Part shown: positions 1-64,000 of the stretch, piece after piece | How the letters are laid out: every line of letters begins with the position of its first letter | How positions within the stretch are numbered: position 1 is the stretch's first letter | Virus genome (UHGV): UHGV-0218015 | DNA length: 64,000 nucleotides | Direction: 5' to 3' (one strand) | Origin: a virus | The notes under the pieces: generated by a model | Told to the model about the DNA's origin: nothing | Seen by the model: the letters and a program-made list of their open reading frames with translations, nothing else | The model's database searches: none | Position numbers and translations under genes: made by a program

Positions 1-49
1 CTAAAAAATACACTCTGTGCCCTTCCTGTGCGCACTATACTCGAATAAT

Positions 50-75
50 TTTTGTATAGATATTATCTTAATGAT
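50..75 (+). promoter_or_regulatory. promoter-like motif TAGATATTATC (class 1)
   Basis: tgtatagatattatcttaatg about 35 nt upstream of ATG 102; same 11-mer recurs at 7861, 7940, 21557 and as a variant at 63621. Confidence 0.4.
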
Positions 76-101
76 GTTCCCTTAAAGGAGTATTAACGTT
101 A

Positions 102-425
102 ATGACGCGCGTGCTATTTGGTTTTCTGCTAGACTCTAGCCATTCAGTTCGCTATCGTCCTGAGGAGATTTTAGAAGCGATACAAGAACTGATTTTTCCG
201 GGTGTTCACAATTTACCTGGAGATCGCTTGAAAGTAGCAGAAAGATATTTTGGTTCGGATGCGTGGTTTATGATCAGTGCGTTGGGTCGTGACCACAATA
301 GTCCTTTCTCTTATAAAAATGGAGTTGTGCAAACGTGGTCAAAATACACTTCAATCCAGCTACAGTTTATCATAACTTCTGGGCAGCGATGGAAAAAACA
401 TCCTACGCTTCCGCTTTGCGGATGA
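102..425 (+). CDS. hypothetical protein (107 aa)
   Basis: ATG preceded by AAAGGAG RBS; no recognisable motif. Confidence 0.45.
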   Translation: MTRVLFGFLLDSSHSVRYRPEEILEAIQELIFPGVHNLPGDRLKVAERYFGSDAWFMISALGRDHNSPFSYKNGVVQTWSKYTSIQLQFIITSGQRWKKHPTLPLCG

Positions 426-961
426 CAGTAAAAGAAAAACAGGCCGTTACTGTACAACTGATACACACAGCACTAGAGGATATTTTTCATTCAATCCCCA
501 GAATGCCGAATAGTCGGCTGCCGGATTTTTTAGACCAGTTCACGGATGCTTACACCCTAACGAATTTACTGGTTGCAGATGGTCGTGTAAAACCACCTAA
601 AACAGTGATGTGTCGTCAGGTTCTTGTCCATCGTTCAGCGTTTGGTGAAGTTGCAACAGAACAAGAGCGTGAGGTTTGTGTGCTACGTTCGAAGACATAT
701 CTCTTGGGATTGGCGTTTGATGACTGTTACGACGTTTTGTTGTGTGATGTCGAGTCTTTAGTTAGGGAAGGGTTTGAGGCGGTCGGTGAAGTTTTCAACC
801 CTTATTTAACGGTTGAGATTGAACCACACCTTACGCCGAGAGGTCAAATTGCGATGATGGAGCTTCGTCTTGGAGAAGATATCCGATTTATCCACTACCG
901 GAACTGTTTCCCTGATAAAAGATACGATCCGGATTACCTTACTCGATCACGTGACATATAA
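422..961 (+). CDS. hypothetical protein
   Basis: ORF 335..961; likely start at ATG 422 overlapping upstream stop (ATGA). Confidence 0.4.
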   Translation: MTVKEKQAVTVQLIHTALEDIFHSIPRMPNSRLPDFLDQFTDAYTLTNLLVADGRVKPPKTVMCRQVLVHRSAFGEVATEQEREVCVLRSKTYLLGLAFDDCYDVLLCDVESLVREGFEAVGEVFNPYLTVEIEPHLTPRGQIAMMELRLGEDIRFIHYRNCFPDKRYDPDYLTRSRDI

Positions 962-1301
962 GGCGTATCAACGTATACTCGCGGACGAAAGGTTGTCATC
1001 GTATTCAGGGACAGATGCTGAGCAGTTAAAATATGTCATACTGTCCTTACTAGAGTACCTCATTCCTAATTTTACGGAATCAGGAATGTGGGATACCAAC
1101 TGTGCTGCAACGATAGTAAGGTCTTATCGACCTCGGTCTACAGAAGAAGATGTTCGTCTGATAACATCCTACGTTCGTGGTGCGTTGTGTGAGGAAATGG
1201 GCATTCCTCCCAAAGGGTGGCGTTTTTATTATCGGATAGACGGACATTTTCTTCGTTTTATTCCAAAGAAGGTAACGGATATTTATGACGATCTTTATTG
1301 A
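870..1301 (+). CDS. hypothetical protein
   Basis: long ORF; 5' end overlaps upstream gene, true start uncertain (GTG at 951 possible). Confidence 0.35.
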   Translation: MEKISDLSTTGTVSLIKDTIRITLLDHVTYKAYQRILADERLSSYSGTDAEQLKYVILSLLEYLIPNFTESGMWDTNCAATIVRSYRPRSTEEDVRLITSYVRGALCEEMGIPPKGWRFYYRIDGHFLRFIPKKVTDIYDDLY

Positions 1302-1686
1302 GTTTCCGTGGACAACCGCAGAAATTCTGAAGGTAGTAAAACGAGCCGCCTATCTTCAATACCTGGATGTTTCGGATACAGTAGATTATTACGTAGAACA
1401 GCTCGTTAGGCTGGAGGTGTTACGTCGAAAGTATTGCATCGACGAACTTACAGTACGTGAGCTGTTTGCTGATATTATTCGGCGGTATCCGATTGTAGAA
1501 TCGGAGAGTCCGAACAGTTACTGTATTAATCAAGTTATTGAAGCTGAGCTTCTGAATTCAGTGTCGTTATGGGCGCGACTTGAAGAGGAAGTGGTCGTTT
1601 TACCGAATGAAGGTTTTCTTCTGTTCCACACAGGTTCTGGCGTTTGGCGAATGTTTACAACAGGAGGGGTGGCGTATGGGGCGTGA
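1285..1686 (+). CDS. hypothetical protein (133 aa)
   Basis: ORF with start overlapping upstream stop. Confidence 0.4.
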   Translation: MTIFIEFPWTTAEILKVVKRAAYLQYLDVSDTVDYYVEQLVRLEVLRRKYCIDELTVRELFADIIRRYPIVESESPNSYCINQVIEAELLNSVSLWARLEEEVVVLPNEGFLLFHTGSGVWRMFTTGGVAYGA

Positions 1687-2185
1687 GAGCTATTTTATCA
1701 TACCTGACTATCAATTTATTTGCGGACCGCTGACGGAGTTTGATCCGAACGCGATATTGCGCGAAATCTGTACCGATTTAAATACGGTACTGAATTATGT
1801 CTGGGAGTACGCGTTAACGGGGTACTTCCCGCGGCTAGATCGTTATGCGTTACAAGAAACGTTTGATTTTATTGGACGGGAACTTAACAGCCATGGCGTT
1901 TTGTTGGAGGGTGAGCGTGCGCTGGAATATGTAAGAGCGACGCAGGAGGTAGCGAAGGCTTTTATGACTGCGGTGTCGACAGAGCCGTACTGGTTTACAC
2001 GATACGGCCAGTGGATAGGTGCACGTTATTGTGCACAAAAGCCTGGCGCGGTAGAGTTCCTTGTAAGGTACGAAGAGGTGAAGTATCCGGAATACGAGGA
2101 ACCAGCTTTGTTACAACAAATGACCCCAAAATTGCAAACGTTTACAGAACTGTTGCTGGGTAATCTGGCTGGGAAGGTCTTATAA
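1676..2185 (+). CDS. hypothetical protein
   Basis: ORF 1580..2185; start moved to ATG 1676 (ATGGGGCGTGA overlap with upstream stop). Confidence 0.4.
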   Translation: MGRESYFIIPDYQFICGPLTEFDPNAILREICTDLNTVLNYVWEYALTGYFPRLDRYALQETFDFIGRELNSHGVLLEGERALEYVRATQEVAKAFMTAVSTEPYWFTRYGQWIGARYCAQKPGAVEFLVRYEEVKYPEYEEPALLQQMTPKLQTFTELLLGNLAGKVL

Positions 2186-2691
2186 TGCAGTATGTTTATT
2201 ACGTCGCACAAGAGGTACAAAGTTACGGCAGAACCCGTTTTTACGAAGCAGTACGGGACGTGTTAGTGGACGTTTTAGAAACGAATCGTTTAGACGTTTT
2301 CGAGCACGATATTCGGCGACTCTATGAGGATTTCGGTACCGCATACATCATTGCGGCGAAGTCCTATAATCCCGAGTTGTTAAAAGAACTGCTTACTGTC
2401 ACTGCATACGACGAAAATGTTATTCCTGGCGAAACCGTAGAAAGTATCACGTTTCTTTCTACGATAGGTGATGAAGATAGCCATCTGGCGGCAATTTGTC
2501 ACGCGGCGGATATTCTACAGCGTGAACTCCAGTCGCAGACAGGATTGGCTGCGTTAATTAATTCTATGTTTCCTGGTTCATTGACGCGTTGGATTGGGGA
2601 AACATTCAGCGATCTGGTGTTGGTCTGCTATGAAACTGTTTATGGAAATTTCGGAAGTGTATCTCCCGGAACGCCTACATTCGCGGGTTGA
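2185..2691 (+). CDS. hypothetical protein (168 aa)
   Basis: ORF; ATG overlaps upstream stop. Confidence 0.45.
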   Translation: MQYVYYVAQEVQSYGRTRFYEAVRDVLVDVLETNRLDVFEHDIRRLYEDFGTAYIIAAKSYNPELLKELLTVTAYDENVIPGETVESITFLSTIGDEDSHLAAICHAADILQRELQSQTGLAALINSMFPGSLTRWIGETFSDLVLVCYETVYGNFGSVSPGTPTFAG

Positions 2692-3061
2692 GAATGCGGA
2701 TATTGGTTCGGTAGCACCATATATGGTGTACTGGTTCCTGGCGAAGTATGCAGAGGAATCTGTACGTTCAGTGGTACGTCGTTTGGGTGAGGGTGAAACG
2801 TTTCTGACGTTCATCCCGCCCAATCACCAATTTATTTTCACACAACTAGCACAACTGTTCTCAGTCGATGAAGTGCGTATATTCTCCCATTCTTTGTTGC
2901 AGTTTGAAATAGAAAAGGATGTGGACTATTTTCGTATCCGTAATCTGGTCGAATCACTCTGGCAACAGTCTGGGTTAACGCCTGAAGAGGGATCGAAGAA
3001 AACCAAAGTATCTTTGTTTATGAATGAGATTGGGAGTGGATTTATTTGCATAGAGGTTTGA
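2630..3061 (+). CDS. hypothetical protein
   Basis: ORF 2594..3061; internal ATG 2630 reduces overlap with upstream gene. Confidence 0.4.
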   Translation: MKLFMEISEVYLPERLHSRVENADIGSVAPYMVYWFLAKYAEESVRSVVRRLGEGETFLTFIPPNHQFIFTQLAQLFSVDEVRIFSHSLLQFEIEKDVDYFRIRNLVESLWQQSGLTPEEGSKKTKVSLFMNEIGSGFICIEV

Positions 3062-3676
3062 ATGTATAAGGTACGAGGCGATCATTTCATTCGCCCTAAT
3101 TTGGGACTATTAGAATACGCCACACATGGTGAATTCTACAAAGAAATGCTTCTGAGAGCCTTAAGACACTTTGACTGTATGTGGGTTTTGTTTCCCACAA
3201 GCGTGAAGACGTCGGACGAGGCAATACGTTACATTAATATCGCCATCAGTGAATTCTCGAAAGAGAATGTGTTTCCTGGCACTAATGCGGAACTGAAGAA
3301 GCTAGATAAATACCTGAAACGATTAAACGACGAGTACAGGCAGTGGGAATTTAACTCAATGATGGAAACCAGTTATACGGAGGACATGATTGAGGACATG
3401 CGCCCGCTCCTGGAGATCTATGAGTTATGTAAGATGCAGGGCCAGTCTTCTTGGGATGTGTTACGCGAGCATTCGATAGAAATTCTTCGGGATGCAATCA
3501 CACACATTTACGAGAACGATTGTGTCCCCGCGATCAAATTGTTCCGTACGGCGCATAAACGTGGTATTAAGCGCCTGTGCCTAAACCTGTCCATGCCTAG
3601 ACAGGTGGGAACTGTTGCGGGGGTTTACGTTACGTTCCATCTGGACATCACAATGTTGAGGAGTGATAATGTTTGA
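3062..3676 (+). CDS. hypothetical protein (204 aa)
   Basis: ORF, tightly packed with neighbours. Confidence 0.5.
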   Translation: MYKVRGDHFIRPNLGLLEYATHGEFYKEMLLRALRHFDCMWVLFPTSVKTSDEAIRYINIAISEFSKENVFPGTNAELKKLDKYLKRLNDEYRQWEFNSMMETSYTEDMIEDMRPLLEIYELCKMQGQSSWDVLREHSIEILRDAITHIYENDCVPAIKLFRTAHKRGIKRLCLNLSMPRQVGTVAGVYVTFHLDITMLRSDNV

Positions 3677-4082
3677 TTTTAGTAACATTGAACCAGGGTC
3701 TATCGTAAATATTGTTTACGATACTCCGTTAAAAGGTAATGAAACGCGAGTGCGTGTACTCGCGTCTAAAGTCGGCTATGAGTTTGCAAAAACCGCAGGC
3801 GAAGACCTGGCTGCTATCCAGAAGAACATTTATTCGTCGTTAGTAGCACAACCTTCAAATGACCTCACTGCGTATAACTATATGCTGTTCCGCGATTCTA
3901 CAGGTAAGGTAGGCGTTGCGGCAGATGCGTGGGTACGCGAAGTAAGGGTAATTACCAGTTTGACAGCACGTTTTGTTGTACAGCTCGATAACAAGCAGGA
4001 GAAAGAAGACCTGGAAGCTGCGTTGGCAGCACGTGGGTTTAATGATGTGGAAATCGAGATCATTGAAAACGCGGCAGGTTAA
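3663..4082 (+). CDS. hypothetical protein (139 aa)
   Basis: ORF followed by hairpin/T-run terminator. Confidence 0.5.
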   Translation: MIMFDFSNIEPGSIVNIVYDTPLKGNETRVRVLASKVGYEFAKTAGEDLAAIQKNIYSSLVAQPSNDLTAYNYMLFRDSTGKVGVAADAWVREVRVITSLTARFVVQLDNKQEKEDLEAALAARGFNDVEIEIIENAAG

Positions 4083-4090
4083 TCGAAAAT

Positions 4091-4130
4091 GTCCTCTCTT
4101 CGGAGAGGACATACTTCTTTCTTTTTTTTT
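4091..4130 (+). terminator. intrinsic terminator
   Basis: hairpin gtcctctctt/cggagaggac followed by T-run. Confidence 0.6.
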
Positions 4131-4185
4131 CACGTTATCCACCCTCCTTATAGCCGAGTTAAACTGCCTTTTTTAGAGGTCAGCC

Positions 4186-6498
4186 GTGGAATACATTTCT
4201 CCTTTTCGTTTAACGGTAGATGAATACCATCGTGATATCGATGTCAACGATGCCTACCGCGAACAAGTCGCGTTATACATTCATAACGTGACAGCACAAA
4301 AATACTCTTTAGAGTTTTGTCGTCAGGAAGTTGATGCTCTTATTGCCCCTGGCGGTGAGTTAGCAACTGAATCTCCTGTGTGTAAGATGTGGGTGCGTAA
4401 TCAGAAAACGGGCGATCGTGAGGAAAAATACACAACCGTCGATAAGTTATTTAAAACCGTCATTGACAAACAGATTATCTCCGCACCTTCGTTAACTTTT
4501 TATTTGCCCGAACACGTCAAACGTTCTAAGTTATCTGAATTCACAGCAGCTAACGTGGCGAAACGTGATGCGGTAAAAAAGGAAATGTTTGCAGCAGCAG
4601 CAGCGGGCAATGTAGTATTAAATATCAACAAAAAGAACGAACAGAATGCGGTCAAGACGCTGAACAACGGTATGTCTGGCGCATTTTCCTCCCCGTTCAC
4701 GATCCTTTTTAATCAGTCCTCACACTCCACACTGACGTCCACTTGTCGTACTGCAACATCGTTCGGCAATGCTGGAAATGAACGTTTATTAGGCGGTAAT
4801 CGACATTACGATACCCCGTCGCGTATTATCGATCATTTCTTATCTATCGGTACCTTAACCGATTGGAATAGCTTTAAGAAATGTATGGAGACGTATGAGC
4901 TTCATTACCCGTCTGTAGAAGAGGTGATGGAAGTTATTCATTATTCTGCCGATTTCTACTTTAAGAGCGAAGCGGGGATGGAGTTCGTTGAGCATTACGT
5001 TAGTAATGTATCGCCGTTGACGCGTGCCGCGTTTGTTTACATGGGTGACTTTTTCCACCTGGCGAAATACAACGATAAGTTCATGCGCGACTTTATTGGC
5101 GCATTAATTACCCCTGATGTGCGTGTTGATACTGAGGGCTGGACTGATACGGACTGGGTTGCTGCTGAGAAGACCATCGATGGTGATATGCAGATTATTA
5201 TCTCACAGTTCCGTACCGACGTAGTACCGATGGGTAAAGCGTTCAGTGACGTTAAGAAACTTGACGGTAATAAAAAACCCTTACCGTGGGATCAGCAGGA
5301 TGGTTATAAAGAACTAATTCGTTCCGCGCTGTTCTTACAGAAAACGATCGGTAAATACGCACTACTGATTCGCAATATTCTTACCACGAAAAATTTACCG
5401 ATCAATATTGCCCGAATGCCGGATGTGGTTCGTCGTGTAGGCGTAGTGTCTGATACTGACTCTACAATGATGACTGCGCAATGGTGGGCAATCTGGTACA
5501 CTGGTAAACATTACGGTGAAGTAGCGACCCGTGTTTCCAATGCAATGATCTATATTGCGACACAACACTTGCGACATTTGATGGCGAGCATGTCAGCAAA
5601 CATCGGCGTGGCGAAGGAGCGTTTGTTCCTGTATGCAATGAAGAACGAATTTAAGTTTGATTCGTTTGCACTGACTACCAAAGCAAAACATTACTTCTCG
5701 TTGATTACCGGACAGGAAGGTCAGCTGAAAAAAGATCCCGAGCTGGAAGTAAAAGGTGTGTCTTTACGTACATCTAACATTCCTCCGATTATCATGAAGG
5801 AGTTTAAGAACACCATCAAAGGGTTATGTGAAGTTGTTGCCCGCGGTGATCAGATCGAAATCATTCCGTTGCTGGAAAAGGTTGCCCAAATCGAACACAC
5901 GATTATGGATTCTATTCGTTCTGGGAATCCAGGGTATTTGAAAACGACGAACATTAAGGAACGTAGCGCTTATAACGAGAAGGATGAAAAGAACTACCAT
6001 TACCACCGAATGTATAATGCTATCTTTGGTCCGAAGTTTGGTTATTTGGAAGAACCGCCCTACGATGCTGTGAAACTTCCGGTAACGTTGGAAAACAAAA
6101 CGAAGATTAAAGAATGGATTGACAGTATCGAAGATCCGATTATCAAGAACGGTGCATCGGCGTGGTTTGAGGAGACAAATTTCCGTAAATATAAAACGTT
6201 GATTCTACCAGAGCATTTGGTGGAAAACTACGGTATTCCTAAAGAACTGATCGATATCGCAGATATCCGTCGTACCGCTTTCTCTACGGTTGAACCGTAT
6301 TATCACATTCTTGAATGCTTAGGTGTGTTCATGATGGATAAAAACAGGATGAGGTTGTTGTCGGATTTCTACGATAAAACCGAGGAGAAAGACGAACTGT
6401 ACAAGGAATTAGCGGAAGTACAATACGTTAAGAAATCGGAGAGGGCAGGGGATGACGAAGAAGACGATGATGAAGAAGAGGTTTTTGACGACGAATGA
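4186..6498 (+). CDS. putative DNA polymerase catalytic-domain protein (family B-like)
   Basis: 770 aa, GTG start with RBS; VVSDTDST (motif C-like DTDS), KTLNNGMSGAF (motif B-like) and downstream KAKHY; acidic C-terminal tail DDEEDDDEEEVFDDE; motif A not confidently found. Confidence 0.4.
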   Translation: MEYISPFRLTVDEYHRDIDVNDAYREQVALYIHNVTAQKYSLEFCRQEVDALIAPGGELATESPVCKMWVRNQKTGDREEKYTTVDKLFKTVIDKQIISAPSLTFYLPEHVKRSKLSEFTAANVAKRDAVKKEMFAAAAAGNVVLNINKKNEQNAVKTLNNGMSGAFSSPFTILFNQSSHSTLTSTCRTATSFGNAGNERLLGGNRHYDTPSRIIDHFLSIGTLTDWNSFKKCMETYELHYPSVEEVMEVIHYSADFYFKSEAGMEFVEHYVSNVSPLTRAAFVYMGDFFHLAKYNDKFMRDFIGALITPDVRVDTEGWTDTDWVAAEKTIDGDMQIIISQFRTDVVPMGKAFSDVKKLDGNKKPLPWDQQDGYKELIRSALFLQKTIGKYALLIRNILTTKNLPINIARMPDVVRRVGVVSDTDSTMMTAQWWAIWYTGKHYGEVATRVSNAMIYIATQHLRHLMASMSANIGVAKERLFLYAMKNEFKFDSFALTTKAKHYFSLITGQEGQLKKDPELEVKGVSLRTSNIPPIIMKEFKNTIKGLCEVVARGDQIEIIPLLEKVAQIEHTIMDSIRSGNPGYLKTTNIKERSAYNEKDEKNYHYHRMYNAIFGPKFGYLEEPPYDAVKLPVTLENKTKIKEWIDSIEDPIIKNGASAWFEETNFRKYKTLILPEHLVENYGIPKELIDIADIRRTAFSTVEPYYHILECLGVFMMDKNRMRLLSDFYDKTEEKDELYKELAEVQYVKKSERAGDDEEDDDEEEVFDDE

Positions 6499-6643
6499 GA
6501 TTAATTCGATCCCGAGTAACGAGCGTTGGTTCCGACTGAAGCCCGTTGTCAATTTCGAAATCTATTACGATGATCCGTTGAACGGGTGGTTAGCACACGT
6601 AACCGGACAGAATGTTTTTGTCATGGGATACGAATTACGGTAA
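6452..6643 (+). CDS. hypothetical small protein
   Basis: 63-aa ORF overlapping the 3' end of the upstream gene; may be spurious. Confidence 0.25.
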   Translation: MTKKTMMKKRFLTTNEINSIPSNERWFRLKPVVNFEIYYDDPLNGWLAHVTGQNVFVMGYELR

Positions 6644-6654
6644 AAAAGAAAGTA

Positions 6655-6680
6655 AACGTTGCACCAAAGTGCAACGTTTT
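6655..6680. terminator. bidirectional hairpin terminator
   Basis: aacgttgcac caaa gtgcaacgtt flanked by A-run and T-run between convergent genes. Confidence 0.55.
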
Positions 6681-6731
6681 AACTCTATTATATGGGGATT
6701 CGAAAGAATCCTCAGCGGGGGAGAGTAAGTC

Positions 6732-7793
6732 TTAATTTTCTAATGCGTGATATAATGGTAAAATTAACTCGTGTCGGTAATAATTTCTAGCCGACCGTGT
6801 AAGTTTTTCCAATATCTTCGCATCTTCGAATCTGGCTATACGCACCATTAAATTGGATTTGTATTTGCTCATACTCGAATTGTCGAACTGTAAGCAGAAC
6901 AACGCCCAATACCAGTTCACGATGTTTCGATGCCAACTACCTTGAATGGTCGAGCCCGGGTCTTTAAAAAGGATACGGTCTATCGCAGTGGTGGGTTGTG
7001 TCGGATCATCAAAGAACTGTGGAATGTGTGCCATGACTACCCCAGGTAAAGGTTTACCTGCACGGAGTGCTTTACAAACTTGCGTTGCGTGTTTAATTGA
7101 AAGTTCACGCAAAGGCGGTGTAGGGATAACACGAAGTGGCGTTTCGGTCTCGACTTCTTTACCTGTTGCGACAGCGCGATGAATATTTAAAAAAGCAATA
7201 TTCATGTAGCTGGGTAACATACGGTAAATGATGTGTCGTTGCGCGTAAACTACACGGTTAATCGGTTCGGGTTGTGTTCTGTAATATTGTTCTGCAAGAA
7301 CATATTGCCAAAGTAACGCAACCAGATTGATTTCGATAATACTGATGCCTCGGGGTTTGCCGTTCCCGAGACCCCAGTTAAGATTCGTGTACTCGTGATA
7401 AAGATAAACCGCTGGTGTGTAGTCACGAAATGACAGTTCTGGATTGACGGGACGTGCGACGAGTGAAATAATCTCATCCTGTCCTTCGATAAAGATCCCG
7501 TTGAAAACTTGACCGTACTCCCCCACAGAAGTTAGGTGTAGCGCATTACCGATATCGGAAAGCTTGCGACGACATGCCCACTCGATCTCTTCGTAGCTGG
7601 GTTCACCCGCATATCCGATAGCCGCTAAGATTTTGAGTACCAGATGACCTGAAACAACACGGGTTTGAATGGACTCTAAATAGTTGCGAATGCGCTGATT
7701 ATTATTTTTTACGGCACTGACCAATTGTATAGCGGAAGGGTCTTCGAATTTACCCTTTATGGCTGCTTGGTTTAACTCGGCTTGACTGAACAT
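6732..7793 (-). CDS. hypothetical protein (353 aa)
   Basis: isolated minus-strand ORF, divergent from the duplicated-promoter region upstream of 8002. Confidence 0.5.
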   Translation of the reverse strand: MFSQAELNQAAIKGKFEDPSAIQLVSAVKNNNQRIRNYLESIQTRVVSGHLVLKILAAIGYAGEPSYEEIEWACRRKLSDIGNALHLTSVGEYGQVFNGIFIEGQDEIISLVARPVNPELSFRDYTPAVYLYHEYTNLNWGLGNGKPRGISIIEINLVALLWQYVLAEQYYRTQPEPINRVVYAQRHIIYRMLPSYMNIAFLNIHRAVATGKEVETETPLRVIPTPPLRELSIKHATQVCKALRAGKPLPGVVMAHIPQFFDDPTQPTTAIDRILFKDPGSTIQGSWHRNIVNWYWALFCLQFDNSSMSKYKSNLMVRIARFEDAKILEKLTRSARNYYRHELILPLYHALEN

Positions 7794-7846
7794 GACTTAC
7801 TCCTTGGGGTTACACATAGGAAACGGTCACAGTCTAACTCACATTG

Positions 7847-7873
7847 AAAAATATCTTAGCTAGATATTATCTA
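7847..7873 (+). promoter_or_regulatory. promoter-like element, copy 1 of tandem duplicate
   Basis: 26-nt aaaatatcttagctagatattatcta, identical copy 79 bp downstream; contains TAGATATTATC. Confidence 0.5.
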
Positions 7874-7925
7874 TGTGATGGTTCGGTAGTTAATCATTTT
7901 AAGCTATGTGTGTTTTACGTGTATT

Positions 7926-7952
7926 CTAAAATATCTTAGCTAGATATTATCT
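7926..7952 (+). promoter_or_regulatory. promoter-like element, copy 2 of tandem duplicate
   Basis: identical 26-nt element about 50 nt upstream of ATG 8002. Confidence 0.5.
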
Positions 7953-8001
7953 ACGTGAACCAACACTACAATTGTATTAAACCTTATAAGGATTAAGTAA
8001 A

Positions 8002-9858
8002 ATGGCTAAAGAGTTTATTGACAATCAAAACGACGTTGTGACTGGTGCTGCTGGTGCTGCTGGTGCTGCTGCAGATCCAATTCCGTCTTTCGGTGGCGCG
8101 GGAGCTGCTACTGTGGATAATACCAATGCGGCCAACGCTTTTGGTGGGATGTCTAAAAACATCTCCACTTTCGATAAAGCTTTCGGATACATGTCCTTCG
8201 TGTCCACTGCTTCTCAGTTCACTAGCCTGATTGAGAAGATGGCGGAGAAGAACACATACCTGCGTAACTTCCGTTGGGGTGTCATTGACGGCATCAACTC
8301 TGAAATGGGTTCTGCTGCATACGTGGCTGGTCCGTCCGGCGATAACCATAACGAATGGCTCTACGGCATCCTGTTCTTTGAACATGGCCAGTCCATCCGT
8401 TTCTACGAAATCAACGGTAAAGAAAACTACTACACCCTGGCGCAGCTGTTCAGTCAAGAAGGTGTGATGAACAACATCACTAACCAGATTGCAACTCAAC
8501 ACAATCTGCCGAGCGTACAGTTCATGGTAATGAACTGCGTACCGGAACTGGGTAAAACCATGAACGAAGAATGGGCTAACCAGCTCATGGGCCAGATTGC
8601 ACTGGGTATCTTCGGTCGTCATTCTGGCTACCTGGGCTACCTGAAAATGACCCGTTCTGATCGCTTCACCGCGCAAGTTAGCGTAGTTGAAGAAGGTTCT
8701 GTAACTGACGTTAACGGTTCCGCACAGCGTGCTGACCTGATGGTTGTGGTTGACCATACTCGTACCGGCAACAACGATAATAACCCGACGCTGTTCTCTT
8801 CTGAACGCCTCCAGAATTATCCGAGCGTTGCAGGTGTTGGTTACATCAACCTCCGCCATAAAGGTAAACCTCAGACTCTGACTAACGGTACTCAGGACCT
8901 GCGTCAGCTGGAAGCCGAAGTGGTTGTTTCTCTGATGGATTCTCAATCCTCTGGGGCAATGGCACCTATCGAGCGTCAGCTGATTGAACTGGCCGCGTTC
9001 GCACAAATCGCCACTATCGGCGGCTGGCGTGAACGTTTCATGCAATCGCTGAACAAAACCGATCGTCGCTTCTCCCGCGTTCTGGAGTATGTAGAATGGG
9101 GCAGCGAAAAACCTGACCTGAGCAAAATCGACGGTAACCGTGAAGTTATCGAGAAATGCCTGGACACCTTCGCTAACCCGACTGCGGCTCTGGTGGTGAA
9201 CCATCGTGCAGGTAACGGTATCGGTGGTCTGTCTACTCTCCTGAGTGAAATCGGGATGGGTAACACCAACGCACTGTATACTCTGTTCAACATCCTGGAT
9301 AACATGGCCAGCAACGGCGCGACTAAGTTCAGCACTCGCTTCAAAGCGCTGCTGGGCAAGGACACCAACTTTGAGTGCAAACATGTTGTTATTGCCGGTT
9401 GCCCGACTATCTCTGGTCAGTATTTCAGCAACAGCCAGAAACGTAGCTTCCAGGATATGGACTTGGTTTCCGCTCTGACTAAAGTGGGCGACAACCAGCG
9501 TGATGCGATCGACTACATCAGTGCACAGTCCTACTCTCACCGCTACCTGAATGCGCGTGACCAGCGTCTGTACCTGCTGAAAATGGCTGCGTCCATGTTC
9601 GGTAGCAAACAGCCGCAGGTAACGGGTGAAGCGTCTGACCTGGCGATCAATCCGTTGTTTGGTAAGGCACTGGTGGAATACATCACCGAAAACTGCAACT
9701 TCCAGGTGAACGGTGTTACCGCAGCGAACAGCCTCACTCACTCTGTGTTTGTTAACACGGGTAATGAGAACTTCGCTCTGTCTGGTAGCGGTCCTAACGC
9801 ATTTGGTAGCGATTTCGGTATGTCCTTCGCTGCAACTGACTGGCGTCCGACTTTCTAA
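8002..9858 (+). CDS. abundant 618-aa protein; candidate phage-nucleus shell protein (chimallin-like) or major structural protein
   Basis: extreme codon bias (652-codon stop-free antisense shadow), tandem promoters, strong terminator; Gly/Ala/Phe-rich termini with SFGG/AFGG motifs; sits immediately upstream of the RNAP beta-prime gene; functional call is inference. Confidence 0.55.
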   Translation: MAKEFIDNQNDVVTGAAGAAGAAADPIPSFGGAGAATVDNTNAANAFGGMSKNISTFDKAFGYMSFVSTASQFTSLIEKMAEKNTYLRNFRWGVIDGINSEMGSAAYVAGPSGDNHNEWLYGILFFEHGQSIRFYEINGKENYYTLAQLFSQEGVMNNITNQIATQHNLPSVQFMVMNCVPELGKTMNEEWANQLMGQIALGIFGRHSGYLGYLKMTRSDRFTAQVSVVEEGSVTDVNGSAQRADLMVVVDHTRTGNNDNNPTLFSSERLQNYPSVAGVGYINLRHKGKPQTLTNGTQDLRQLEAEVVVSLMDSQSSGAMAPIERQLIELAAFAQIATIGGWRERFMQSLNKTDRRFSRVLEYVEWGSEKPDLSKIDGNREVIEKCLDTFANPTAALVVNHRAGNGIGGLSTLLSEIGMGNTNALYTLFNILDNMASNGATKFSTRFKALLGKDTNFECKHVVIAGCPTISGQYFSNSQKRSFQDMDLVSALTKVGDNQRDAIDYISAQSYSHRYLNARDQRLYLLKMAASMFGSKQPQVTGEASDLAINPLFGKALVEYITENCNFQVNGVTAANSLTHSVFVNTGNENFALSGSGPNAFGSDFGMSFAATDWRPTF

Positions 9859-9887
9859 TAAGTTGGTAAGTAGTAAGCAGTAGTTGA

Positions 9888-9929
9888 GGGACAGGGGAAA
9901 ACCCCCTGTCCCTTCCCTCTCTTTTTTTG
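9888..9929 (+). terminator. intrinsic terminator
   Basis: gggacagggg aaaa ccccctgtccc followed by T-run. Confidence 0.7.
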
Positions 9930-9942
9930 TTGAGGATTCGGC

Positions 9943-11310
9943 GTGGAACATAAACTAGAATATTACGGGATTTCAGGGCGACTAATTAGTCACGATAAAA
10001 TGCTACGTGACTGTATACAAGAAGCGGAGGAAAAAGGCTACAAACCCCCGATTATTATCAATGACGTTGCTGCAACGATGGATACCATCGAAGCGTCAGA
10101 GATGATTAACCAAATACTTCAAAACCGAATCGTTGATGAAACACTCAACTCGGCTCCTATTTGCAGTCTGACCTGCGAATCACCTATTACCCATCGTTAT
10201 AATCTTGGGTTACGTTGCCCACATTGTGGTCATGTTGTTTCTGAACATCGGATTACGTCCGAAGTTTGGCTACGTGCACCCGATGAGATAGGTAACTTTA
10301 TCAATCCACGTTTTTGGTCTCTCTTTAATGCTTTCTTTGGCTCTAAGCTGAAAAAATTTAATCGTAACAAAGTGACGGTAGAGCGTGGTTCTGATTTGCT
10401 GCTATGGCTAATCGATCCGTACTACCATCCAGAAAAGGACGAAGGAACACGTGCTCGTGTGGTGAAAAGAATACTTGGTGAATACAGGTTCGAACGGGGA
10501 ATTCGAAACTTTATCGACCACCATCGAACCGTCTTTAATATCCTTACGTCCCCAGAAGCCTGGAAGGAGATTTATCCACCGACGAAAAACAACCGTTATG
10601 AGAGTGAACGCGTACGCTTAGAATGGCGTGAGTTCTTTCAGGAACAATCGTTCTCATTCTTTCCAAGACACCTTCCGATTATTTCATCGAAACTGATCGT
10701 TACAGAGGAGCGCCGACAAGGTATCTTTATCGATCCCGTTTACACCAGTGCCATCGATGCAGTAAAAAATGTGGCGTTGTTGTACACGAATGCACGTCGT
10801 ATCGAACCACGATTTATTATTCGTCGTGCGATCAAAGCGAATCGACAACTTGCGTATTTCTATATTGACCATCGTCAGGAAGTGATGGAAGGTAAACCTG
10901 GGTTCTATCGGGCAAAACTCGGGTCAACGCACGTACCGTGGGGCGGACGTGTGACTATCTCTCCTATCTCTGAACCTCACGATGCGTTGAAAGTTATTGC
11001 GCCTTGGCGTTGGTTAGTTCCTTTGGCGAGTGTTCACATTGAGAACAAGTTAGGTCGACGTGACTACACACCTCGACAGTGTGAACGAATTATTGCATTC
11101 GCGGCAATGCAGTATGTACCGTTGGTGCATGAAATTATTAATGAGCTGATTAAAGAATCCCCCGGCGGATTCGGTTTAATGTTGGAAGTTCTACGTAACC
11201 CAACATTGGTTCAGCTTTCTATTCAGACGTTGTTTATCTCAGCGGTACTGACAGATGTAACACAATGTTCTCTGCGTATTTCTGATCGCGTCATCAAAGC
11301 ACCTAATGCT
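9943..11310 (+). CDS. RNA polymerase beta-prime-like subunit, N-terminal part, exon 1
   Basis: GTG start with RBS; Zn-ribbon C..C...CPHCGH; GKPGFYRAKLGSTHVPWGGRVTISP and RNPTLVQLSIQ resemble bacterial beta-prime [23 protein letters not shown] and RAPTLHRLGIQ (from memory); coding sense ends at ...VIKAPNA. Confidence 0.7.
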
Positions 11311-11660
11311 AAATACTGGCCCACTAGACGGGAAACCTCTAGTGCGTATCCCTCGAATTGCTGGGAACTCCTAAAGCTTACGATCCCGACAGGGTGGCGA
11401 AAGTCAGAAACAATTCGTAAGATAGCCTATGCTAACCAATAATGCTAAGGGTTGAGATAATGGATAACCAGCAGCGATGAAAATCGTTCAACGACTATCG
11501 AAAGGGTAAAACCGAGTAGAGTAGCTGCTTAGTTTAGCGGCGAAGTGAGGGAGACCTACGGGTAGCAATACCTACGGTTATGATATAGTCTGTGCCCATG
11601 TGAAAGCATGGGAGGGTGTCATTGCACACCTGCTCCAAAAGGAACGGAGTGGACAAACAG
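11311..11660 (+). ncRNA. group I self-splicing intron (ORF-less, T4 td-like IA2 type)
   Basis: 350 nt between NA and DFDGD codons; U at -1, G at last position; core-like elements AATTGCTGGGAAC (P), GTTCAACGACTAT (R, 11486-11498), GATATAGTC (S, 11582-11590) with GACTA/TAGTC P7 pairing; P9-like hairpin cccatg tgaaag catggg. Confidence 0.7.
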
Positions 11661-11900
11661 GATTTCGATGGCGATCAGTTACAATGCAGATTGGCAATCG
11701 ACCAGATTGAAATGGAACTGGGCATGGCTTATCGTCCAGACAACGGGTTTATGTCAAGCACGAATGTGGATGAGGTTTCGAGCTGCATGATTCTCCATAA
11801 CGAGAACATCAGCAACATAAACCGTTTCTTCCAGGATACTGAAGAGGACCTGGAGGCCGGTATCGCGCTTGACTCGGAAATATTAAAAATGGCGGGGTAA
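11661..11900 (+). CDS. RNA polymerase beta-prime-like subunit, N-terminal part, exon 2
   Basis: begins DFDGDQL...FMSSTN (cf. NADFDGDQM...MMSTNN); frame open to stop at 11900. Confidence 0.65.
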   Translation, partial: DFDGDQLQCRLAIDQIEMELGMAYRPDNGFMSSTNVDEVSSCMILHNENISNINRFFQDTEEDLEAGIALDSEILKMAG

Positions 11901-11906
11901 TGAAAC

Positions 11907-12494
11907 ATGGGCATGTGGAACTTAGGCGGAACCATCTGGACGCGACAAACTGAAAATAGTGGGATGTATCGCTATTTCAGAGACAATTTCGATATTAACG
12001 CCTTTGCTCCTGACATGATCGAAAGCGTTAAACGAAAATGTAATGAGTTAATTTCATTAGAGCGTTTCCGTGAGATGTATGCAGCCGCACGCAAAGTACA
12101 GCACAGCGATGCGACTGACGTTGTACGACAATTGGAGAAGATAGGACAATTCCAGTTTGCAAACGCAACCTTACAGCCGTTGCTAATGGCAATGCCGGAA
12201 TATCGACAATTGTACAATAACAACATGGCGACCGGTTATGAAAACGGGTATTCGAAAATCGATAACTTCCGTGGTTCGGCGTATATGCATACGGACGATA
12301 ACTTCCGCGAAGTAACGTCGGGTATGTCCAACGAGTACGATGAAGATCGTATTTGGAACTGGGTATCCAACGAAGATCGATCCAACAAACTCACTCGTGT
12401 AGAGCAAGTTGACATGCAAATCAACTGGGCACGTATGCGGAATTTTGATTGGGAAGACGAAGATCCGTGTTCTGAACTCGGCGCTTCGTGTTAA
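11907..12494 (+). CDS. hypothetical protein (195 aa)
   Basis: ORF followed by hairpin terminator; no nuclease motifs seen. Confidence 0.5.
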   Translation: MGMWNLGGTIWTRQTENSGMYRYFRDNFDINAFAPDMIESVKRKCNELISLERFREMYAAARKVQHSDATDVVRQLEKIGQFQFANATLQPLLMAMPEYRQLYNNNMATGYENGYSKIDNFRGSAYMHTDDNFREVTSGMSNEYDEDRIWNWVSNEDRSNKLTRVEQVDMQINWARMRNFDWEDEDPCSELGASC

Positions 12495-12500
12495 TCGAAA

Positions 12501-12535
12501 AGAAGGGGATTGGGCACCCCCTTCTTTTTTCTTAT
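12501..12535 (+). terminator. intrinsic terminator
   Basis: gaagggg...cccccttc hairpin followed by T-run. Confidence 0.55.
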
Positions 12536-12571
12536 TTACAGCAGCAGCTATCAATGTGATAGGAGTAGTAA

Positions 12572-12955
12572 ATGGCGATTGCAGTAGGCACGGTTTCTAC
12601 ACGCGGCTGGGCAAAAACGCCCCGCGAACGTATTCGTGAGATGATGAATCATTACACGGAAGCAGGGTATAGCCAATCGCAAATTTATCAAGGTAATGTC
12701 CGGTCACTTGCGAAAGCGAAGCAAATGTTTGCTCAAGATCCCGACGGCTTAGCCAATCGGGTGAAAACAGACTTAACTGCGCTTTACGAACATATTTTTC
12801 CTGAAGGGGTTGAAGTAGAGACAACCTGGGAATATTTACCGGATACCGATGTACGCTATCGTATCATTATCCAAGCTCGCGTTATGTCGGGCGGCGTGTG
12901 GTATGATGTGGAACGATATGTTGAAACTGAAACATCAGTTATTGAGGATGAGTAA
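12572..12955 (+). CDS. hypothetical protein (127 aa)
   Basis: ORF with RBS. Confidence 0.5.
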   Translation: MAIAVGTVSTRGWAKTPRERIREMMNHYTEAGYSQSQIYQGNVRSLAKAKQMFAQDPDGLANRVKTDLTALYEHIFPEGVEVETTWEYLPDTDVRYRIIIQARVMSGGVWYDVERYVETETSVIEDE

Positions 12956-12957
12956 GG

Positions 12958-13626
12958 ATGGATCAAGAACCGGGAAAATTTAATGGGGTGCCCATTGAAG
13001 AACTTTCTGGCCGTGCTAAGTTTGAGTTTGAGAAACTTCTTGAAATGGAAGAGATGCTTAAACAGGGCCAGGGTGTGTGCAGCGTGTTTACTGAATCGAT
13101 GTTCCGTCGACAAGGTTTACCGCTGTTGTCGGGGATGCTGGACGGTACGTTTAACGAAGATACCTGGACGGATTATGTAGGGAACGCTTTCGTTCCGTTA
13201 CAGATTGTTTCGGATTCGGATAATTCAAAACTGCTCTTTACGATCCCGCCTCTGCTTAATACCGGTCGGTCACTTCAACATGTTGACGGTCAGCCATCGC
13301 TCACCGAAGAAACAGAGATGATTCGCCAGCAAGCCGATATCATTTCCGAGGTCGGTGAACGGCAGATGTATCAGATGATCGATTATACGCTGGATGGTAT
13401 CGAACAGTTATCGTACGAAGAAAATGCACTTCGTGCAAAACAGGTTATCGATCTGTTAAACTGGATCTTCCGTCGTTATAACGTATCAGGGCAATTACCT
13501 TATCCTGAAGGACTTGAAGAATTGTGCAACCGTATCCAAGGACGAAAGAAACCTGCAACGGCGGCACAACCTGAACAGTCCTCCCCTGCTAAGGGAAGAA
13601 GAATCATCGATGAAGAGGATTACTAA
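12958..13626 (+). CDS. hypothetical protein (222 aa)
   Basis: ORF; start 2 nt after upstream stop. Confidence 0.5.
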   Translation: MDQEPGKFNGVPIEELSGRAKFEFEKLLEMEEMLKQGQGVCSVFTESMFRRQGLPLLSGMLDGTFNEDTWTDYVGNAFVPLQIVSDSDNSKLLFTIPPLLNTGRSLQHVDGQPSLTEETEMIRQQADIISEVGERQMYQMIDYTLDGIEQLSYEENALRAKQVIDLLNWIFRRYNVSGQLPYPEGLEELCNRIQGRKKPATAAQPEQSSPAKGRRIIDEEDY

Positions 13627-14758
13627 TCCGCCACCGAAACCAGTTGGCGTCAAACGCATTTTCTCAACGGGCGATGTACATTTACTGCACCGTCGTGTAC
13701 CGACGTGGCATATTGTTAACGTGCTCAAGGAAACCTTAGAACGGTTCGATAATACGATTGACGCTATTTATATAGCTGGCGATTTATTTGATGATTCCCG
13801 GCATTTGCGGCAAGAAGATTCTCAAGAAGCCATAGGGTTTTTAACCTGGTTATTGCTCTGGGCCAAACAGACGAATACCGCTATTCGTGTCTTGGAAGGA
13901 ACACCCTCCCACGATCATAAACAATCGAAAATCGTTGAAGAGTTAAATCAGGCGGTGGGTGCAGATTGTTTGTATCTGGATAAGATTGGGGTGTTTTACG
14001 ACGAGGCGTTAGGAGCGACTATCGGTTGGGTCCAGGACGAGTATAAAGCCCTGGGTTCAGAGTCTATTGATGCTGCCGCAACAGAACAGGAAATGGCTGA
14101 ATTATTAGCCACGCGCGGTATACAGCAGATGGATTTCTGCTTTATGCATGGCTGCTTTCAGTTCCAAGTTCCCGTTGAGTCTACCCGCTTTTTCCATACA
14201 GATTTTTGGGAACCGTTAGTCAAGCATTTGATTATCATCCACCACGATCATCGTAGGAAACAATTGGGTAAGATTCGTGTACCAGGCAGCCCCGATCGCC
14301 TGGCAATGGGTGAAGAAGAGGACAAAGGCTTTGCTATTGTCGATTTCACTCCTGATTTAGCCAGAGATTATTTCTTGGTTAATGAACGCGCTTGCCCGCA
14401 GGTTAAAATTGCTGCGGAGGAGGACTACGAATCGCAGTACGCGAAATGTCTCTCTGCGCTTGAGTATATTGATACTCATCCGTCCTCGGTAATAGGACGA
14501 TTGGAAATTGAATATTATCCCGATTCTCCATTGGCGGAAGCCATTACTCGGTGGAAATCGCAATATTCATTCCATATTTCAGGTACGCGTATACGTACGC
14601 CTGAAGAGGAGCAAATTCTCGCAGCCGGTTTTGCTATCGACGCAGAGGTCGAGGAAACCATCTCTGAAGAGAATGTTGAAGCGATTTTGTTAGAAGCATT
14701 AGTGCCGTTTAAATACGATGCACAAATTGTCACTGACATTATCAGGAGCATCAAATGA
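13610..14758 (+). CDS. SbcD/Mre11-like calcineurin-type phosphoesterase (putative recombination nuclease)
   Basis: motifs STGDVHL, IAGDLFDD, GTPSHDH, IIIHHDH in canonical order; start at ATG 13610 with AAGGGA RBS (ORF open from 13514). Confidence 0.5.
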   Translation: MKRITNPPPKPVGVKRIFSTGDVHLLHRRVPTWHIVNVLKETLERFDNTIDAIYIAGDLFDDSRHLRQEDSQEAIGFLTWLLLWAKQTNTAIRVLEGTPSHDHKQSKIVEELNQAVGADCLYLDKIGVFYDEALGATIGWVQDEYKALGSESIDAAATEQEMAELLATRGIQQMDFCFMHGCFQFQVPVESTRFFHTDFWEPLVKHLIIIHHDHRRKQLGKIRVPGSPDRLAMGEEEDKGFAIVDFTPDLARDYFLVNERACPQVKIAAEEDYESQYAKCLSALEYIDTHPSSVIGRLEIEYYPDSPLAEAITRWKSQYSFHISGTRIRTPEEEQILAAGFAIDAEVEETISEENVEAILLEALVPFKYDAQIVTDIIRSIK

Positions 14759-15591
14759 CCCCAATCAGTGTTGATCGCACGTTTGGGTTTTATCAAATGT
14801 CAATTGCTACATCGTTGGCTTTTGAAGGGCTTCTCCATGAAGGAGAATATGCCGATTGGAAGGGTCCTGTCCCTATCCACAAGTATCAGGATATTTACCT
14901 GAATCTACGGACGTTGTTCCGTAACGCGTTTTACGCGTTTGAAACGAATCGTGAACGATTAACACCTGAAGTGTTGCTGGCATCGATTGAAGAAGATATT
15001 GCTTCTATTAACGCTACCGCGAAAGCGGTAGCGCCTTCGGTGCTATGTGTCCCCTATATCTGTACGTATAAAAGTGCGAACAGAATCTTTCCCGAAGCAG
15101 CGTTCCGTACGATCGCAGGCGGGCAGGAAAAGATGACACCTAACCAGCATCACTTTAATGCGTTAGAACACGATACGTTAAAGTTATACGGTGAAAAATA
15201 CCCTGAGCAATTCAAAAGCTTTGATGTGTTTCCGAAAGGACAGCACGACACGTTGATTTTAACCCATTACCCTGCCGATCTGCTGGCCTACAAAGATTTC
15301 CCGCTGTTGAATTTGTTAGAATCACACACGGGGAAAATTAAAGGTCGGTTAGAATGGTACACGAAGCTTTACGGTAAACCCGAACAGATCCCGTTTAACA
15401 AAGCGTTCCTAACGCTATTTGGTGATGGGTATATGTTCTCCCCACTTGACAGAAAGGTTCGTAAGGTGGTGTTGAAGACTGCCGAGAAATACCACTGGCG
15501 ACAAGATACGACCATGGATCGTATTTACAGTTGCTTGAAGTTGGTTAACGAACCCTTTGTCATTGAGTTCCTTCGTAGATTGTCTCGCTAA
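14755..15591 (+). CDS. hypothetical protein (278 aa)
   Basis: ATGA overlap with upstream nuclease gene, AGGAG RBS. Confidence 0.5.
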   Translation: MTPISVDRTFGFYQMSIATSLAFEGLLHEGEYADWKGPVPIHKYQDIYLNLRTLFRNAFYAFETNRERLTPEVLLASIEEDIASINATAKAVAPSVLCVPYICTYKSANRIFPEAAFRTIAGGQEKMTPNQHHFNALEHDTLKLYGEKYPEQFKSFDVFPKGQHDTLILTHYPADLLAYKDFPLLNLLESHTGKIKGRLEWYTKLYGKPEQIPFNKAFLTLFGDGYMFSPLDRKVRKVVLKTAEKYHWRQDTTMDRIYSCLKLVNEPFVIEFLRRLSR

Positions 15592-15649
15592 TTTTACAGA
15601 TCGTTTTGTTAGTTTGAGCACTCCGAAAATGTAAAAATAGGATAAGTAA

Positions 15650-16294
15650 ATGGTCAATAAAAACTTCCTTAAAGAGAAATGGCTTTACCCGCAGACTGAG
15701 CCGGATCAACAGGGCCGTACCCGTAAACTGGGCATTGAATTGAACGAATTCAATGGTGATGTGGAACTGATGAAATTCCACTACTCCTTTGGTAAAGGCG
15801 AAGGTCTTTATTTCACCGCAGGCTATACTGTTTGCGTTGATATCTTTGAAACCCTGCGTACGGTGATGCAGAAACCCGAAAAAGTCGTTTTCAAATGGGA
15901 AGATGCAAAAGGTAAGAAGGCACCGGTTAGCTTACACGTAGGTCGTGATGAAAACCTGACACCGTTCTTTGCACTGAGCGGCGAGATCCCAGGGGTTGGT
16001 GCGCGCCAGAAGAAATTCTATTTCACTTATCCGAAAGGTTATCGTGTTTTCCGTAATGGACAACTGGTCTCCGATCTGGAACTGGCAGAGCGTCAGCTAC
16101 GCGCGTTCCTGAAAAATGCGGATGTATTCCTGGAAGATTTCCGTGACAACTATAAACCGCGTGAGTTTAATAACGCAGGTGGTGGTAGTTACGGTCGCGG
16201 TGGTTACAATAACGGCGGCAATGGCGGCGGTTATAACAACCAGTCTGGTGCAAAAGCCCCAACACCAACTAACGATTTTGACGATATTATTTAA
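15650..16294 (+). CDS. putative ssDNA-binding-like protein with SSB-type C-terminal tail
   Basis: Gly/Tyr/Asn-rich linker GGGSYGRGGYNNGGNGGGYNNQSG followed by acidic tip NDFDDII, resembling E. coli SSB MDFDDDIPF tip (from memory); N-terminal domain unassigned. Confidence 0.4.
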   Translation: MVNKNFLKEKWLYPQTEPDQQGRTRKLGIELNEFNGDVELMKFHYSFGKGEGLYFTAGYTVCVDIFETLRTVMQKPEKVVFKWEDAKGKKAPVSLHVGRDENLTPFFALSGEIPGVGARQKKFYFTYPKGYRVFRNGQLVSDLELAERQLRAFLKNADVFLEDFRDNYKPREFNNAGGGSYGRGGYNNGGNGGGYNNQSGAKAPTPTNDFDDII

Positions 16295-16313
16295 ATAACG
16301 TAAAACTATAACA

Positions 16314-16345
16314 TAGCCCCAGGATATCCTGGGGCTCTTTATCGT
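16314..16345 (+). terminator. hairpin terminator (weak T-run)
   Basis: agccccagga tatc ctggggct. Confidence 0.4.
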
Positions 16346-16427
16346 GTATGTGTGTAGAATACAGTCGAAGTTATCTGAGATAGATTTTATCTTAGTGCAC
16401 GACTATGCTATTCCTGGAGATTTTAAA

Positions 16428-18056
16428 ATGCGTATTGAAAAGAATCGTGACCGTTTAGTGATAAAATACGGTGAAAAGGAGGTCGCGTTTAATGGTTTCC
16501 GAAACGGACGTAAAGACGTGAATGTGCCAGACGTACGCGATAGTTTCGGACAGATCGTAACGCATGATAAAATCATGTTCATGGAAATCGATCGTTATTG
16601 GTCAACTTTAACGCCCGAAGAGAAAAGCGAACTGTTTTCAGTTTACGAAGAATTAGAGTTGTTAGCTAATGAACCCCCGGAAGTTATTCGTGAACACGTT
16701 CCCACACTCGTCGCGAGAATTGCTAAATTTCATCACGCAGATAGATTCCGCCAGCTTTATCCACACGGCTCGGTGTGGATTCCTCAAAACGTCCACGAAA
16801 CGTACGAAGAGATGTCGTCTAATTATCCAAAAGAGATGACGTATATTGTACAAGATTATTACGAACTGGTGATTTTGTCTTTGATGACAAAACCGTTTAT
16901 TCCCGTATTCTTGATTTTGGACGCTTTTCCTGCAACGCGTGCTTCTGTTGAGTCGAAGCGCAAAAGTGTTTATAACCTGACCTACTGCATGGAGCTATTG
17001 TCGGATACCGAGATTGCCACGCTGCCAGCCATTACAAAGTTGCGCGAGTTTTTAGTGTCGGTGATTTCGAAAGTTCAAGACGGGGGCAGTAAAGGACCCA
17101 ATACTGCAAATCTTACCGTCCTGGCATCTATCTGCGGCTACGGCACGGATATGGTAGAGGAATACATCGTAGCGTTCGCTGTTATCCGTTTAATTGCGAT
17201 GAAGTTAATCGGTGCCGAGCTACCACCGGGTACGATGGTTGAAAACAACATCGTGGCGGGAATGTATTTCAATATTCGACAAGAAATTGAAACGGGCTTC
17301 GCGGGAAAAATTTCCGGTCAAAACGTGATGCTAAAGGCGAATCCTGAGAAAATCATGTTCAACGGCGAGAAGGGGAAAACTTCGTCGATTGACTTGGTTC
17401 AAGCTCGGACTAAAGCACCGATGAAAGAATTCGTTCGTACCCAAGAATTCTTTAATGACTACCGTCGTGCGGTGCGTGCTTTGAATCTCGATATTGCTCC
17501 CGCAGATGTGAAAGTGCTGATAGATTCTATCAACATTAATCATCAGTATCCGTTCTACGAACTCTACGAATGGTTGGTGGCGGCAGTGATGCACCGATTT
17601 GCAGATCGTCGTACATACAAGGAAATCGACTCGGAAGCATTTAAGAACGCGATGGGTATATCCCAAGCCGTTTACATCTATTACGGAATGCCTGAGATTG
17701 CACAGCTGTTAAGTTGTGAGATGATCCGGGCACCACTAAACGGCGGGTATCCTATCGAACCAATCGATAATGAGATTAAAATAAAAACGGATAGATATTA
17801 TCCACAGGCATACCGTAAGCATCGTAATACTTACGAACAGTCAACGTTGAAGGATTCTCTCAGCTTGTTGGTTCGTGAGCATATTGCACCGTTCAACTTC
17901 AATCTCAGGGCAACACCGGAAGCAGCCAGAATGTTACGGTGTGGGACAGTGATGTTGGACTATTCGCCTCATCCGCGACTTCAGAACATGTTAGCAGAAT
18001 TTCTGTTAATTCAAAACAGAAAGAAATGTGAAGAAGTGGCATGGTTTAATCAATAA
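16428..18056 (+). CDS. hypothetical protein
   Basis: ORF 16344..18056; start moved to ATG 16428 with GGAG RBS. Confidence 0.5.
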   Translation: MRIEKNRDRLVIKYGEKEVAFNGFRNGRKDVNVPDVRDSFGQIVTHDKIMFMEIDRYWSTLTPEEKSELFSVYEELELLANEPPEVIREHVPTLVARIAKFHHADRFRQLYPHGSVWIPQNVHETYEEMSSNYPKEMTYIVQDYYELVILSLMTKPFIPVFLILDAFPATRASVESKRKSVYNLTYCMELLSDTEIATLPAITKLREFLVSVISKVQDGGSKGPNTANLTVLASICGYGTDMVEEYIVAFAVIRLIAMKLIGAELPPGTMVENNIVAGMYFNIRQEIETGFAGKISGQNVMLKANPEKIMFNGEKGKTSSIDLVQARTKAPMKEFVRTQEFFNDYRRAVRALNLDIAPADVKVLIDSININHQYPFYELYEWLVAAVMHRFADRRTYKEIDSEAFKNAMGISQAVYIYYGMPEIAQLLSCEMIRAPLNGGYPIEPIDNEIKIKTDRYYPQAYRKHRNTYEQSTLKDSLSLLVREHIAPFNFNLRATPEAARMLRCGTVMLDYSPHPRLQNMLAEFLLIQNRKKCEEVAWFNQ

Positions 18057-18086
18057 TTTTCGGCTTGACCTAAAGGAGTATTTACA

Positions 18087-19793
18087 ATGGCAATGAAACT
18101 TTTGAAACTGCAAATGTATCCGGTGTACGAAATCCCAGAGCAGATTCGTCGTCGTATCGGGTTCTTTGAATCGCAGCACGCTTTGGATGAGTTAGTGGAT
18201 GTGGTTGCAGAGCACGGTGATAAAGCAACAGGTTCTCGGGCTTATCAAGAAGCCCTGGGTCAGATTGTGGGCTTCGATAATACTCCAACCGGTATTGAAC
18301 GTCCATTCATTAACGTGAGCGATAATGAATCACAGCCAATCCACTTTGCGTATAACTCTCGTGATACGGGTGTGTATAACTTCGTGGCGATTATTGTTTC
18401 GAACTCGTTAAATGACACACGGACTCAAGAAACGCGTTATGTTGTTTCTGGGTATACATCTCAGGCAGAGCGGTCCATGTTTAATCACCTGCCGGATGAC
18501 ATGGTTCTGTATATCAACGAAATATACGGGTTACAATGTACGTATATCACCGATGCGTTTGGCGGGCGTCGTATCAACCCGGATTCTTTCCGTCTGATAG
18601 ACAACTATGTGTTGTCTAAGACACTAACTGCGGACAGCTATGTGGAGCACACCATCGACGTTATTTCTACCGCGAAAGCGGCTGATATGGTACGTAAAGT
18701 GGTGAAGGCAGGCGAACAGATTGAGCTGGATAATAACACGGTTATCTCCGCTAATTGCCAGCGTGCGCCACAGTTGATGTCTAGTCAATTAACCCGACCG
18801 GAATCTTTCGTGACGGCAATCTCCAATTCCTTTATTAACACCATGGGGATTGAAACGGAGCTGAGCGCAGTAGATAGTTTCTTCGCAGGAGATCATTCTC
18901 TTGGGGTAGAATCTGAACTTAGTCAGATCGGCGTGATGCGTAACTTCAATAGTTACGAATTGGTGAAGGCGTTTAGAACAGCCATATCCAACGCCACGTC
19001 AGATATGACTAGTGGTTGGAACGTTGCGAACCGTGCAGCATTTAAACTGTGTGACTTGCGTAATGCGGTGGTCAATCCCGAAGATGTGGATGCTGCAATT
19101 GCGCACTCGCTGGCTGTCGCGGCCCGTCGTGGTTTTGGTGAAATCGAACGCACCGATGATTGGGTAGGGCGTAATAACTATTCTACTCAGGGTTCATTAG
19201 TGGCGTTTGATTTAGCCATGTTACTGGGGCCTGTGGTCACCCGTAATCTTATCGGTGAAGTGACTTTCTTCTACGATAACCGTATGGCGGATATTGCAAC
19301 ACCTCCTCTGTTGCAAGTGTCAAAACACAACGTTGGGGCATTAACTGAAGACGGATTACCGGATGTATTAGCACGTCGCTTCTTAAGTGACTTACAAGGC
19401 GTATTCTTGCAAGTGACTAAGCATAACCGTATTCGTTGTAAGATGACTGTAACGTGTATCGTTGGGGTGGTTTCGCGTATTGAAATCGAAATCGATGGCG
19501 AGCTGCCTGAGTATTATACACATGCGTCGTTCATGAAAGCACGTCTGCATTGTGGTACAACAACTGACCTTCAGTACACGAACCAGTTAGCTGCAGAAAC
19601 AGCGCAGCTGATGAATAAAGTGGAAGAAGGGTACCAAGAATTCAACCGTGGTCAGAACCGTTCGAATATCCTGTCGAATATTCCAACTGCCCCTGTGTCT
19701 GCGCCTACGAGCCTGGGGAGTTTCGGTAGCTTTGGCGGTAGCGATATGTCAACGCCTGCGCCAGTGTCTGGCTTTGGTGCATTCGGCGAGTAA
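18087..19793 (+). CDS. hypothetical protein (568 aa) with FG-motif C-terminal tail
   Basis: C-terminus SLGSFGSFGGSDMSTPAPVSGFGAFGE. Confidence 0.55.
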   Translation: MAMKLLKLQMYPVYEIPEQIRRRIGFFESQHALDELVDVVAEHGDKATGSRAYQEALGQIVGFDNTPTGIERPFINVSDNESQPIHFAYNSRDTGVYNFVAIIVSNSLNDTRTQETRYVVSGYTSQAERSMFNHLPDDMVLYINEIYGLQCTYITDAFGGRRINPDSFRLIDNYVLSKTLTADSYVEHTIDVISTAKAADMVRKVVKAGEQIELDNNTVISANCQRAPQLMSSQLTRPESFVTAISNSFINTMGIETELSAVDSFFAGDHSLGVESELSQIGVMRNFNSYELVKAFRTAISNATSDMTSGWNVANRAAFKLCDLRNAVVNPEDVDAAIAHSLAVAARRGFGEIERTDDWVGRNNYSTQGSLVAFDLAMLLGPVVTRNLIGEVTFFYDNRMADIATPPLLQVSKHNVGALTEDGLPDVLARRFLSDLQGVFLQVTKHNRIRCKMTVTCIVGVVSRIEIEIDGELPEYYTHASFMKARLHCGTTTDLQYTNQLAAETAQLMNKVEEGYQEFNRGQNRSNILSNIPTAPVSAPTSLGSFGSFGGSDMSTPAPVSGFGAFGE

Positions 19794-19816
19794 AAAGATT
19801 AATCAAGGACTCTTAA

Positions 19817-21172
19817 ATGAAAATTATTGAATTCTATAAATCGTTTCTTAAATCACAAGGATTCGATTTTGAAAACGATTTACTCACTCGTGACGGTGGC
19901 GAACCGGCAGAGTTTACGTACAACAAAGTGAAGCGCCGTTTGGCGCTTCCTACCCCAGCGATGATTAAGCGCGGTATGGAAGACGATGATGGGCGTGAAT
20001 GTCAGGCATTTCATCCGCTGTGTGAATCGGTGCTGGCAGGCGAATCAGGGACAATTCGTTTTCTGAAGAAATCCATTAATGCGAACCTGTTCATTCGTTC
20101 CTTTGCATTAATCGACGCGATTCTGGAAACGGGGGCAAGTGGCAAAGCAGTACGTTCAGCTTCCTACAAGAAGTTCTTAACAGAACAGATTTGCGAAGGG
20201 ATGAAAGATCCGACGTTCGACGAACGTTTGGTGAAATCCTGGGAAGCGGTGAAAGCGTTCGTCTATGGACAATTGGAAAAAGATAAAAAGCACAAGATCA
20301 CCCAGCTTTTTATTGCATCTGATTTAGTTATTGACGGCGTGAAGTTTAACCGCGTAGCTAATTATCGAAATATGTTCGAAGAAGAATCGTTAGATGGTAC
20401 TGCAATGTACTTCTCTGCGAAGCTTCAACGTAAACAAGACAAAATCATTATCCATCGTTTACTGACCACCGTGTTCGGTTGGTATCCGAGTGTAACAGGG
20501 TCTAATGATTCGCGTCCGTATTTCGGTTGCTTAGCACGTGGCTGGGCGCAGTACGTTGTGAATTACAATAACGTCGTTAAGGGATTGCGCGACCACACAT
20601 CTTTACGTCCGTTGGAAGATGAATGGATTTCTCAGCTGGACAATATGGATATTTACGATAACGTCATTCAGACATTACCGTATAACACCGGTCCACGTTC
20701 TGACAGCCCTGAACGTGATACTACGGCGCATGATTTCCGTATCGATCGTTCGCAGGCCCCGCAGCAGATCCCACAGAAACGTGCATCGGATGCGGATAAA
20801 GCGGATAAGTCCGATCCGATGGAATTCTTCCGTGCACGTGAACGTAACATGGCCACGCAAAGTCCTTATGGGAATTTGACGCCAGCGATGCAACGTTATG
20901 CTGAGCAACACGGAACAACTAACCCTGCCAACGGTATGGTAAGTCGAATTTCTGTTGTGGATGCGTTTGGCGGTGAGCGCAAGGTGTCACCTTTCGGTGG
21001 TCAGAGTAGTTTTGGTGTAGGGAATACCGGAGGCTCTTTGGCAAGTACCTTTGGTGGAGGGAATAATTCTTTCAGCGGGGATGTCGGTGGGACTAGCGCG
21101 TTTAGCACGAGTTCAGCATTTGCAACGAACAGCAGTTTCGGTGGATTTGCAACTTCGGCATTTACGCGTTAA
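19817..21172 (+). CDS. hypothetical protein (451 aa) with FG-repeat-like C-terminal tail
   Basis: last 80 aa Gly/Ser/Phe-rich with AFGG, PFGG, SFGV, TFGG, SFGGF. Confidence 0.55.
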   Translation: MKIIEFYKSFLKSQGFDFENDLLTRDGGEPAEFTYNKVKRRLALPTPAMIKRGMEDDDGRECQAFHPLCESVLAGESGTIRFLKKSINANLFIRSFALIDAILETGASGKAVRSASYKKFLTEQICEGMKDPTFDERLVKSWEAVKAFVYGQLEKDKKHKITQLFIASDLVIDGVKFNRVANYRNMFEEESLDGTAMYFSAKLQRKQDKIIIHRLLTTVFGWYPSVTGSNDSRPYFGCLARGWAQYVVNYNNVVKGLRDHTSLRPLEDEWISQLDNMDIYDNVIQTLPYNTGPRSDSPERDTTAHDFRIDRSQAPQQIPQKRASDADKADKSDPMEFFRARERNMATQSPYGNLTPAMQRYAEQHGTTNPANGMVSRISVVDAFGGERKVSPFGGQSSFGVGNTGGSLASTFGGGNNSFSGDVGGTSAFSTSSAFATNSSFGGFATSAFTR

Positions 21173-21183
21173 GTGAAGTATAA

Positions 21184-21212
21184 AAGAAGGGACACGGTCC
21201 CTTCTTTTTTTA
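21184..21212. terminator. bidirectional hairpin terminator
   Basis: gaagggac acg gtcccttc flanked by A-run and T-run, between convergent genes. Confidence 0.6.
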
Positions 21213-21533
21213 ATCATTACCGATGGTGCTAATAATCTCACTGACCGTTCCGACGTCGGGTACGATTAGTTGCGTGATTTCAGGGGTGAAATTCATGGGG
21301 TCTTCTATCCCGTTTAATAGCATCATTGGATAGATGATGATATCGGCGTAACCTTTGAGTTTACAGTAGGCGTAGAAATTGTGGACCTCAGGCCAACTGT
21401 AGCGTGGGTCAACATTTTCTATTTTAGTTTTCGGGTGTTTACGCAGATAGTCTGTGTAATCGTGCATCACTTTCCATGTCGTGGTGTAAGGCGCAGGTAT
21501 GAATTCTTCTAGGGTAATAAAATTGTCTAACAT
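21210..21533 (-). CDS. hypothetical protein (107 aa)
   Basis: isolated minus-strand ORF. Confidence 0.45.
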   Translation of the reverse strand: MLDNFITLEEFIPAPYTTTWKVMHDYTDYLRKHPKTKIENVDPRYSWPEVHNFYAYCKLKGYADIIIYPMMLLNGIEDPMNFTPEITQLIVPDVGTVSEIISTIGND

Positions 21534-21549
21534 AATCGTTCCTAAAATA

Positions 21550-21575
21550 AGTGAGATAGATATTATCCTACTGAA
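21550..21575 (+). promoter_or_regulatory. promoter-like motif TAGATATTATC (class 1)
   Basis: gtgagatagatattatcctactg about 30 nt upstream of ATG 21597. Confidence 0.45.
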
Positions 21576-21596
21576 TCAACCTAAAGGAGCATTAAA

Positions 21597-23834
21597 ATGA
21601 AAACGCCAGTAGAGCTAATGAGCAGTGTGGCTGACCGTGAGATTAATATCACCGAAGTATCAGGTGCAAGGGCATCGATGGTAGGCAACCATATGAAGTC
21701 CGCGGTCCCTATCGATAATCCTGAACCATCGCCACATTTCACAGGTGCAGATATAAACTACCACGATTTTCTGTTCAACGACGTTGTAGAAGATCCCGGT
21801 AGCATCTGCCACTATATGACCAAAGACGGTCGTCAGCGCCGTGCGACATTTACACGTTATGGTCGTCGTGGGGATTCTAAAGCGTTGGAACATGCTATCT
21901 TCTTCCGCCGTGCAGAAATGAAGGGCGGTAAAACCATGATAGATGTGCTGGAGATTAACTTCTATACTAACCACGACAACATCTTCTCATCTGAGAAGCG
22001 TGAGTCGATGAAACTGCGTAGTATTTTACGTGGTGAAACCGATCAGTTGGAAAAGGATGAAATTCTTACAACAATGTCGTGTATGGTGGAAGGTGAGTAC
22101 GCTGATAGCGTCGTGCTACCAACTGTTACGATTTCGCATCCTGATATTATCGAGGATTCTTACACCATCTCTGAGTACGCCGCCCAGAAGCTCCACGGTT
22201 ACGGTTTGAAAATCGTTGAAAAGACGCTACGCGAAGACGAGTTTTTACTGGATACTTACGGTTATATCGATCCGAATGGTAATCGTGTCCCACGCTATTT
22301 CCCGGATGTGGGGGAAGCTATTCGTGACGATGGGCTGGTCATTGCATCACGTCGTTTCGATGAGCTTTACGGTGCAATTGATGCGTCGCTTGGGGAAACC
22401 CAACACGTCTCCCCGTTCTTTGATAGTTGCGAATATGTGGATGCCGATCCCGTCCATTATAAAGCACGCCTTGCGGGCGACAAAGAACTGATGGAGAGTA
22501 GCGGTACACGCATCGTCGATATCCAGGTGTGGCGTGATGAAACGTCTTGCGCGAATGGCACCAACAATATTTCTTGTACCGAAGAGAACAAACGAGAACT
22601 GGATAAATACGCATTAGCATTGAAAGACTATTACAATGCCATTGTACGTTTCTATTTCTCGATGTCTCGTGACAAAAATATTATTTGGTCGCCGAAGGCG
22701 TGTGTGCTGTTGGAAAAAGCCTTCGCTTCCGAAACGTACGAAGTCTATCACGAGTTTCGTGAAGAGATTCGCGTGGTGATTGATGAAGCGATTCGTCGTG
22801 GTGAATATGGTAAAGAAAATGTCAGTCAGCAAATTCTTTCTAAGTTGACCGCACCAGTACAGCGTGGACTCAGCGATCCCATCAACACGTATACCATTCG
22901 TATTGCTGTTCGTTATCCGATCCCGGTAACGGTGTCGTCTAAGATTACTGACCGTTCGGGTACGAAAGGGATTGTTGGACGCGTGTTACCCGTTGAACAG
23001 ATGCCGATTAACGAATTCGGTGAACGTGTTCACGTTTTACGTTCGATGAACGCTGTAATTCGTCGCTCGACTTATGCAGCACTATTCCACATGTATTGGT
23101 CAGCTGCGTCTGAGCAGTTGAAGATGCGTCTTAAACCAATGCTGGACGAAGGCCGTATCAGTGAATGTTGGGAAATCCTGATGGATTATCTGTCACGTTA
23201 TAATCCTGAATGGGCCAACACACTACAGGTAACACATCCTACGGAGGATTTACAACGCGAACTCTTTAAAGAGATTTACGATTTTACAATACGTATTTAC
23301 TTGCCACATGAACTTGACGACACGCCAGTCGATATCAGTGAACGGTTGGGTGAATTTAAACCACGTAAATCAAAACTTCTACTTACTAACTTCGACGGTA
23401 AGCAGGAATGGACAAAAGATGAATTTTACGTAGGTGGTGTGGAAACATTACGTCTGGATAAAACAGGTCGTGAGTTTTCCAGTATCTCGTCAATGTATCT
23501 GAATTATCTGGGTACGATAGACGCGTCTAACCAAGGTCGTGGCTCGTATCCGATAAACTATAAAACGCTAAAATGGGCTGGTCCTTCGGAAGAACGACTG
23601 TTAGCGGGTTATGGTCCAGGTAACTACGAAGAAGTTCACGATAGGGCAAATAACCCTGCGGTACATCGTGAGATTTTAGTAGGGCTTTATCGATCTCAAA
23701 CCCCATCTAATCCGGGTCCATTAGTAGACCGGAATAAATTCCCGTTAGGGGATTCGCAGATTGACAGGATGATGAAAAACATCCACAACTGTGAAGGGTT
23801 TGAATTGGTGAAAATGAAAAGGGGCGATGAATAA
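21597..23834 (+). CDS. RNA polymerase beta-like subunit, C-terminal part
   Basis: 745 aa; DRSGTKGIVGRVLPVEQMPINEFGERVHVLRSMNAV resembles bacterial beta GRHGNKGVISKI..PIEDMPY..PSRMN region; AGPSEERLLAGYG resembles GGQRFGEMEVWALEAYG (from memory). Confidence 0.7.
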   Translation: MKTPVELMSSVADREINITEVSGARASMVGNHMKSAVPIDNPEPSPHFTGADINYHDFLFNDVVEDPGSICHYMTKDGRQRRATFTRYGRRGDSKALEHAIFFRRAEMKGGKTMIDVLEINFYTNHDNIFSSEKRESMKLRSILRGETDQLEKDEILTTMSCMVEGEYADSVVLPTVTISHPDIIEDSYTISEYAAQKLHGYGLKIVEKTLREDEFLLDTYGYIDPNGNRVPRYFPDVGEAIRDDGLVIASRRFDELYGAIDASLGETQHVSPFFDSCEYVDADPVHYKARLAGDKELMESSGTRIVDIQVWRDETSCANGTNNISCTEENKRELDKYALALKDYYNAIVRFYFSMSRDKNIIWSPKACVLLEKAFASETYEVYHEFREEIRVVIDEAIRRGEYGKENVSQQILSKLTAPVQRGLSDPINTYTIRIAVRYPIPVTVSSKITDRSGTKGIVGRVLPVEQMPINEFGERVHVLRSMNAVIRRSTYAALFHMYWSAASEQLKMRLKPMLDEGRISECWEILMDYLSRYNPEWANTLQVTHPTEDLQRELFKEIYDFTIRIYLPHELDDTPVDISERLGEFKPRKSKLLLTNFDGKQEWTKDEFYVGGVETLRLDKTGREFSSISSMYLNYLGTIDASNQGRGSYPINYKTLKWAGPSEERLLAGYGPGNYEEVHDRANNPAVHREILVGLYRSQTPSNPGPLVDRNKFPLGDSQIDRMMKNIHNCEGFELVKMKRGDE

Positions 23835-25933
23835 TGAAGGGCACTCCAGTTCACGTGCGTGATCTGTGTAAGCTGAACTCGGATCAGGTGTGGCTATTGC
23901 GCGGCAGATATGAAGTGACGTTTGATGACGGGGTAACCTTAAACATGTCAGGACGTCACATTAAAATCAGTTGGCCTTATTGGGGGCTAACACGGTTTTA
24001 TCCGCAGATCCCAATCAGTTCGCAAATGGCGTATAAACATGGTGACACCGCTACAGACGACGCACATCTGAAGTTTATGTCATTGGCAGCTGTAGCGGCT
24101 CGTAAAGCGGGTGTGGATTTAGCAGACACCCGTTATTTATTACAGCAGCACGTTTATGCGGATGCGTTTAACTTATCGGTGAAAAATCTGTTATCGTATT
24201 GCGTCACGATTGACTACGATACGATGATGGAAATTTACCAACACCGAAACTTTACGCAGATTCATCAGTGGGCACAAATGTATCCTACTGGATACGACGA
24301 AGAAGGTCGGGATATGGTTGAGGAAGCGTATCTTCTTATCGAAGATATCTTCAAAGACCCACAACTTCGTTTAAACCCTGTGGTGATGTCGGTCTTGGAT
24401 AAGACCATCAAAATGAACCAGGTTCTTCAGGCGTATATACGCGGGAAAACATCAGAGATTGATTCTCGTGTTTATTCTAACCAGGTATGGGAAGGTTTCT
24501 TCACGGGCCTACATTCTGTAATTAGCCGTCTGAAAGAAGCAGGTGCAACGTCACGTTCTCACCTGTATAACACCGATAAAATCGCCGATGCGGAATATGC
24601 GTCACGTAAGCTACAGTTAGCAGCTAACGTGTTAATGTATTTCGAATACGACGATTGTGGTACGCATCATGTTCACCGTCACACGTTTACAGAAAGTAAA
24701 CTGGAGCGTAAGAAGTACGATGCGATGGTGGGAATGCGTTATCGTTTTGAAGGCGTGGGCGGTCCGTGGTTACGATTCGAGAAAGGGGAGTTTGAGAAAG
24801 TCTTAGGCAAACCTATTGAGTTTCGTAGTGCGATGTGTTGTAAGGGGATGGCACGTCAAAGTATTTGTGCTACGTGTATGGGTGATTTGATTTATAACCT
24901 TTCGCCGGGAACGTCCCCAGGTCACTTGGCCTCAACCTCGATATCTGAAAAGGGTACACAGGGGATTCTCTCAACGAAACACCTGGACTTCTTACGCTAT
25001 CTGCTGAACCTGGTGCTGACTCCAAGAATGCGGGATTATCTTGGGGAGTATAAACACAACTCCGTAAAAGGGTTGAGTTTACGAGAGAAACCGCAGTACG
25101 GTAATTGGGATGAATACCAACTCGTTATTTCTGATGAAGTCTATTCTGAAATCAGCCAAATCGCGTATCATGACGACTTGGAAGTGATCGACGAAACGGC
25201 ATTGCCGGAGATTAACGAACTGACCTTTTTGCGATTGGACGAAGCCGGGAATGTGCTGGCCGAAGATCCCATTGATGTCCGTATGGGCGTTTGTGGTAAC
25301 TTCTCGAAAGCCTTCTTGCATTTCTTCCTGAAGCAGCGTGATAACATTACGTTTCCGTCGAAGAAACTGGTACGGATTCCTCTGAAAGGTTGGAAGCCGA
25401 GTTGGCCGATACTAATTTATACGAATCGGTCTGAATCTATGGCGGAGTTTGTAGCAGGGTTAGAATTGAAACTTCGTTCGGTTGCGTCTGATAAATCGGA
25501 TACTTTCGAACAGTTCTCTGATGACTCAATGCGCTTGAGCAAGAAGTCGGGTAAGGTAAAACCAACGACACTGGTTCAGATGCGTGGTGCTACAGAAAAG
25601 CAATGTACGCACGCGTTATTTGATGTGTTTAAATATATCCAACGTAAGCTCGGTGGTATTCCGATGACACACATCGCGATTATGCTGGCGATATCACGCG
25701 TTGAATCACCGACCAATCCTTTCCCGGCGGTTGGGTTTGATAGTGAAGATGCTGATGTGATGGATGGCAAACGTTTCGAGGATCACAATACGTTGATTGC
25801 GATGCGTTCAGCTGTACCGATGTTGTTATTCGAAGGCCAACAGAAAAACCTGGACAACGTGCGTTTCTACACGTCGCGTAAACGTCCGGCGTCGTTATAC
25901 GACAATACGGTGGCCGCGACTATCATAGAGTAA
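23834..25933 (+). CDS. RNA polymerase beta-prime-like subunit, C-terminal part
   Basis: 699 aa; YDDCGTHH (cf. EDDCGTHEG), CATCMGDL (cf. CAHCYGRDL zinc site), SISEKGTQGILSTKH (cf. SIGEPGTQLTMRTFH). Confidence 0.7.
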   Translation: MKGTPVHVRDLCKLNSDQVWLLRGRYEVTFDDGVTLNMSGRHIKISWPYWGLTRFYPQIPISSQMAYKHGDTATDDAHLKFMSLAAVAARKAGVDLADTRYLLQQHVYADAFNLSVKNLLSYCVTIDYDTMMEIYQHRNFTQIHQWAQMYPTGYDEEGRDMVEEAYLLIEDIFKDPQLRLNPVVMSVLDKTIKMNQVLQAYIRGKTSEIDSRVYSNQVWEGFFTGLHSVISRLKEAGATSRSHLYNTDKIADAEYASRKLQLAANVLMYFEYDDCGTHHVHRHTFTESKLERKKYDAMVGMRYRFEGVGGPWLRFEKGEFEKVLGKPIEFRSAMCCKGMARQSICATCMGDLIYNLSPGTSPGHLASTSISEKGTQGILSTKHLDFLRYLLNLVLTPRMRDYLGEYKHNSVKGLSLREKPQYGNWDEYQLVISDEVYSEISQIAYHDDLEVIDETALPEINELTFLRLDEAGNVLAEDPIDVRMGVCGNFSKAFLHFFLKQRDNITFPSKKLVRIPLKGWKPSWPILIYTNRSESMAEFVAGLELKLRSVASDKSDTFEQFSDDSMRLSKKSGKVKPTTLVQMRGATEKQCTHALFDVFKYIQRKLGGIPMTHIAIMLAISRVESPTNPFPAVGFDSEDADVMDGKRFEDHNTLIAMRSAVPMLLFEGQQKNLDNVRFYTSRKRPASLYDNTVAATIIE

Positions 25934-25934
25934 A

Positions 25935-25962
25935 CGAGAGGGGCCTGCGCCCCTCTTTTTTT
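25935..25962 (+). terminator. intrinsic terminator
   Basis: gaggggc ctg cgcccctc followed by T-run. Confidence 0.65.
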
Positions 25963-25975
25963 GTAAGAGGGGAGC

Positions 25976-27685
25976 ATGTACGAATTCCACATGACCTTTA
26001 CGAGTATGGGCGTGAGGGTCGAAGTCCCTTGTAGACCTATAGAGTCGGCAATTTTAAAGTGGGCAGAAGAGAATATGCACGCCCCGAAGATGGGCAAACA
26101 GTACGGAAGAATCATCACTGAACGTGGCGATCCGTATTACGCGCATATACCTTCTATCCGTACCTTTATATTCCATCGGAATTTTTCCGAACGTTTACGA
26201 ATCATTATTAACCGAACGGCTGCCGAGTTTGCAATCGATTTCAAACTTTACGAGCACCACTTAACCCAGGGAACACCTTACCGCTGTACGTTTGAAAACT
26301 ACGGCTTTAAGATGATAGAAGAAGATGAGTCGTCGCGCTTCTTTTATCAGAACGGCGTTGTAGAAACGGCGTGCCAGCCGAACCGGCTGCAAACCATCTT
26401 TGAGATTGGTACAGGGATGGGTAAGTCGAAGACGAACATGAAAGTGATGGTTCGTAAAGGGGTAAGAACGTTATTGATCCATCGACCCACGTACATTTCT
26501 AAATGGTTATTCGACTTAACGGAAGATCCCACCGGACTTCGCGAATCGAAAGAAGACGTCTTGGTTATACAGGGCGTACAAGCGGTCTACGAAGCGCTAG
26601 AAATGGGTGAAAGTGGTGAGTTGGATAAACGTGGCATCAAAGTTATTATCGTCTCTACAGTGACGCTACAGCGGTTTTTGAAAGAGTATATCAATACCGC
26701 CGCGACTAATCCGGTGAATATCGATGATTTCTATAACACGTTAGGTGTTGGGTTTTTATCGATGGATGAAGTGCACGAACATTTCCACTTGGTGTACATG
26801 GCTGGAATTATGTTGAATCCGCCACCCTCTGTTGAAATGTCGGCTACACTCCAACCGGGTGAATCGAAAGCGTTCTTGGCAGAACGGTATAAAGAACGTT
26901 TCCCACAAGAGGCACGTATCACCATTCCGATTATTCCTGCGGTACACGTGAAAGCGTTGTATTACCGGATTGAGAATAAACGGTTTGCGTGGTGGGCATC
27001 GAAAATGACCCCGTACAACCACAAACTATTTGAAGGGAAGTTGATTAGCGAAAACCTTCATCAGTCGTACGCGGATATGGTCTGGGATGTAATAGAACGC
27101 ACGTATCTGGCAGGGTATCAACCTGGTCAGAAAGTGTTGGTGTTGTTTGCAACTGTCGCGATGTGCGAGTTCTTTACGGAGTATGTGCGAGAGAAGCTTG
27201 CACAATCCGATAAGTTCCACGCTTTGATGGTTGCGAAATATAACGCGGGGGATTCGTATGACGACTTCATTCAAGCGGATTTCTCTATTTCAACACCAGG
27301 GAAAGCGGGTACTGCGGTTGACAAACCGGGGTTGGTTCACATGTACATTACCACCCCTGTGGAAGACCAGCAGTTAAACCGACAGATGGCCGGACGCCCA
27401 CGTAAGATCCTCCACAACGACTGGGGTGAACTCGATCCCGTTGTGTGGTTATTCCATTCTTACTCGATACCGAAGCATTGTAATTACTTGAATGCGCGTC
27501 AAAAATCACTGAGTGATTCCGTGTTGTCGTTTAAGATAGCCACTTCACCGTATATTGTAAGGAAAGCTGATGTTACTACCGCCGCAGCCAACAGAGCCAA
27601 CCGCGCCGTATGCCGGTCTGAACTTAGCAAGTTTTCTCGAAAAAGTTTTAAAGGCGTATCCCGACGTTTTAGACGTCGTAAATAA
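25976..27685 (+). CDS. SF2 DExH-box helicase
   Basis: 569 aa; motif I EIGTGMGKSKT, motif II MDEVHE, motif III SAT, motif VI QQLNRQMAGRPRK; GAGGGGAG RBS. Confidence 0.7.
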   Translation: MYEFHMTFTSMGVRVEVPCRPIESAILKWAEENMHAPKMGKQYGRIITERGDPYYAHIPSIRTFIFHRNFSERLRIIINRTAAEFAIDFKLYEHHLTQGTPYRCTFENYGFKMIEEDESSRFFYQNGVVETACQPNRLQTIFEIGTGMGKSKTNMKVMVRKGVRTLLIHRPTYISKWLFDLTEDPTGLRESKEDVLVIQGVQAVYEALEMGESGELDKRGIKVIIVSTVTLQRFLKEYINTAATNPVNIDDFYNTLGVGFLSMDEVHEHFHLVYMAGIMLNPPPSVEMSATLQPGESKAFLAERYKERFPQEARITIPIIPAVHVKALYYRIENKRFAWWASKMTPYNHKLFEGKLISENLHQSYADMVWDVIERTYLAGYQPGQKVLVLFATVAMCEFFTEYVREKLAQSDKFHALMVAKYNAGDSYDDFIQADFSISTPGKAGTAVDKPGLVHMYITTPVEDQQLNRQMAGRPRKILHNDWGELDPVVWLFHSYSIPKHCNYLNARQKSLSDSVLSFKIATSPYIVRKADVTTAAANRANRAVCRSELSKFSRKSFKGVSRRFRRRK

Positions 27686-27953
27686 ACTCTGCACTGATCC
27701 TGTAATGGGTGGCGCATTTCACTATTACATGGTGAATGAACACTTCGCAGGAATGCAGATTTTCCAACGTGGTAAATGTTATTACATCACACGTAACTCC
27801 AGTATTCGTAATACCTCGTCTTATGAATTGTACAGCTGGGTTCTGTGGTCTGAAAACCCCGCAGGTAACGTAGACCAAAACCCGAAAGTGGCTTATCGGT
27901 TATACTCCGAGAAATGGCACAGTTGGGTAACCGTTCCTCATGATAACGGTTAA
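27570..27953 (+). CDS. hypothetical protein (127 aa)
   Basis: ATG with AAGGAAAG RBS; overlaps helicase 3' end by 116 nt in another frame. Confidence 0.4.
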   Translation: MLLPPQPTEPTAPYAGLNLASFLEKVLKAYPDVLDVVNKLCTDPVMGGAFHYYMVNEHFAGMQIFQRGKCYYITRNSSIRNTSSYELYSWVLWSENPAGNVDQNPKVAYRLYSEKWHSWVTVPHDNG

Positions 27954-27963
27954 AAAGAACAGA

Positions 27964-27998
27964 ACGGGTGTATAATGTGTACACCCTTTCTTTTTTTG
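27964..27998 (+). terminator. intrinsic terminator
   Basis: gggtgta...tgtacaccc hairpin followed by T-run. Confidence 0.6.
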
Positions 27999-28015
27999 CT
28001 AAAGGAATATAAAAA

Positions 28016-28588
28016 ATGTCACGTCGTAAAAAGAAACCCGCTTATAACCCACGTGCTCTGGCGAAGAAAACCCTTCGTGAAAGCGTGAAGAACGTGTATA
28101 AACTGGTCATTCTGTTCGAAGACCAAATGAAAATTTTGGCTGAGCGTATCGACAAAGAACGCGAAATTCTGGACGCGCTGCAAGAACCAGAATATAAAGA
28201 ATTTGCCATTAACGCGTTAGATGAAGCGAAAGCGGCTTTCGTGGGTCTGATGGCAGAGGGGAAAGAAAAGCTGGGTGCCAAATTGATTGCGATCGATGAA
28301 GTGGCAACCAAAACCAAAACGATGTTGGAAAGCACGAATTGGTCCAACGTCAAAGAGCAATATGAACTGGATACTTTGCTGGTGACTAACCTGGAAACCG
28401 ATGCGATGTTCCTGGGTAAAGATATCCAGGGTGCCGCGATTGAGATCTTGTCACTGTACAATAGTCGCGCCGATTTCGTAAAACGTGCAATGCAGCAAGG
28501 TAGCACGTTCGCTGAAGCGTACGAACTTCTACAGCAGGCCGAGCAGGCTGTAAAACAACCAGACACCGTCGTTGAAGCAGAGGGTTAA
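28016..28588 (+). CDS. hypothetical protein (190 aa), basic N-terminus, probably abundant
   Basis: strong codon bias (174-codon antisense shadow); N-terminus MSRRKKKPAYNPRALAKK. Confidence 0.5.
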   Translation: MSRRKKKPAYNPRALAKKTLRESVKNVYKLVILFEDQMKILAERIDKEREILDALQEPEYKEFAINALDEAKAAFVGLMAEGKEKLGAKLIAIDEVATKTKTMLESTNWSNVKEQYELDTLLVTNLETDAMFLGKDIQGAAIEILSLYNSRADFVKRAMQQGSTFAEAYELLQQAEQAVKQPDTVVEAEG

Positions 28589-28591
28589 TTA

Positions 28592-30550
28592 ATGTCAGAT
28601 ACTTTAGACCAACGCCCAGGCAATGGGCGTCGTCGGGCTCAGGAAGACGCACCTCATGTCGTCGTGCCCGAGGTTGACTTGTCTACGATGTCCGCCGACG
28701 ATGGGATTATGGCAATCAAGCGCAGTAATCCCCAATTTTCATTCGCTCAAGCAGAAGAGATGTATCACAATCTCGTAAAAGCGAAACCTGCTGAAGAACC
28801 CGTTCTACCTAAACCGGTTTATGAAGAAGAACCTGCTCCGGTAGTGACAATTACCGAGCCAGAACCCGTCGTCGTTGAACCGGTTATTCAGCAAACTGAT
28901 GCTGCCCCTGCCGCACACAAACCTGAGCCTGCGGTAGAAAAGAAAGTCGAAGAACCTTACGTTCCTCAGGCGATTGAAGGTTCGCAGATTGCCGCTGATC
29001 ACGAACCTGAAGCGTCACCGGCAGTGAAAGAACAACCGGCTGAACACCATGTGAATTTCGGTACGCAAGCACCGCACGAAGAGATCAGTGAATTGCCCGA
29101 AGACGACCCAGGTCGAGTTCTGACAGAGTTCAATACACTGATCGGTTTACGTGAAGACCCTAATCTCATCGGTAGCGAGCTGAAGAAATTCTTTTCCAGC
29201 GTTCCGCGTGGTAATGACGGTCGACTCCTGTTTAAATCGGAAGAACAGCGTGACCTGTACGAGCGTTTGTATCGTGCATTGAACATGATGCCGCCGCGTT
29301 TACAAAACCAACAGCAAGCGTTCGATGGTGCATTGTCTCGTGAAGATACCGCCTGGGAACAACGTGTGCAGTTGCCGGGAATGTCTAAGCCGGTTGGCTT
29401 CATTACGCCACGTAACAGCCAGCACACTGGTGCCATTGCGGCACTTCGTCGTCGCCGTAAGTCAGGTATCCCTAACTGGGTATGGTTACCCGCAACGGGC
29501 ATCTTCGTAGGTTTCCGCGCACCGTTAGAACGCGAAATCTGTGATTTTGATATTCAGCTGACCCTGGAAACTGCAAAAATCGGTATGCAGACTTACGGTC
29601 TGATGCTATCTGCGTCTTCGGGTATCTATTTAAGCCATATGGTTGAATTTGCGTTACGCTTCGTCACCGACTGCACGTTGGATTGCGAAGGGAACGACAT
29701 GAAGACTGTGTTGTTGGATACTATCGATCTTGCGGATTATTGGCTGTTGCTGATTGGCGTGATGCAAGCGAAATATCCGGGTGGTTTGCCGTGGACGTTA
29801 ATCTGTGGCCATGAGGGTTGCGGCTATCAGGAAGACATTCGTCTGAACCTGGCTCGTTGTATCCGCATGGGTACATCACTTTACACCGATATGCAGCGTA
29901 GCCTGTGGGTCCAGCAGCGTGGTAAAGAAGACGTTACGATCAGTCGTTTGGAACAACGTAAGTTTGTTGAAGAACATCTGAAAGATCCGTCTGCGACATT
30001 CGTAAGCGATGGTATTACCGTTAAATTCGGCCGTTCGACGTTAGGCAAGTTCTTTGACAATACGGAACGTTGGGTCGAAGAGAACAACACCGCGTCTACA
30101 TCTGCGTTGGCTGAGAAAGGTACCGAACGTGAGCGTGAAGATCATCTCCGTCTCATTACCGAAGCACGTCGCCTAACACGTTATGCGTATATGGTGGAAT
30201 CCATTACAGTAACTGAAGAAGTTGTGCAGGACGATGAAGTTCGTGAGGTAAGCACCACAGAAACGGATACCGATAAGATTATCCAGATTCTGGAGGAGCT
30301 GTCTTCCGATCGTCATTATGTGTATGAGTTTGAGGCGGCTGCGGCGAACTATAACGAACGTAGTCGTTTGGCGGTGTTCGGATATATGGGACAGAAATGT
30401 CCGTCGTGCGGCAAAACGCATGAAGGCGAGAAAGAAGGCACTTACCGTGGTATCGTGACGATCTCACCGGACCGCGTTTTTTTCGAGCTATCTCGAGTGG
30501 TGTCCGAGATTCAGCGGTATCTGAGGGATCAATACGCCGTTATTGGCTAG
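28592..30550 (+). CDS. hypothetical protein (652 aa)
   Basis: Pro/Glu/Val-rich N-terminal region; Cys clusters CGHEGC and CPSCGK. Confidence 0.5.
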   Translation: MSDTLDQRPGNGRRRAQEDAPHVVVPEVDLSTMSADDGIMAIKRSNPQFSFAQAEEMYHNLVKAKPAEEPVLPKPVYEEEPAPVVTITEPEPVVVEPVIQQTDAAPAAHKPEPAVEKKVEEPYVPQAIEGSQIAADHEPEASPAVKEQPAEHHVNFGTQAPHEEISELPEDDPGRVLTEFNTLIGLREDPNLIGSELKKFFSSVPRGNDGRLLFKSEEQRDLYERLYRALNMMPPRLQNQQQAFDGALSREDTAWEQRVQLPGMSKPVGFITPRNSQHTGAIAALRRRRKSGIPNWVWLPATGIFVGFRAPLEREICDFDIQLTLETAKIGMQTYGLMLSASSGIYLSHMVEFALRFVTDCTLDCEGNDMKTVLLDTIDLADYWLLLIGVMQAKYPGGLPWTLICGHEGCGYQEDIRLNLARCIRMGTSLYTDMQRSLWVQQRGKEDVTISRLEQRKFVEEHLKDPSATFVSDGITVKFGRSTLGKFFDNTERWVEENNTASTSALAEKGTEREREDHLRLITEARRLTRYAYMVESITVTEEVVQDDEVREVSTTETDTDKIIQILEELSSDRHYVYEFEAAAANYNERSRLAVFGYMGQKCPSCGKTHEGEKEGTYRGIVTISPDRVFFELSRVVSEIQRYLRDQYAVIG

Positions 30551-30666
30551 ACCCGAACGAGATTCCTTCGGATCACGTCATTAATACGCTTAAGCTTGAT
30601 ACCACCTCACTGTTCAAACAACGTAGCACGCGCCCGATAACTTATCAGGAAGCCCACGATGAGCTT

Positions 30667-30972
30667 TTGGGTGCGTACGATTTATCGGTCGGACTAGACA
30701 CCGGGACGAGACATGTTGGCTTATCAGATTTCGAAAACCCCGAATATGGGAGTCTGTATGAAATCTGGATGGAAGTGTATCTGCGCGAGCAGATAGGTGA
30801 GCATTTCAGAATGACCTTCGACGAGTGGTTAAATCGACCACGGTGGGAGATTTTGATGATGCTCCGTGTGCTTAATCGTCGTAAAGCTGCGATTAAGAAA
30901 GTCATGAGTGACGTTACTGCCGGTGATCCAGAGCTACAAGGTTTGGAGAAAGAACTTAAGCTGAAAAATTAA
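30667..30972 (+). CDS. hypothetical protein (101 aa)
   Basis: ORF followed by strong terminator. Confidence 0.4.
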   Translation: MGAYDLSVGLDTGTRHVGLSDFENPEYGSLYEIWMEVYLREQIGEHFRMTFDEWLNRPRWEILMMLRVLNRRKAAIKKVMSDVTAGDPELQGLEKELKLKN

Positions 30973-31018
30973 GTATAAGGGAGTCTTTACGACTCCCTTA
31001 GCTTTTTCTTTTTTTTTT
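30966..31018 (+). terminator. intrinsic terminator
   Basis: aagggagtc ttta cgactccctt followed by long T-run. Confidence 0.65.
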
Positions 31019-31041
31019 CGCTTTGGTATGAACCCCTTGTA

Positions 31042-31908
31042 TTGGAAAAGGCTATGATTGACATTTATACCGATTACGCCGCCGTTCTTACCGTCAATCG
31101 TGCGGAAGAACGTGCTGCGCCTTTCCTGGACTTAGTAACGCTGTGCATGGATTACGGTTACGATGTTGCGTTAAGCGATGTGTATTGGCAACCGTCGTCT
31201 GATCCTGCCGACGAAACCGTAAGACTGGAAGGGATTATTGTAAAATGCGCAGTGGCGTTAGGTAACCGTTTAGGCGTTGCTTTAAACCCACAAGAAGTTT
31301 TCCGTAAACCGAAAGAGACCGTACGTATTCTAGACGGCATTACGTCTAAATTCGAAGAGTTCGAAGACACCGATACGTTATACGGTCTCGTGATGTCTGG
31401 AGAAACGCCAGAGTTTATCCTGGAAAGTATCTGCCGTTACGTGTACGGCGACGATAATATCCATTTTGAAGATTTGGTCATTCGTGTTTCACCCCGTGTA
31501 ATGACAGTGATGCGTAATTATCTCTCAGCTATGGTTGTGGATGAGCAACTCGCTGTAGGTAACGATGTACGTCTGACGCGTATTGCAGAATACTTGCGTC
31601 TTTATCCGCAAAATCCCTCTGCGTTCGTATTCTTAAACTTACCTGAAGATCCTGATTTGACGGTTGTCCAACAATCGTTAGTCTTTGACGTCGAGGATTA
31701 CAGCGAAACAGAATTGCTCGAGATGTATACGGTAGGACTTTCGATTATCGATAACGATGACTTCGATGACGCGTATGCTGATCTTTCGACGAACTTAGAG
31801 AAACTTAATAATGATGGGTTACAACCCATTACTGTTTTACAACCCGCATTAAAAAGCCTACGGGTAATTTATCGGGTTGAGGAGGCAGAGCACGATGACG
31901 AGGTTTGA
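31042..31908 (+). CDS. hypothetical protein (288 aa)
   Basis: ORF. Confidence 0.5.
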   Translation: MEKAMIDIYTDYAAVLTVNRAEERAAPFLDLVTLCMDYGYDVALSDVYWQPSSDPADETVRLEGIIVKCAVALGNRLGVALNPQEVFRKPKETVRILDGITSKFEEFEDTDTLYGLVMSGETPEFILESICRYVYGDDNIHFEDLVIRVSPRVMTVMRNYLSAMVVDEQLAVGNDVRLTRIAEYLRLYPQNPSAFVFLNLPEDPDLTVVQQSLVFDVEDYSETELLEMYTVGLSIIDNDDFDDAYADLSTNLEKLNNDGLQPITVLQPALKSLRVIYRVEEAEHDDEV

Positions 31909-33196
31909 GTTCTTAGTAGCGGCATGTAAAGCCGAAGCATGGCGTCGCTTGGTCTGGCGTATTGCTATCTTTAACATGTCGGTGTTTCCAACTGGGCGTG
32001 AAGAACCCGAAGCGTTTGATATTACGTACATTGACGGCTTACCGCATTATTACGCTGTAGAAGACGGCAAGGGCAGTTGGGAACCGATTACCGATGGTGT
32101 AAAGGATCAGGAGCTGTTTATTCCTGAAGAACAGTTCGAACTCCGTCCCGACGACTATCCCGGTTTAGAAGGTCCTATCCCCACGACAGTAGGACGATAC
32201 GTTTTTAACTGGATTGTTATCTGGTATGCTTTCGGTACACGTTTACCCTATCTGGCGATTTCACAAAACCCGTTGGAATACCGCAAAGAGATGCATCGGC
32301 GTTGTTTAGACCATGAATCCGATGAGCCAGAAAACGAAGGTGCGATTCGACCGAGTATGATCGAACGCTTCGTAAGCGGCTTACACGAACTCGCTCCACT
32401 CACGTCAGGTATTGCACCAACCGGTACGTTACGAAGCCTTACGGTGCATCCTGATGCGTATAAAATCCGCGATGCGTTGCTGTTGAAGCACAAGGATGAA
32501 TTAGACGATCCTGCCGTTATCGTTAAGATTGAAAAAGCGTTGGATGAGTTAGACAAAGAGTGGTTGTCAGGTGACCAATCTATTGAGTTTTATAACTCGC
32601 CGAAATCACGGATGCGTCGACGTAAATTAATGCTGATGTACGGTATTGAATCGTCTTTTCAGGAAGGGGGGCATTATACGCTCATTCCGAACGCGTTAGT
32701 TGAGGTTGATAAGGCGGGGATGGAAAACCTGGTTGCGAAATTCAACTCTATTCGTGAAGGTTCATTCTCTCGTGGTGCGGAAACAGCGAAAGGGGGTGAG
32801 CAGGTACGTATTATCCAGATGATTTTCCAGAACCACCGAATCGTCCCTGGCGACTGCGGAACGAAACTAACGTACCCGGTTGTGATTACCGAAGATAACG
32901 TAAAACGTTACGTTGGGATGAATGCGATGGTTAATGGTAAACTGACACCACTGTCTGAAGAATATTTAAAGCAGCAGTTAGGTAAGGTGGTGCGGTTACG
33001 CCGACCCATCTTATGTCAGTATGGCCACATCGACACCTGCACAGCGTGTTCGTCTGCGAATAAAGGGGAAGAACCTCGTGCAATCGCTGCGGATATATCC
33101 TCGGCGTTCTCTAACGTTATGTCCGTGGCAATGGCCGCGATGCACGGTAAAGAGACTGTGGTACACGAATTTAATCCATCGATCCACATTACGTAA
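31895..33196 (+). CDS. hypothetical protein
   Basis: ORF 31877..33196; start moved to ATG 31895 with GAGGAGG RBS. Confidence 0.5.
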   Translation: MTRFEFLVAACKAEAWRRLVWRIAIFNMSVFPTGREEPEAFDITYIDGLPHYYAVEDGKGSWEPITDGVKDQELFIPEEQFELRPDDYPGLEGPIPTTVGRYVFNWIVIWYAFGTRLPYLAISQNPLEYRKEMHRRCLDHESDEPENEGAIRPSMIERFVSGLHELAPLTSGIAPTGTLRSLTVHPDAYKIRDALLLKHKDELDDPAVIVKIEKALDELDKEWLSGDQSIEFYNSPKSRMRRRKLMLMYGIESSFQEGGHYTLIPNALVEVDKAGMENLVAKFNSIREGSFSRGAETAKGGEQVRIIQMIFQNHRIVPGDCGTKLTYPVVITEDNVKRYVGMNAMVNGKLTPLSEEYLKQQLGKVVRLRRPILCQYGHIDTCTACSSANKGEEPRAIAADISSAFSNVMSVAMAAMHGKETVVHEFNPSIHIT

Positions 33197-33209
33197 GGAT
33201 TATTAGCCA

Positions 33210-33719
33210 ATGGCAACTAAAGATATTTCGACACAAGACGAGCGTCCGTCAGCTGTAAGACGTGCTGAGGAAAATGCGGTAAATTACAGCCAAGATGACG
33301 CGTACCAGGTGCGACTTATTGCTACCCAGCTCGATGAGGCTGGCGCGGCAATTAGCCAAAATAAACCGAAAGATACTCCAGAAGCTGACGATGCTTTCCG
33401 TAAGCTGCATCAATCGTTCCGTTCGTTATTTGAACTACGCGGTCAGGCGTTCGTTGATGCTTTCAACGTGTTCGTTGAAGCTGCAATTAAACACAAGCGC
33501 GGTATCTTCTACTATCCGAATGTGAACTACCATTTAGATTGGTTTTACGATTCCGCCGAACGTGAAACATACGTCGTGTTCATCAATATGTTAGTACGTT
33601 TCGCAAATTCCCAGGATAAAGCAAACTTCGCTCAGCGTGACAACGTTGGTCGTTTGGTACAACGTGTGACCGATCCAGAGCTGCAACACTTACTGGCTTA
33701 CTGCTTCAACGCGGCATAA
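33210..33719 (+). CDS. hypothetical protein (169 aa)
   Basis: ORF followed by bidirectional terminator. Confidence 0.5.
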   Translation: MATKDISTQDERPSAVRRAEENAVNYSQDDAYQVRLIATQLDEAGAAISQNKPKDTPEADDAFRKLHQSFRSLFELRGQAFVDAFNVFVEAAIKHKRGIFYYPNVNYHLDWFYDSAERETYVVFINMLVRFANSQDKANFAQRDNVGRLVQRVTDPELQHLLAYCFNAA

Positions 33720-33724
33720 AAGTA

Positions 33725-33768
33725 TTACCCTACTCCCGATGGGAGTAGGGTAACGTTTATTTTTTTTT
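33725..33768. terminator. bidirectional hairpin terminator (repeat family copy 1)
   Basis: ttaccctactcc ... ggagtagggtaa plus T-run; same 12-bp stem as 39087..39114. Confidence 0.65.
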
Positions 33769-35548
33769 ACTTTGCGGCTTTGATGTATTCAAAAGGATCG
33801 GTAATTGCTTCTCCTTGTCGACGTAGAAAAGCTTCTAAGACGTCGTTTTTATCGGGCAATAGGAAGAAATCTGTCGCGATCTCCATTGCGTTAACGCGAC
33901 CTGCAGTAAGGTTAATACCGACGCGACGCCGTACTTCTTCAGGAACACCGTGAATGCTTAATAACTCGATTAACGTCGTCTCACGAGACTGGTTCATCAT
34001 GTTTGTTGCGGATGGGTATGCCTGGGTTAAGTCAGCATCTGCGGTTTGACCACGGAAAGCCGTGTAGAAATCATCAACCTCCTTGATGATGTTTCGTAGG
34101 CCATTCTCTGCGTTCATACACGCGGTCAATGTAACAATCCAACCGTCTGTCCCAATGACTTCATTGTCAAAATCGTTACGCATCGCGCTACCCACACAGC
34201 CGATAACCAGACCTTGTTCGTAGAGGTAGTACGTGTACGCAATACAGATTCGCTTCGGCAGAGAAGGGAAGATATCGTACATCGAATAACCTGCCAACAC
34301 TGAAATAGCAGAAGACAGATCGTTCGTCTTTTTATCAAGCAGAACAATCATCAGGTTATCGAAGATGTTATAAACGCAGTATTCTAACGGGAAATCTTTC
34401 TGTGCCTTTAAGTGCCATTCCAATTTTTCCTCGTAGGGTAAATCCGGTAAGTCTAACTTGTTTAAACCCAACTCGGTTTCCAGTATCGCGTTAAGTTTGT
34501 AAGAAGGACGTTGCCCTTCGTGTACACGCAATGAACGGAATAGACACATCGCATCTACACAGTAGAATGACGCCGTACAATAAAGAATGTGCCACTGCTG
34601 CGAAGGTGCTTTTGTTAGTGACTTTGATTCCGTTTTCTTCGATGCTTCGTCTTTCTTAAAGTAGACACGACGGTACTGTTTCGGCACGTCTGGATGACAG
34701 AAGACGTCTTCCGGTGGAATGCCCGCTGCTTCTAAAGCTTCTAACATACGTGAAATATCGAACTCGTGGTTCCATGCGACGAGTAAGTCAGGGAGACGAG
34801 GGTGGATTTCCTCAAACATACGTTGAATACAACAACCCGAATTGAGACATTCGTAAACGAAGATTTTGTAACCGTCGATAACGTTTTTGTATTTAACGAT
34901 AGGATTGTCGTTCTCGTCTTTTCCACGAAAAGCGATTTTAGAAAGCAAATCCTGAGCACGATTGACGAGTCGCGCTTCAAAGTTTTCACGTCCGCAGCGT
35001 GTGACGTAGTCTTTCGTAGCAAAGAAATGAATCTCGTCGTCTAAAACAAAACTCATAATCCAGGGGTCTCGAGATTTGTCTTCTTCTCGAGTTTCCACGT
35101 CGTATACACAGATGCGGTTGGGTGAAACAGCATTAGGCCATTTACGCATGTACTTTTCTTTAATCCAGCTCGTAATGGGCAAATCGGCCCAGTAAACAAA
35201 CGGTGAAGTACAAACTTGGCGGAGCGGTTTCTTTTTGTCGGGAAAACGAATCCCCAAACCCATCTGTATGGTTGAGGACATCATTACATCCGTTGTTAAA
35301 TATTCCTGACACTTACTACGTTCCTCGTATTCCTTCTTTTCCTTGTGGTTACGATGTTGTGGTAAAGTAATGTAGATGGGACGTTTCAGATTTTCACGCA
35401 TGACAATTCGTGGGATATATCTGCCATCTTTAGTATGGACGACCTCCTTTATGAGCACGAAGTCGTTTTCTTTCTGCTGATCGGTTGCGTAAGAAACAAA
35501 CTTGCACTCCTTGGCAATAACGTCTTCCGGTGCGTAATAGTTATTCAT
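33767..35548 (-). CDS. family-B-type 3'-5' exonuclease domain protein (putative DNA polymerase N-terminal/exonuclease subunit)
   Basis: Exo I CVYDVETRE, Exo II AWNHEFDISRM, Exo III YCVDAMCL; start taken at Met 35548 (RBS), ORF open to 35662. Confidence 0.55.
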   Translation of the reverse strand: MNNYYAPEDVIAKECKFVSYATDQQKENDFVLIKEVVHTKDGRYIPRIVMRENLKRPIYITLPQHRNHKEKKEYEERSKCQEYLTTDVMMSSTIQMGLGIRFPDKKKPLRQVCTSPFVYWADLPITSWIKEKYMRKWPNAVSPNRICVYDVETREEDKSRDPWIMSFVLDDEIHFFATKDYVTRCGRENFEARLVNRAQDLLSKIAFRGKDENDNPIVKYKNVIDGYKIFVYECLNSGCCIQRMFEEIHPRLPDLLVAWNHEFDISRMLEALEAAGIPPEDVFCHPDVPKQYRRVYFKKDEASKKTESKSLTKAPSQQWHILYCTASFYCVDAMCLFRSLRVHEGQRPSYKLNAILETELGLNKLDLPDLPYEEKLEWHLKAQKDFPLEYCVYNIFDNLMIVLLDKKTNDLSSAISVLAGYSMYDIFPSLPKRICIAYTYYLYEQGLVIGCVGSAMRNDFDNEVIGTDGWIVTLTACMNAENGLRNIIKEVDDFYTAFRGQTADADLTQAYPSATNMMNQSRETTLIELLSIHGVPEEVRRRVGINLTAGRVNAMEIATDFFLLPDKNDVLEAFLRRQGEAITDPFEYIKAAK

Positions 35549-35619
35549 GATTTCACTCTCAAATCTAGCGGCTGCTATACTGATTTGTGGGTAATGTAAT
35601 TTCTCAAAAGGAAACACAA

Positions 35620-36954
35620 ATGGGATATTGGCAAAATCACATTGCATCAGTTGCGGATGCAAAGGTTGTAGCCGCAGAATCGATTAAATTCCAAGACAAA
35701 AAGAAGCTGGCAGAATTGGCTGATGTTATTGCTAAGTTTCGTGGGGCAGGCGATTTCAGTCCTGCGGGCTACGAAAGTGCCGGGGTTTCGGATTGGGTAT
35801 TTAAGAATATCGGCATTACGATTCACTTTAAGAACGGTGGCGAACTGGGTCTTGCTGACGTCGCTTTTGCAGGTGTAGAACCACCGAAATTGGATGCAAA
35901 CAGCCCAATCATCGCGTCGATGACTCGCGCACTGTACGCAGGTAACAAAGACCTGGATATGTACAGTAAGTTCATCAAAGAAAACGAACTAAACACAACA
36001 ATCGATGACAGCAGTGCAAGAATCAGTGGTGACCTAAGCAAAGTAGGTTCTCCGCTTTACCTTACCCCGGTGCTGCTGGAAAAACTAAACTTGACCGATC
36101 TGGAGATCGCTTCGGTGATTCTTCACGAGGTGGGGCACATCTACTATTATTTCCGTACGCTGATGCGCACTGTAGTGACTGATTTGCTGGCAGATGCTGC
36201 GGCTAACCGCATTATGGAAACGGAAGACCAAACTGTCCGCCTGCGTATCGTTAAAGACGTGGAAAAGATGCTGAACACGAAAGTGAATCAGCCGGAAACG
36301 ATTTGTACTGAGTACAAAAAAGAAAACGTCTATATGCACCTAGTCACACAGCTGTTATTAGATCGTCCGTACATTAGCGGCAGTCAAGGCTTTGCTAACA
36401 GGACATGGGAACGTGCTGCGGATGATTTTGCTTCCCGCTTTGGCGGCGCTCCTTATCTGGCCTCGGCACTGTATAAAATGGAAACCAGTCCGTTCTATTT
36501 GCTGCGGAACTCAGCGTATATGAACATGGGTGTCCATTTGACACTGGAGCTTTTCCGCGTGACTGCGCTGATAGTTTCTTCTACGATTCCAATTATTCCG
36601 GTGATCTCTGTGACGTTCGGAATGATCTTAAATGACCCGGATAACACCATTTACGATCCGCCGCAGCAGCGTTTTGAGGCGATGCGTCGTACACTCGTTG
36701 AAGAACTCAATACGATTAAAGACAAGAATACGAAAGCTGCTAACGAACAACGTAAACGTATTCTGGATGGTATTGCGGTTATCGACAAGCTGTTAGAAAC
36801 GGTAAAAGACAAAGATAATCTGTATCAGTTTATCTGGAATACCTTGACGCCGAAGGGTCGTCGTTCACGTGCTGCTGTGGACTATCAGCGTGCAATCGGG
36901 AAGTACATGTCGAATGACCTTCGTATTGCTTCAGCCATGTTTAATGTCGAATAA
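35620..36954 (+). CDS. putative HExxH zinc metallopeptidase-like protein
   Basis: VILHEVGHIY motif; start at ATG 35620 with AAAGGA RBS (ORF open from 35587). Confidence 0.4.
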   Translation: MGYWQNHIASVADAKVVAAESIKFQDKKKLAELADVIAKFRGAGDFSPAGYESAGVSDWVFKNIGITIHFKNGGELGLADVAFAGVEPPKLDANSPIIASMTRALYAGNKDLDMYSKFIKENELNTTIDDSSARISGDLSKVGSPLYLTPVLLEKLNLTDLEIASVILHEVGHIYYYFRTLMRTVVTDLLADAAANRIMETEDQTVRLRIVKDVEKMLNTKVNQPETICTEYKKENVYMHLVTQLLLDRPYISGSQGFANRTWERAADDFASRFGGAPYLASALYKMETSPFYLLRNSAYMNMGVHLTLELFRVTALIVSSTIPIIPVISVTFGMILNDPDNTIYDPPQQRFEAMRRTLVEELNTIKDKNTKAANEQRKRILDGIAVIDKLLETVKDKDNLYQFIWNTLTPKGRRSRAAVDYQRAIGKYMSNDLRIASAMFNVE

Positions 36955-36968
36955 GTAAAGGTAAAATC

Positions 36969-37412
36969 ATGACGCATAAAGTTTCTTTAAACTCCTTAGT
37001 TCTGGACTTTAAACGTACGAACGAGGGTAAGGGAGTACAGGCACAACGTGCTCTGACTGGCCTGGTTGCATTCACACTGGCGTATAACGCCGATATGCCC
37101 GATAATGGACCGCTGGGAGCGAATGAGGTAGCACAACTTAAACTTCGTCCGCTGATGAAAAACGTTGTGTCCGATGTGAATGAACTCTATTGTGTCGACC
37201 TGGGCAGCATCGAAGATTTGACCGTTGGGCTATTCTGTAACCGTTACGACAGTGCTTGGGGCGGTCGTCGCGCTATTGAGAATTTCTCTGTTCGTGAGAT
37301 TTTCAATGAAGCGCTGGGCGATGATGTATGGGATACCGTTAACCTGTGGCTGGAACGCTTCATGGAAACGGTGAAATTCTATATGGATGAAACGCGAGGC
37401 AAACTGGTATGA
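36969..37412 (+). CDS. hypothetical protein (147 aa)
   Basis: ORF. Confidence 0.5.
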   Translation: MTHKVSLNSLVLDFKRTNEGKGVQAQRALTGLVAFTLAYNADMPDNGPLGANEVAQLKLRPLMKNVVSDVNELYCVDLGSIEDLTVGLFCNRYDSAWGGRRAIENFSVREIFNEALGDDVWDTVNLWLERFMETVKFYMDETRGKLV

Positions 37413-39079
37413 GCATGGAGATGATGGCAAACATTGCGCAACCGCAGTGGAAACTCGATGAACTTCCTGCGTTATTAGAACAACGTATGGAAGAACGAAT
37501 CGATTCTGTTAGCCAACTCAATCTCTACATGCAGCGTAATGAAGCAGACCTGATCTACGGTTCTCGTCTTATCGCACAGATTGAAGCGATTCTGCGTGAA
37601 ATCCGTAAAGCAGGATTGAACCGTGATGTTGCTGTAGCGACTGAATCTTTGCGTCCTGGCACGATCCCGAAGGCTGTACAAAGTGTACTGACGTCGAATT
37701 ATTCCAAAACACACCAGAAAGAAACGGTGGTGGCATTAGAGTCTTACGCTAATTTCGGTAAGATTAGCCTTATCGTGATGGTGATGATGGGGATAATGAA
37801 AATCCTCAGTTGGATTATCAGCAACGCTGTTCCTTTTGCGGGCGCTGCGAACATTGACGGGAACGACTATCGCGAGAAACTGGAAGAGAAGTTGGCCGAT
37901 CTTCCTTTCACAGAGCGCTTGAAAACTACTGTACTGAAAGAAGTTTATCTGGTACTGTCAAAAGGTTTGAAAGACAGCGAGTTAAGCAACCTGGAGTTAT
38001 CTCTTTCACTGGCCGACGATGTTTTCGTGAACATGGAAGCTGAAGAGTTTCTAAATAAACTCGCCGCCGCGTTAGGGAAATCGCCGTTTATCGATACGTT
38101 TAAGAACCACCTTAAACGACGTCAGAATGAGCTGCAGGTTATTCAGGATCTGCTAGATACGCTGCTACGGACGAACATCGGTTACGGTGTATTTGATTTC
38201 GGGGTTGCTGAGGAAGTCTATAACGGTTTGCCGCCTGATGTGAAACGTGCTGGTGTGAACATTCCGTCAGATACCCAGTTCAACCTAATGAGCATGATTC
38301 TTGACAGTTTTGCTCGTGCGCTTCAGGACTTAGACCAGTCGCTGAAAGATATCAAAACTTACTACCTGTCAAATAACCCGAAGGTAGGCACGTCGCAAGA
38401 GAACCAAGTTGCTGCGGTGCATCTGGTCCGTGCGTTAGGTGAGATCAACGGCCGAATTGAATTTACTGCCACGGAGTTCGGTCGACAGAAAGGTAGCCCG
38501 GGCCCAATTTTGCGTGTAAAAGACAAGGTTGAGCTTCTCGGTTATACCACACGTGAATTAGACAACGGTTGGATGATTGCATCAGTCGGTGTTAACTCTT
38601 TCTTTGGCTCCACAACAAACCTGGAGATGATGCGCCAGGAGTTGAGCTTAAGTAACGGCGACTATCGTGAGCTGTTAGCATGTCTGATTACGCTGGCACG
38701 TAGTGGTATCTCGGACGGTGTGGCGAATACTGCGCTGGACAAGTATAAAGTGTTGGAAAAACGTGTCGATCAGGTTGTAAAAACGCTGAAAGAGATGGCG
38801 CGTCAGTCACGTTCTGGTGTTGACACTGAGAAATGGCAGGCGATGGAACAGGCGTTTAAAGACCAGGTGACGCGAAGGGAAAATTTTAACATTCACGGTC
38901 GTGAATTGACCACGATGATGGTGTTAAACCCTGACCGTAATGTCTGGGATTCTGTTGCGCATAGTGCAAATATGATTAACATGTGGTGCAAGGCTGCAGG
39001 GTCTATGGCAACGGTGTTGAAACGCGCCAAGTCCAACCCACTTGTAAAAGGCGGGAAGTTCAATAAATTAGTTGATTAA
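37409..39079 (+). CDS. hypothetical protein (556 aa)
   Basis: ATGA overlap with upstream gene. Confidence 0.5.
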   Translation: MSMEMMANIAQPQWKLDELPALLEQRMEERIDSVSQLNLYMQRNEADLIYGSRLIAQIEAILREIRKAGLNRDVAVATESLRPGTIPKAVQSVLTSNYSKTHQKETVVALESYANFGKISLIVMVMMGIMKILSWIISNAVPFAGAANIDGNDYREKLEEKLADLPFTERLKTTVLKEVYLVLSKGLKDSELSNLELSLSLADDVFVNMEAEEFLNKLAAALGKSPFIDTFKNHLKRRQNELQVIQDLLDTLLRTNIGYGVFDFGVAEEVYNGLPPDVKRAGVNIPSDTQFNLMSMILDSFARALQDLDQSLKDIKTYYLSNNPKVGTSQENQVAAVHLVRALGEINGRIEFTATEFGRQKGSPGPILRVKDKVELLGYTTRELDNGWMIASVGVNSFFGSTTNLEMMRQELSLSNGDYRELLACLITLARSGISDGVANTALDKYKVLEKRVDQVVKTLKEMARQSRSGVDTEKWQAMEQAFKDQVTRRENFNIHGRELTTMMVLNPDRNVWDSVAHSANMINMWCKAAGSMATVLKRAKSNPLVKGGKFNKLVD

Positions 39080-39086
39080 AAAAAGA

Positions 39087-39130
39087 TTACCCTACTCCCG
39101 GAGGAGTAGGGTAACTTTTATTATTTTTTC
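39087..39130. terminator. bidirectional hairpin terminator (repeat family copy 2)
   Basis: ttaccctactcc cgga ggagtagggtaa plus T-rich tract. Confidence 0.65.
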
Positions 39131-42085
39131 TTAATCGGCGGTAGTATCGTGGCGGTTATAAACAATAACGATATCGTCTTTAAGTCCGATGTCGCCGCTG
39201 GCCTCAATGTCCAGCTTTTTACCTATAGTTGCTCTTGATGCTTCTGAGACAACGGTAAAGAGACGCATGTCTTTATCTGGCCCCATAGCATCGAGTTCAA
39301 CACCGATAATAGACGCATCGAGGGTTTCACTCAACGCATTACCGATTTCGGTTGCAGAGATTGTTAGATGGCTACCCAAGTAATCGTTGATAACCTGAGA
39401 AGTTTTCTTACGAATCTGCGTTAAGAGCTCGGTGTTATTACGGTTAGCAGCCGTTAGGTAATAGCGTACTGTGAACTGGTTTTCCGCAGGGACAGGTGTT
39501 ACTACCCCGTCCTCTGTACGAGCGTCGATATACCCCATTGTTGTAATCGGCACAAAGTAACCTTCGGTGCGTTCTAACAACATAGGCTTCAAAGTCGGGA
39601 GTATTACCGTGACGTAGTTAACGATGTTTTCGATAACTTCATTCAGATACGATTTCGCAGAAGGTGTCGTCGCGAATTTATATCGCGCATCGAACACTGC
39701 CATCTCACTCCGGAATTTGATAGAACGCGATTTCGCAATTTTCGGATTACCAAACTCGTCTTTAACTAAGTCTCCCTCACGGTGTAGGACGATCTGTTCC
39801 CCAGCTTCGTCGAGTTTAGGATCACCTTTACGATGTTCGTACGTGATCTGAAGTGGTGGTGTGCGGCCTGCATCGTAAGTATAGATTGGTACACCATTCT
39901 CATCGCGTTTAACAACATCGATCTCCCACGTTGCCATCACGTCTTGTTCGTAATACTGGTAGTTAATGCTGTCAGTAACAGCACGCGCTTTACGCCAGTA
40001 GTACGTCATTGCCTTACCCAATTCGATTTTGAAAATTTCATGGGTAATACCTATCGCATCACGTGATGGGGCAGTGATTAACGCATCCATTTCCGCACGT
40101 TCGTAATTGCCAGGGTAGTAACCCGTGCAGCCGTAGAACAGGTTGAAGTCTGTTGTCAGCGGTACAGGCGTTTCCGTTGGCGTGCTACTACTAATACGCG
40201 TATTCGTTAGTACCAATTCGTCATTACGGTCAACGTCCAGGTTGGTTTCCAGTAGGAACTCCCATACACGTTCGCTACCCTGCTTACCGACTAACGTACC
40301 GTTGATGTACGCTAAAGTGTTGTCTGCGTTACGCGGACGGAACGATAGCTGCGCAAAAACTTGGTCGTCGGTCAGTGCTTGATAAGGTGCCTCCGACTTC
40401 GTTACGGTACGCAAAACATAACCGGCTTCGGTCTTTTCGATAGTGTAGTCGGCCGTTACCACACTGAGTTCCGTACTTACGTTAGTAGCAATAAAGCGTT
40501 TGGAGTTTAACGTCGGTTTATCTAATTGATAAATACGAACGTCAATGGCTTTATTGTTGATATCCACAACGTAATGGAATGGTGTAAAGAGATAACGATT
40601 AGCGTTGGCCGCGTTAATCAAATCTTCTTTACGCATGGTTTTTGCTAAGACCGTCATTTCCGCATCAACCGTCAGGCTGGTGTCGGTGAATCGATAAAGC
40701 GTATCAGGAAGAATCGTCAGGCGATTACCGTTAACCTTTACCGTCGGCAGATTAACCAATTCATTCCAGGAGAAATAGAACGGTGCCGTGATTGTCCCGA
40801 TGGGAGAACTGACGTTGGGGATTGTCGAATCGAGCATCGGTGCCGTTAAGAAGTATGTACGGCTGGTAACATAGTCGTTTGGTTTCGACAACGTTAGGCC
40901 GTAATCGGAAACCGTTGCTTCTAATTGTTTCTCCGTTACAGGGAGTTTTCGTGCACCTACAGCGTTATTGACCACACGTGTACGCAAATCTTCGAACGTG
41001 AGCTGACTACGTCCACCTGATAACATTTTACCCGCTTTTGCAGCCATCTGTTTGATGGAAAAACTCTTAATCGGGTTAACGTAGTTTTCGTCGTACTCAC
41101 CGTTTAAATCGCGCAGCGTGAACGTGTATTCGTCAGACGGATAAGCCGAGATATCGACACTCAAAGGCCCTAAGGTCGTGTAGATATCCATGCGAATTTC
41201 GCCACTTACCAAATTCTTCGCCATGTAGATCGAAGGGATGGTACACCGTATAACACCGTCACCGACCTGAATCAACGCCGTTGGGGTGTTGGGGTCGTAA
41301 ACGTCACGACTGTGCGTATGTTGAATTTCAACCCACTTGTTATCGTTGGTTGATTTCATCCACACCCTTACGTAGAAAAATTTGTTAGTGTAATGGCGGG
41401 TCATGACAAAGGTATTTTTCCCCGCAACAGTGTCACTTTCGTTCTTCACCGCGTACTGCATGACGGGGATATGGATTGCCAGCAGTTGTGAAGCCGTGGT
41501 GTTAGACGATGTCAATTCCCAGTCCAGCGCATTCGTTGAGACAGGAGAAATAGGTGACTGTGTTTCGGTAATCCATAGAACCTGAAAAGCTGGGTTTTCA
41601 TTGGTGCCGTATGGAAGTACCCTGATTTCAATCGGGTATTGGATGGCGAAGGTGTAACCTGAAACCGTGAAAACTGTGTCTCGAGGGATAACAACTTTAC
41701 GCACACCCGCTATTTGCAAAGGGTACGCCTTGGAGATTAAACTGTCAACGTCGATTAATAACAACAACTCGGTGGTCGAAGGTTGGGCGAACACATCAAC
41801 ATAGTCCACATCGGACATATGTCGGAACAGGTCATCGTACGTTTGCGCCATCGATGGAAAAGTCTTTGGTACCGATTCTTGCAAACCCATGAGCGTCGCA
41901 TGACCTAACATTGTCCCCATTTCCGCCAAGTAAACAACAGGGTCTGTTGGATCACGTAACACTATTTGGCCTTCGGCGTCTTCTACATCCAGAAGCTGAT
42001 TCAAGAGCAGTGTTTGCATCGCTGCCGGATGGTGGGCAAACAACAATATGTTCTTTGCCAAAGTATCGTAAGTCGTAGAACTCAT
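39131..42085 (-). CDS. large hypothetical protein (984 aa), possibly virion structural
   Basis: long minus-strand ORF, stop/start overlap with the next minus gene; no motif recognised. Confidence 0.5.
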   Translation of the reverse strand: MSSTTYDTLAKNILLFAHHPAAMQTLLLNQLLDVEDAEGQIVLRDPTDPVVYLAEMGTMLGHATLMGLQESVPKTFPSMAQTYDDLFRHMSDVDYVDVFAQPSTTELLLLIDVDSLISKAYPLQIAGVRKVVIPRDTVFTVSGYTFAIQYPIEIRVLPYGTNENPAFQVLWITETQSPISPVSTNALDWELTSSNTTASQLLAIHIPVMQYAVKNESDTVAGKNTFVMTRHYTNKFFYVRVWMKSTNDNKWVEIQHTHSRDVYDPNTPTALIQVGDGVIRCTIPSIYMAKNLVSGEIRMDIYTTLGPLSVDISAYPSDEYTFTLRDLNGEYDENYVNPIKSFSIKQMAAKAGKMLSGGRSQLTFEDLRTRVVNNAVGARKLPVTEKQLEATVSDYGLTLSKPNDYVTSRTYFLTAPMLDSTIPNVSSPIGTITAPFYFSWNELVNLPTVKVNGNRLTILPDTLYRFTDTSLTVDAEMTVLAKTMRKEDLINAANANRYLFTPFHYVVDINNKAIDVRIYQLDKPTLNSKRFIATNVSTELSVVTADYTIEKTEAGYVLRTVTKSEAPYQALTDDQVFAQLSFRPRNADNTLAYINGTLVGKQGSERVWEFLLETNLDVDRNDELVLTNTRISSSTPTETPVPLTTDFNLFYGCTGYYPGNYERAEMDALITAPSRDAIGITHEIFKIELGKAMTYYWRKARAVTDSINYQYYEQDVMATWEIDVVKRDENGVPIYTYDAGRTPPLQITYEHRKGDPKLDEAGEQIVLHREGDLVKDEFGNPKIAKSRSIKFRSEMAVFDARYKFATTPSAKSYLNEVIENIVNYVTVILPTLKPMLLERTEGYFVPITTMGYIDARTEDGVVTPVPAENQFTVRYYLTAANRNNTELLTQIRKKTSQVINDYLGSHLTISATEIGNALSETLDASIIGVELDAMGPDKDMRLFTVVSEASRATIGKKLDIEASGDIGLKDDIVIVYNRHDTTAD

Positions 42086-43383
42086 CAGTTATTACCTGTC
42101 GGTAGTGAAGCGGCATTAGCATTATCCAGTAATCCCGCTTTCTTGAGAATATGTTGGTAGTCTGCTTGGTAAACATACCAGGTAAGTTTGCGTCGTACGG
42201 AATCGATGTGTGGATAACCGTAATAGTTGAATAACGGCAGTAGTTGTGGCGCGATGGGCACTAATTGATCGCTGGCAATCGGGATAAAGTTGCCCGACTG
42301 GATAGAACCAGGTTGCGGTAACATATCCGGATTAAAAATGGAGACGGTGCGGTTAAACATTTCCATGTATAACGGATCGTTAAACCGCGCACCGATAGCT
42401 TGCCAGTTAATAGTAATCGTAACGTCATCGTTTAACTGCGGTTTGGAGTTATCAACGTTCGCCATTTGTCCTGCGTTATCGTTCATTGGCCACGCGACAC
42501 AAATCGTCCAGAAGCGGGTGATGTTTCCCAGAGCATCGTAACGCATCCCGTAAATTCGTGACTGATAATCGATTCTGCGTTGAATGGAGTTGCGCATCTT
42601 CGGACGGAATTTACCCATCTTCACGCCAGACATATACTCTAGCCACACGCCCATCATTTTCATTAACGGGTCGCCATAAGGGTTGTTTAATGACATGCTG
42701 ATGGAAAAGCTATTGTTAACTTCGTGGGTAGAGTCAACCATCCCCCATTGTTCACGCATTAAACCTTCACTTGCCATCCAGTTATCAATCGATTGATCGG
42801 GTGCACCACTAAGGCTGATCAGTTGCGTACTGAGTATTGGTATGAACGCTTGTAGATTATCGAATTTTACTTGAGGCATAAACGGCGTACCTAAGCGATT
42901 CTTTCGTCTACCGTTTTCCATAGGTGCGTCTGTAAACCCGAGTTCAAAATCAGGGTCAAGCGCAGCTAAAATCGAATAATCTATGGAGTCCTTTGGCTGC
43001 ATTGCCATGTTCGACATTTTACGTGACTTAGCAATGTTGTCGTAGCACAGGTTAAAATCGGGCCGGGTAATAAAAGTTAGTCCACCGTATTCTCGGTTGA
43101 TTGGCGTGGGGTTAGACGCCATCATATGGTTGAACCCCATGTAGGGGTTGGTCAAACGCTGCGCAGCAAGACCCAAACCTACAGTAAGACGGATACGATC
43201 GTTCCATGCCGTAAGTTCAGTATTAGCGTCGTAAGGCGTCGGGGGGTTAGCATTACTAATCCGTCCGTCGAAATATCCTGCGACCGAAGGCACCGCGTCC
43301 GCGTTATTCGGATTGTGGAGAGAATCGTCGTAGTCAGTATTCGGGTCATACCCCGGATCGTTCTTATCTGTCTCGTCACTCAT
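42085..43383 (-). CDS. hypothetical protein (432 aa)
   Basis: minus-strand ORF coupled to the 984-aa gene. Confidence 0.5.
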   Translation of the reverse strand: MSDETDKNDPGYDPNTDYDDSLHNPNNADAVPSVAGYFDGRISNANPPTPYDANTELTAWNDRIRLTVGLGLAAQRLTNPYMGFNHMMASNPTPINREYGGLTFITRPDFNLCYDNIAKSRKMSNMAMQPKDSIDYSILAALDPDFELGFTDAPMENGRRKNRLGTPFMPQVKFDNLQAFIPILSTQLISLSGAPDQSIDNWMASEGLMREQWGMVDSTHEVNNSFSISMSLNNPYGDPLMKMMGVWLEYMSGVKMGKFRPKMRNSIQRRIDYQSRIYGMRYDALGNITRFWTICVAWPMNDNAGQMANVDNSKPQLNDDVTITINWQAIGARFNDPLYMEMFNRTVSIFNPDMLPQPGSIQSGNFIPIASDQLVPIAPQLLPLFNYYGYPHIDSVRRKLTWYVYQADYQHILKKAGLLDNANAASLPTGNN

Positions 43384-43409
43384 CTTTAACTCCGGAGTTC
43401 ATTAGGAAA

Positions 43410-44516
43410 ATGTTAGAAAAAACGTTTGAGACAAGCGTTGTCTCTTTCCTCTCCAGACTTCCCATGCTGTTTCGTTCGCGTGCGGAGTCGATGGAGGAAT
43501 TTAACTCAGTGCTCTATAACGAGCACATTACCTTAGTCGAACAAAGCCTGCTGGGTTTAGATTACCTTCCGGGAATTCTGGAGAAAATCCAAATTTTGCT
43601 GGCAGGAAACCAATTAACGGCTATCTCACTGTTAACCGGTGTACCGGATGTTGACATTATCGGTACCCTGGATCAGGTCAGCACACGTCGTAGTGCGCTT
43701 GATAACGCAGTCCGCACCGGTTCCCGCTTAGCAGCGCTTGCAGTCGGCGAATCTGCCCGTTATGGTTTACCATCATACGATAAAATCGGCATTGCAGTCG
43801 GCGAATCTGCCCGACGGGTCGCCCAGGAATCAAAAGGTTCGGTCAGTGGCGGGAAAGGTGAACCGATTAAACTGCTTTTCGATCAAGAAGGGTTGTCCAA
43901 CGGGAAAATGTTCTCAGTAACATTCGAACGTGACGGTAATAAAGTCGAACTCCCAATGCGCCTACGTTTGGATGTGAAATCCTTACCGACCGAACAAATT
44001 GAAACGCTGATTGCGTTCAGTGACCAGACGAAAACATTCTGGGAACGTTGGCTGCGTGCACGTGTTGGTGCGTTGAGTTACGTAAAAGACATCGCGTTCT
44101 GTAACGACCTGGTAGAAGAATATCGTAAGAACCGTTATCGCGATAAGTCCGGCTATTACCGTAAGATGATGGAGAAGAAGAACGGTAACTGGTTATCTGG
44201 TTTGCTGTCTCTGGCACCGTCTATCAATAACGCTTCTTCCGTCATGGTGGTTTCTCAAGACACAATCGACGGCTTGACCGCACAGCTAGGTGGCGAATTC
44301 GACGATTTCAATATCCGTCAACGTGTATTCAAAGACACCCTGACTGTCTACTATGTTGTTGTGGACACCACCTGGAATCGTGTCACTATTTATACCCGTG
44401 GTCAGAATGGCTCTCAGGAACTCGATAAATCTGACTTTAGTAAATCGAAGTCTGGTAGCGCCGATGTGAATAAAATCATCGAAGCGTATCGCTCTGGCGC
44501 TCAGCCAGTTCTTTAA
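43410..44516 (+). CDS. hypothetical protein (368 aa)
   Basis: ORF. Confidence 0.5.
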   Translation: MLEKTFETSVVSFLSRLPMLFRSRAESMEEFNSVLYNEHITLVEQSLLGLDYLPGILEKIQILLAGNQLTAISLLTGVPDVDIIGTLDQVSTRRSALDNAVRTGSRLAALAVGESARYGLPSYDKIGIAVGESARRVAQESKGSVSGGKGEPIKLLFDQEGLSNGKMFSVTFERDGNKVELPMRLRLDVKSLPTEQIETLIAFSDQTKTFWERWLRARVGALSYVKDIAFCNDLVEEYRKNRYRDKSGYYRKMMEKKNGNWLSGLLSLAPSINNASSVMVVSQDTIDGLTAQLGGEFDDFNIRQRVFKDTLTVYYVVVDTTWNRVTIYTRGQNGSQELDKSDFSKSKSGSADVNKIIEAYRSGAQPVL

Positions 44517-44526
44517 GGGGTAAGGC

Positions 44527-45462
44527 ATGGCAATCCCGAATATGCTCGCTATGTTGTTGCCGAGCTTTGAAGCAACAAACTTGAAAAACCAGCTCTCATC
44601 AAACTGTGATGCGATTGGTGAACAACTTTTACCGCGTTTCCAGTCTCTGCAAGAGCTGGTAGCGTCGAAAGAAGGCAAGCCGTTCAAATCGAAAACGGTG
44701 CAGGACATGTCGGATGATTTGGTTAAGTACCTGCGGAATTCCGGTCTGGAAGCCAAAGGTCTCCGTAATCCTTCGATGCTGGAATACATCGTTGCCTCGA
44801 TGGAAAACACGCTACAATTGCGTTCTTTCTTAGACCAATGTATTACACGTGACATTGGTAAAGCGTTAGTCACGTCTTCAATGACGTTTAATAAATTAAC
44901 GGTGCTCAGACTGCTTGACCTGATTGATTTCTTTACAGGCTACAGTGCCACCTTACTTAACTACGTAACCGCAGAAGAAATAGCCGCCGTAGAAGGCTCG
45001 AATATTGAAGTAAAAGGCGTCGGTCCGAATGACCTTCAATACCTCAATACTCGTTCTATTTCTTACTGCATTGCTGTCCGTGTGCTGGCAACGCCGCTGA
45101 ATAAACTGAAAGCGGATTATGCGGAAATTCCTGAAGCGATCTTTAACGACGAAACTTACGGTGAGTTGGCGCAACAGTTCGGTTCGAGCTCCGTTGACCC
45201 ACTGGGAATGAGCAGTGTACCGTTCCCAATCTCACTGATACTGCGCGTACGTTTAAATATCGCTGAACGGCAGATGGATAAGTACGACGAGTGTGTAGAA
45301 GCGGCGAAAGCGGCGGAACTGCGTATCTTACTTTACAAAAAGCAAGTCGCAGAAGGTAAGGGTGATGCCCACATTGAGAAACTGATTGAAATCAGTGAAA
45401 AGCATCTGATGGAACTCAAGCACAAGCGTGAGCGTCTTGAAAAGAAATACGGTTTAGCGTAA
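44527..45462 (+). CDS. hypothetical protein (311 aa)
   Basis: ORF with AAGGGG RBS. Confidence 0.5.
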   Translation: MAIPNMLAMLLPSFEATNLKNQLSSNCDAIGEQLLPRFQSLQELVASKEGKPFKSKTVQDMSDDLVKYLRNSGLEAKGLRNPSMLEYIVASMENTLQLRSFLDQCITRDIGKALVTSSMTFNKLTVLRLLDLIDFFTGYSATLLNYVTAEEIAAVEGSNIEVKGVGPNDLQYLNTRSISYCIAVRVLATPLNKLKADYAEIPEAIFNDETYGELAQQFGSSSVDPLGMSSVPFPISLILRVRLNIAERQMDKYDECVEAAKAAELRILLYKKQVAEGKGDAHIEKLIEISEKHLMELKHKRERLEKKYGLA

Positions 45463-45479
45463 ACCGTTAGGAGAGGCGA

Positions 45480-46040
45480 ATGTTTGAGCACGATAGTCCA
45501 GAATTTAGTGTTGCTGTAGAGCGCATTAAATCCTACATGTCGATTTTATCGAAGAACCCAATCGACACACACGATGACGAAGTTATTCACAAAACATTGG
45601 AAGCGGCTGCCGTTCTTTTACCGTATTTTCGTCTGATGGCTGCTGACTCATTGCAGCAGGTATTATATGACGAATATCCGCAGGTCGGATTTACCTTTAA
45701 TACGTTTTATAACGAAAGCGTAGCCTTCCTGCTGGATGGTAAGCGACGTAATGTGACGTTAGGGCAGTGGTCGACTTTGCTGTCGTCGTATATGAACGAT
45801 GTTCGTAACACGAAGAATGTTGAACAGACGGGTGGATTAGGCTCACGTCTACTAGCTGCTGCGTTTGGTCGCCGAGGTACTGTACGTAATATGGGCTCCG
45901 CTCACCAATCCATTGAGTGTAGCAAACGTCTTTTATCTTATGCAGACCATGAACTGCTGGCACGCTGGATGACACGCCCGAACGGGTTGTCCGACATGAT
46001 CTCGTCGTTAGCAGTGTTTTTGAAAATCGCACGTCCCTAA
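45480..46040 (+). CDS. hypothetical protein (186 aa)
   Basis: ORF with GGAGAGG RBS. Confidence 0.5.
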   Translation: MFEHDSPEFSVAVERIKSYMSILSKNPIDTHDDEVIHKTLEAAAVLLPYFRLMAADSLQQVLYDEYPQVGFTFNTFYNESVAFLLDGKRRNVTLGQWSTLLSSYMNDVRNTKNVEQTGGLGSRLLAAAFGRRGTVRNMGSAHQSIECSKRLLSYADHELLARWMTRPNGLSDMISSLAVFLKIARP

Positions 46041-46099
46041 GGGGGCCCCTCATTCTAGGGGCGTGTAATTGGGTTATATAACCAAAGGAAATAAACGAA

Positions 46100-47371
46100 A
46101 TGGCAAATTTCGCAAAAACTCGCGCCGCTCGTGAATCGATGGAAGCGGCCGATGAAGTAATCGACGGTATCAGCAACGTTGAACCGGCAGAAGAGAACCT
46201 GGACGTCCAACTTGCGGACGTTGCATCTATCGACGGTCAGCTCGATCAGCTGGAAACCGACGGTGAAACCCTGGCTGCCGATACCGAGCGTACTGAAGAC
46301 GCTATCGAACAGGCGGAAGAAGCCGTTGCTAACGGTGAAGAAATGCCGGAAGAAGCGGTTGCCCTGCACGAAGTGGCACAGGAATCCATCGCACGTCGTT
46401 GGTGCCTGGAACGTACTAAACTGGCTCGCGAATCCTATCGCCGTGGTCGTGGTATGACTGCTGCTGCCCAGGAAGGTTGGAAAGAAACCCTGAAAGATCT
46501 TTACGATCGTTTCATTCAGTTCTGTAAAGAAGTGATTGCGAAGATCAAAGACCTGAAACTGAAATATTTCAACGTCGGTAAGACTGCACAGAAACGTGCG
46601 AAGAAATATCAGGAAATGCTGCGTAAGCTGGGCAAACAGAAGAAAGATGAGATCTCTGGTGGGTTTATCACCAAGCTGTCTATCGAAGGTAAATTCGATG
46701 CTGCTGGCTCTATCGCTATTGCGAAAGAAGTTACCGCTGGTAAAGCTAAAGGTTCCATCAGTGCTCTGGAAAAACAGGCCGGTGAAGCTGTAACTGCTGT
46801 GAGCAAGGGTGACGACGATTCCTTCAAAGCAATGCGCGGCGATCAGCCTGTAGACCTGTTCGGTAAAGCAGCGTCTAAACTGCATTCTCTGCCGAATTTT
46901 GAAAAAGGCGATGCGTCTAAATTGCTGGCACTGCCAGGCAACGCGTACATTCAGGCTGGTACTAAAGAACTGGCTGGCGGCCACAAGTTCACCGCAATTG
47001 CTTTCATGAGCACCGGTGACGCTTCTGACGATAAAGACGTGAAAACTCCGTCTGTTTCTGAAATGGCTGGTGCTGCTTCTGCTCTGGAAGCAATCGGTAA
47101 AGGCTTCGAAGCCGTACTGAAAGATTTCCGTGCTTACGATTCTGAAATCGTGAAACTGCAACAGGCTGCTGAAAAAGCAACCAAAGAGCTGAATAACGAG
47201 AAAGACGAAAGCAAATGGGATGGCCTGCGTAACGCACGTCAAGCTGCTGATTGGTCTGTTAAGAACTACCAGACCCTGAACCGCGCCGTTAGCTATGTTG
47301 CTAACACCGTTATTAGCGGTCTGAATGGTTACCTGGGTGCTGGTATCGGTGCTTACGAAAAATCTAAATAA
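46100..47371 (+). CDS. abundant paralog A (423 aa); putative processed virion-internal protein
   Basis: extreme codon bias (395-codon antisense shadow); acidic N-terminal region with ARES, AQES motifs; shares RKLGKQKKDEISGGFI and C-terminal GYLGAGIGAYEKSK with downstream paralog. Confidence 0.6.
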   Translation: MANFAKTRAARESMEAADEVIDGISNVEPAEENLDVQLADVASIDGQLDQLETDGETLAADTERTEDAIEQAEEAVANGEEMPEEAVALHEVAQESIARRWCLERTKLARESYRRGRGMTAAAQEGWKETLKDLYDRFIQFCKEVIAKIKDLKLKYFNVGKTAQKRAKKYQEMLRKLGKQKKDEISGGFITKLSIEGKFDAAGSIAIAKEVTAGKAKGSISALEKQAGEAVTAVSKGDDDSFKAMRGDQPVDLFGKAASKLHSLPNFEKGDASKLLALPGNAYIQAGTKELAGGHKFTAIAFMSTGDASDDKDVKTPSVSEMAGAASALEAIGKGFEAVLKDFRAYDSEIVKLQQAAEKATKELNNEKDESKWDGLRNARQAADWSVKNYQTLNRAVSYVANTVISGLNGYLGAGIGAYEKSK

Positions 47372-47453
47372 TAATTTAGATTCGTAGTTCCGTACAGTTC
47401 TTGAAATAAATCATCAGGGGAACAACGCGTTCCCCTTAGAGGAAAAGCTTAAA

Positions 47454-48719
47454 ATGGCGAATTTCTACAAAAACAAAATTGCTCGTGAGTCTATGGAGTC
47501 TACCGCTACTGTAGTTCCAGACGGCATCGAACTGCCAGCAGAATCCGTAGAAGGCACTCTGGCCGATATCGAGCATGACACCAAACCGATCGAAGCCCTG
47601 GACGCTGACGCTGAACTGCTGGCAGAAGACGGCGACGAAACTGACGCACAGCTGGATGTTCTGGATGAAGCTCAGGCCGCTGCTGACGGTGAAGGTGCTG
47701 GCGAAGACGGCGAAGACCCGATGGACGCCGAAGAAGATATGCCGGACGACGCTGCGACCGCGCTGGACGTTGCTCAGGAATCTATCCGTTCTCGTTGGAA
47801 CTTCGATCACCGTTCTTCCGTTGCACACGAATCCTACGGTTCTCGTAACCGTCGCCAGGTGGCTCGTGAATCCCTGTGGGAAGACATTAAAGCCTTCCTG
47901 GGTCGTATCTGGGAATGGCTGAAAGAACAAGGCCGTAAGATCAAAGATCGTTGGCTGAAATTCTCCAACCAGGGTAAATCTATCCAGGCGCGTGCTAAGA
48001 AATACGATGAAGTTATTCGTAAGCTGGGCAAACAGAAGAAAGATGAGATCTCTGGTGGGTTTATCAAGTCTCTGTCTATCGATGGCAAGTTCGTCGGCGA
48101 TAATATTCCGAAACTGAAAGGTATCCTTAGCCAGGTTTCCACATTCTATAGCACTAAGATGCCTTCCATGGCCGCTAAAGCTGCTGAAATGGTTTCCGAT
48201 GTTACCAAAGGTAATGGTGCTAAAGTTGAAAAACTGAAAGCCGACTTTACCGAACTGGCCGAAAAAGACAGTCAACAAAACTTCAAACTCGGTAACATGG
48301 CGTTGAAAACCGAGTATGACAACGAAGGCGGTTTCAGCTCCACCTTTGTTGCAGCAGAAAATAGCGTTGAAACTAGTGTGAAAACTCCGTCTGCTGGCGA
48401 ATTGGCTAAAATCAACGCCTTCTTCAATGAAGTGGGCAAACAGATTGAGAAGAACGTTCAGGATTATCGTAAAGTCGAAAGCGCGCGGAAAACTTTTGAA
48501 GATAATATCGATAAGCTCCTGAAAGAAGTCGATAAAGTTAAGATCGACGAAAAACCGGAACTGACCGAAGCTGTACGTGCTGCCCGTCGTTACATCACCA
48601 GCATTAACCAGGCCCTGTCTCTGGGTGAGAAAGTTATTGCTTCTACTCAGAAACATCTGGCTGGCGGTCTGAACGGCTATATCTCCGCAGGTATCGCTGC
48701 TTACGAAAAATCTAAATAA
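47454..48719 (+). CDS. abundant paralog B (421 aa); putative processed virion-internal protein
   Basis: paralog of 46100..47371 (MANF.K...ARESMES, AQESIRSRW, RKLGKQKKDEISGGFI, AGIAAYEKSK); 436-codon antisense shadow; strong terminator. Confidence 0.6.
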   Translation: MANFYKNKIARESMESTATVVPDGIELPAESVEGTLADIEHDTKPIEALDADAELLAEDGDETDAQLDVLDEAQAAADGEGAGEDGEDPMDAEEDMPDDAATALDVAQESIRSRWNFDHRSSVAHESYGSRNRRQVARESLWEDIKAFLGRIWEWLKEQGRKIKDRWLKFSNQGKSIQARAKKYDEVIRKLGKQKKDEISGGFIKSLSIDGKFVGDNIPKLKGILSQVSTFYSTKMPSMAAKAAEMVSDVTKGNGAKVEKLKADFTELAEKDSQQNFKLGNMALKTEYDNEGGFSSTFVAAENSVETSVKTPSAGELAKINAFFNEVGKQIEKNVQDYRKVESARKTFEDNIDKLLKEVDKVKIDEKPELTEAVRAARRYITSINQALSLGEKVIASTQKHLAGGLNGYISAGIAAYEKSK

Positions 48720-48737
48720 TCTCTGATTGTTTAGTAA

Positions 48738-48785
48738 GAGAACCACCCTATTACAGGGTGGTTCTCTCTTTTCTTTTTTTTTTTC
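48738..48785 (+). terminator. intrinsic terminator (strong)
   Basis: gagaaccaccct attac agggtggttctc followed by about 19-nt T-run. Confidence 0.75.
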
Positions 48786-48796
48786 GATTAAAAATA

Positions 48797-48821
48797 ATTT
48801 CAGATATATATTACCTAGGTG
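48797..48821 (+). promoter_or_regulatory. promoter-like motif TATATATTACCTAGGTG (class 2)
   Basis: atttcagatatatattacctaggtg; identical 25-mer at 57053..57077; contains TATATTAC. Confidence 0.5.
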
Positions 48822-48874
48822 GGATTATACAATAATCTCTTTACGACTTGTTTATTACGTTTAGGAGAAATATC

Positions 48875-49516
48875 ATGAGCCGCATTAATTTAACTGATTT
48901 TGTTGATGGTGTTGTGTCTATGGAGAAAGGTGTCGTTACGATGGTGGCACCGAACAGTAAAGTTGTTACTTTAAATCCGGTAGAAGTGATTTCTATTTCT
49001 ACCTGGTTGCGCTTACTTTCTGGTAAGAAACCTAAAGAGCAAACGAAGGGTGGCTTATTAGTCGGTACACGCGAGTTTGTTTTCAAAGCCATAAACCAAG
49101 ATAAACTGGACAGCTTTGCTAACGAACTGAACGCCAAACTTAAAACCAACGGGATCGGGAGTGCCGAATACGACGGAGTAACGTACCATGCATTTCTTGA
49201 TAGCCACGTAGCGTTGCGTGAAAAAGAAAATGGAATGTACGATTCCGTTTGTTTCTTTCATTTAATTGCACCAACAGAGAACGATGCTGTGTATAATACC
49301 ATTGAAAAATCGGCGGAAGCTGTTATGGAAACGGTATCAGAACTTGTAGAAGGGATGAAAAGAATCCCACGTGTGTTGAAAGTTACTGATGGTGCTATCG
49401 ATTGTTTTAAATTATTACCCCTAATAGCCAGTAAAGAATTCGAAGAAGAGAACACGTTCGGACTATTTGAACTTAGCCTTTCGGAAGCAGTTGTTACTTT
49501 CTTTGAAAACTTGTAA
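48875..49516 (+). CDS. hypothetical protein
   Basis: ORF 48848..49516; start moved to ATG 48875 with TAGGAG RBS. Confidence 0.5.
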   Translation: MSRINLTDFVDGVVSMEKGVVTMVAPNSKVVTLNPVEVISISTWLRLLSGKKPKEQTKGGLLVGTREFVFKAINQDKLDSFANELNAKLKTNGIGSAEYDGVTYHAFLDSHVALREKENGMYDSVCFFHLIAPTENDAVYNTIEKSAEAVMETVSELVEGMKRIPRVLKVTDGAIDCFKLLPLIASKEFEEENTFGLFELSLSEAVVTFFENL

Positions 49517-49518
49517 GT

Positions 49519-49550
49519 TAAAGCCCTCTACGGAGGGCTTTATTTTTTTC
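49519..49550 (+). terminator. intrinsic terminator
   Basis: aaagccctc tacg gagggcttt followed by T-run. Confidence 0.65.
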
Positions 49551-49569
49551 GACCTTTAGGAGAATAGAA

Positions 49570-50121
49570 ATGAACAAATTTAATATCTTAGACGCTGAAG
49601 TCGTATCTGAAACCAGCCTACAGCAGGAAATTTTCCGCATTCAGTTTGGCGATAAAACCCTTATCGTCCCACGCCCGGTAATGATTGGACTGGCTATTTT
49701 TATTAACTGTGTGCATTGTAATGGTTCTCAACTCTCCACGCTCACTTACGGCAATTACGAATTCTATATTCCAGAGCACCTGGAATATAATCGTTTCATC
49801 GCTTTACGCCCGTTCTACAAGTTTATGTTAGACGCAGGTTATTCTACACTGACGAAAACATACATTCGTGATTATTCGAAGCTGGAAACGTTTTACCGTC
49901 GCCGCAGTTATCGCGTTCCTGAACCTATTGACGGTTTTCAAACCCGTGTTGTATTACTTAAACCGCTAGAAAAAGAACTGGCTTGCTATAAACTTGATAT
50001 TGAGCAGAAGTTACTGCGTGAGGATTTGTTGAATCTATACAACCAACTTTCAGTTGTACCGAAAGCCACAGTAGAAAACATTCTACCTGATTACGGAATT
50101 AGACAATACCAGGAAGGTTAA
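49570..50121 (+). CDS. hypothetical protein (183 aa)
   Basis: ORF with TAGGAG RBS. Confidence 0.5.
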   Translation: MNKFNILDAEVVSETSLQQEIFRIQFGDKTLIVPRPVMIGLAIFINCVHCNGSQLSTLTYGNYEFYIPEHLEYNRFIALRPFYKFMLDAGYSTLTKTYIRDYSKLETFYRRRSYRVPEPIDGFQTRVVLLKPLEKELACYKLDIEQKLLREDLLNLYNQLSVVPKATVENILPDYGIRQYQEG

Positions 50122-50123
50122 AA

Positions 50124-50429
50124 ATGAAACTCAAAGCCGATGCGATATGTGTTGTTAAGTTGCCGGAAAGTAATGTGGTGTACTGCGTAAAACGGTTAGA
50201 CATCCGATTACTGATACCGAGACTTAATGAACCTGGTTGGAATGGGGATTTGATGATTCCACTGATCAGACCACTTCCTACGAACGATGGTAATATAACG
50301 CATTTGCACATGGAAGCCAAAGGGCGGTACATCACCGTTTACCATTTGGCCGATCAATACAAAACGAGCCGGTATACCCGAAGAGATTTTATACGGCATT
50401 TAAGGGGCTCACTGGAGATAGAGAAATGA
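50124..50429 (+). CDS. hypothetical protein (101 aa)
   Basis: ORF; ATGA overlap with DHFR start. Confidence 0.4.
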   Translation: MKLKADAICVVKLPESNVVYCVKRLDIRLLIPRLNEPGWNGDLMIPLIRPLPTNDGNITHLHMEAKGRYITVYHLADQYKTSRYTRRDFIRHLRGSLEIEK

Positions 50430-50962
50430 CAATTACAGTTTCGATGATAGCTGCTGCTGGGTTGAATAACGAAATCGGGAAAGACAATAAACTACCGTGG
50501 CGTATTCCTGATGACTTAAAGAATTTTAAGGCACTTACATCAGGTAAAGTTATCGTGATGGGAAGCAAGACATGGGAATCGTTAGGGTATAAACCCCTAC
50601 CCAATCGTCACCACGTTGTGTTAACGAGAAGACCTGGCGGTGTGCCCGATATAGACGGGGTGCTTAACCTTAAGGGTGAAATGGGTTCGATTATTGAATT
50701 CCTCAAAACCGAGGTTGAGAAAAAGGGTTATCCTAAGGAAATCTTTATTATCGGCGGCGCAGAAATTTACCGTCAGGCGTTACCTTACGTGGATAAGATT
50801 TACTTGTCACGTGTAGAAGTTAAAGTCGATGGTGCAGATGCGTTCTTTCCTGAAATCGATCGTAACAAGTTTGGACTGGTTTATAACTTAACGCACGCTT
50901 CCAAACCGGATAGCGATGTTCCACGTTGGCATTATCAGATTTGGAAAAGAGATGGGCACTGA
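50426..50962 (+). CDS. frd: dihydrofolate reductase
   Basis: 178 aa; canonical DHFR pattern ISMIAA..N.IG.DNKLPW.IP.DLKNFK..T.GK.VIMGSKTWESLG, RPLPNRHHVVLTR, IIGGAEIY. Confidence 0.85.
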   Translation: MTITVSMIAAAGLNNEIGKDNKLPWRIPDDLKNFKALTSGKVIVMGSKTWESLGYKPLPNRHHVVLTRRPGGVPDIDGVLNLKGEMGSIIEFLKTEVEKKGYPKEIFIIGGAEIYRQALPYVDKIYLSRVEVKVDGADAFFPEIDRNKFGLVYNLTHASKPDSDVPRWHYQIWKRDGH

Positions 50963-51248
50963 GTTTGCAACCTTAGAAAAGCTCTTTTTAGGTAGCGTTG
51001 CGAAAAGGAAAATAGCGCGCTTCACTTGGTATCCTTCCCCTGCAAAACACGCGTTCATACGTCGTTTACATCAAGATAAAAGCGTCAGGCTGGTCTTGAT
51101 AGTGTTGTTCGAAAACAACCGTGGGCTGTTGATTAACAATCAGCGTTTTGCGGCAGAGATTTGGGCAACCACATCTGGGGGCGAGGAAGCGTCTGTTGGC
51201 TTCGCTAACGACGAGATTATCTTTGAAGGTATACCTTATCTGTTATAG
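50952..51248 (+). CDS. hypothetical protein
   Basis: ORF 50916..51248 overlapping DHFR 3' end; start possibly ATG 50952; may be spurious. Confidence 0.3.
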   Translation: MGTEFATLEKLFLGSVAKRKIARFTWYPSPAKHAFIRRLHQDKSVRLVLIVLFENNRGLLINNQRFAAEIWATTSGGEEASVGFANDEIIFEGIPYLL

Positions 51249-51258
51249 GTAGTTTAAA

Positions 51259-51300
51259 CGTAAAAGGGGACTTCGGTTCCCTTTTATTTTTTTTTTCATT
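51259..51300 (+). terminator. intrinsic terminator
   Basis: aaaagggga cttcgg ttccctttt followed by T-run. Confidence 0.6.
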
Positions 51301-51338
51301 TCGCGCCTGTGATATGACTATAACGAAGGAACAAGCCA

Positions 51339-52847
51339 ATGCAACAGTATTTTGAAATTCCGTCGTTAGACGCGACCATTCGCAAACCAATAATCGATGG
51401 TGTTATACAACGTGTACTTAATGAGTCTGGTATCGATACAGCAGCGGTTGTTTTCCTCGATGAATTCAATAGCGCCCATCAACCAGATTCCACGTTAGGT
51501 GACGGTACTGATGTAGAGTACAGTTCACCTGAAAAGGTTTACGTTGAAGTAGAAGAAGAACGCGATGAGTGGGCAAGAATCAACCGTCAGGTTGGTCAGC
51601 AGGCTGAACCGTACTTCTTTGAGAACCGTGTCGATCAGGTACGCGCCTGGCCCGTTAGAACGATGTATAACGTAACAGTAACGTTACGACGTACCAGTGC
51701 CTCACGTGATGAGTTACTGCGCTGGACGAACCGTTTAGACTCGTTAGTGGACATGGGTCGATATTCGACCATGACGGAGTCAGAAGCGTTCTATTATATC
51801 CCTAAACCTGCTTTAAAATTGTTGAATGCCTGCTACGTTGCTGCGGGAACGCGAGTATCAACGTTTGACGATTTTAAAGCCTATTTGAAAGCGTATTTTA
51901 CGCCCGATGTATTTCGCGCAGCTAATGTTGCTGGCGGTCAGGAAACCATTGCGGTACGTTACGCACCTACGCGTTTAGAAACGGTATATGACGTTCAAAC
52001 ACCGGCTTGGGATAAAGATGAAAACCGCTGGGAAGCAACGTTCGTTATCCGTTTCTCTTATCAGCGTCCTGAGGAGATTGTGGTTTCGTATCCGTATATC
52101 ATCAACCAGACACCACTGCCTGATGAATATTGGCCGGAGATAGATCCTCCGTGGGTATCTAACGAGGAGTTAGTTTACCGTCATCCTCAGCAACGCAATC
52201 TGGATTCGACCTGGTGGATTAACGAAACTCGTCAGTATATTCGTCTCCCGTATTTGTTATCCCCCACGGAACAGTTCCATCGTACGCACTCACCGCTTAA
52301 AGATAAACTCTTACCGATTTTTGGTACAGATGTTGTGTTTGAACCGGACAACATGTTATCGCCGAAGGTGATGTCTACGGAAGATTTACCTTACGAGTGG
52401 AACGAAGCGTTGCTGCCGTATATCGAACATTGTCGTGCGATTGACCCGACAGGACAGACGGGCGTATTCCGTGTCGAGCTGTTCGAAGAGGGACAGATTA
52501 TCGAACCGCGTTTCTACCATTGGGAAGGAAATACGTTTTCGCTTAAAGGTCGTGACCTGAAAGTAAATAAGGGTTATTACTTAACCGAATCGGTTATGTT
52601 TGACTGGCGTGGAATGAACCTCTGGCCATTACAGTTATATCCGCAGGCAGCGAAAGTGTTAATTGAATGGTTGTTCCCGAAATGGGACGTTCCTGATTGG
52701 TGGTGGGATAAGCCGGTGTTACCGCCGAGTGTTATCGATGACATTAATAAACTGATTCCGAACGTAGAAGCCCGTGTGTTACTGACGGTGCTGAACTCGA
52801 CCATTATTACCATGCGAGGAACAGAGAATGCTCAAAGCGAAGCGTGA
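51339..52847 (+). CDS. hypothetical protein (502 aa)
   Basis: first gene of a run of overlapping plus-strand ORFs. Confidence 0.5.
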   Translation: MQQYFEIPSLDATIRKPIIDGVIQRVLNESGIDTAAVVFLDEFNSAHQPDSTLGDGTDVEYSSPEKVYVEVEEERDEWARINRQVGQQAEPYFFENRVDQVRAWPVRTMYNVTVTLRRTSASRDELLRWTNRLDSLVDMGRYSTMTESEAFYYIPKPALKLLNACYVAAGTRVSTFDDFKAYLKAYFTPDVFRAANVAGGQETIAVRYAPTRLETVYDVQTPAWDKDENRWEATFVIRFSYQRPEEIVVSYPYIINQTPLPDEYWPEIDPPWVSNEELVYRHPQQRNLDSTWWINETRQYIRLPYLLSPTEQFHRTHSPLKDKLLPIFGTDVVFEPDNMLSPKVMSTEDLPYEWNEALLPYIEHCRAIDPTGQTGVFRVELFEEGQIIEPRFYHWEGNTFSLKGRDLKVNKGYYLTESVMFDWRGMNLWPLQLYPQAAKVLIEWLFPKWDVPDWWWDKPVLPPSVIDDINKLIPNVEARVLLTVLNSTIITMRGTENAQSEA

Positions 52848-54198
52848 TAAACCGTCTTCTTTCGAACCGGTGGAACGCCCGATACCTGAGTTGAATAAAC
52901 CGCAAGACGGCGTGAAGGAAACCACGAACGTGGTGACACAGCCGACCCGTACAACGGTGACGGATTTAGAGCGTATACCGAAGCAGTACTTGATGAAATA
53001 CCTGGAAGGGTCTTCCTGGACTGTTGATTTCTTTAATTTCCTGAAAGGGCGTAATGACGCGAAGAAATTCTTCGATTCGAAGGTGCTTACGCCTGACCAG
53101 CAAGTAGAGAAAATCATCGGGTTAGAATTGCGTGTCACTACACCGTTAGATCGTTCTCAGGACACAACAAACAAAACGTTCACCATGTCCGGTGCCGCAA
53201 CAATGGCGAACTCGGTGATTCCCAATGAAGGGTGTTTTTTCGTTGCCCCGATTGGAGACGGACGGTTTGCGTTGTTCAACGTCACTAACGTCGTGCGGAT
53301 GTCCAATAACAAAATTGCAACATATAACATCGAGTATACATTGCTGTTTGAAGTTGATCCGGGCGTTGCAGAAACCATTCGTCGCTGTACGGTTCGTGAG
53401 TATTATTACGTTTCTGAGCGTGCCTGGACGGGCGGTGATACGTTACTGACACCGAAAGAATACCGTGCGTTTTTGAAAGTTGTTGATGCGATTGCGGATA
53501 TTGAACAGACTTACGTAAAACGGTTTTACGATGGGGAAACGGCAACGTTGCTTTTCCCCCACGATCGTCACAGTGATGGGCTGCGTAGTCGCGCGTATTA
53601 CGATGTGTTCTTGGCACAGTTTGTACGCTCTGTAGGCTTACGGACCGTCGGTAAAGATATTCAAATCTACCCGCACCCACCAATGCGTGTGGAAGATATT
53701 GAAACGGTCTGGACAGCATTGTTAAATCAATCGCCAACATTCTTAGCGGATTACAAACGTGATTCCAGTGTCTGGCAGGTAAAAACCTTCCGCACGATGC
53801 AGCATCGGAATTCTGTGACCTGGTCATTAATTTCGGATACCCGATTCTTTACCGATGAATTAAAACCGGGTTATGGGATGGCACAACGTTTTCCTGGACA
53901 GTGGCCGAAGTGGACGGAGTTTGAACCGGTTGAAGTGGAAAACTATCGGGGTAACGAAGGTGAATCGATCCCCGCGTTTTTACCGCTGACCTACAAGCCG
54001 TATTTGTTAAGCCCAACGTTTTACGAGGGCTCGTACAGTTCGTTATTAGAATACGGTTTATATCTCTATCTGAATAAGCGTCCACTGTCGACAGTAATTG
54101 CGTTGCGGTTGTTTGAAGAAGTTTACCGTTTGCCGAAGGATGCGCAATTCTATTACATCCCGATGGTGTATTTGTTGTTACGGTATGCGAGGGATTAA
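52828..54198 (+). CDS. hypothetical protein (456 aa)
   Basis: ORF overlapping upstream gene by 20 nt. Confidence 0.5.
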   Translation: MLKAKRDKPSSFEPVERPIPELNKPQDGVKETTNVVTQPTRTTVTDLERIPKQYLMKYLEGSSWTVDFFNFLKGRNDAKKFFDSKVLTPDQQVEKIIGLELRVTTPLDRSQDTTNKTFTMSGAATMANSVIPNEGCFFVAPIGDGRFALFNVTNVVRMSNNKIATYNIEYTLLFEVDPGVAETIRRCTVREYYYVSERAWTGGDTLLTPKEYRAFLKVVDAIADIEQTYVKRFYDGETATLLFPHDRHSDGLRSRAYYDVFLAQFVRSVGLRTVGKDIQIYPHPPMRVEDIETVWTALLNQSPTFLADYKRDSSVWQVKTFRTMQHRNSVTWSLISDTRFFTDELKPGYGMAQRFPGQWPKWTEFEPVEVENYRGNEGESIPAFLPLTYKPYLLSPTFYEGSYSSLLEYGLYLYLNKRPLSTVIALRLFEEVYRLPKDAQFYYIPMVYLLLRYARD

Positions 54199-54739
54199 CG
54201 TGGCTGAAAAACGTAGCGCAGCATTTATGCTGTTTCACAAGTGGGTAGGATGGCGTGTTCCTGAATGGACGACGATTTCAACGTATATGTCTCAGGAACA
54301 TGGGTTGTTCTTACCGGAAGACGAGAAAAAAGCACGCGCGATACTGCTAAATAAAAAGACCGTATACATGCGACCTTTCGAAGTTGCGGTTTATGCAGAA
54401 ACGGGTGCGGCATTAGACGTCCACGACCCACATGACGGGATTATCGTGTACGGGTATATCATGGAGCACTTAGCCGATTGGCTAAATTACATGCAGACCC
54501 CACACTTAACAATACGTAAAGTCCCTATGGAGGGGTTGCGTCAGTTTAATGCGTTAGCGCGTAAACTGTTCCCGGTAGCGAACCGTTACGGTTACTTTAA
54601 GAAACCTGAAGTAACCATGGTGGTTTCCGTACAAGCGTTATTTGGCGAAGTCCGATTGGAAACAGAACGGCATCAGTTCAACGATACGATTATGCACCGT
54701 ATTGAACAGATATACCGTAGACGTGGAGGAATTCTGTAA
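54185..54739 (+). CDS. hypothetical protein
   Basis: ORF 54098..54739; start moved to ATG 54185. Confidence 0.45.
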   Translation: MRGINVAEKRSAAFMLFHKWVGWRVPEWTTISTYMSQEHGLFLPEDEKKARAILLNKKTVYMRPFEVAVYAETGAALDVHDPHDGIIVYGYIMEHLADWLNYMQTPHLTIRKVPMEGLRQFNALARKLFPVANRYGYFKKPEVTMVVSVQALFGEVRLETERHQFNDTIMHRIEQIYRRRGGIL

Positions 54740-56058
54740 TGTCGTTTGGTCGGTTACAGAACATAGCAAACGTGCACATTGCACAAGCGGCGGGATTACC
54801 GGCCATCGACTACGTACCCCTTATTACAGTTCGTGGGGTGACGATCGACGTTTACAAAACCATGTCGATAATCCATGCCAGTAATTTCGCTCAGGATTTA
54901 ACGACTATCACACATCTCAGTGTGGTAATTCCACTGAGCCAGCAACGTATTCTTACGTCGTCGGCAGAAGGGGATTTATCAGTTAAAATCCTGATGCGGA
55001 CAATGAACAAGAAAACCATTGCTCAGCTGAACTACCGAGGAATCGTGGTTAACAATCACGATCCTGATATGGAATCGCCCACGATGTTCTTGGGTGAGTC
55101 TGATCAAAAAGGGTTGGGCGTGGTGACGCTGGAACTGATGGACGAATCGATGTGGTTCCTTCGCTGTCGGCAGGTAGGAGGGATTTACCACGAGACGGAT
55201 GGATTAAGTGTCGTTCGTGCATTACTTGCTGATACGTTACCTACTGGGGATGCACCAGAAGGTCAGTTGGTTGGTGTGGAATACGAGGAAGAAGAACAAC
55301 AGCCTTATCGTGACATTTTGATTCCCGATTCGCAAAGTTTTCTTTCGGTTTTCGATTTCATTCAGAACCGTTACGGTGTGTATAGCCAAGGATTAGGTGT
55401 CTTCTTGTATAAACACCGTTGGCATATCTTTCAGCCGTGGGACTCTAAGAAATTCTCTACGGCGAAAAAGAAACTGGTGGTAATTAACCTTCCAAGAGAG
55501 AAGGTTGCCTATTTAGATAAAACGTGTCACATTGCAGGTGACGTCATTTATCTGATTTGTGGTGGCGATGTTCACACCTTCGAAGACAAAGACGCCCTTG
55601 CGCTAAATCAGGGAACGGGTTACCGTGTGGGTTCAATCCGTGCCTTAGATGGACGTGCAAGTTCTTTCTCTCCAGGCGATGTTTCGGCAACGACGTCAGA
55701 TTCGTTTGTTTCAGCGGCAGACCCTACACAGTACCCTGGTGGTGTTGTTAATGCGCCTATTGATCCAAACGAACACTTCAGCGACACAGATAAACCCCGT
55801 CGTTCTAAGTTGGCTGCCGCTAGAGGGACACTTACCGCAACGACCTGGAACCGTTCGGCGTACGGTTTATTACAGCCGGGTATGGCAGTAAAATATCTGT
55901 ATGCGAATAATTACGGTGTATACACTCGTTATGGGACGTTGGTTGGTGAAGTTTTCCAAGCTGCCGTTGATGGCGGTTCGATGGCGTCCCCACAATTTAA
56001 TACCATTAGTCAATTGACGTTGTGGTTGACTAATGAAAAATTTACAACCGCTACGTAA
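54739..56058 (+). CDS. hypothetical protein (439 aa)
   Basis: TAATG stop/start overlap. Confidence 0.5.
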   Translation: MSFGRLQNIANVHIAQAAGLPAIDYVPLITVRGVTIDVYKTMSIIHASNFAQDLTTITHLSVVIPLSQQRILTSSAEGDLSVKILMRTMNKKTIAQLNYRGIVVNNHDPDMESPTMFLGESDQKGLGVVTLELMDESMWFLRCRQVGGIYHETDGLSVVRALLADTLPTGDAPEGQLVGVEYEEEEQQPYRDILIPDSQSFLSVFDFIQNRYGVYSQGLGVFLYKHRWHIFQPWDSKKFSTAKKKLVVINLPREKVAYLDKTCHIAGDVIYLICGGDVHTFEDKDALALNQGTGYRVGSIRALDGRASSFSPGDVSATTSDSFVSAADPTQYPGGVVNAPIDPNEHFSDTDKPRRSKLAAARGTLTATTWNRSAYGLLQPGMAVKYLYANNYGVYTRYGTLVGEVFQAAVDGGSMASPQFNTISQLTLWLTNEKFTTAT

Positions 56059-56084
56059 ATTATGTTGTCCGTAACCTAAAGGAT

Positions 56085-56891
56085 TTGTTAATGAGTAATC
56101 TACTTACTTTCAGAATGTCTGGTCAAACGTTAATTCAAATCGACAAATTCGAAGAAGAGAATTTTTCGAAACCGTCGAAGTTGTTAGAACGTTGCCTTAA
56201 TGTTATTCCTGGTGGCGAACAACGCCAGTTGGATTACATCATGGCGTCCAGTGCTGACAAAACGATTTCTGTTATCTATACCGTAGACGGTGTACAGAAT
56301 TGTCGCTTATTATCAATCGAAGAAAAAGGGACGTTAGGTCATTTGTTGTTCCTGCACGCGATCACAACTGCTGTGGTGTCTGGTGCTTTAGAAGCGCAAT
56401 ACGGTTTTGCTTATTGTTACTTCTATGCTCAGAAATTGGCTGCAGCGGTTACCCCAGGGCAACAGGAAACCTATCCTCAGTATATTGAACGTATTCTCCC
56501 TTCACACTTTAGTGAGTCGGAAGACTATGACTTCAATGCGTTTCGTTTTACCGTAGTGGGTGAAGCCCGCGACCCTGAATATACCACGGCTGTGCGTGCG
56601 GTGGTGCGCTATTCTGTTATTTCTACAGACAGTGGCACATCAAATAACTTCAATGAAGTGTATCCGGTCTTGCAGTTAGGTCCTTATGTGACCTTCAACA
56701 GCTATGTACCTTTCAGTTGCCAGCTTGTGGGTCCGCAGGATAACGATTCTATTCTTCCTGTTGCGGAAGAAAAGTCATTGTTTATTCGCGAATCCGTAGA
56801 AGCTATTAGCGATAAGCGCTTTATGATTTCTTCGAAGACGGGCATTAGCGATCCTGAAATCGCTGTAATGGATAAGATGCAAGGTCTGTAA
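56085..56891 (+). CDS. hypothetical protein (268 aa)
   Basis: ORF with AAAGGA RBS. Confidence 0.5.
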   Translation: MLMSNLLTFRMSGQTLIQIDKFEEENFSKPSKLLERCLNVIPGGEQRQLDYIMASSADKTISVIYTVDGVQNCRLLSIEEKGTLGHLLFLHAITTAVVSGALEAQYGFAYCYFYAQKLAAAVTPGQQETYPQYIERILPSHFSESEDYDFNAFRFTVVGEARDPEYTTAVRAVVRYSVISTDSGTSNNFNEVYPVLQLGPYVTFNSYVPFSCQLVGPQDNDSILPVAEEKSLFIRESVEAISDKRFMISSKTGISDPEIAVMDKMQGL

Positions 56892-56898
56892 AAACTTC

Positions 56899-56940
56899 CC
56901 GTTACCTCTGTGGGTAACGGGAATACCTTTTATTTATTCC
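56899..56940 (+). terminator. hairpin terminator (weak T-run)
   Basis: cccgttacc tctgtg ggtaacggg. Confidence 0.4.
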
Positions 56941-57052
56941 TAAACGCCACACAGAAGTCATTTCTCCATTAAGACGACTAATTACCCTTTAAAAAGAAAA
57001 TTGCGTTAGAATGCGTTTTAGAGCGTTCTAGAGGGTATATGGATTCAAAAAG

Positions 57053-57077
57053 ATTTCAGATATATATTACCTAGGTG
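57053..57077 (+). promoter_or_regulatory. promoter-like motif TATATATTACCTAGGTG (class 2)
   Basis: identical 25-mer to 48797..48821, about 50 nt upstream of ATG 57127. Confidence 0.5.
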
Positions 57078-57126
57078 AGAGTTTACGTAATACTCATTTA
57101 TCGAATACCTAATTAGGAGTTATATC

Positions 57127-57270
57127 ATGATTTCTGTAAAACACAAAAAAGCTATCTTCGCTGTTGTTATCGCTGTTGTTCTGGGTTGCCTGTACCTGGA
57201 TATCGACAAAGGCTACGACACTTGCATCGACAACGGTAATTCCGTTGCACAGTGCACTGGTCGTGGTTAA
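57127..57270 (+). CDS. small putative lipoprotein (47 aa)
   Basis: not in ORF track (under 60 aa); AGGAG RBS; MISVKHKKAIFAVVIAVVLGC: basic N-terminus, hydrophobic core, lipobox-like VLGC; short Cys-containing mature part; own promoter and terminator. Confidence 0.45.
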   Translation: MISVKHKKAIFAVVIAVVLGCLYLDIDKGYDTCIDNGNSVAQCTGRG

Positions 57271-57274
57271 TGTA

Positions 57275-57306
57275 TAAGGCACCTTCGGGTGCCCTTAATT
57301 TTTTTA
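57275..57306 (+). terminator. intrinsic terminator
   Basis: aaggcacc ttcg ggtgccctt followed by T-run. Confidence 0.65.
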
Positions 57307-57324
57307 TTAATTGGAGCATAAAAG

Positions 57325-58140
57325 ATGATTACTATTAAAGATTATTTTCCGCGTGGGCTGAGCAATGAAAACTTCGTTCCAACTGAAGACATTGCCATCG
57401 TTGCAGAGTCTAACGATAAGTCTTTTAAACTCTACTTGAGTACGGCAGCAGGAAAATCTACTCTTATCCTTCGTGAACCTGAAGTGATAAGCATCTGCTC
57501 GTTTAGGGGCGGTGTAGAAGGAACGATTAACTGGTTGAAATCCAGAATGCATCGTTTACTTATCGTGAATACCGATCCTACGATTCGATTACAGCAATTG
57601 AAATCGTTGAATGAAGTTATCGTCGGATTATTGGAACATGAAACGTTCGGTAATGCTGAGATTGCGGAAGCGATTAAATCTGTAGAACTAATCGAGTGGA
57701 GTGATATCGAATACGAACGTGCTGCGTTATTCGCAATGCACGGTGACGATAATCCCGTTGTGTTTGCACAAACGTTGGATAATGTTACCGTGACGGCACG
57801 CGTATTGTTCGGCTTGCAACGTGTTGAGTTTGAACTGAAACACGTTTATGTAAGTAATACCCCAGAGATGGTGGAAACGTTGACTCGTGCGTTCGCTTAC
57901 CCGTTAGACGGAGAATGGGAACAGCAGATTAATGAAGCGTTAGGCGCAATGCTGTTCTTAGCAGGCACACTAAGGAAAGAAGAGAAATTAGAAGGTCGTG
58001 TTTATCCAGAATACGATTTTGTTTGTGAAGAATGTGGAGCACAGTATCAAATACGTGTTCCTTTAACCGGCCTGACAATCCCGAAAGCCAACGTGGAATG
58101 TAAAGAATGTGGCCATGTCCAATACGTAGCGACTAAATAA
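57325..58140 (+). CDS. hypothetical protein (271 aa) with C-terminal zinc-ribbon motif
   Basis: C-terminus CEECGAQYQ...CKECGH (CxxC...CxxC). Confidence 0.5.
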   Translation: MITIKDYFPRGLSNENFVPTEDIAIVAESNDKSFKLYLSTAAGKSTLILREPEVISICSFRGGVEGTINWLKSRMHRLLIVNTDPTIRLQQLKSLNEVIVGLLEHETFGNAEIAEAIKSVELIEWSDIEYERAALFAMHGDDNPVVFAQTLDNVTVTARVLFGLQRVEFELKHVYVSNTPEMVETLTRAFAYPLDGEWEQQINEALGAMLFLAGTLRKEEKLEGRVYPEYDFVCEECGAQYQIRVPLTGLTIPKANVECKECGHVQYVATK

Positions 58141-58146
58141 AAGCAA

Positions 58147-58190
58147 CCCCTAATCCCGAAAAGGATTAGGGGTACACTTTATTTATTTTC
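58147..58190 (+). terminator. intrinsic terminator
   Basis: cccctaatcc cgaaaa ggattagggg followed by T-rich tract. Confidence 0.6.
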
Positions 58191-58197
58191 GCAAATT

Positions 58198-58281
58198 CAA
58201 CAGCTTGGATTAAATAAAAGGTTTAAACCTTCTAATAATCGACGAGTACAAATCTTCACCGAAAGGAGAAGTAACTACTAA
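58198..58281 (+). pseudogene. 3' remnant of a small paralogous gene (no start codon)
   Basis: encodes ...QQLGLNKRFKPSNNRRVQIFTERRSNY*, homologous to the C-terminus SQLGTDKRLKPSTNRFTQIFTEKRSEHY* of the 58438..58611 ORF; no in-frame ATG. Confidence 0.4.
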
Positions 58282-58313
58282 ATAAAATAAAGGGGTGCTG
58301 TCACACCCCTTAT

Positions 58314-58350
58314 CATAGCTTTAACTTTTCGAAAAGAGAAGTTAAAGCAG
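58314..58350 (+). repeat. 37-nt palindromic element, copy 1
   Basis: catagctttaacttttcgaaaagagaagttaaagcag, identical at 58715..58751; 9-bp inverted repeat ctttaactt/aagttaaag. Confidence 0.6.
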
Positions 58351-58437
58351 GGTACGCTGTAGCACCAGCGTACCCTTTACAACACCACTACGTTTCCGTA
58401 GTGGATTTCTTTAATCACCCTACAAAGAGGGCTTACC

Positions 58438-58611
58438 ATGAACAATGGTTACTACTTTACCGACAAAATGCTTGCAGAACAGAGTGCAGCAAAGACCAAT
58501 TTACAGCAACGTATCTACAAGTATAGTCAGCTCGGCACGGATAAACGGTTAAAACCGTCTACCAACCGTTTCACGCAGATATTCACTGAAAAGAGGAGTG
58601 AACACTACTAA
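58438..58611 (+). CDS. small protein (57 aa), member of local paralog family
   Basis: not in ORF track; MNNGYYFTDKMLAEQSAAKTNLQQRIYKYSQLG...; preceded by 37-nt element and RBS. Confidence 0.4.
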   Translation: MNNGYYFTDKMLAEQSAAKTNLQQRIYKYSQLGTDKRLKPSTNRFTQIFTEKRSEHY

Positions 58612-58714
58612 CAAATAAAGGAGAGGCGTGTCAGCGCCTCTCCTCCTCGTACAGTAACCTGCCGAGATGGTGGTCGTAGGTATAATAAAAAAGGGGTGGT
58701 GAAGCACCCCTTTT

Positions 58715-58751
58715 CATAGCTTTAACTTTTCGAAAAGAGAAGTTAAAGCAG
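58715..58751 (+). repeat. 37-nt palindromic element, copy 2
   Basis: identical to 58314..58350; followed by a different perfect 9-bp hairpin. Confidence 0.6.
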
Positions 58752-58837
58752 CAGAGACTGGCGGAACAGTCTCTGCTGTACGGTGTCAACACATAAAGTT
58801 GTTGACGTTTTTACAACATTACGAAAGGTAATGAAAA

Positions 58838-58999
58838 ATGAACGAATATCAAATACAGATGTTCAATACCGCGATGCGAAATCGTGAAAAACAAATTCAG
58901 TTTAACCAACGCATGGACGAATATGTTCGTCTCGGCCTCGTTGCGGCACCGAAAACGGTTAACAACCACAATGTTCAGCAACCACCTCTAAGGAGATAA
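58838..58999 (+). CDS. small protein (53 aa), member of local paralog family
   Basis: not in ORF track; MNEYQIQMFNTAMRNREKQIQFNQRMDEYVRLG...; similar to 58438..58611 product. Confidence 0.4.
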   Translation: MNEYQIQMFNTAMRNREKQIQFNQRMDEYVRLGLVAAPKTVNNHNVQQPPLRR

Positions 59000-59142
59000 G
59001 TTACTAACTAATAAAGGGGGTGGTAGCAACACCCCCTACTTAGTTCGGTAGTTGTTTTCCGTTCATAATTAATAGCCTTCTGTTTTTTTTTGCTTTTCGA
59101 GACGCATAAGGGGTTATAGGGGGGAGCCGAAGCTCCCCAGAC

Positions 59143-60705
59143 TCAAAAGAGTTCGTCACCCATGCCGCCGGTAAATACGTTAATCGACGAGGCTGTTACA
59201 GTTTCTTCTTTATCACAATCCCATGGCAAAATGCCAACATCACGGAAAGGTATTACAGTATAATGATAAGCTTCTTTGGTATCAATAATGGTGCGGTGTT
59301 TACCGCGTTGTACTTCTAAATAGCTGTGACCGTTGACGACACGTTTGTTAAAATACATCTCACCGTCAGCTTCGTTGTCTAAGCTAGAGCAGTTGTCGTA
59401 AAGACCACGACCAGGTAAGTTCTTACAGAAACTCGCTGGGTCGAGTGCTTTTAATTTTTTGCCTTCTGGTGAGATTTGGTGTGGTGCTAACAGGAAACCA
59501 CGATTACGTACCACTTGGATGTTTCGTGCGATACGATAAATTTCTTTAATGTCGCTACCCGCAATGCCGTTACCGTGCCCTGCTTTGCTGATAGTACCGA
59601 AATAGTCTCCGCGTATTCCAGCTACATGATAACCTCGACGTTTTAAATCTAAAATCAAATCGTTCAAATAGTGAATTTTAAAATCGGAGTTTGTGTGTTT
59701 TTGGAAAATATACTCCCAACCGTTCGCCCGCATCTTACTACAGAGGTAGTCTGACATTTGTGCATTATGTGACGCTTTTTCTTCGTCAGTTGCGGTTTCT
59801 GGCGCAACCATCACCGGGGCTGTACCTTCAAAGTGTCCGTAAAGTGCCTGATACGCGTAAGCCAAGTTAACATCCAATTCGTTTTCTAAACTTAAATCTA
59901 GAATAACCGGTTGTAGATCACCTTTAACATTCGCCATCACTTTTTCTGGGGTGTTGAAAACAGGAATGCTAATAGAGAGCAATAAACTGAATAATGACTT
60001 ACAGTTAAAGGGGAGAGCAGGCATCAGCCAGAGTTCTTCGGTGATCCCTTTGTTACAACCGAGCATCTGGTTAATTGCTTTCCAGCCTGTACGCAACCCG
60101 TTCCCTGCCGCTTTCTTACTGATAGAGTCGAAAACGTGCACGAAAGGTGCTTTATTATCAGTAATCAATTCCCCTACCAGAGAAGGAATCTTATTATGAG
60201 AGCGTTCACTGAACGTGGATAAGGTATCCTTAAGGTCGTTGAGCGCCGTTTGTAAATCAACGCGCGTTTCGGTACCGTTCAGTGCGCCTAACGTACGACC
60301 CAATTTTTGTTTCAGTTGTACGCCTTGAATAGCTTGACGTAACTGAAAGTAGTATTGTGCTACTTGGCGATTAAGATGCTCGATGCGTGCTTCTGGTTCT
60401 TCTGGAATATCATCTTCCAGGAATTTGGTAATCGTATCGTATAGAGGACGTATTTGCGTAGTGGCCAGTTTCAAACGTTTCATGACGTTTGTGTGGTCGT
60501 AAGGCATACCGCCGTCTATGATGGATGTGATGATATCCTTGATTTCGACGAGGGCGGCACGTTCGTCACCTTCCTCTGCGTAATCAGGAAGCTTAGCCTC
60601 TAACAGCACTTTTCTTATGATGTCGTGGTCCTTTTCAGGATCGGTCAGAAGACTTTCAGCGTATAATGTGGCTAAGGCGGTTATCAACATCATTTTGTTA
60701 TTCAT
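59143..60705 (-). CDS. hypothetical protein (520 aa)
   Basis: isolated minus-strand ORF; Gly-rich segment GDYFGTISKAGHGNGIAG; no confident family. Confidence 0.5.
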   Translation of the reverse strand: MNNKMMLITALATLYAESLLTDPEKDHDIIRKVLLEAKLPDYAEEGDERAALVEIKDIITSIIDGGMPYDHTNVMKRLKLATTQIRPLYDTITKFLEDDIPEEPEARIEHLNRQVAQYYFQLRQAIQGVQLKQKLGRTLGALNGTETRVDLQTALNDLKDTLSTFSERSHNKIPSLVGELITDNKAPFVHVFDSISKKAAGNGLRTGWKAINQMLGCNKGITEELWLMPALPFNCKSLFSLLLSISIPVFNTPEKVMANVKGDLQPVILDLSLENELDVNLAYAYQALYGHFEGTAPVMVAPETATDEEKASHNAQMSDYLCSKMRANGWEYIFQKHTNSDFKIHYLNDLILDLKRRGYHVAGIRGDYFGTISKAGHGNGIAGSDIKEIYRIARNIQVVRNRGFLLAPHQISPEGKKLKALDPASFCKNLPGRGLYDNCSSLDNEADGEMYFNKRVVNGHSYLEVQRGKHRTIIDTKEAYHYTVIPFRDVGILPWDCDKEETVTASSINVFTGGMGDELF

Positions 60706-60718
60706 GGAGCATCCTTAA

Positions 60719-61243
60719 ATGCAAATTCGTTTTAGTCCACCGTGGGAAGTTCAACCTAACATAGATAAAGGCGCTGCCGTTAAAAGTATAGAATTGCTCC
60801 AGGCAGGGTTCTTTAACTGGTTATATGACTGTCCGAATGGTTTCAGTTCTATCATCTTACCTGAAGTAAGTCGTTCTGCTATTTATAAAGCACTGATGGC
60901 TCCGCCTGTGCTTCCAGGTAAATATTATGATCAGGTGTTACGTCTGGTCGAATCAGGCGAAAAGGTTTCCCTTGACGATTTATATGGGGAAACAATTCCT
61001 TGTCGCGTACGTTGGGTGTTTACTCAACGTGGTGATACGATTGTGGCGTCATTTGCAGAAGCAAAGTCCGGTTCGGGTTTTTCTTCGGGTGAAGACCACG
61101 CTGCGAAAAAGATGTTCTGCGCAGAACTTTTTAAATATATGCGTACCAAGACTCGCGTCGTGGATGACTGCTTCAGTACCTCAACGCAGTTTGCCGCTAA
61201 CGAAGTGCTGACGCAATTATACGCATGTCATTTATCTCATTAA
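60719..61243 (+). CDS. hypothetical protein (174 aa)
   Basis: ORF with GGAG RBS. Confidence 0.5.
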   Translation: MQIRFSPPWEVQPNIDKGAAVKSIELLQAGFFNWLYDCPNGFSSIILPEVSRSAIYKALMAPPVLPGKYYDQVLRLVESGEKVSLDDLYGETIPCRVRWVFTQRGDTIVASFAEAKSGSGFSSGEDHAAKKMFCAELFKYMRTKTRVVDDCFSTSTQFAANEVLTQLYACHLSH

Positions 61244-61255
61244 GGTATTAAACAA

Positions 61256-63550
61256 ATGAAAGATACCCGAATCTCTAATCTGGAGAAACTCGTACAAGCT
61301 GGTAACTCGCTGGTACAAAGCGTCATTAGTAACAACACTGCTGGCGAAATGTGGAACACCATCGTTGCTGGTGAATCTGTACGTAGCAACACTAAAGTTT
61401 TTGGTACCCTGCGTGACGACGCTGCACAGCACTACGCAAACGCGTTTGCTGGCGGTAAGAAAATGTCCCACGCTGCGGAAGTTGCTTCTGCAATGATTCT
61501 GGGTGCTGCTGGTCACGGTATGGACTTGCAAGAAAAAGTAGCTCAAGAATACGCTAAACCGGAATTCCATAGCCGTTTTAACCTGGACGTTGCGATTCCT
61601 GGCTCCCAAGCTGGTAACGGCGACTGGGGCAAAGAGCGTATGGTTGTCGCTCAGGAATACTACACCAACAAAGACTACGACAAAAACCTGGGTCTGACCT
61701 GGACGCTGAACGTACGTGCTCTGGAAACCCAGTCTCGTTTTGCTGAGACTCTGTTCCCGACCATCACTGTTGACACTAACGATGTTGGTATTACCGTACG
61801 TACCAAAGTGACCACCGTTTCTCGCGGTGTAATGAACGCACTGCTGAGCAAAGACGTTGTTGAAGATCATCGTCGTAACTTACATGAAGCGCTGACTGAC
61901 CACACTGTTCTCCAGGACGAAGCGATCAACATCGTTCCTTACGTAATGGAAACCGGTGAAAACGCTGAATACTTCGTAAGCGAAGATCTGGTACCGAACG
62001 AATCTGTTCGTCTGGGTCGTGTACCTCCGTACCCGACTAACTACCTGAGCTTTGCTAAAGACACTCTGAACCTGTTCCAGCTGTCCGCGCATCCGGGTAT
62101 CGTAATCGAAGGTTACGACGAAACTGATGAAATCGCGCCGGGCTGTGCTCTGGGCAGCCTGCTGATTTCCGTACGTAAAGCGGCTGAAGATGCAAAAGCA
62201 GGTAAATTCATTAAACTGCACGTTCGCGACATGCAGTTCGCAACCTTCCAGCGCCCTGCTGAAGGTGATGGCCGTGAGCTGGTACTGCAATTCCGTCGTA
62301 CTGCGTTCTCTCTGAACGCGAAAACTACCGACTGGAAAGGCGAAGCTATTCCGGCTCTGAAAACACTGGAACAGAACTCCTACACCCTGCGTTATGTGAT
62401 CACCATCAACATGTCTCTGTTCACTACCGGTCAGTTCGGTGGTAAAGTTGACATCGCTGGTCACAAACTGGAAATCGAAGGTCTGTACGACGCTACCGGT
62501 AACAAAGTTGATATTAAGACTGGTACCGGCAAAGCTGTCCTGGAAAATCTGAAACTTGAACTGATCGGCTGGCGTTTCGATGGTACTCGTACCAACGAAA
62601 ACCGTCGTACCCAGGGTCTGCTGCTCGACCCAATCTGGGAACAAGAAAACTACAAGCTGCAATACGGTTCTCCGATTCTGACCAAGTCTCCGGTTGGCGT
62701 TGAATACGACGATACCGAGCGTCTGGACGACCTGATTTCCGCAGTTAACATCCGTAACGAACAGTTGGCTATCACTCAGACACTGTCTTACACCGAAGCG
62801 GTACGTAACGCTGCTGCAAGCATGATCACTCCGTGGGACAAACCGGCCATTCGTGGTCTGGGCCGTCACTGGGTTGCTCCGTGGTTCAAAGAGTCTGACT
62901 ACAACGTTGATAAAGTTGTACAGTCCCTGGATACCAAAGAAGCACTGATCAACGCTCGTCAGGGTCTGGTACAGCGTATCGGTAATCAGGTAACTCAGGC
63001 TATCCAGGAATCTCGCTTCATTCCTGCGCTGCGTCTGTACACTGCTGATCCGGACATTCTGCCGAAGGTTGTTATTGCAACCGACGAACCGACTGCATCC
63101 ATGCTGCTGCTGGTACAGGGCGACCAACGTCTGCTGGGCGATCGCTACGAATACGAAGTGATCACCACCAACGATGACCGCTGGCGTATCTACAACGCAG
63201 CTGACGGTTCCTGGACTCGTCGTCTGCAATGGTTCCTGAAAGTTCCGACTGCGGACGATGGTTCCTACAACGTGCTGAACTGGGGTAACCACTTCTGGTC
63301 TCCGATCATGGTTACTAACATCAACATTCAGCGTAACGGCTCTACCTCTAAAGAGCTGGCCGTACAGCCGCGTAACGCGCACATCTGCCACTGCCCGATC
63401 ACTGGTCTGATCTGGGTTAAAGGCATCACCAAACTGGTTGAAGAAAAACTGGCTTACAATGTTTCTGTTGAACAGAACGGTCAGAAACAAACCGAAGGTG
63501 GTGTAGCAGGTAACGTTGCTGGCGAAGGCAAAGCTGCTGCCGGTAAGTAA
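61256..63550 (+). CDS. abundant 764-aa protein; putative major capsid protein
   Basis: extreme codon bias (536-codon antisense shadow), strong terminator; size fits phiKZ-type major capsid proteins; N-terminal AGE/GES motifs; assignment by size and expression only. Confidence 0.5.
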   Translation: MKDTRISNLEKLVQAGNSLVQSVISNNTAGEMWNTIVAGESVRSNTKVFGTLRDDAAQHYANAFAGGKKMSHAAEVASAMILGAAGHGMDLQEKVAQEYAKPEFHSRFNLDVAIPGSQAGNGDWGKERMVVAQEYYTNKDYDKNLGLTWTLNVRALETQSRFAETLFPTITVDTNDVGITVRTKVTTVSRGVMNALLSKDVVEDHRRNLHEALTDHTVLQDEAINIVPYVMETGENAEYFVSEDLVPNESVRLGRVPPYPTNYLSFAKDTLNLFQLSAHPGIVIEGYDETDEIAPGCALGSLLISVRKAAEDAKAGKFIKLHVRDMQFATFQRPAEGDGRELVLQFRRTAFSLNAKTTDWKGEAIPALKTLEQNSYTLRYVITINMSLFTTGQFGGKVDIAGHKLEIEGLYDATGNKVDIKTGTGKAVLENLKLELIGWRFDGTRTNENRRTQGLLLDPIWEQENYKLQYGSPILTKSPVGVEYDDTERLDDLISAVNIRNEQLAITQTLSYTEAVRNAAASMITPWDKPAIRGLGRHWVAPWFKESDYNVDKVVQSLDTKEALINARQGLVQRIGNQVTQAIQESRFIPALRLYTADPDILPKVVIATDEPTASMLLLVQGDQRLLGDRYEYEVITTNDDRWRIYNAADGSWTRRLQWFLKVPTADDGSYNVLNWGNHFWSPIMVTNINIQRNGSTSKELAVQPRNAHICHCPITGLIWVKGITKLVEEKLAYNVSVEQNGQKQTEGGVAGNVAGEGKAAAGK

Positions 63551-63565
63551 TCTTGCTTAAAAAGA

Positions 63566-63606
63566 GTCTAAGCCCTTCGGGGCTTAGACCTTTTATTTTT
63601 TTCTTT
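63566..63606 (+). terminator. intrinsic terminator
   Basis: gtctaagccc ttcg gggcttagac followed by T-run. Confidence 0.7.
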
Positions 63607-63614
63607 CTATTATT

Positions 63615-63640
63615 TTTTGGATAGATATTATTAAAGGGAG
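63615..63640 (+). promoter_or_regulatory. promoter-like motif (class 1 variant ATAGATATTATT)
   Basis: ggatagatattattaaagggag just after the terminator. Confidence 0.35.
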
Positions 63641-63731
63641 ACAGTCAGTTGGCTTTAAAGGAGTATGTATGGAAAAAATACAGTTTAAACTAAAGATATG
63701 TAACATCATTAAAATTTAGCTTGGGTCACCC

Positions 63732-64000
63732 ATGAAACGTCTTGATATCGATGTGGTGCCCAGTATCTCTGAACGCTCGTTGTATCAAACGTCTGGATTG
63801 AGGAAACTCGTTACGTTTGAAAATAACACTGGCGTACCTATTCACGTCACTGAAACCAGTGGCGGTAGCTTTATTTTAAATGCTTCGAAAAACCCCGCTG
63901 ATGAGCATGGGGTTATCGTTTACGTGACGTATCAATCGTACGGAAGATGTGCGAATCTCAATGGGTTTGCTGAACTGTTGCCGGGAAAACAATTTTCTCG
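63732..64000 (+). CDS. hypothetical protein, 5' partial in window (runs off the end)
   Basis: ATG 63732 opens a stop-free frame to the window edge (MKRLDIDVVPSISERSLYQTSGL...). Confidence 0.4.
   Translation, partial: MKRLDIDVVPSISERSLYQTSGLRKLVTFENNTGVPIHVTETSGGSFILNASKNPADEHGVIVYVTYQSYGRCANLNGFAELLPGKQFS

What the first reader, a model, noticed from the sequence alone, without database searches (positions are those of the whole stretch)
15650..16294. Protein ending in an SSB-like Gly-rich linker and acidic DFDDII tip
The 214-aa protein ends in GGGSYGRGGYNNGGNGGGYNNQSG...NDFDDII, closely resembling the intrinsically disordered linker and acidic tip (MDFDDDIPF) of bacterial SSB, the hub that recruits host replication and repair proteins. 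Either this is the phage SSB with a host-like tail, or a protein that uses a mimic tail to hijack or compete for host SSB-interacting partners. The N-terminal domain is unassigned from sequence alone.
Basis: partly seen in the sequence, partly recalled or inferred. Interest (0 to 1): 0.55.

Follow-up and report, generated by a model that had tools for sequence, protein, structure and literature searches.

The report
ChmC/Imp6 ortholog with SSB-like tail
This gene is a new copy of ChmC/Imp6, the known and essential RNA-binding protein that nucleus-forming jumbo phages place at their "phage nucleus"; it is not a classical SSB, but its disordered tail does resemble the bacterial SSB tail, a likeness that is shared across the family and absent from the papers searched here.

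Summary
Window 15650-16294(+) encodes a 214-aa protein with a Gly/Asn-rich disordered tail ending in NDFDDII. It is the only one of 67 ORFs in the window with this kind of tail.

ChmC is a published, essential Whirly tetramer. It binds phage mRNA (ssRNA better than ssDNA), forms tail-dependent condensates, localises to the nuclear shell and binds Imp1.

The tail is conserved across 70 family members. In distant clades, 26 of 44 members end in the literal SSB-type tip (DDIPF). The window's clade has a proline-less variant (acid-hydrophobic-hydrophobic).

Verdict: a new member of a known family. Whether the tip docks onto a partner has not been tested.

The parts
15650..16294 (+). Complete CDS (214 aa plus stop codon) of the ChmC/Imp6 ortholog
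   Evidence: ORF found. It matches phrog_3284 at 5e-51, the same family as PhiKZ gp67, PhiPA3 gp61 and Goslar gp176. hhalign against the PhiKZ-type family gives 99.7%, E=1e-26.
15650..16159 (+). Whirly/PUR-like domain that binds single-stranded nucleic acid (residues 1-170; topology beta-beta-beta-alpha, then four beta strands and a long helix)
16160..16267 (+). Disordered Gly/Asn/Tyr/Gln-rich linker ending in a short Ala/Pro/Thr stretch (residues 171-206). It corresponds to the N/G-rich region of ChmC and is analogous to the SSB disordered linker.
   Evidence: pLDDT is 30-64. Composition was computed. Its length varies among orthologs. 63 of 70 family members have a linker that is at least 60% G/N/Q/S/Y.
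16268..16291 (+). Acidic-hydrophobic C-terminal tip TNDFDDII (residues 207-214), of the 'acid-hydrophobic-hydrophobic-COOH' class
   Evidence: D211 is invariant and the tip pattern is conserved in orthologs. In the 70-member census, 66 have at least two D/E in the last 8 residues, 68 have no K/R/H there, and 67 have a hydrophobic residue in the last two positions.
15639..15642 (+). Shine-Dalgarno-like AGGA, 7 nt upstream of the ATG
   Evidence: Read directly from the sequence.
16315..16336 (+). Terminator-like GC-rich hairpin followed by CTTTAT, 20 nt after the stop codon
   Evidence: Consensus scan. It is a pattern match only, but it fits ChmC being a very abundant product with its own transcript end.
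18087..19793 (+). Imp1/PicA ortholog (568 aa). In PhiKZ this is the direct binding partner of ChmC/Imp6.
   Evidence: It matches phrog_3141 at 7e-128, and PhiKZ gp69 matches the same family at 2.7e-179. Its position is collinear with PhiKZ. The Imp1-Imp6 complex is described in bioRxiv 10.1101/2024.03.27.586873.
16344..18056 (+). gp68-like subunit of the non-virion RNA polymerase. The real start is probably the ATG at 16428, giving 542 aa as called in identical contigs.
   Evidence: BLASTP to PhiKZ gp68 gives 8e-11. It matches phrog_3209 at 3e-154. The 542-aa gene call comes from L006 and L007.
13514..15591 (+). Upstream neighbours: an SbcD-like nuclease (gp65-like) and a gp66-like protein
   Evidence: BLASTP to PhiKZ gp65 gives 1.5e-30 and to gp66 gives 5e-29. 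The nuclease matches phrog_100, SbcD-like, and the gp66-like protein matches phrog_3229.
8002..9858 (+). Chimallin (ChmA) ortholog, which shows the phage belongs to the nucleus-forming family
   Evidence: It is 53% identical over 91% of its length to Asesino gp39. Asesino gp039 is the GFP-verified ChmA (PMC11724907).

Best explanation
The ORF is the ChmC/Imp6 gene of a previously unsequenced jumbo phage related to SPN3US, phiEaH2 and Asesino (family Chimalliviridae, nucleus-forming). By orthology, the product is an abundant Whirly-fold protein expressed early in infection. It should assemble into a homotetramer and use the basic face of its beta-sheets to bind single-stranded nucleic acid without sequence specificity, mainly phage mRNA made inside the phage nucleus. 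It should concentrate at the chimallin shell together with the import factor Imp1/PicA, which is encoded two genes downstream, and it is needed for mRNA export, nucleus maturation and progeny production. The C-terminal 44 residues are a disordered module built like the tail of bacterial SSB: a Gly/Asn/Gln-rich linker that provides weak multivalent contacts, and an acidic tip ending in hydrophobic residues. In the family, removing the whole tail abolishes condensates and shell localisation but leaves tetramer formation and RNA binding intact. My inference, which has not been shown, is that the tip is the specific element of this tail. It would bind a basic/hydrophobic site either on the Whirly surface of neighbouring tetramers (competing with nucleic acid and cross-linking the condensate, as the SSB C-terminal peptide does on the OB fold and as the Glu-Trp tail does in plant Whirly proteins) or on a phage partner at the shell, with Imp1/PicA the first candidate. 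Because the tip class follows the phage clade, the partner is more likely phage-encoded than host-encoded.
For: Identity is shown here by five lines of evidence. (1) The window protein matches the same PHROG (3284) as the three characterised ChmCs: window 5e-51, PhiKZ gp67 6e-80, PhiPA3 gp61 6e-81, Goslar gp176 1e-35. (2) Profile-profile comparison gives 99.7%, E=1e-26, and 98.6%, E=5e-16 with all tails removed. (3) The fold is Whirly. The best viral structural matches are uncharacterised proteins of jumbo phages: Klebsiella phage Eowyn, which the PhiKZ gp67 search also recovers, Klebsiella phage Miami and Pseudomonas phage EL. (4) Gene order is collinear with PhiKZ, PhiPA3, Goslar and SPN3US. 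(5) The window encodes a chimallin. Function comes from the literature on orthologs. ChmC is a Whirly homotetramer that binds ssRNA at 58 nM and ssDNA at 184 nM. Its N/G-rich and S/D/E-rich C-terminal region is required for condensates and for shell localisation in PhiPA3. The Goslar tail deletion supports nucleus growth but does not rescue phage titre. Knockdown retains mRNA in the nucleus and gives smaller nuclei with less DNA (PMC11077065). gp67 binds Imp1 at a 2:1 ratio. The gene is essential or near-essential in Tn-seq and ASO screens. Tail conservation is shown here. Literature precedents for the inferred tip mechanism are E. coli SSB condensates, which need the linker and are enhanced by C-terminal peptide contacts with the OB fold, in competition with ssDNA (PMC7584906), and StWHY1, where Glu271/Trp272 contact Lys188 and a Trp272 mutation raises ssDNA binding (PMC9070903).
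Against: No experiment has been done on this protein or its clade; all functional statements are transferred from orthologs with 15-25% core identity. Plain BLASTP does not link it to PhiKZ gp67. Only 2 of the 6 basic residues mutated in PhiPA3 ChmC align with basic residues here, and that part of the alignment is unreliable. Neither monomer AlphaFold model docks the tip with any confidence. Published tail deletions remove linker and tip together, so a specific role for the tip is my inference. The published interpretation (a condensate driver plus an 'electronegative cluster') needs no docking site.
Confidence: 0.85

Rival explanations
1. ChmC is, in addition to or instead of its RNA role, the functional SSB of chimalliviruses. 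On this view it is a Whirly-fold tetramer that coats ssDNA at phage replication and recombination intermediates inside the nucleus, and its SSB-type tail recruits phage enzymes or imported host enzymes such as polymerase, helicase, UvsX, RNase HI or SbcCD.
For: The architecture matches SSB point for point: a tetramer that binds single-stranded nucleic acid, a disordered linker and an acidic-hydrophobic tip. 26 of 44 distant family members end in the literal SSB-type motif, for example DDFDDDIPF. PhiPA3 ChmC binds ssDNA cooperatively at 184 nM. Knockdown gives nuclei with less DNA. The protein is very abundant. The gene sits next to an SbcD-like nuclease. No SSB is mentioned in the core-genome paper or in any chimallivirus paper in the searchable library. 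The closest solved structures (StWhy2, PBF-2) are plant Whirly proteins, which bind ssDNA in plastid and mitochondrial nucleoids.
Against: Affinity for ssRNA is about 3-fold higher than for ssDNA. eCLIP shows binding to phage mRNAs near start codons. mRNA FISH shows an export defect on knockdown. PhiPA3 ChmC sits on the shell rather than throughout the nucleoplasm. The lower DNA content may be an indirect result of a global drop in phage proteins. An unrecognised, divergent SSB elsewhere in the roughly 240-kb genome cannot be excluded; only 64 kb was available here.
Confidence: 0.2
2. The tail has no specific docking function. The N/G-rich linker simply drives condensation, and the acidic end is a generic 'electronegative cluster' that keeps the RNA-binding protein soluble. 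On this view the likeness to SSB is convergence in composition only.
For: This is the interpretation given in the ChmC paper. For the window protein the order similarity to the SSB tail is only z=2.7. AlphaFold gives no confident conformation for the tip. The tip sequence varies between clades.
Against: A generic acidic cluster does not explain why 67 of 70 members have a hydrophobic residue in the last two positions, why 68 of 70 exclude basic residues from the last eight, or why 26 of 44 distant members converge on the acid-hydrophobic-Pro-x-aromatic-COOH motif. Positional conservation at the extreme C-terminus, next to a freely varying linker, is typical of a short linear docking motif.
Confidence: 0.3
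3. The tail mimics host SSB. It would compete with host SSB for Exo I, RecQ, PriA, chi and similar partners, or recruit those host proteins to the phage compartment.
For: The tip shares the DFDD-I core with E. coli SSB. Many distant family members carry exact DDDIPF or DDLPF tips, with z=5-8 against shuffles. At least one host protein (TopA) is imported into the PhiKZ nucleus.
Against: All 18 members of the window's clade lack the Pro-aromatic ending, which ends the host E. coli SSB tip; that this ending is essential for SSB partner binding is established knowledge, not tested here. The hosts written in the related phage records are enterobacteria. ChmC acts at or inside a compartment described as excluding host nucleases and importing proteins selectively. 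The tail-coding DNA shows no similarity to E. coli ssb. No host partner has been reported.
Confidence: 0.06
4. It is a canonical OB-fold phage SSB.
Against: The fold is a confidently predicted Whirly/PUR fold and no OB-fold protein appears among the top structural matches. There is no Pfam SSB hit for this protein or for 40 relatives. Sequence searches against the PDB find nothing.
Confidence: 0.01

Closest known systems
ChmC / Imp6 of Chimalliviridae (PhiPA3 gp61, PhiKZ gp67, Goslar gp176, 201phi2-1 gp123)
   Same: It belongs to the same PHROG family and shows profile-level homology. It has the same Whirly fold, the same domain order (Whirly domain, N/G-rich linker, acidic end) and the same position between the gp66-like and gp68-like genes, upstream of imp1/picA, in a chimallin-encoding genome.
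   Different: It is shorter (214 aa against 246-262 aa): it lacks the N-terminal extension of roughly 10-20 residues and an insertion between the two halves of the domain. Core identity is only 15-25%, undetectable by BLASTP. The tip belongs to the proline-less acid-hydrophobic-hydrophobic class (DFDDII), unlike FDDEIPNF, FDEDMPSF or AFDGLAF. This clade has not been characterised experimentally.
Bacterial SSB (E. coli Ssb: OB-fold tetramer, disordered linker, C-terminal peptide MDFDDDIPF)
   Same: It works similarly in outline: a tetramer that binds single-stranded nucleic acid, carrying a Gly/Gln/Asn-rich disordered linker of variable length, a short Pro/Ala-rich stretch, and a conserved acidic tip ending in hydrophobic residues. 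Condensation depends on the tail in both systems.
   Different: The fold is different (Whirly, not OB), so it is not a family member. The window tip lacks the penultimate Pro and terminal Phe. The family prefers RNA to DNA. No interaction with proteins of the SSB interactome is known.
Plant Whirly proteins (StWHY1/PBF-2 p24, StWhy2) and T. brucei MRP1/MRP2
   Different: There is no detectable sequence similarity (no Pfam Whirly hit). ChmC has three rather than four strands in the first repeat. The plant tail is short and lacks a long N/G-rich linker.
Phage SSBs with acidic C-termini (T4 gp32, T7 gp2.5)
   Same: From general knowledge: the acidic C-terminal tail (with a terminal aromatic residue in gp2.5) both shields the DNA-binding surface and recruits the phage's own replisome proteins. 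This is the logic proposed here for a tip that co-evolves with a phage partner.
   Different: Those proteins have OB folds and are dedicated to ssDNA. No homology is detectable.

Membership tests
ChmC/Imp6 (chimallivirus nucleus-associated RNA-binding protein) | Sequence homology to the characterised members (PhiPA3 gp61, PhiKZ gp67, Goslar gp176) | tested here: met
   All four proteins match phrog_3284. hhalign gives 99.7%, E=1e-26, and 98.6%, E=5e-16 with tails removed. Against the single PhiKZ gp67 sequence it gives 95.5%.
ChmC/Imp6 (chimallivirus nucleus-associated RNA-binding protein) | Whirly/PUR-like fold (a tandem of beta strands followed by a helix) | tested here: met
ChmC/Imp6 (chimallivirus nucleus-associated RNA-binding protein) | C-terminal disordered region of about 50 residues: an N/G-rich segment followed by a short acidic segment | tested here: met
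   Residues 171-214 contain 12 G and 8 N and end in NDFDDII. Their pLDDT is below 65.
ChmC/Imp6 (chimallivirus nucleus-associated RNA-binding protein) | Conserved position in the chmA, nvRNAP, imp1 gene block of a chimallin-encoding phage | tested here: met
   The gene order gp64, gp65(SbcD), gp66, ChmC, gp68, gp69(Imp1), gp70 was verified gene by gene. The chimallin ortholog lies at 8002-9858.
ChmC/Imp6 (chimallivirus nucleus-associated RNA-binding protein) | Homotetramer | not testable with these tools
   Only monomer prediction was available. SEC-MALS or a multimer prediction is needed.
ChmC/Imp6 (chimallivirus nucleus-associated RNA-binding protein) | Basic RNA-binding surface (PhiPA3 K30/K48/K59 and R35/R44/R63) | tested here: inconclusive
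   Only K30->R23 and R44->K42 align with basic residues, and the N-terminal half aligns poorly. Within the clade, K26, K42 and K49 are invariant or nearly so.
ChmC/Imp6 (chimallivirus nucleus-associated RNA-binding protein) | Direct binding to Imp1/PicA | not testable with these tools
   The partner gene is present at 18087-19793. The interaction is known only for PhiKZ.
Bacterial/phage OB-fold SSB (Pfam SSB) | OB-fold ssDNA-binding domain | tested here: not met
   There is no Pfam hit, and none of 40 relatives hits SSB. The structural matches are Whirly/PUR folds.
Bacterial/phage OB-fold SSB (Pfam SSB) | Disordered linker of variable length and low complexity | tested here: met
   This is an analogous feature, not evidence of homology.
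Bacterial/phage OB-fold SSB (Pfam SSB) | C-terminal peptide consensus D-F-D-D-D-I-P-F (penultimate Pro, terminal Phe) | tested here: not met
   The window tip is DFDDII. None of the 18 members of its clade has the Pro-aromatic ending, whereas 26 of 44 distant ChmC relatives do. The E. coli reference tail comes.
Plant Whirly family (Pfam Whirly) | Sequence match to the Whirly family profile | tested here: not met
   There is no Pfam hit at E<=1 other than a spurious match to the tail. The resemblance is at the level of fold only.

The most novel reading that the evidence does not exclude
The C-terminal tip of ChmC is a true SSB-type docking peptide on a non-OB scaffold. On this reading ChmC would be the 'SSB-like hub' of the phage nucleus. 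Its tip would recruit specific partners: Imp1/PicA at the shell, and/or phage replication and repair enzymes, and in the clades with DDDIPF tips possibly imported host proteins that bind the SSB tail. ChmC might also serve as the ssDNA-binding protein that has not been identified for chimalliviruses. This would be convergent evolution, or ancient capture, of the complete SSB tail module by a Whirly protein.
Probability: 0.25. Interest if true: 0.7.

Novelty: new member of a known kind. Interest (0 to 1): 0.38.

Why it matters
The gene itself is an ordinary, though divergent, ortholog of a family characterised in 2024, so it should be annotated as ChmC/Imp6 rather than as an SSB or a hypothetical protein. 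The same annotation can be passed to SPN3US gp237, phiEaH2 gp211 and the matching genes of Asesino, Stratton and about 60 related genomes, which carried the label 'hypothetical protein' in every phage record inspected here.

The useful by-product concerns the ChmC tail. It is essential, but so far it has been studied only as a whole and interpreted as a condensate driver. Here it turns out to have a positionally conserved C-terminal motif. In many clades that motif is literally the bacterial SSB tip, and in this clade it is a proline-less variant.

This turns a vague 'disordered region' into a specific hypothesis that can be tested with a peptide. The test could explain how ChmC is tethered to the shell and to Imp1/PicA, whether nucleic-acid binding is auto-inhibited, and whether ChmC also serves DNA replication in phages for which no SSB has been reported.

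Tried and rejected
- **Pfam scan of the protein.** It gave only a spurious sub-threshold RhlB match to the low-complexity tail.
- **Sequence and profile searches of the PDB.** They returned nothing meaningful, only linker-like artefacts. ChmC has no solved structure in that copy.
- **Direct BLASTP of the window protein against PhiKZ gp67.** No hit; profile methods were needed.
- **Linking the 568-aa ORF to PhiKZ gp69 by BLASTP.** This failed but was resolved by the shared phrog_3141.
- **Linking the 618-aa ORF to PhiKZ chimallin.** Shared PHROG, BLASTP and phmmer all failed. It was resolved through Asesino gp039.
- **Possibility that the distant hits with DDDIPF tips are real OB-fold SSBs pulled in by their tails.** Rejected: none of the 40 hits Pfam SSB, they share the VGRD...F-x-F Whirly-core motifs, and the core-only profile match is significant.
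- **Recent capture of the tail from host ssb.** The DNA shows no similarity and the GC content is the same as the rest of the gene.
- **A deeper alignment to see whether AlphaFold docks the tip in cis.** It does not; tail pLDDT is 49-64. This is inconclusive because only a monomer could be modelled.
- **Mapping the PhiPA3 Kmut/Rmut residues.** Inconclusive.
- **A ChmC-PicA complex prediction.** Considered but not run.
- **P0014, P0022 and P0023 (SPFM9-type entries).** Excluded as scrambled sequences.
Full report
**1. The observation**

Window 15650-16294 (+) is an ATG-started ORF of 214 aa.

- AGGA lies 7 nt upstream of the ATG.
- A terminator-like hairpin with a 9-bp stem lies at 16315-16336, right after the stop codon.
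- The last 44 residues contain 12 Gly and 8 Asn and are predicted to be disordered.
- Of the 67 ORFs of at least 100 aa in the window, only two have a base-free acidic tip ending in a hydrophobic residue. Only this one combines that with a G/N/Q/S/Y-rich linker.
- The tail is present in every full-length ortholog down to 41% identity. D211 is invariant, the ending follows [FY]-D-[DES]-[FIVM]-[ILV], and the linker varies in length.

One qualification applies. Compared with the real E. coli SSB tail (...QQSAPAAPSNEPPMDFDDDIPF), the similarity in residue order beyond composition is modest (z=2.7; 40 of 3000 shuffles score as high). The tip also lacks SSB's penultimate Pro and terminal Phe.

**2. 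What the genome is**

The window is a new jumbo phage.

- Megablast of 12 kb around the gene finds at most 76% identity over 8% of the query.
- By protein similarity, the relatives are Erwinia phages phiEaH2, Stratton and Asesino (about 70% identity) and Salmonella phage SPN3US and its group (about 65%).
- The identical protein occurs on two contigs assembled from sequencing runs.
- The window carries the divergent family-B DNA polymerase (PF20286).
- The 618-aa ORF at 8002-9858 is 53% identical over 91% of its length to Asesino gp39. Asesino gp039 is the chimallin shown by GFP tagging to form the nuclear shell (PMC11724907).

The phage is therefore a chimallivirus, that is, a nucleus-forming phage.

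**3. What the protein is**

Pfam finds nothing, and sequence searches of the PDB find nothing. PHROGs places the protein in phrog_3284, a family of unknown function (5e-51).

*Fold.* AlphaFold2 gives a confident model of residues 1-170: pLDDT above 90 with 11 sequences, and 93-98 with pTM 0.77 using 62 sequences. The topology is three beta strands and a helix, then four beta strands and a long helix.

- Foldseek independently ranks PUR-alpha, SsgB and MRP1/2 at the top.
- No OB-fold protein appears among the top matches.

*Link to ChmC.* A Whirly fold combined with an N/G-rich disordered C-terminus and an acidic end is the published description of ChmC (Enustun et al., NAR 2024, PMC11077065). 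I tested the link in four ways.

- **Shared family.** PhiKZ gp67, PhiPA3 gp61 and Goslar gp176, the three proteins named ChmC in that paper, all match phrog_3284, at 6e-80, 6e-81 and 1e-35.
- **Profile search.** A full HMM search of 1.8 billion representative proteins with the ortholog alignment returned 61 relatives, mostly 210-260 aa long. An alignment of PhiKZ gp67 with 39 of them matches the window's family at 99.7% probability, E=1e-26. With every tail cut off, the match is still 98.6%, E=5e-16 over 115 core columns. The low-complexity tail therefore does not carry the match. None of these 40 proteins hits Pfam SSB.
- **Synteny.** Each neighbour matches its PhiKZ counterpart: gp64 (6e-4), gp65 SbcD-like (1.5e-30), gp66 (5e-29) and gp68 (8e-11) by BLASTP, and gp69 and gp70 through shared PHROGs 3141 and 3520. 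PhiPA3, Goslar and SPN3US have the same gene order.
- **Viral structures.** The best viral structural matches are uncharacterised proteins of jumbo phages Eowyn, Miami and EL. Eowyn is also recovered by the PhiKZ gp67 search.

The ORF is the ChmC ortholog of this phage. It is equivalent to SPN3US gp237 and phiEaH2 gp211, and every phage record inspected here labels the matching gene 'hypothetical protein'.

**4. What is known about the family**

These statements come from the literature, not from tests here.

- PhiPA3 ChmC is a homotetramer that binds ssRNA (Kd 58 nM) better than ssDNA (184 nM). Mutating basic surface residues abolishes binding.
- The C-terminal 50-70 residues are disordered, and the protein forms condensates with RNA. 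Deleting residues 204-251 abolishes condensates and shell localisation but not tetramer formation or RNA binding.
- In Goslar, knockdown gives small nuclei with less DNA, retention of mRNA in the nucleus, a global drop in phage proteins and loss of plaques. The tail-less protein supports nucleus growth but does not rescue titre.
- PhiKZ gp67 was independently named Imp6 because it binds the import factor Imp1/PicA (gp69) in a stable complex of about 2:1 (bioRxiv 10.1101/2024.03.27.586873).
- The gene tolerates no transposon insertions and scores as important in an antisense screen.
- The window encodes the Imp1/PicA ortholog two genes downstream.

**5. The tail across the family (new analysis)**

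Among 70 full-length family members:

| Feature | Members |
|---|---|
| Hydrophobic residue in the last two positions | 67 |
| At least two Asp/Glu in the last eight residues | 66 |
| No Lys/Arg/His in the last eight residues | 68 |
| Linker at least 60% G/N/Q/S/Y | 63 |

Many members end in the literal bacterial SSB tip, for example ...DDFDDDIPF...SFDDDLPF and ...NFDDIPF. Their order similarity to the E. coli tail is z=5-8. The characterised proteins end in GFDDEIPNF (PhiPA3), AFDEDMPSF (PhiKZ) and AFDGLAF (Goslar).

The tip class follows the clade:

| Clade | n | acid-hydrophobic-hydrophobic-COOH | acid-hydrophobic-Pro-x-aromatic (SSB type) | Other |
|---|---|---|---|---|
| Window's clade (at least 33% core identity) | 18 | 16 | 0 | 2 |
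| Distant clades | 44 | 7 | 26 | 11 |

The tail-coding DNA shows no similarity to E. coli ssb, so there is no sign of recent capture. In the library searched, no paper mentions phage ChmC together with SSB, and the ChmC paper describes the end only as an S/D/E-rich 'electronegative cluster'. The specific parallel with the SSB linker and C-terminal peptide therefore appears not to have been noted. That library does not include the final published version of the Imp1 paper.

**6. Mechanism**

*Shown for orthologs:* a Whirly tetramer binds single-stranded nucleic acid, and the tail is needed for condensates, shell localisation and productive infection.

*Inferred here:* the positionally conserved tip is the specific element of the tail. 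Two documented precedents suggest how it could work.

- In E. coli SSB, condensation requires the linker and is enhanced by contacts between the C-terminal peptide and the OB fold, in competition with ssDNA. The same peptide also recruits partner proteins (PMC7584906).
- In plant Whirly proteins, a conserved C-terminal Glu-Trp pair contacts a Lys of the Whirly domain, and mutating the Trp raises ssDNA binding (PMC9070903).

By analogy, the ChmC tip could bind the basic Whirly face of neighbouring tetramers, cross-linking the condensate and tuning RNA binding. It could also bind a shell partner. Imp1/PicA is the first candidate, because whole-tail deletion removes shell localisation and Imp1 is a direct binder.

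The clade-specific tip favours a partner that co-evolves with the phage over the host SSB interactome. The window's clade has lost the Pro-aromatic ending even though the host SSB tip ends in IPF, and the hosts named in the related phage records are enterobacteria.

AlphaFold monomer models do not place the tip, and multimer modelling was not available. This step therefore remains a hypothesis.

**7. Rivals**

- **Dual role as the chimallivirus SSB (about 0.2).** For: the architecture, cooperative ssDNA binding, abundance, the low-DNA knockdown phenotype, the SbcD neighbourhood, and the absence of any reported SSB in chimalliviruses. Against: the RNA preference, the eCLIP data and the mRNA-export data.
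- **Generic acidic cluster with no docking function (about 0.3).** Against: the positional conservation at the extreme C-terminus.
- **Host SSB mimicry (about 0.06 for this protein).** Against: the missing Pro-Phe and the protein's location at or inside the phage nucleus.
- **Canonical OB-fold SSB.** Refuted by the fold prediction.

**8. Verdict**

The finding is a correct observation about a gene that turns out to be a new, divergent member of the known ChmC/Imp6 family. Novelty is 'new member of a known kind'. The moderate interest comes from the family-wide SSB-type tip, which gives a specific, testable handle on an essential but mechanistically unclear tail.

Noticed in passing
window 18087-19793 (+) and 19817-21172 (+); compare L001:10437-13517, L002:14608-17629, L003:8519-11441, L004:8482-11428: The C-terminal tails of the Imp1/PicA ortholog and the gp70-like protein are hydrophobic-glycine repeats whose hydrophobic residue changes by clade. 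The window has the FG type (...SLGSFGSFGG...SGFGAFGE, and ...AFGG..PFGG..SFGV..TFGG..SFGGF...; 4-5 FG in the last 80 residues against 2 in the rest of each protein). SPN3US has the LG type, and PhiKZ, PhiPA3 and Goslar have M/Q/G or W/G/M types. FG-like cohesive repeats on a nuclear import factor recall the FG-nucleoporins. The PicA preprint does not contain the words 'disordered' or 'nucleoporin'.
   Followed up: partly
window 16315-16336 (+): A strong terminator-like hairpin (AGCCCCAGGATATCCTGGGGCT followed by CTTTAT) lies 20 nt after the ChmC stop codon, inside a 133-nt gap before the probable true start (16428) of the gp68-like gene. This fits ChmC being expressed at a much higher level than the downstream nvRNAP and import genes.
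   Followed up: partly
proteins P0014, P0022, P0023 (Salmonella phage SPFM9 'SPFM9_00272' and related database entries): These entries contain recognisable ChmC segments in scrambled or reversed block order, for example the tail-like GGGSFGRGGYGGGQGGG near the N-terminus and the N-terminal motif NQEIFKDKWL near the C-terminus. They look like assembly or annotation artefacts and were excluded from the alignments.
   Followed up: no
window 12958-13626 (+): The gp64-like protein (phrog_5171) also ends in an acidic-aromatic tip (...GRRIIDEEDY), and PhiKZ gp64 ends ...DECVYGDEYED. Its 3' end overlaps the longest possible reading frame of the SbcD-like gene, whose real start is probably downstream (382 aa in the gene calls for contigs L006 and L007).
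   Followed up: no
window 59143-60705 (-): This is the only other ORF in the window with a base-free acidic tip ending in a hydrophobic residue (...FTGGMGDELF). It has no low-complexity linker, and its identity was not examined.
   Followed up: no
window 4186-6498 (+), 21597-25933 (+), 25976-27685 (+): Context genes: a divergent family-B DNA polymerase (PF20286, 7e-279), RNA polymerase beta-like subunits (a weak Rpb2 domain 6 hit) and a helicase (phrog_16). This is the conserved chimallivirus replication and transcription block. No OB-fold SSB was seen among the ten ORFs scanned against Pfam.
   Followed up: partly
whole window; L006, L007: The phage has no close relative in the phage collection searched (at most 76% DNA identity over short stretches). 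An identical ChmC occurs on contigs assembled from runs SRR18313951 and SRR35550878. A 91%-identical partial protein is filed under Escherichia coli at NCBI, which suggests an enterobacterial host.
   Followed up: partly

What the first reader, a model, noticed from the sequence alone, without database searches (positions are those of the whole stretch)
18087..21172. FG-type short motifs in disordered tails of three neighbouring proteins
The candidate shell protein (8002..9858) carries PSFGG, NAFGG, KAFGY at its N-terminus and NAFGS, DFGM at its C-terminus. The 568-aa protein ends SLGSFGSFGG...SGFGAFGE. The 451-aa protein ends in an 80-residue Gly/Ser/Phe-rich tail with AFGG, PFGG, SFGV, TFGG, SFGGF. 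Recurrence of (S/A)FG(G) motifs in low-complexity tails of clustered genes suggests a shared interaction mode: for example docking to the shell lattice by mimicking shell-protein tails, or FG-repeat-like cohesive contacts relevant to selective transport across a proteinaceous shell. I know of no described precedent, so this is speculative.
Basis: inference. Interest (0 to 1): 0.65.

Follow-up and report, generated by a model that had tools for sequence, protein, structure and literature searches.

The report
Matched sticky tails on phage-nucleus proteins
Three phage-nucleus proteins (the shell protein, the import factor PicA/Imp1 and a third shell-associated protein) carry floppy, uncharged tails studded with Phe-Gly motifs, and the tail chemistry changes together in all three from phage to phage, which suggests the tails hold these proteins together at the shell.

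Summary
The window is a nucleus-forming jumbo phage (Chimalliviridae, SPN3US/phiEaH2-like). The "shell protein" is chimallin (ChmA). The 568-aa protein is the PicA/Imp1 import-factor orthologue. The 451-aa protein belongs to the phiKZ gp70 / PhiPA3 gp64 family. Homologues of all three are experimentally shell-associated. Of 191 ORFs in the window, these three rank highest for FG clustering.

AlphaFold2 predicts both C-terminal tails as disordered. They are about 5% charged and Gly/Ser/Thr-rich, with (S/A)FG motifs.

FG itself is not conserved. Sister clades carry LG repeats, SLL(D/G) or NPF, and distant chimalliviruses carry Q/P/M-rich or Arg/Asp-rich tails. The flavour is nevertheless matched within each genome across the ChmA N-tail, the ChmA C-terminal linker, the PicA tail and the gp70 tail. 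Tail F:L is 20:2 here against 3:30 in phiEaH2 (p = 7e-10), while the cores do not differ (p = 0.25).

My best reading is that these are co-evolving sticker-and-spacer tails that tether or cluster PicA and gp70 on the chimallin lattice through weak, multivalent, like-with-like contacts. They are analogous to FG-nucleoporins, not homologous. The mechanism is inferred, and I found no description of it in the literature I could search.

The parts
8002..9858 (+). chmA, the chimallin major nuclear-shell protein (618 aa)
   Evidence: 53% identical over 91% of its length to Asesino gp039. GFP-tagged gp039 forms the ring around phage DNA (PMC11724907). hhalign against 201phi2-1/PhiPA3/phiKZ/Goslar ChmA gives probability 82%, E = 1e-5, collinear over 480 columns. 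An nvRNAP beta' gene follows directly, as in phiKZ gp54/gp55.
8002..8157 (+). ChmA disordered N-tail (residues 1-52) with PSFGG (8089) and NAFGG (8140). These are the clade-specific stickers.
   Evidence: The equivalent N-tail of 201phi2-1 ChmA (residues 1-47) is unresolved and dispensable for assembly (PMC9365700). Relatives carry APLGG/SSLG, DFGSLG, GFSVG or QQLGQG at this position, matching their PicA/gp70 tails.
8164..8205 (+). Probable ChmA N-terminal docking segment (NTS), ISTFDKAFGYMSFV, which contains KAFGY
   Evidence: The FDxAF(G/D/E)W motif is conserved across all SPN3US-like ChmA whatever their tail type. Its position corresponds to NTS residues 48-61 of 201phi2-1. The assignment rests on alignment and inference.
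9790..9855 (+). ChmA C-terminal linker plus tip (residues 597-618: GPNAFGSDFGMSFAATDWRPTF), downstream of the conserved CTS1-like FALSGSG
   Evidence: F:L is 4:0 here against 1:4 in phiEaH2 and 2:4 in SPN3US. SDFG is conserved. NAFGS is clade-specific.
15650..16294 (+). chmC/imp6 orthologue (214 aa) with an N/G/Y-rich disordered tail and an acidic-aromatic tip, DFDDII. This is context and a negative control: its tail does not follow the F/L switch.
   Evidence: It hits phrog_3284, as does PhiPA3 gp61. The ChmC disordered tail drives RNA condensates (PMC11077065). phiKZ Imp6 binds Imp1 directly.
16344..18056 (+). phiKZ gp68-like nvRNAP subunit (570 aa). Context only; it has no tail.
   Evidence: It hits phrog_3209, as does PhiPA3 gp62. 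BLASTP E = 2e-6, collinear over 400 aa.
18087..19793 (+). picA/imp1 orthologue (568 aa), the essential nuclear protein-import factor family
   Evidence: It hits phrog_3141 at 7e-128, and the same family is hit by PhiPA3 gp63 at 4e-170. Synteny gp67-gp68-gp69-gp70-RNAP beta is conserved. hhalign to PhiPA3 gp63 is weak but collinear (probability 52%).
19677..19790 (+). PicA disordered C-terminal tail (residues 531-568) with SFGSFGG and GFGAFGE (FG at 19722, 19731, 19773, 19782)
   Evidence: AF2 pLDDT is 32-42 in the tail against about 85 for residues 1-530. 6% of residues are charged. FG enrichment against the within-tail shuffle has p = 0.0006.
19817..21172 (+). phiKZ gp70 / PhiPA3 gp64-family nuclear-shell-associated protein (451 aa)
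   Evidence: It hits phrog_3520, as does PhiPA3 gp64. tblastn matches PhiPA3 gp64, Goslar gp173 and others. PhiPA3 gp64 localises to the shell. The family has 1101 representatives at 50% identity.
20672..21169 (+). p451 disordered C-terminal region (residues 286-451). The FG sticker-spacer tail proper is residues 385-451 (20969-21169), with FG at 20966, 20993, 21011, 21050 and 21137.
   Evidence: AF2 gives pLDDT 85-97 for the globular domain 1-285 and 33-40 for the tail. The tail is 5% charged, 22% G, 22% S and 14% F, with F every 3-13 residues.

Best explanation
The FG motifs are hydrophobic 'stickers' set in intrinsically disordered, almost uncharged Gly/Ser/Thr/Asn 'spacer' tails.

The tails sit on three partners of the phage nucleus:
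- the C-terminus of the import factor PicA/Imp1 (p568);
- the C-terminus of the gp70/gp64-family shell-associated protein (p451);
- the free N-tail and C-terminal linker of the shell protein chimallin.

Shown: the identities, the predicted disorder, the restriction of such tails to these proteins, and the fact that tail chemistry is lineage-specific yet matched among the three proteins within each genome.

Inferred: the tails contact one another, or one shared site on the lattice, through weak, multivalent, like-with-like interactions. Each chimallin protomer offers one or two stickers. PicA offers about 4 and gp70 about 5-9. Avidity would then tether PicA and gp70 to the chimallin lattice and may help gather them into the focal import site seen by microscopy. 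Because partners must stay compatible, a change of sticker (L to F on the branch leading to this phage) is fixed in all tails together.

The system works like a sticker-spacer or FG-type cohesive domain. It is not homologous to nucleoporins.
For: (1) Identities and shell association.

(2) Disorder: AF2 pLDDT is 32-42 for both tails, next to confident globular domains.

(3) Specificity:
- These proteins are the top 3 of 191 window ORFs for FG clustering.
- In the complete phiEaH2 genome (999 ORFs), dense LG repeats occur only in the PicA and gp70 orthologues: 8-9 LG per 50 aa against 4 or fewer elsewhere.

(4) Conserved grammar despite sequence turnover across 17 SPN3US-like genomes:
- gp70 tail length is 48-75 aa.
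- Hydrophobic residues make up 17-28%.
- G/S/N/T/Q/A make up 0.62-0.75 in 16 of the 17 genomes and 0.49 in L011.
- Charged residues are at most 8% in 16 of the 17 genomes and 19% in L011.
- Strains 97% identical differ by one repeat-unit indel.

(5) Concerted switch of F and L:
- Tail F:L is 20:2 in the window against 3:30 in phiEaH2 (odds ratio 100, p = 7e-10). The cores of the same proteins are 74:115 against 68:136 (p = 0.25).
- Spearman correlation of F/(F+L) between tails is 0.67-0.89 over 11-12 clade representatives.
- The F-clade is nested inside L-type clades on the core tree, and a second F-type clade branches deep.

(6) Motif-level matches within genomes:
- NSLLD with SLLGG.
- QQLG in the ChmA N-tail with QQTLG in gp70 (L018).
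- Tripeptide sharing is higher within than between genomes: p = 0.008 for PicA-gp70 and p = 0.003 for ChmA N-tail-PicA.

(7) The matching extends across the family:
- Arg/Asp-rich gp70 tails (47-69% charged in RSF1, PCH45, DT01 and pVa-21) go with Arg/Asp-rich ChmA N-tails (32-58%), ChmA C-tails (17-47%) and PicA tails (29-43%).
- The gp70 core stays at 23-29% charged throughout.
- In phiKZ, 201phi2-1 and RAY, the ChmA N-tail and the gp70 tail are both Q/P-rich; in PhiPA3 the ChmA N-tail is Q/T-rich.

(8) Tail-coding DNA segments share no more than 10 nt, so gene conversion does not explain the matching.

(9) Precedent: the neighbouring ChmC uses its disordered tail to form condensates. The ChmA N-tail is dispensable for lattice assembly, so it is free for another role.
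Against: - No interaction was tested here.
- phiKZ Imp1 did not pull down gp70 when the two were co-expressed in E. coli. Weak multivalent contacts could escape that assay, and ChmA was absent.
- C-terminal sfGFP fusions of phiKZ, PhiPA3 and Goslar PicA still form the perinuclear punctum.
- Some PicA orthologues have almost no tail (RAY, PCH45), so the tail cannot be universally required for PicA localisation.
- Independent evolutionary events are few: about two F/L switches and about three flavour classes.
- A composition-similarity control (ChmA core against gp70 tail) also scored as significant, which shows that phylogenetic structure inflates such tests.
- The ChmA contribution is small, at 2 stickers in the N-tail.
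- phiKZ gp70 has been treated as an intranuclear protein, so topology relative to the ChmA tails is unknown.
Confidence: 0.5

Rival explanations
1. Tail mimicry of chimallin's own docking segments. Here the PicA and gp70 tails are flexible leashes whose stickers or C-terminal tips insert into the same grooves on ChmA cores that bind the ChmA CTS1/CTS2 (or NTS) of neighbouring protomers. Accessory proteins would then plug into the lattice or replace a protomer's tail.
For: [quoted passage not shown]
- The ChmA C-terminal linker/tip co-varies in F/L with the PicA tail (rho = 0.89).
- An aromatic-x-hydrophobic C-terminus (FNF, FTL, FKL, FTF) ends ChmA in 8/12, PicA in 5/12 and gp70 in 5/12 clade representatives, against 1/57 background ORFs. 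In some genomes it is nearly identical: L013 has SSFNF / DSFNF / GGFSF, and L018 has HFTF / PFSF / NFTF.
- PhiPA3 and 201phi2-1 PicA and gp70 both end LGLL or MGLI.
Against: - In this window the tips do not match (ChmA ...WRPTF, PicA ...AFGE, gp70 ...AFTR).
- In clades 1-3 PicA ends LLD, GGL or FGE.
- C-terminal GFP fusions of PicA still localise, so a free C-terminal tip is not required there.
- The conserved NTS motif does not change with tail type.
- Multiple repeats are not needed for a single groove.
Confidence: 0.2
2. The tails have no specific partner. They would be entropic spacers or solubility tags whose repeats expand by slippage, and the shared flavour would reflect lineage-specific mutational or compositional drift.
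For: - The tails turn over rapidly by repeat indels.
- The gp70 family shows extreme flavour diversity.
- Cores show a slight parallel drift in F/(F+L), 0.26-0.45, correlated with the tails.
- The phylogenetic confound was demonstrated.
Against: - The F/L switch is about 100-fold in the tails and not significant in the cores of the same proteins.
- The ChmC disordered tail in the same genomes keeps its own N/G/Y flavour throughout.
- Such repeats occur nowhere else in a 243-kb relative genome.
- Tail length, hydrophobic fraction and lack of charge are held within narrow limits.
- There is no DNA-level homogenisation.
Confidence: 0.15
3. All three tails bind one further partner, either a phage hub protein or a host factor such as a chaperone or protease adaptor. 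The sticker type would then track that partner or the host rather than the other tails.
For: - PhiPA3 gp63 and gp64 co-purify with the hub protein ChmB.
- Sticker type differs between phage clades with different hosts.
- Short linear motifs of the form xPhiGG in an otherwise variable ChmA N-tail look like a ligand for a folded pocket.
Against: - ChmB homologues are reported only in Pseudomonas phages, so no candidate hub is known in this clade.
- Erwinia phages carry several different tail types (LG, SLL, NPF), so host genus does not predict type.
Confidence: 0.1

Closest known systems
ChmC/Imp6 C-terminal disordered region (PhiPA3 gp61; Enustun et al. 2024, PMC11077065)
   Same: It is a neighbouring gene in the same conserved block and is associated with the nuclear shell. 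It has a C-terminal low-complexity, low-pLDDT tail, which was shown to be needed for condensate formation.
   Different: The ChmC tail is N/G(Y)-rich with an acidic end, acts together with RNA, and keeps the same flavour in every clade examined. The PicA and gp70 tails carry hydrophobic stickers (F or L), are uncharged, and switch flavour in step with the ChmA tails.
Chimallin NTS/CTS1/CTS2 tail-swapping lattice contacts (Laughlin et al. 2022, PMC9365700)
   Same: Flexible terminal extensions mediate protein-protein contacts in the shell. The ChmA C-terminal end co-varies with the accessory tails, and some relatives share the C-terminal aromatic tip.
   Different: NTS and CTS are short, ordered-on-binding segments with conserved motifs. 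The tails here are longer, repetitive and not conserved in sequence, and in this window they do not copy the ChmA tip.
FG-repeat domains of eukaryotic nucleoporins (cohesive GLFG/SxFG type)
   Same: The grammar is the same: a disordered, nearly uncharged G/S/T/N(Q)-rich spacer with Phe-Gly stickers every roughly 5-15 residues, on proteins attached to the boundary of a DNA compartment, one of which is the import factor. Other gp70-family members carry perfect MFGAPQQAS, NPFG, SLFG/GLFG and GFG/RFG repeats.
   Different: There is no homology (no Pfam hit). There are only 4-9 repeats rather than tens. Phe is freely replaced by Leu, and in other clades by entirely different chemistries. No transport receptors or pore scaffold are known. 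Import selectivity in these phages maps to folded surfaces of PicA/Imp1.

Membership tests
Chimallin (ChmA) major nuclear-shell protein | Sequence homology to an experimentally verified ChmA | tested here: met
   53% identity over 91% of the length to Asesino gp039, which forms the nuclear ring. Profile-profile match to 201phi2-1/PhiPA3/phiKZ/Goslar ChmA has probability 82%, E = 1e-5, over the full length. Direct HMM searches of PDB sequences found nothing.
Chimallin (ChmA) major nuclear-shell protein | Position directly upstream of the nvRNAP beta' (phiKZ gp55-like) gene, in the conserved block | tested here: met
   9943-11442 hits phrog_2987, RNA polymerase beta subunit. PhiPA3, 201phi2-1, Goslar, RAY, RSF1 and others show the same order.
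Chimallin (ChmA) major nuclear-shell protein | Self-assembly into a square lattice through NTS/CTS segments | not testable with these tools
   Only sequence motifs consistent with an NTS (FDKAFGY) and a CTS1-like segment (FALSGSG) were seen.
PicA / Imp1 nuclear import factor | Homology to phiKZ gp69 / PhiPA3 gp63 | tested here: met
   Both p568 (7e-128) and PhiPA3 gp63 (4e-170) match phrog_3141 end to end. Direct hhalign is weak (probability 52%, E = 1.5e-4) but collinear.
PicA / Imp1 nuclear import factor | Conserved gene order gp67(ChmC)-gp68-gp69-gp70-RNAP beta | tested here: met
   the same order is seen in 19 IMG/VR loci and 11 reference phages.
PicA / Imp1 nuclear import factor | Perinuclear punctum, and a requirement for selective import | not testable with these tools
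   Known only for phiKZ, PhiPA3 and Goslar.
phiKZ gp70 / PhiPA3 gp64 shell-associated protein family | Homology of the N-terminal domain of about 290 aa | tested here: met
   phrog_3520 is hit by both p451 and PhiPA3 gp64. tblastn matches PhiPA3 gp64, Goslar gp173 and RAY. The profile search finds 1101 representatives, aligned over positions 1 to about 300.
phiKZ gp70 / PhiPA3 gp64 shell-associated protein family | Long low-complexity C-terminal disordered region | tested here: met
   AF2 pLDDT is below 50 from residue 286 onwards apart from short helices. All 146 surveyed representatives have about 160 aa beyond the domain, of varied low-complexity flavour.
Nucleoporin FG-repeat domain | Sequence-family membership (Pfam Nucleoporin_FG and related models) | tested here: not met
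   No Pfam family matched any of the four tails at E <= 10.
Nucleoporin FG-repeat domain | Many FG repeats in a disordered, low-charge domain | tested here: inconclusive
   Disorder and low charge are met, but there are only 4 (PicA) and 5 (gp70) FG motifs, up to 9 in L004/P0002.
Nucleoporin FG-repeat domain | Phe is the conserved functional residue | tested here: not met
   F is replaced by L in the sister clades, and other flavours occur elsewhere.
Nucleoporin FG-repeat domain | Forms a selective barrier crossed by transport receptors | not testable with these tools
   No data exist. Known import specificity maps to the folded surface of PicA/Imp1.

The most novel reading that the evidence does not exclude
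The matched sticker tails of PicA/Imp1, gp70 and the chimallin N-tails form a small cohesive, FG-nucleoporin-like phase at the single import site of the phage nucleus. This phase would seal the opening in the protein shell and contribute to selective passage. It would be a convergent, viral, protein-only analogue of the nuclear-pore permeability barrier, built from interchangeable sticker chemistries (F, L, M, Y/Q/P, R/D) that must match among partners.
Probability: 0.1. Interest if true: 0.95.

Novelty: new variant of a known kind. Interest (0 to 1): 0.66.

Why it matters
How proteins cross the closed chimallin shell, and how PicA/Imp1 is anchored and gathered into one focus, are open questions. 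Reviews up to June 2026 describe only folded-surface recognition. The PicA paper notes that AlphaFold gives no PicA oligomer and that other factors must be missing.

A genome-matched tail code linking ChmA, PicA and gp70 does three things:
- It offers a concrete anchoring and clustering principle that can be tested.
- It assigns a possible role to the dispensable ChmA N-tail and to the uncharacterised, very large gp70 family.
- It predicts incompatibility when tails are swapped between clades, which is relevant to species-specific import and to co-infection exclusion.

It would also be a natural example of interaction specificity between disordered regions that is maintained by co-evolution of sticker chemistry.

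Tried and rejected
- Direct phmmer and profile searches of PDB sequences with ChmA, p568 and p451 found nothing useful. Identity had to come from PHROGs, synteny, hhalign and the literature.
- Pfam gave no domain for any of the three proteins or their tails.
- Gene conversion between tail-coding DNA was rejected, because shared exact words are at most 10 nt.
- A fourth FG-rich ORF, 47436-48746(-), was rejected as the antisense shadow of a real gene.
- A proteome-wide F-for-L shift was rejected, because the cores give p = 0.25.
- An amino-acid-composition cosine test across 18 genomes looked very significant. However, the control (ChmA core against gp70 tail) was also significant, so I do not rely on that test.
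- Literature searches for phage nucleus together with FG repeat, C-terminal tail or intrinsically disordered found no description of the PicA or gp70 tails. The published Nature version of the Imp paper and the full text of a 2026 Imp7 preprint were not held.
- C-terminal tip mimicry of ChmA was considered as the main mechanism. I demoted it because it fails in this window and because PicA-sfGFP fusions localise.


Full report
WHAT THE REGION IS

The window comes from a nucleus-forming jumbo phage (Chimalliviridae) of the SPN3US/phiEaH2/Asesino group. No near-identical record exists in the GenBank phage collection. An IMG/VR contig carries an essentially identical locus (L002).

Gene order from 13.5 to 24 kb reproduces the conserved phiKZ gp65-gp74 / PhiPA3 gp59-gp65 block:
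- SbcD
- a gp66-like gene
- ChmC/Imp6 (15650-16294, phrog_3284)
- the gp68-like nvRNAP subunit (16344-18056, phrog_3209; BLASTP E = 2e-6 to PhiPA3 gp62)
- p568 (18087-19793, phrog_3141)
- p451 (19817-21172, phrog_3520)
- a small antisense gene
- RNAP beta

PhiPA3 gp63 (PicA/Imp1) and gp64 (the phiKZ gp70 homologue) hit the same two PHROGs end to end. tblastn with p451 lands on PhiPA3 gp64 and Goslar gp173.

The 618-aa 'candidate shell protein' is chimallin. It is 53% identical to Asesino gp039, which forms the ring around phage DNA when tagged with GFP (PMC11724907). Its profile aligns over the full length with 201phi2-1/PhiPA3/phiKZ/Goslar ChmA (hhalign probability 82%, E = 1e-5). An nvRNAP beta' gene follows it, as with phiKZ gp54/gp55.

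The three proteins are therefore ChmA, the import factor PicA/Imp1, and the gp70/gp64-family protein. In PhiPA3, gp61, gp63 and gp64 all localise to the nuclear shell. gp63 and gp64 also co-purify with ChmB, and none of the three was found in virion proteomes (PMC10643120).

THE OBSERVATION

Every quoted motif is present.
- FG counts are 8, 6 and 7, against 3.2, 1.9 and 2.6 expected from composition.
- In p568 and p451 the excess sits in the C-terminal 23 and 70 residues.
- Of 191 ORFs in six frames, the three highest local FG densities are these three proteins. The next candidate is an antisense shadow ORF.
- Within the tails, F is followed by G more often than composition predicts (p = 0.0006 for p568 and 0.03 for p451, with weaker results for the two ChmA ends).
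- The consensus is (S/A)FG.
- AlphaFold2 with family alignments gives confident globular bodies (p451 residues 1-285, p568 residues 1-530). pLDDT is 32-42 for the FG tails.
- The tails are 5-6% charged and dominated by G, S, T, A and F.

Two of the ChmA motifs are conserved structural features rather than part of the variable system. KAFGY lies in the NTS-like FDxAFxW motif. SDFG lies near the C-terminal segment.

ORTHOLOGUES: FG IS NOT CONSERVED, BUT THE GRAMMAR AND THE MATCHING ARE

I recovered 43 p451 and 34 p568 orthologues. I also paired ChmA, ChmC, PicA and gp70 by genome in 19 IMG/VR loci.

Only relatives at 81-98% identity keep FG. The other clades differ:
- phiEaH2, Asesino and SPN3US carry LGG repeats in both proteins, with APLGG...SSLG in the ChmA N-tail.
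- The Caitlin/ChrisDB clade carries GNSLLD and SLLGG.
- L013-L015 carry GSLLGG and GLGGLG.
- L018 has QQTLG in gp70 and QQLG in the ChmA N-tail.
- The CR5/Derbicus/Phobos clade is again Phe-based (NPF repeats, and GFS/GFK).

Tail length, hydrophobic fraction (0.17-0.28), G/S/N/T/Q/A content (about 0.7) and near-absence of charge are held constant in all but one genome. The sequence itself turns over quickly: two strains 97% identical differ by one repeat unit.

Counting F and L in the four tail segments gives 20:2 for the window and 3:30 for phiEaH2 (odds ratio 100, p = 7e-10). The cores of the same three proteins give 74:115 and 68:136 (p = 0.25). F/(F+L) correlates between tails at rho = 0.67-0.89 over 11-12 clade representatives.

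On a neighbour-joining tree of the concatenated PicA and gp70 cores, the window's F-clade is nested inside L-type clades. It is sister to phiEaH2/Asesino, with SPN3US next. The simplest history is therefore an L-to-F switch on one branch, in all four tail segments. The second F-type clade is a separate deep branch.

Three further checks:
- Tripeptides are shared within genomes more than between them (PicA-gp70 p = 0.008; ChmA N-tail-PicA p = 0.003).
- Tail-coding DNA segments share no more than 10 nt, so gene conversion is not the cause.
- The ChmC tail in the same genomes keeps its own N/G/Y flavour, so this is not a general property of disordered regions in these phages.

In the complete 243-kb phiEaH2 genome, dense LG repeats exist only in the PicA and gp70 orthologues.

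ACROSS THE WHOLE FAMILY

The gp70 family is large: 1101 representatives at 50% identity, aligned only over the N-terminal 300 or so residues. It always carries a long low-complexity C-terminal region, but the flavour varies widely. Among 146 diverse representatives I classed:
- 54 as Q/P/M-rich;
- 32 as Arg/Asp-rich;
- 6 as uncharged G/S/N/T sticker-spacer tails;
- 54 as other or mixed.

Nine of the 146 have four or more FG in the tail. These include perfect MFGAPQQAS, NPFG, SLFG/GLFG and GFG/RFG repeats, and one protein has WG repeats. FG-type tails therefore recur in separate lineages but are a minority.

The matching with ChmA holds outside the SPN3US group.
- In RSF1, PCH45, DT01 and pVa-21 the gp70 tail is 47-69% charged. 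The ChmA N-tail (32-58%), ChmA C-tail (17-47%) and PicA tail (29-43%) are also Arg/Asp-rich.
- In RSF1, ChmA ends ...SRDRYDDRYYDRSDRNDNRW and gp70 ends ...DRDYDRDDRYDRRDRYYRR.
- In phiKZ, 201phi2-1 and RAY, both the ChmA N-tail and the gp70 tail are Q/P-rich; in PhiPA3 the ChmA N-tail is Q/T-rich.
- The gp70 core stays at 23-29% charged throughout.

There is a caveat. A general composition-similarity test is confounded by phylogeny, because its control (ChmA core against gp70 tail) was also 'significant'. The number of independent events is small.

MECHANISM

Shown:
- the identity of the three proteins;
- predicted disorder of the tails;
- exclusivity of such repeats to these proteins;
- a conserved grammar;
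- genome-wise matching of tail chemistry.

Inferred: the tails are sticker-and-spacer regions that contact each other, or a shared site on the lattice, through weak multivalent like-with-like interactions. This would tether PicA and gp70 to the chimallin shell and perhaps help gather them into the single import focus.

Three published observations fit this reading:
- The ChmA N-tail is dispensable for lattice assembly and so is free for another role.
- The neighbouring ChmC uses its disordered tail to form condensates.
- The PicA authors note that AlphaFold gives no PicA oligomer although PicA forms one punctum.

Four observations weigh against it:
- phiKZ Imp1 did not pull down gp70 in E. coli.
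- PicA-sfGFP C-terminal fusions localise normally.
- Some PicA orthologues have almost no tail.
- The sidedness of gp70 relative to the shell is unknown. PhiPA3 gp64 is on the shell, whereas phiKZ gp70 has been used as a 'nuclear' protein.

Rivals:
- Mimicry of the ChmA CTS tip. An aromatic-x-hydrophobic C-terminus is shared by ChmA (8/12), PicA (5/12) and gp70 (5/12) clade representatives, against 1/57 background ORFs. It is nearly identical in L013 and L018 but absent in this window.
- Neutral spacers with lineage drift.
- A common third partner.

COMPARISON WITH KNOWN SYSTEMS AND NOVELTY

The closest known relatives in kind are three:
- the ChmC disordered tail, in the same gene block and compartment but with different chemistry and an invariant flavour;
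- chimallin's own tail-swapping contacts;
- the cohesive FG domains of nucleoporins.

The resemblance to FG-nucleoporins is one of grammar only. No Pfam match was found. The repeats are few, and Phe is replaceable. Known import selectivity maps to folded surfaces of PicA/Imp1.

I found no description of the PicA or gp70 tails or of their co-variation. This covers the primary papers, two reviews up to June 2026 and full-text searches. The Nature version of the Imp paper was not available.

I classify the finding as a new variant of a known kind. It is a co-evolving set of disordered tails linking the shell protein, the import factor and a third shell protein. The stronger reading, a nuclear-pore-like cohesive barrier, remains possible but unlikely.

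Noticed in passing
window 16170-16291 (ChmC/Imp6 tail, gene 15650-16294); also L002-L031: ChmC ends in a strongly conserved acidic-aromatic tip: DFDDII here, and SYDDFV, NFDEFL, EYDEMF, GFDDEIPNF, DFDDISF and DFDNDVPW in relatives. It looks like the C-terminal protein-docking tip of bacterial SSB (DFDDDIPF, from memory). The ChmC paper describes the region only as an S/D/E-rich electronegative cluster. The tip could be the peptide that binds Imp1.
   Followed up: partly
window 21210-21533 (-): A small gene of about 107 aa on the opposite strand sits between gp70 and RNAP beta. A gene of this size, position and orientation is annotated in the chimalliviruses examined apart from PhiPA3 and PCH45 (201phi2-1 gp127, fnug_86, Goslar gp172, RAY gp246, Moabite gp053, pVa21_219, RSF1 ORF216, DT01 00159, FBKp24_070, Eowyn gp099, phiEaH2 gp215). 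Its function is unknown, and homology between these genes was not checked.
   Followed up: no
[not shown]
   Followed up: partly
P0088-P0091, P0093, P0099, P0103, P0115, P0189 (gp70-family representatives): Some distant gp70-family tails are near-perfect tandem repeats: MFGAPQQAS x5, NNPFGNS x5, GGFG/SRFG, and Q(P)A(A)TGWG/N, a Trp-Gly repeat. These are natural 'designer' sticker-spacer sequences.
   Followed up: partly
L021 and L022 (PhiPA3, 201phi2-1): In PhiPA3 and 201phi2-1, PicA and gp70 end with the same C-terminal peptide (…DLGLL / …GGGLGLL, and …NLGLL / …NGMGLI). In PhiPA3, 201phi2-1 and phiKZ the two genes also overlap by about 26-32 nt.
   Followed up: no
window 46100-47371 (+) and 47454-48719 (+): Two tandem paralogous genes (423 and 421 aa, both starting MANF(A/Y)K..RESME and ending YEKSK) lie in a locally GC-rich stretch with strong AT skew. 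Each casts a long antisense shadow ORF.
   Followed up: no
window 8001-10000: The chmA gene is distinctly more GC-rich (0.50) than its flanks (0.42-0.45). It carries a 652-aa antisense shadow ORF (7993-9951 -), consistent with strong codon bias in a very highly expressed gene.
   Followed up: no
L038, L042, L044 (RSF1, PCH45, pVa-21 ChmA): In phages whose tails are Arg/Asp-rich, the ChmA core (residues 100-500) is also more charged: 0.24-0.30 against 0.15-0.22 elsewhere. The shell surface itself may co-adapt with the tail chemistry, or this may be a lineage-wide bias.
   Followed up: partly

What the first reader, a model, noticed from the sequence alone, without database searches (positions are those of the whole stretch)
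33725..39130. Near-identical hairpin terminators bracketing a 5.4-kb module that contains the exonuclease gene
The bidirectional terminators at 33725..33768 and 39087..39130 share the same 12-bp stem (ttaccctactcc / ggagtagggtaa) and similar flanks, while other terminators in the window have unrelated stems. They bracket a block of four genes (exonuclease protein on the minus strand, HExxH protein, 147-aa and 556-aa proteins). Repeated terminators could be recombination scars marking a mobile module, or a conserved terminator class read by a specific factor.
Basis: seen in the sequence. Interest (0 to 1): 0.35.

Follow-up and report, generated by a model that had tools for sequence, protein, structure and literature searches.

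The report
Repeated two-way terminator hairpins, jumbo phage
The two near-identical hairpins are ordinary two-way transcription stop signals between converging genes of a giant phage, and they match because they belong to a small family of copied stop-signal cassettes, not because the genes between them form a mobile block.

Summary
T1 (33725-33753, 13-bp stem) and T2 (39087-39114, 12-bp stem) share the arm TTACCCTACTCC. They are the only stem-sharing pair among about 14 strong intergenic hairpins in the window. Each lies between two converging genes, with an A-run before it and a T-run after it, so it should act as a two-way intrinsic terminator. The window is an SPN3US-like jumbo phage.

The "mobile module" reading fails. 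The gene order around both hairpins is identical in SPN3US, ChrisDB and 12 IMG/VR relatives, and divergence shows no step at either hairpin.

The same 11-bp stem sits at five dispersed sites in the 98.7%-identical relative. Three of them lie outside the window, and four of the five are at converging-gene junctions. In other lineages the orthologous sites carry TACCCACTCC, so the stems changed together within each lineage.

In SPN3US, 20 of 54 strong intergenic hairpins have G-free, C-rich 5' arms, and several stems occur two or three times. This resembles the conserved terminator motif published for phiKZ.

The loops of hairpins with stems of 10 bp or more are exactly inverted between near-identical genomes, a signature of template switching.

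Verdict: a new member of a known kind, of modest interest.

The parts
33712..33724 (.). A-rich 5' flank of T1 (ataaaagtat). On the minus-strand transcript it is the U-rich tail after the hairpin (UACUUUUAUG).
33725..33753 (.). T1 hairpin: 13-bp perfect palindromic stem TTACCCTACTCCC / GGGAGTAGGGTAA with loop GAT. It starts 6 nt after the stop codon of the 169-aa ORF (+) and ends 13 nt before the stop codon of the 631-aa ORF (-).
   Evidence: RNA fold about -22 to -24 kcal/mol on either strand, z -4.2 and -5.2.
33754..33768 (+). T-run after T1 (cgtttattttttttt), containing the TTTAT element that recurs after terminators of this class.
39077..39086 (.). A-run before T2 (taaaaaaaga). It overlaps the stop codon of the 556-aa ORF and gives the U-run (UCUUUUUUUAA) for minus-strand transcripts.
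39087..39114 (.). T2 hairpin: 12-bp perfect stem TTACCCTACTCC / GGAGTAGGGTAA with loop CGGA, between the 556-aa ORF (+) and the 984-aa ORF (-).
   Evidence: Fold z -4.75 and -8.3.
39115..39130 (+). T-run after T2 (cttttattattttttc).
33210..33719 (+). 169-aa ORF ending at T1 (PHROG 7825, function unknown). It is the last gene of a plus-strand run that includes an RNA polymerase beta-type subunit gene (31877-33196).
   Evidence: Orthologues: ChrisDB gp59, SPN3US gp223.
33767..35662 (-). It ends at T1.
   Evidence: PHROG 3011, E 4.6e-249. Annotated as DNA polymerase in relatives. No Pfam or PDB sequence hit.
35587..36954 (+). 455-aa ORF with HEVGH at residue 180. Its orthologues are annotated as virion structural proteins.
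   Evidence: Weak sub-threshold Peptidase_M48 match.
36969..37412 (+). 147-aa ORF, function unknown.
37409..39079 (+). 556-aa ORF ending at T2. Its 3' third (about 38.0-38.9 kb) is much more divergent than its surroundings in the 79%-identical relatives.
39131..42085 (-). 984-aa virion structural protein ORF ending at T2.

Best explanation
T1 and T2 are two-way intrinsic (hairpin plus U-run) transcription terminators. Each sits where two converging transcription units meet in an SPN3US-like jumbo phage, a group that transcribes with its own multisubunit RNA polymerases. Because the DNA stem is a perfect palindrome flanked by an A-run and a T-run, transcripts from either strand form the same 12-13-bp RNA hairpin followed by U residues.

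They are identical because they are two of five copies per genome of a cassette of about 45-55 bp (A-run, stem TACCCTACTCC, short loop, T-run). The other three copies lie outside the window. The cassette family belongs to a wider phiKZ-like terminator class with a G-free, C-rich 5' arm, a G-rich 3' arm and a TTTAT tail.

Within each lineage the copies have been made uniform, most probably by DNA-level copying between sites. The candidates are ectopic gene conversion or replication template switching, both helped by the palindromes. Selection for a perfect stem that works in both directions then held them fixed.

Shown here:
- the anatomy of both hairpins
- the conserved gene order around them
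- the copy number and positions of the family
- the change of stems together within lineages
- the loop inversions

Inferred:
- that they terminate transcription in vivo
- that the phage polymerases are the enzymes stopped
- that copying between sites, rather than selection alone, made the stems uniform
For: Anatomy:
- Perfect stems, short loops and A/T flanks.
- The terminator scan ranks them top on both strands.
- Strong folds on both strands.
- A position a few nt beyond the stop codons of converging genes.

Phage identity: the window is SPN3US/Machinavirus-like and carries RNA polymerase subunit genes.

The block is not a cassette:
- Gene order is identical in ChrisDB, SPN3US and 12 IMG/VR relatives.
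- There is no divergence step at either hairpin.

Family size:
- The 98.7% relative (IMGVR_UViG_3300045988_113438) has TACCCTACTCC hairpins at contig positions of about 39.3, 44.6, 117.9, 159.0 and 178.4 kb.
- The 94% relative also has five.
- Four of the five are at converging junctions.
- T3 and T4 are orthologous to sites in SPN3US, phiEaH2 and ChrisDB.

Stems change together within lineages:
- Window lineage: TACCCTACTCC at T1-T5.
- phiEaH2: TACCCACTCC at four sites, including T1, T2 and T3.
- ChrisDB: TACCCACTCC at three sites and CCTCACTACC at two.
- SPN3US: four different stems at T1-T4.

Copying of whole units:
- ChrisDB T2 and T4 are identical over hairpin, loop and 14 nt of flank.
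- 078609 T2 and T4 share hairpin, loop and 11 nt of flank.
- phiEaH2 T1 and T3 share the loop.

Wider class:
- In SPN3US, 20 of 54 strong intergenic hairpins have a G-free 5' arm against 5 with a C-free arm (binomial p 0.004).
- Most of the 15 converging junctions carry TACC/CTCC-type stems.
- Three stems are multi-copy.

Published precedent:
- phiKZ has 61 intrinsic terminators sharing the motif BCCYCCCCHWWDGGGRRGGBYTTAT, and 6 two-way termination regions between converging genes (PMC10914365).
- 201phi2-1 has 132 terminators, 15 of them two-way, shared motifs, and 8 validated in vivo (PMC11512511).

DNA-level hairpin dynamics: exact loop inversions occur only at stems of 10 bp or more. This is a known template-switch signature (PMC8794818; PMC8604942).
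Against: - There is no transcript 3'-end data for this phage or any SPN3US-like phage, so termination is inferred from anatomy and from phiKZ and 201phi2-1.
- The window's own genome outside the 64 kb was not available. The count of five comes from relatives that are 98.7% and 94% identical.
- Stems are only 10-13 nt and of low complexity (C/T/A). This limits the power of any orthologue-versus-paralogue test.
- Non-family hairpins (30976, 25937) are also unchanged across the window lineage, so stem conservation alone is not special.
- Gene conversion over about 25-50 bp of homology is inefficient in well-studied systems.
- In the window itself, T1 and T2 differ in loop and partly in flanks, so no recent copying event is visible there.
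- One relative (IMGVR_UViG_3300031418_000005) carries three stem variants at once, so the copies are not always uniform.
Confidence: 0.72

Rival explanations
1. The stem is kept identical at all sites because a lineage-specific factor recognises that sequence, and factor and sites co-evolve. The factor could be a phage RNA-binding or termination/antitermination protein, or a sequence preference of the phage RNA polymerase. On this reading copying between sites is secondary.
For: - The stem is unchanged at four orthologous sites between lineages that are only about 79% identical in nucleotides.
- Arm composition is strongly biased: G-free 5' arm with recurring TACC(C) and CTCC(C) blocks.
- The 201phi2-1 authors suspect antitermination.
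Against: - A factor does not explain how five sites acquired the same one-base-pair insertion in both arms. Some copying step is still needed.
- SPN3US tolerates four different stems at T1-T4, and one relative has three variants at once.
- Control hairpins outside the family are equally unchanged.
- No candidate factor was identified.
Confidence: 0.14
2. The repeated hairpins are recombination scars or exchange points that delimit a mobile 5.4-kb gene module, in the manner of the PeSL cassettes of T4-type phages.
For: - Repeated terminator-type stem-loops do mediate modular exchange in T4-like phages (PMC2839356, PMC4122927).
- The two copies are in direct register and bracket a discrete set of genes.
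Against: - The gene order is the same in every relative examined.
- The content is core genes: a DNA polymerase part and virion proteins.
- Divergence shows no step at either hairpin.
- There is no adjacent promoter-like element.
- Three further copies lie elsewhere in the genome, at least two of them (T3, T4) at junctions conserved across the group.
Confidence: 0.03
3. The hairpins are small mobile palindromic elements, like REP elements or MITEs. They would be spread by a transposase-like enzyme, or they would be duplex-DNA binding sites for a dimeric protein, and they only look like terminators.
For: - Identical short palindromes lie in extragenic space, often between converging genes.
- The set of occupied sites differs between genomes: T5 is only in the window lineage, and T6 and T7 only in others.
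- GTAG/CTAC tetranucleotides lie inside the arms (seen directly in the sequence).
Against: - There are only about five copies.
- No transposase or RAYT-type product appears among the 266 annotated SPN3US features.
- Most sites are orthologous rather than new insertions.
- Loop length varies from 3 to 7 nt and loops flip, which does not fit fixed half-site spacing for a dimer on duplex DNA.
- The A-run and T-run are always present, as termination requires.
Confidence: 0.05
4. The identity is coincidence or convergence within a narrowly constrained terminator class, with no shared history and no copying.
For: The class uses a three-letter, C-rich alphabet with recurring blocks, which raises the chance of matches.
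Against: - Even with class composition, a shared 12-mer among 14 hairpins has P of about 5e-3.
- Five identical 11-mers have P of about 1e-16.
- Whole cassettes, including loops and flanks, are identical in ChrisDB and in contig 078609.
Confidence: 0.03

Closest known systems
Conserved intrinsic terminator motif of phage phiKZ (Putzeys et al. 2024, PMC10914365) and terminator motif A of phage 201phi2-1 (PMC11512511)
   Same: - The phage type is the same: a jumbo phage with its own multisubunit RNA polymerases.
- The hairpin has a C-rich 5' arm and a G-rich 3' arm, followed by a (T)TTAT element.
- The same motif is reused at many terminators.
- Two-way terminators lie between converging genes.
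   Different: - The literal phiKZ motif (CCYCCCC...GGGRRGG) is not matched. Here the arm is TACCC-TA-CTCC, with A and T interruptions.
- The stems are longer (11-13 bp against about 7-8).
- The family is small (five exact copies) and made uniform within a lineage.
- There is no transcript-end mapping for SPN3US-like phages.
Two-way intrinsic terminators between converging genes in bacteria (general knowledge; also the 6 phiKZ and 15 201phi2-1 cases)
   Same: A symmetric hairpin with an A-run upstream and a T-run downstream lies a few nt past both stop codons.
   Different: In bacteria such terminators are normally unique in sequence. Here one stem is reused at five sites.
PeSL promoter-terminator cassettes of T4-type phages (Arbiol et al. 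2010, PMC2839356; Comeau et al. 2014, PMC4122927)
   Same: Short repeated regulatory cassettes that contain a stem-loop, dispersed in a large lytic phage genome.
   Different: - PeSLs combine an early promoter with the stem-loop, and they flank variable genes in hyperplastic regions where indels occur.
- Here there is no adjacent promoter-like site, the flanking genes are core and keep their order, and there are no indels at the hairpins.
Template-switch mutations at inverted repeats: arm homogenisation and spacer (loop) inversion (PMC8794818; PMC8604942)
   Same: Exact loop inversions with perfectly maintained arms, dependent on stem length.
   Different: Those studies concern changes within a single hairpin. 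Making stems uniform between dispersed hairpins is my inference and is not described there.
REP/BIME elements and DNA-uptake-sequence inverted pairs that double as terminators in bacteria (from my own knowledge)
   Same: One palindromic sequence is reused at many extragenic sites and often serves as a terminator.
   Different: Those have tens to thousands of copies and a known driver (a RAYT transposase, or DNA-uptake bias). Here there are five copies and no driver has been identified.

Membership tests
Intrinsic (factor-independent) terminator, two-way | Stable GC-containing RNA hairpin with a short loop | tested here: met
   12-13-bp perfect stems, loops of 3-4 nt. Hairpin about -22 to -26 kcal/mol on both strands, z -4.2 to -8.3.
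Intrinsic (factor-independent) terminator, two-way | U-rich tract directly 3' of the hairpin on each transcribed strand | tested here: met
   Plus strand: cgTTTaTTTTTTTTT (T1) and cTTTTaTTaTTTTTT (T2). Minus strand: uaCUUUUAUg (T1) and uCUUUUUUUaa (T2). All four pass the scan.
Intrinsic (factor-independent) terminator, two-way | Located just downstream of the stop codons of two converging genes | tested here: met
   There are 5-16 nt between each stem and each stop codon. The arrangement is the same in all relatives.
Intrinsic (factor-independent) terminator, two-way | Transcript 3' ends map at the U-tract in vivo | not testable with these tools
   No RNA data. Needs Term-seq or ONT-cappable-seq.
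phiKZ-type conserved terminator motif class | Host genome is a phiKZ-like jumbo phage that encodes its own multisubunit RNA polymerases | tested here: met
   SPN3US/Machinavirus relatives. RNA polymerase beta-type subunit ORF at 31877-33196. Several RNA polymerase subunit genes in SPN3US.
phiKZ-type conserved terminator motif class | C-rich 5' arm and G-rich 3' arm | tested here: met
   The T1 and T2 5' arms have no G and 6-7 C. In SPN3US, 20 G-free arms against 5 C-free arms among 54 hairpins.
phiKZ-type conserved terminator motif class | TTAT element after the stem | tested here: met
   TTTAT follows T1 on both strands and T2 on the plus strand. It is absent from T2 on the minus strand.
phiKZ-type conserved terminator motif class | Literal match to BCCYCCCCHWWDGGGRRGGBYTTATKYYGT | tested here: not met
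   By inspection, the arm TTACCCTACTCC(C) has A and T where the motif needs C or Y, and the stem is longer. It works like the class but is not the same motif.
PeSL cassette (T4-type phages) | Stem-loop joined to an early promoter | tested here: not met
   No promoter-like site lies within about 150 nt of either hairpin. That scan covers sigma-70-type promoters only, so a phage-specific promoter cannot be excluded.
PeSL cassette (T4-type phages) | Flanks variable genes, with indels between close relatives at the cassettes | tested here: not met
   Gene order is identical in all relatives and there is no divergence step.
REP/RAYT-type mobile palindromes | High copy number and an associated Y1-transposase (RAYT) gene | tested here: not met
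   Five copies per genome. No transposase-like product among the annotated SPN3US features. I did no profile search of all proteins.

The most novel reading that the evidence does not exclude
The terminator cassette of about 50 bp is not merely conserved. It actively propagates or is actively corrected between dispersed sites of the jumbo-phage genome. Possible drivers are hairpin-targeted breakage by the phage's SbcCD-type nuclease followed by repair from another copy, or a lineage-specific factor that co-evolves with the stem. If so, a phage would keep a private, self-homogenising set of two-way stop signals for its own RNA polymerases.
Probability: 0.12. Interest if true: 0.6.

Novelty: new member of a known kind. 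Interest (0 to 1): 0.3.

Why it matters
The finding removes a false lead: this is not a mobile gene module. It also extends to the SPN3US/Erwinia jumbo-phage group something so far documented only for the Pseudomonas phages phiKZ and 201phi2-1. These phages, which use their own RNA polymerases, reuse a characteristic terminator design with a C-rich arm.

Two by-products could be useful:
- A small set of strong, symmetric, sequence-defined two-way terminators, which are candidate parts for engineering.
- A clean natural example of dispersed regulatory hairpins that change together within a lineage and whose loops flip by template switching. Both can be tested by deep sequencing of phage stocks.

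Tried and rejected
- Rfam: no family matches the hairpins (E up to 1 on 33000-40000; gathering scan of the whole window).
- The inner palindrome ACTCC/GGAGT as a separate DNA motif: ACTCCGGAGT occurs once exactly and is not enriched.
- Recombination breakpoints at the hairpins: 300-nt sliding identity against four relatives shows no step.
- Host-like terminator: the TACCCTACTCC hairpin occurs once in 596 Gb of bacterial and archaeal genomes, on an unrelated MAG contig.
- Filling the T3 and T4 columns of the site-by-genome table with single-protein locus searches reached only close relatives. I used translated comparisons of pattern-derived loci instead.
- Pfam and PDB sequence searches of the 631-aa ORF gave nothing. 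Only PHROGs and the relatives' annotation name it a DNA polymerase.
- Using stem conservation as evidence for sequence-specific recognition: rejected, because control hairpins are equally unchanged.
- De Bruijn assembly artefact as the cause of the loop flips: judged unlikely by reasoning. The whole hairpin is 28-29 nt, shorter than the usual final k-mers, and the flips occur only at stems of 10 bp or more. I did not test this on reads.
Full report
**1. Observation**

T1 (33725-33753, ttaccctactccc-gat-gggagtagggtaa) and T2 (39087-39114, ttaccctactcc-cgga-ggagtagggtaa) are present as described. The 12-mer occurs nowhere else in the window; hits with two mismatches are scattered and form no hairpins. 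A scan for perfect hairpins of 8 bp or more gives about 14 GC-containing intergenic hairpins, and T1 and T2 are the only pair that shares a stem. A shared 12-nt arm among 14 hairpins has probability of about 5e-6 with uniform bases, and about 5e-3 with the biased arm composition of this terminator class. Similarity outside the stems is limited to about 10-15 nt of A-rich and T-rich flank.

**2. Setting**

Both hairpins lie where a plus-strand gene and a minus-strand gene converge: 169-aa ORF then T1 then the 631-aa ORF, and 556-aa ORF then T2 then the 984-aa ORF.

- The 631-aa ORF is a DNA polymerase part (PHROG 3011).
- The ORF upstream of the 169-aa ORF is an RNA polymerase beta-type subunit.
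- The 432-aa ORF beyond the 984-aa ORF is a tail-tube protein.
- The 455-aa ORF carries HEVGH.

The window is a jumbo phage distantly related to Salmonella phage SPN3US and to Erwinia Machinavirus phages. Nucleotide identity is about 74-77%, and it is detectable only in the polymerase gene.

**3. Terminator anatomy**

On either strand the RNA forms the same 12-13-bp hairpin (about -22 to -26 kcal/mol; z -4.2 to -8.3 against shuffles) followed by a U-rich tract. No Rfam family matches. This is the anatomy of a two-way intrinsic terminator. Termination itself is inferred, not shown.

**4. The bracketed block is not mobile**

- In ChrisDB and SPN3US the gene order is identical: RNA polymerase subunit, hypothetical, then DNA polymerase converging; virion protein, hypothetical, hypothetical, then virion protein converging; tail tube.
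- Twelve IMG/VR relatives, with polymerase identity from 100% down to 65%, all have both junctions, and a hairpin at each.
- Sliding-window identity between the window and four relatives (98%, 94%, 79%, 79%) shows no step at 33.7 or 39.1 kb.

**5. More copies exist**

A relaxed pattern search of IMG/VR found the hairpin TACCCTACTCC...GGAGTAGGGTA at five places in the 98.7%-identical contig IMGVR_UViG_3300045988_113438: about 39.3, 44.6, 117.9, 159.0 and 178.4 kb. It found five in the 94% relative and four in a 79% relative. The three extra sites (T3-T5) do not map into the window. Four of the five are converging junctions.

Translated comparisons show that T3 is orthologous to sites in SPN3US and phiEaH2. 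T4 is orthologous to sites in ChrisDB and two other genomes. Further site groups (T6, T7) carry family stems only in other lineages.

The hairpin is essentially specific to this phage group: there is one unrelated hit in 596 Gb of cellular genomes.

**6. Stems change together within lineages**

- Window lineage: TACCCTACTCC at T1-T5.
- phiEaH2: TACCCACTCC at T1, T2, T3 and T6.
- ChrisDB: TACCCACTCC at T2, T4 and T7, and CCTCACTACC at T1 and one more site.
- SPN3US: four different stems at T1-T4 (CCTCTCTACC, CTACCCTCTCC, CTTACCCACTCCC, CTACCTACTCC).

For the window lineage to differ from the common TACCCACTCC by the same extra base pair at five sites, either ten parallel insertions or copying between sites is needed.

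Copying of whole units is visible elsewhere:
- ChrisDB T2 and T4 are identical over hairpin, 6-nt loop and 14 nt of flank.
- Contig 078609 T2 and T4 share hairpin, loop and 11 nt of flank.
- phiEaH2 T1 and T3 share the loop.

Beyond about 15 nt, similarity drops to background. The repeated unit is therefore a terminator cassette of about 45-55 bp.

Two caveats apply. Control hairpins outside the family (30976, 25937) are also unchanged across the window lineage, so conservation alone is not diagnostic. One relative carries three stem variants at once.

**7. A wider class**

I retrieved the complete SPN3US genome.

- Most of its 15 converging junctions carry stems built from TACC(C) and CTCC(C) blocks. 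One of them has the window-type ACCCTACTCCC.
- Of 54 strong intergenic hairpins, 20 have a G-free, C-rich 5' arm and 5 have a C-free arm (p 0.004).
- TTCG/CGAA loops dominate.
- Three stems are multi-copy: ACCCACTCC three times, ACCCTACTCC twice, CCCTCTTACC three times.

This parallels published transcript-end maps. phiKZ has 61 intrinsic terminators sharing BCCYCCCCHWWDGGGRRGGBYTTATKYYGT, and 6 two-way regions between converging genes (PMC10914365). 201phi2-1 has 132 terminators, 15 of them two-way, with shared motifs and 8 validated in vivo (PMC11512511). T1 and T2 share the design (C-rich arm, G-rich arm, TTTAT) but not the literal motif.

**8. Loop inversions**

Between the window and its 98.7% relative, T1, T2 and the 10-bp hairpin at 30976 are exact reverse complements, so only the loop is inverted. 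All twelve hairpins with 7-8-bp stems in the same 18 kb are unchanged. Two near-identical contigs (L007 and L016) differ by inversion of the same three loops. T4 and T5 also flip between contigs 078609 and 14543, and an unrelated group of phage contigs of about 38 kb shows the same behaviour.

This is the known signature of replication template switching at inverted repeats. The same process also keeps arms perfectly complementary (PMC8794818; PMC8604942). It shows that these palindromes are active at the DNA level, and it makes copying between sites mechanistically plausible, though unproven.

**9. Verdict**

The 'terminator class' reading is supported in general form, without evidence for a dedicated factor.

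T1 and T2 are two members of a small family, made uniform within the lineage, of two-way intrinsic terminator cassettes of the phiKZ-like design. This is a new member of a known kind and of modest interest.

Noticed in passing
window 30976-31000, 33725-33753, 39087-39114 (compared with L006, L007, L008, L016): The loops of all three hairpins with stems of 10 bp or more are exactly inverted between near-identical genomes. Twelve hairpins with 7-8-bp stems in the same 18 kb are unchanged. This is the signature of replication template switching.
   Followed up: yes
window 11301-11612 (+): Group I catalytic intron (Rfam RF00028, 60.5 bits, above the gathering score). It overlaps the 3' end of ORF 9943-11442 and ends just before ORF 11616-11900, so it probably interrupts one gene.
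   Followed up: no
window 58140-59143: A stretch of about 1 kb with only small ORFs and about eight hairpins. A 65-nt unit (hairpin AAGGGGTG..CACCCCTT plus CATAGCTTTAACTTTTCGAAAAGAGAAGTTAAAGCAG) is repeated 401 nt apart (58286-58350 and 58687-58751, 91% identical). It looks like a duplicated small-gene cassette with its own regulatory signals. No tRNA was found.
   Followed up: partly
window 25937-25972: Two overlapping alternative hairpins: AGAGGGGC/GCCCCTCT (terminator-like, followed by a T-run) and CCCCTCTT/AAGAGGGG. The second would sequester the ribosome-binding site of the next gene (start 25976). The arrangement is conserved in SPN3US and ChrisDB, so it may be a switch between an RNA polymerase subunit gene and the helicase gene.
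   Followed up: partly
window 43385-43400: Perfect palindrome AACTCCGGAGTT in the 27-nt gap between the diverging tail-tube gene and the next gene. It is conserved in all relatives examined. It occurs only once in the window, so it is not a repeated motif.
   Followed up: partly
window 38000-38900: The 3' third of the 556-aa ORF is far more divergent (55-64% nucleotide identity) than its surroundings (about 80%) in the 79%-identical relatives. This is a fast-evolving or exchanged gene segment that ends near T2.
   Followed up: no
SPN3US genome (L174-L178), positions 67345, 94154, 180981: A second multi-copy terminator stem, CCCTCTTACC-TTCG-GGTAAGAGGG, occurs at three same-direction junctions. 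Reuse of terminator stems is therefore general in this phage group.
   Followed up: partly
loci L089-L145 (IMG/VR): The stem type CCTC[N]CTACC...GGTAG[N]GAGG recurs, often several times per genome, in many other jumbo-phage contigs of 220-276 kb with different flanks. The hairpin TACCCCCTCC recurs in a group of contigs of about 38 kb, again with flipped loops.
   Followed up: no
window about 13514-14758 (orthologue of SPN3US gp239): From its position in the conserved gene order, this ORF appears to be the orthologue of the gene annotated in SPN3US as the SbcD-like subunit of a palindrome-specific nuclease. I did not test this by a sequence search. It is a candidate enzyme for breaks at the terminator palindromes.
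   Followed up: no
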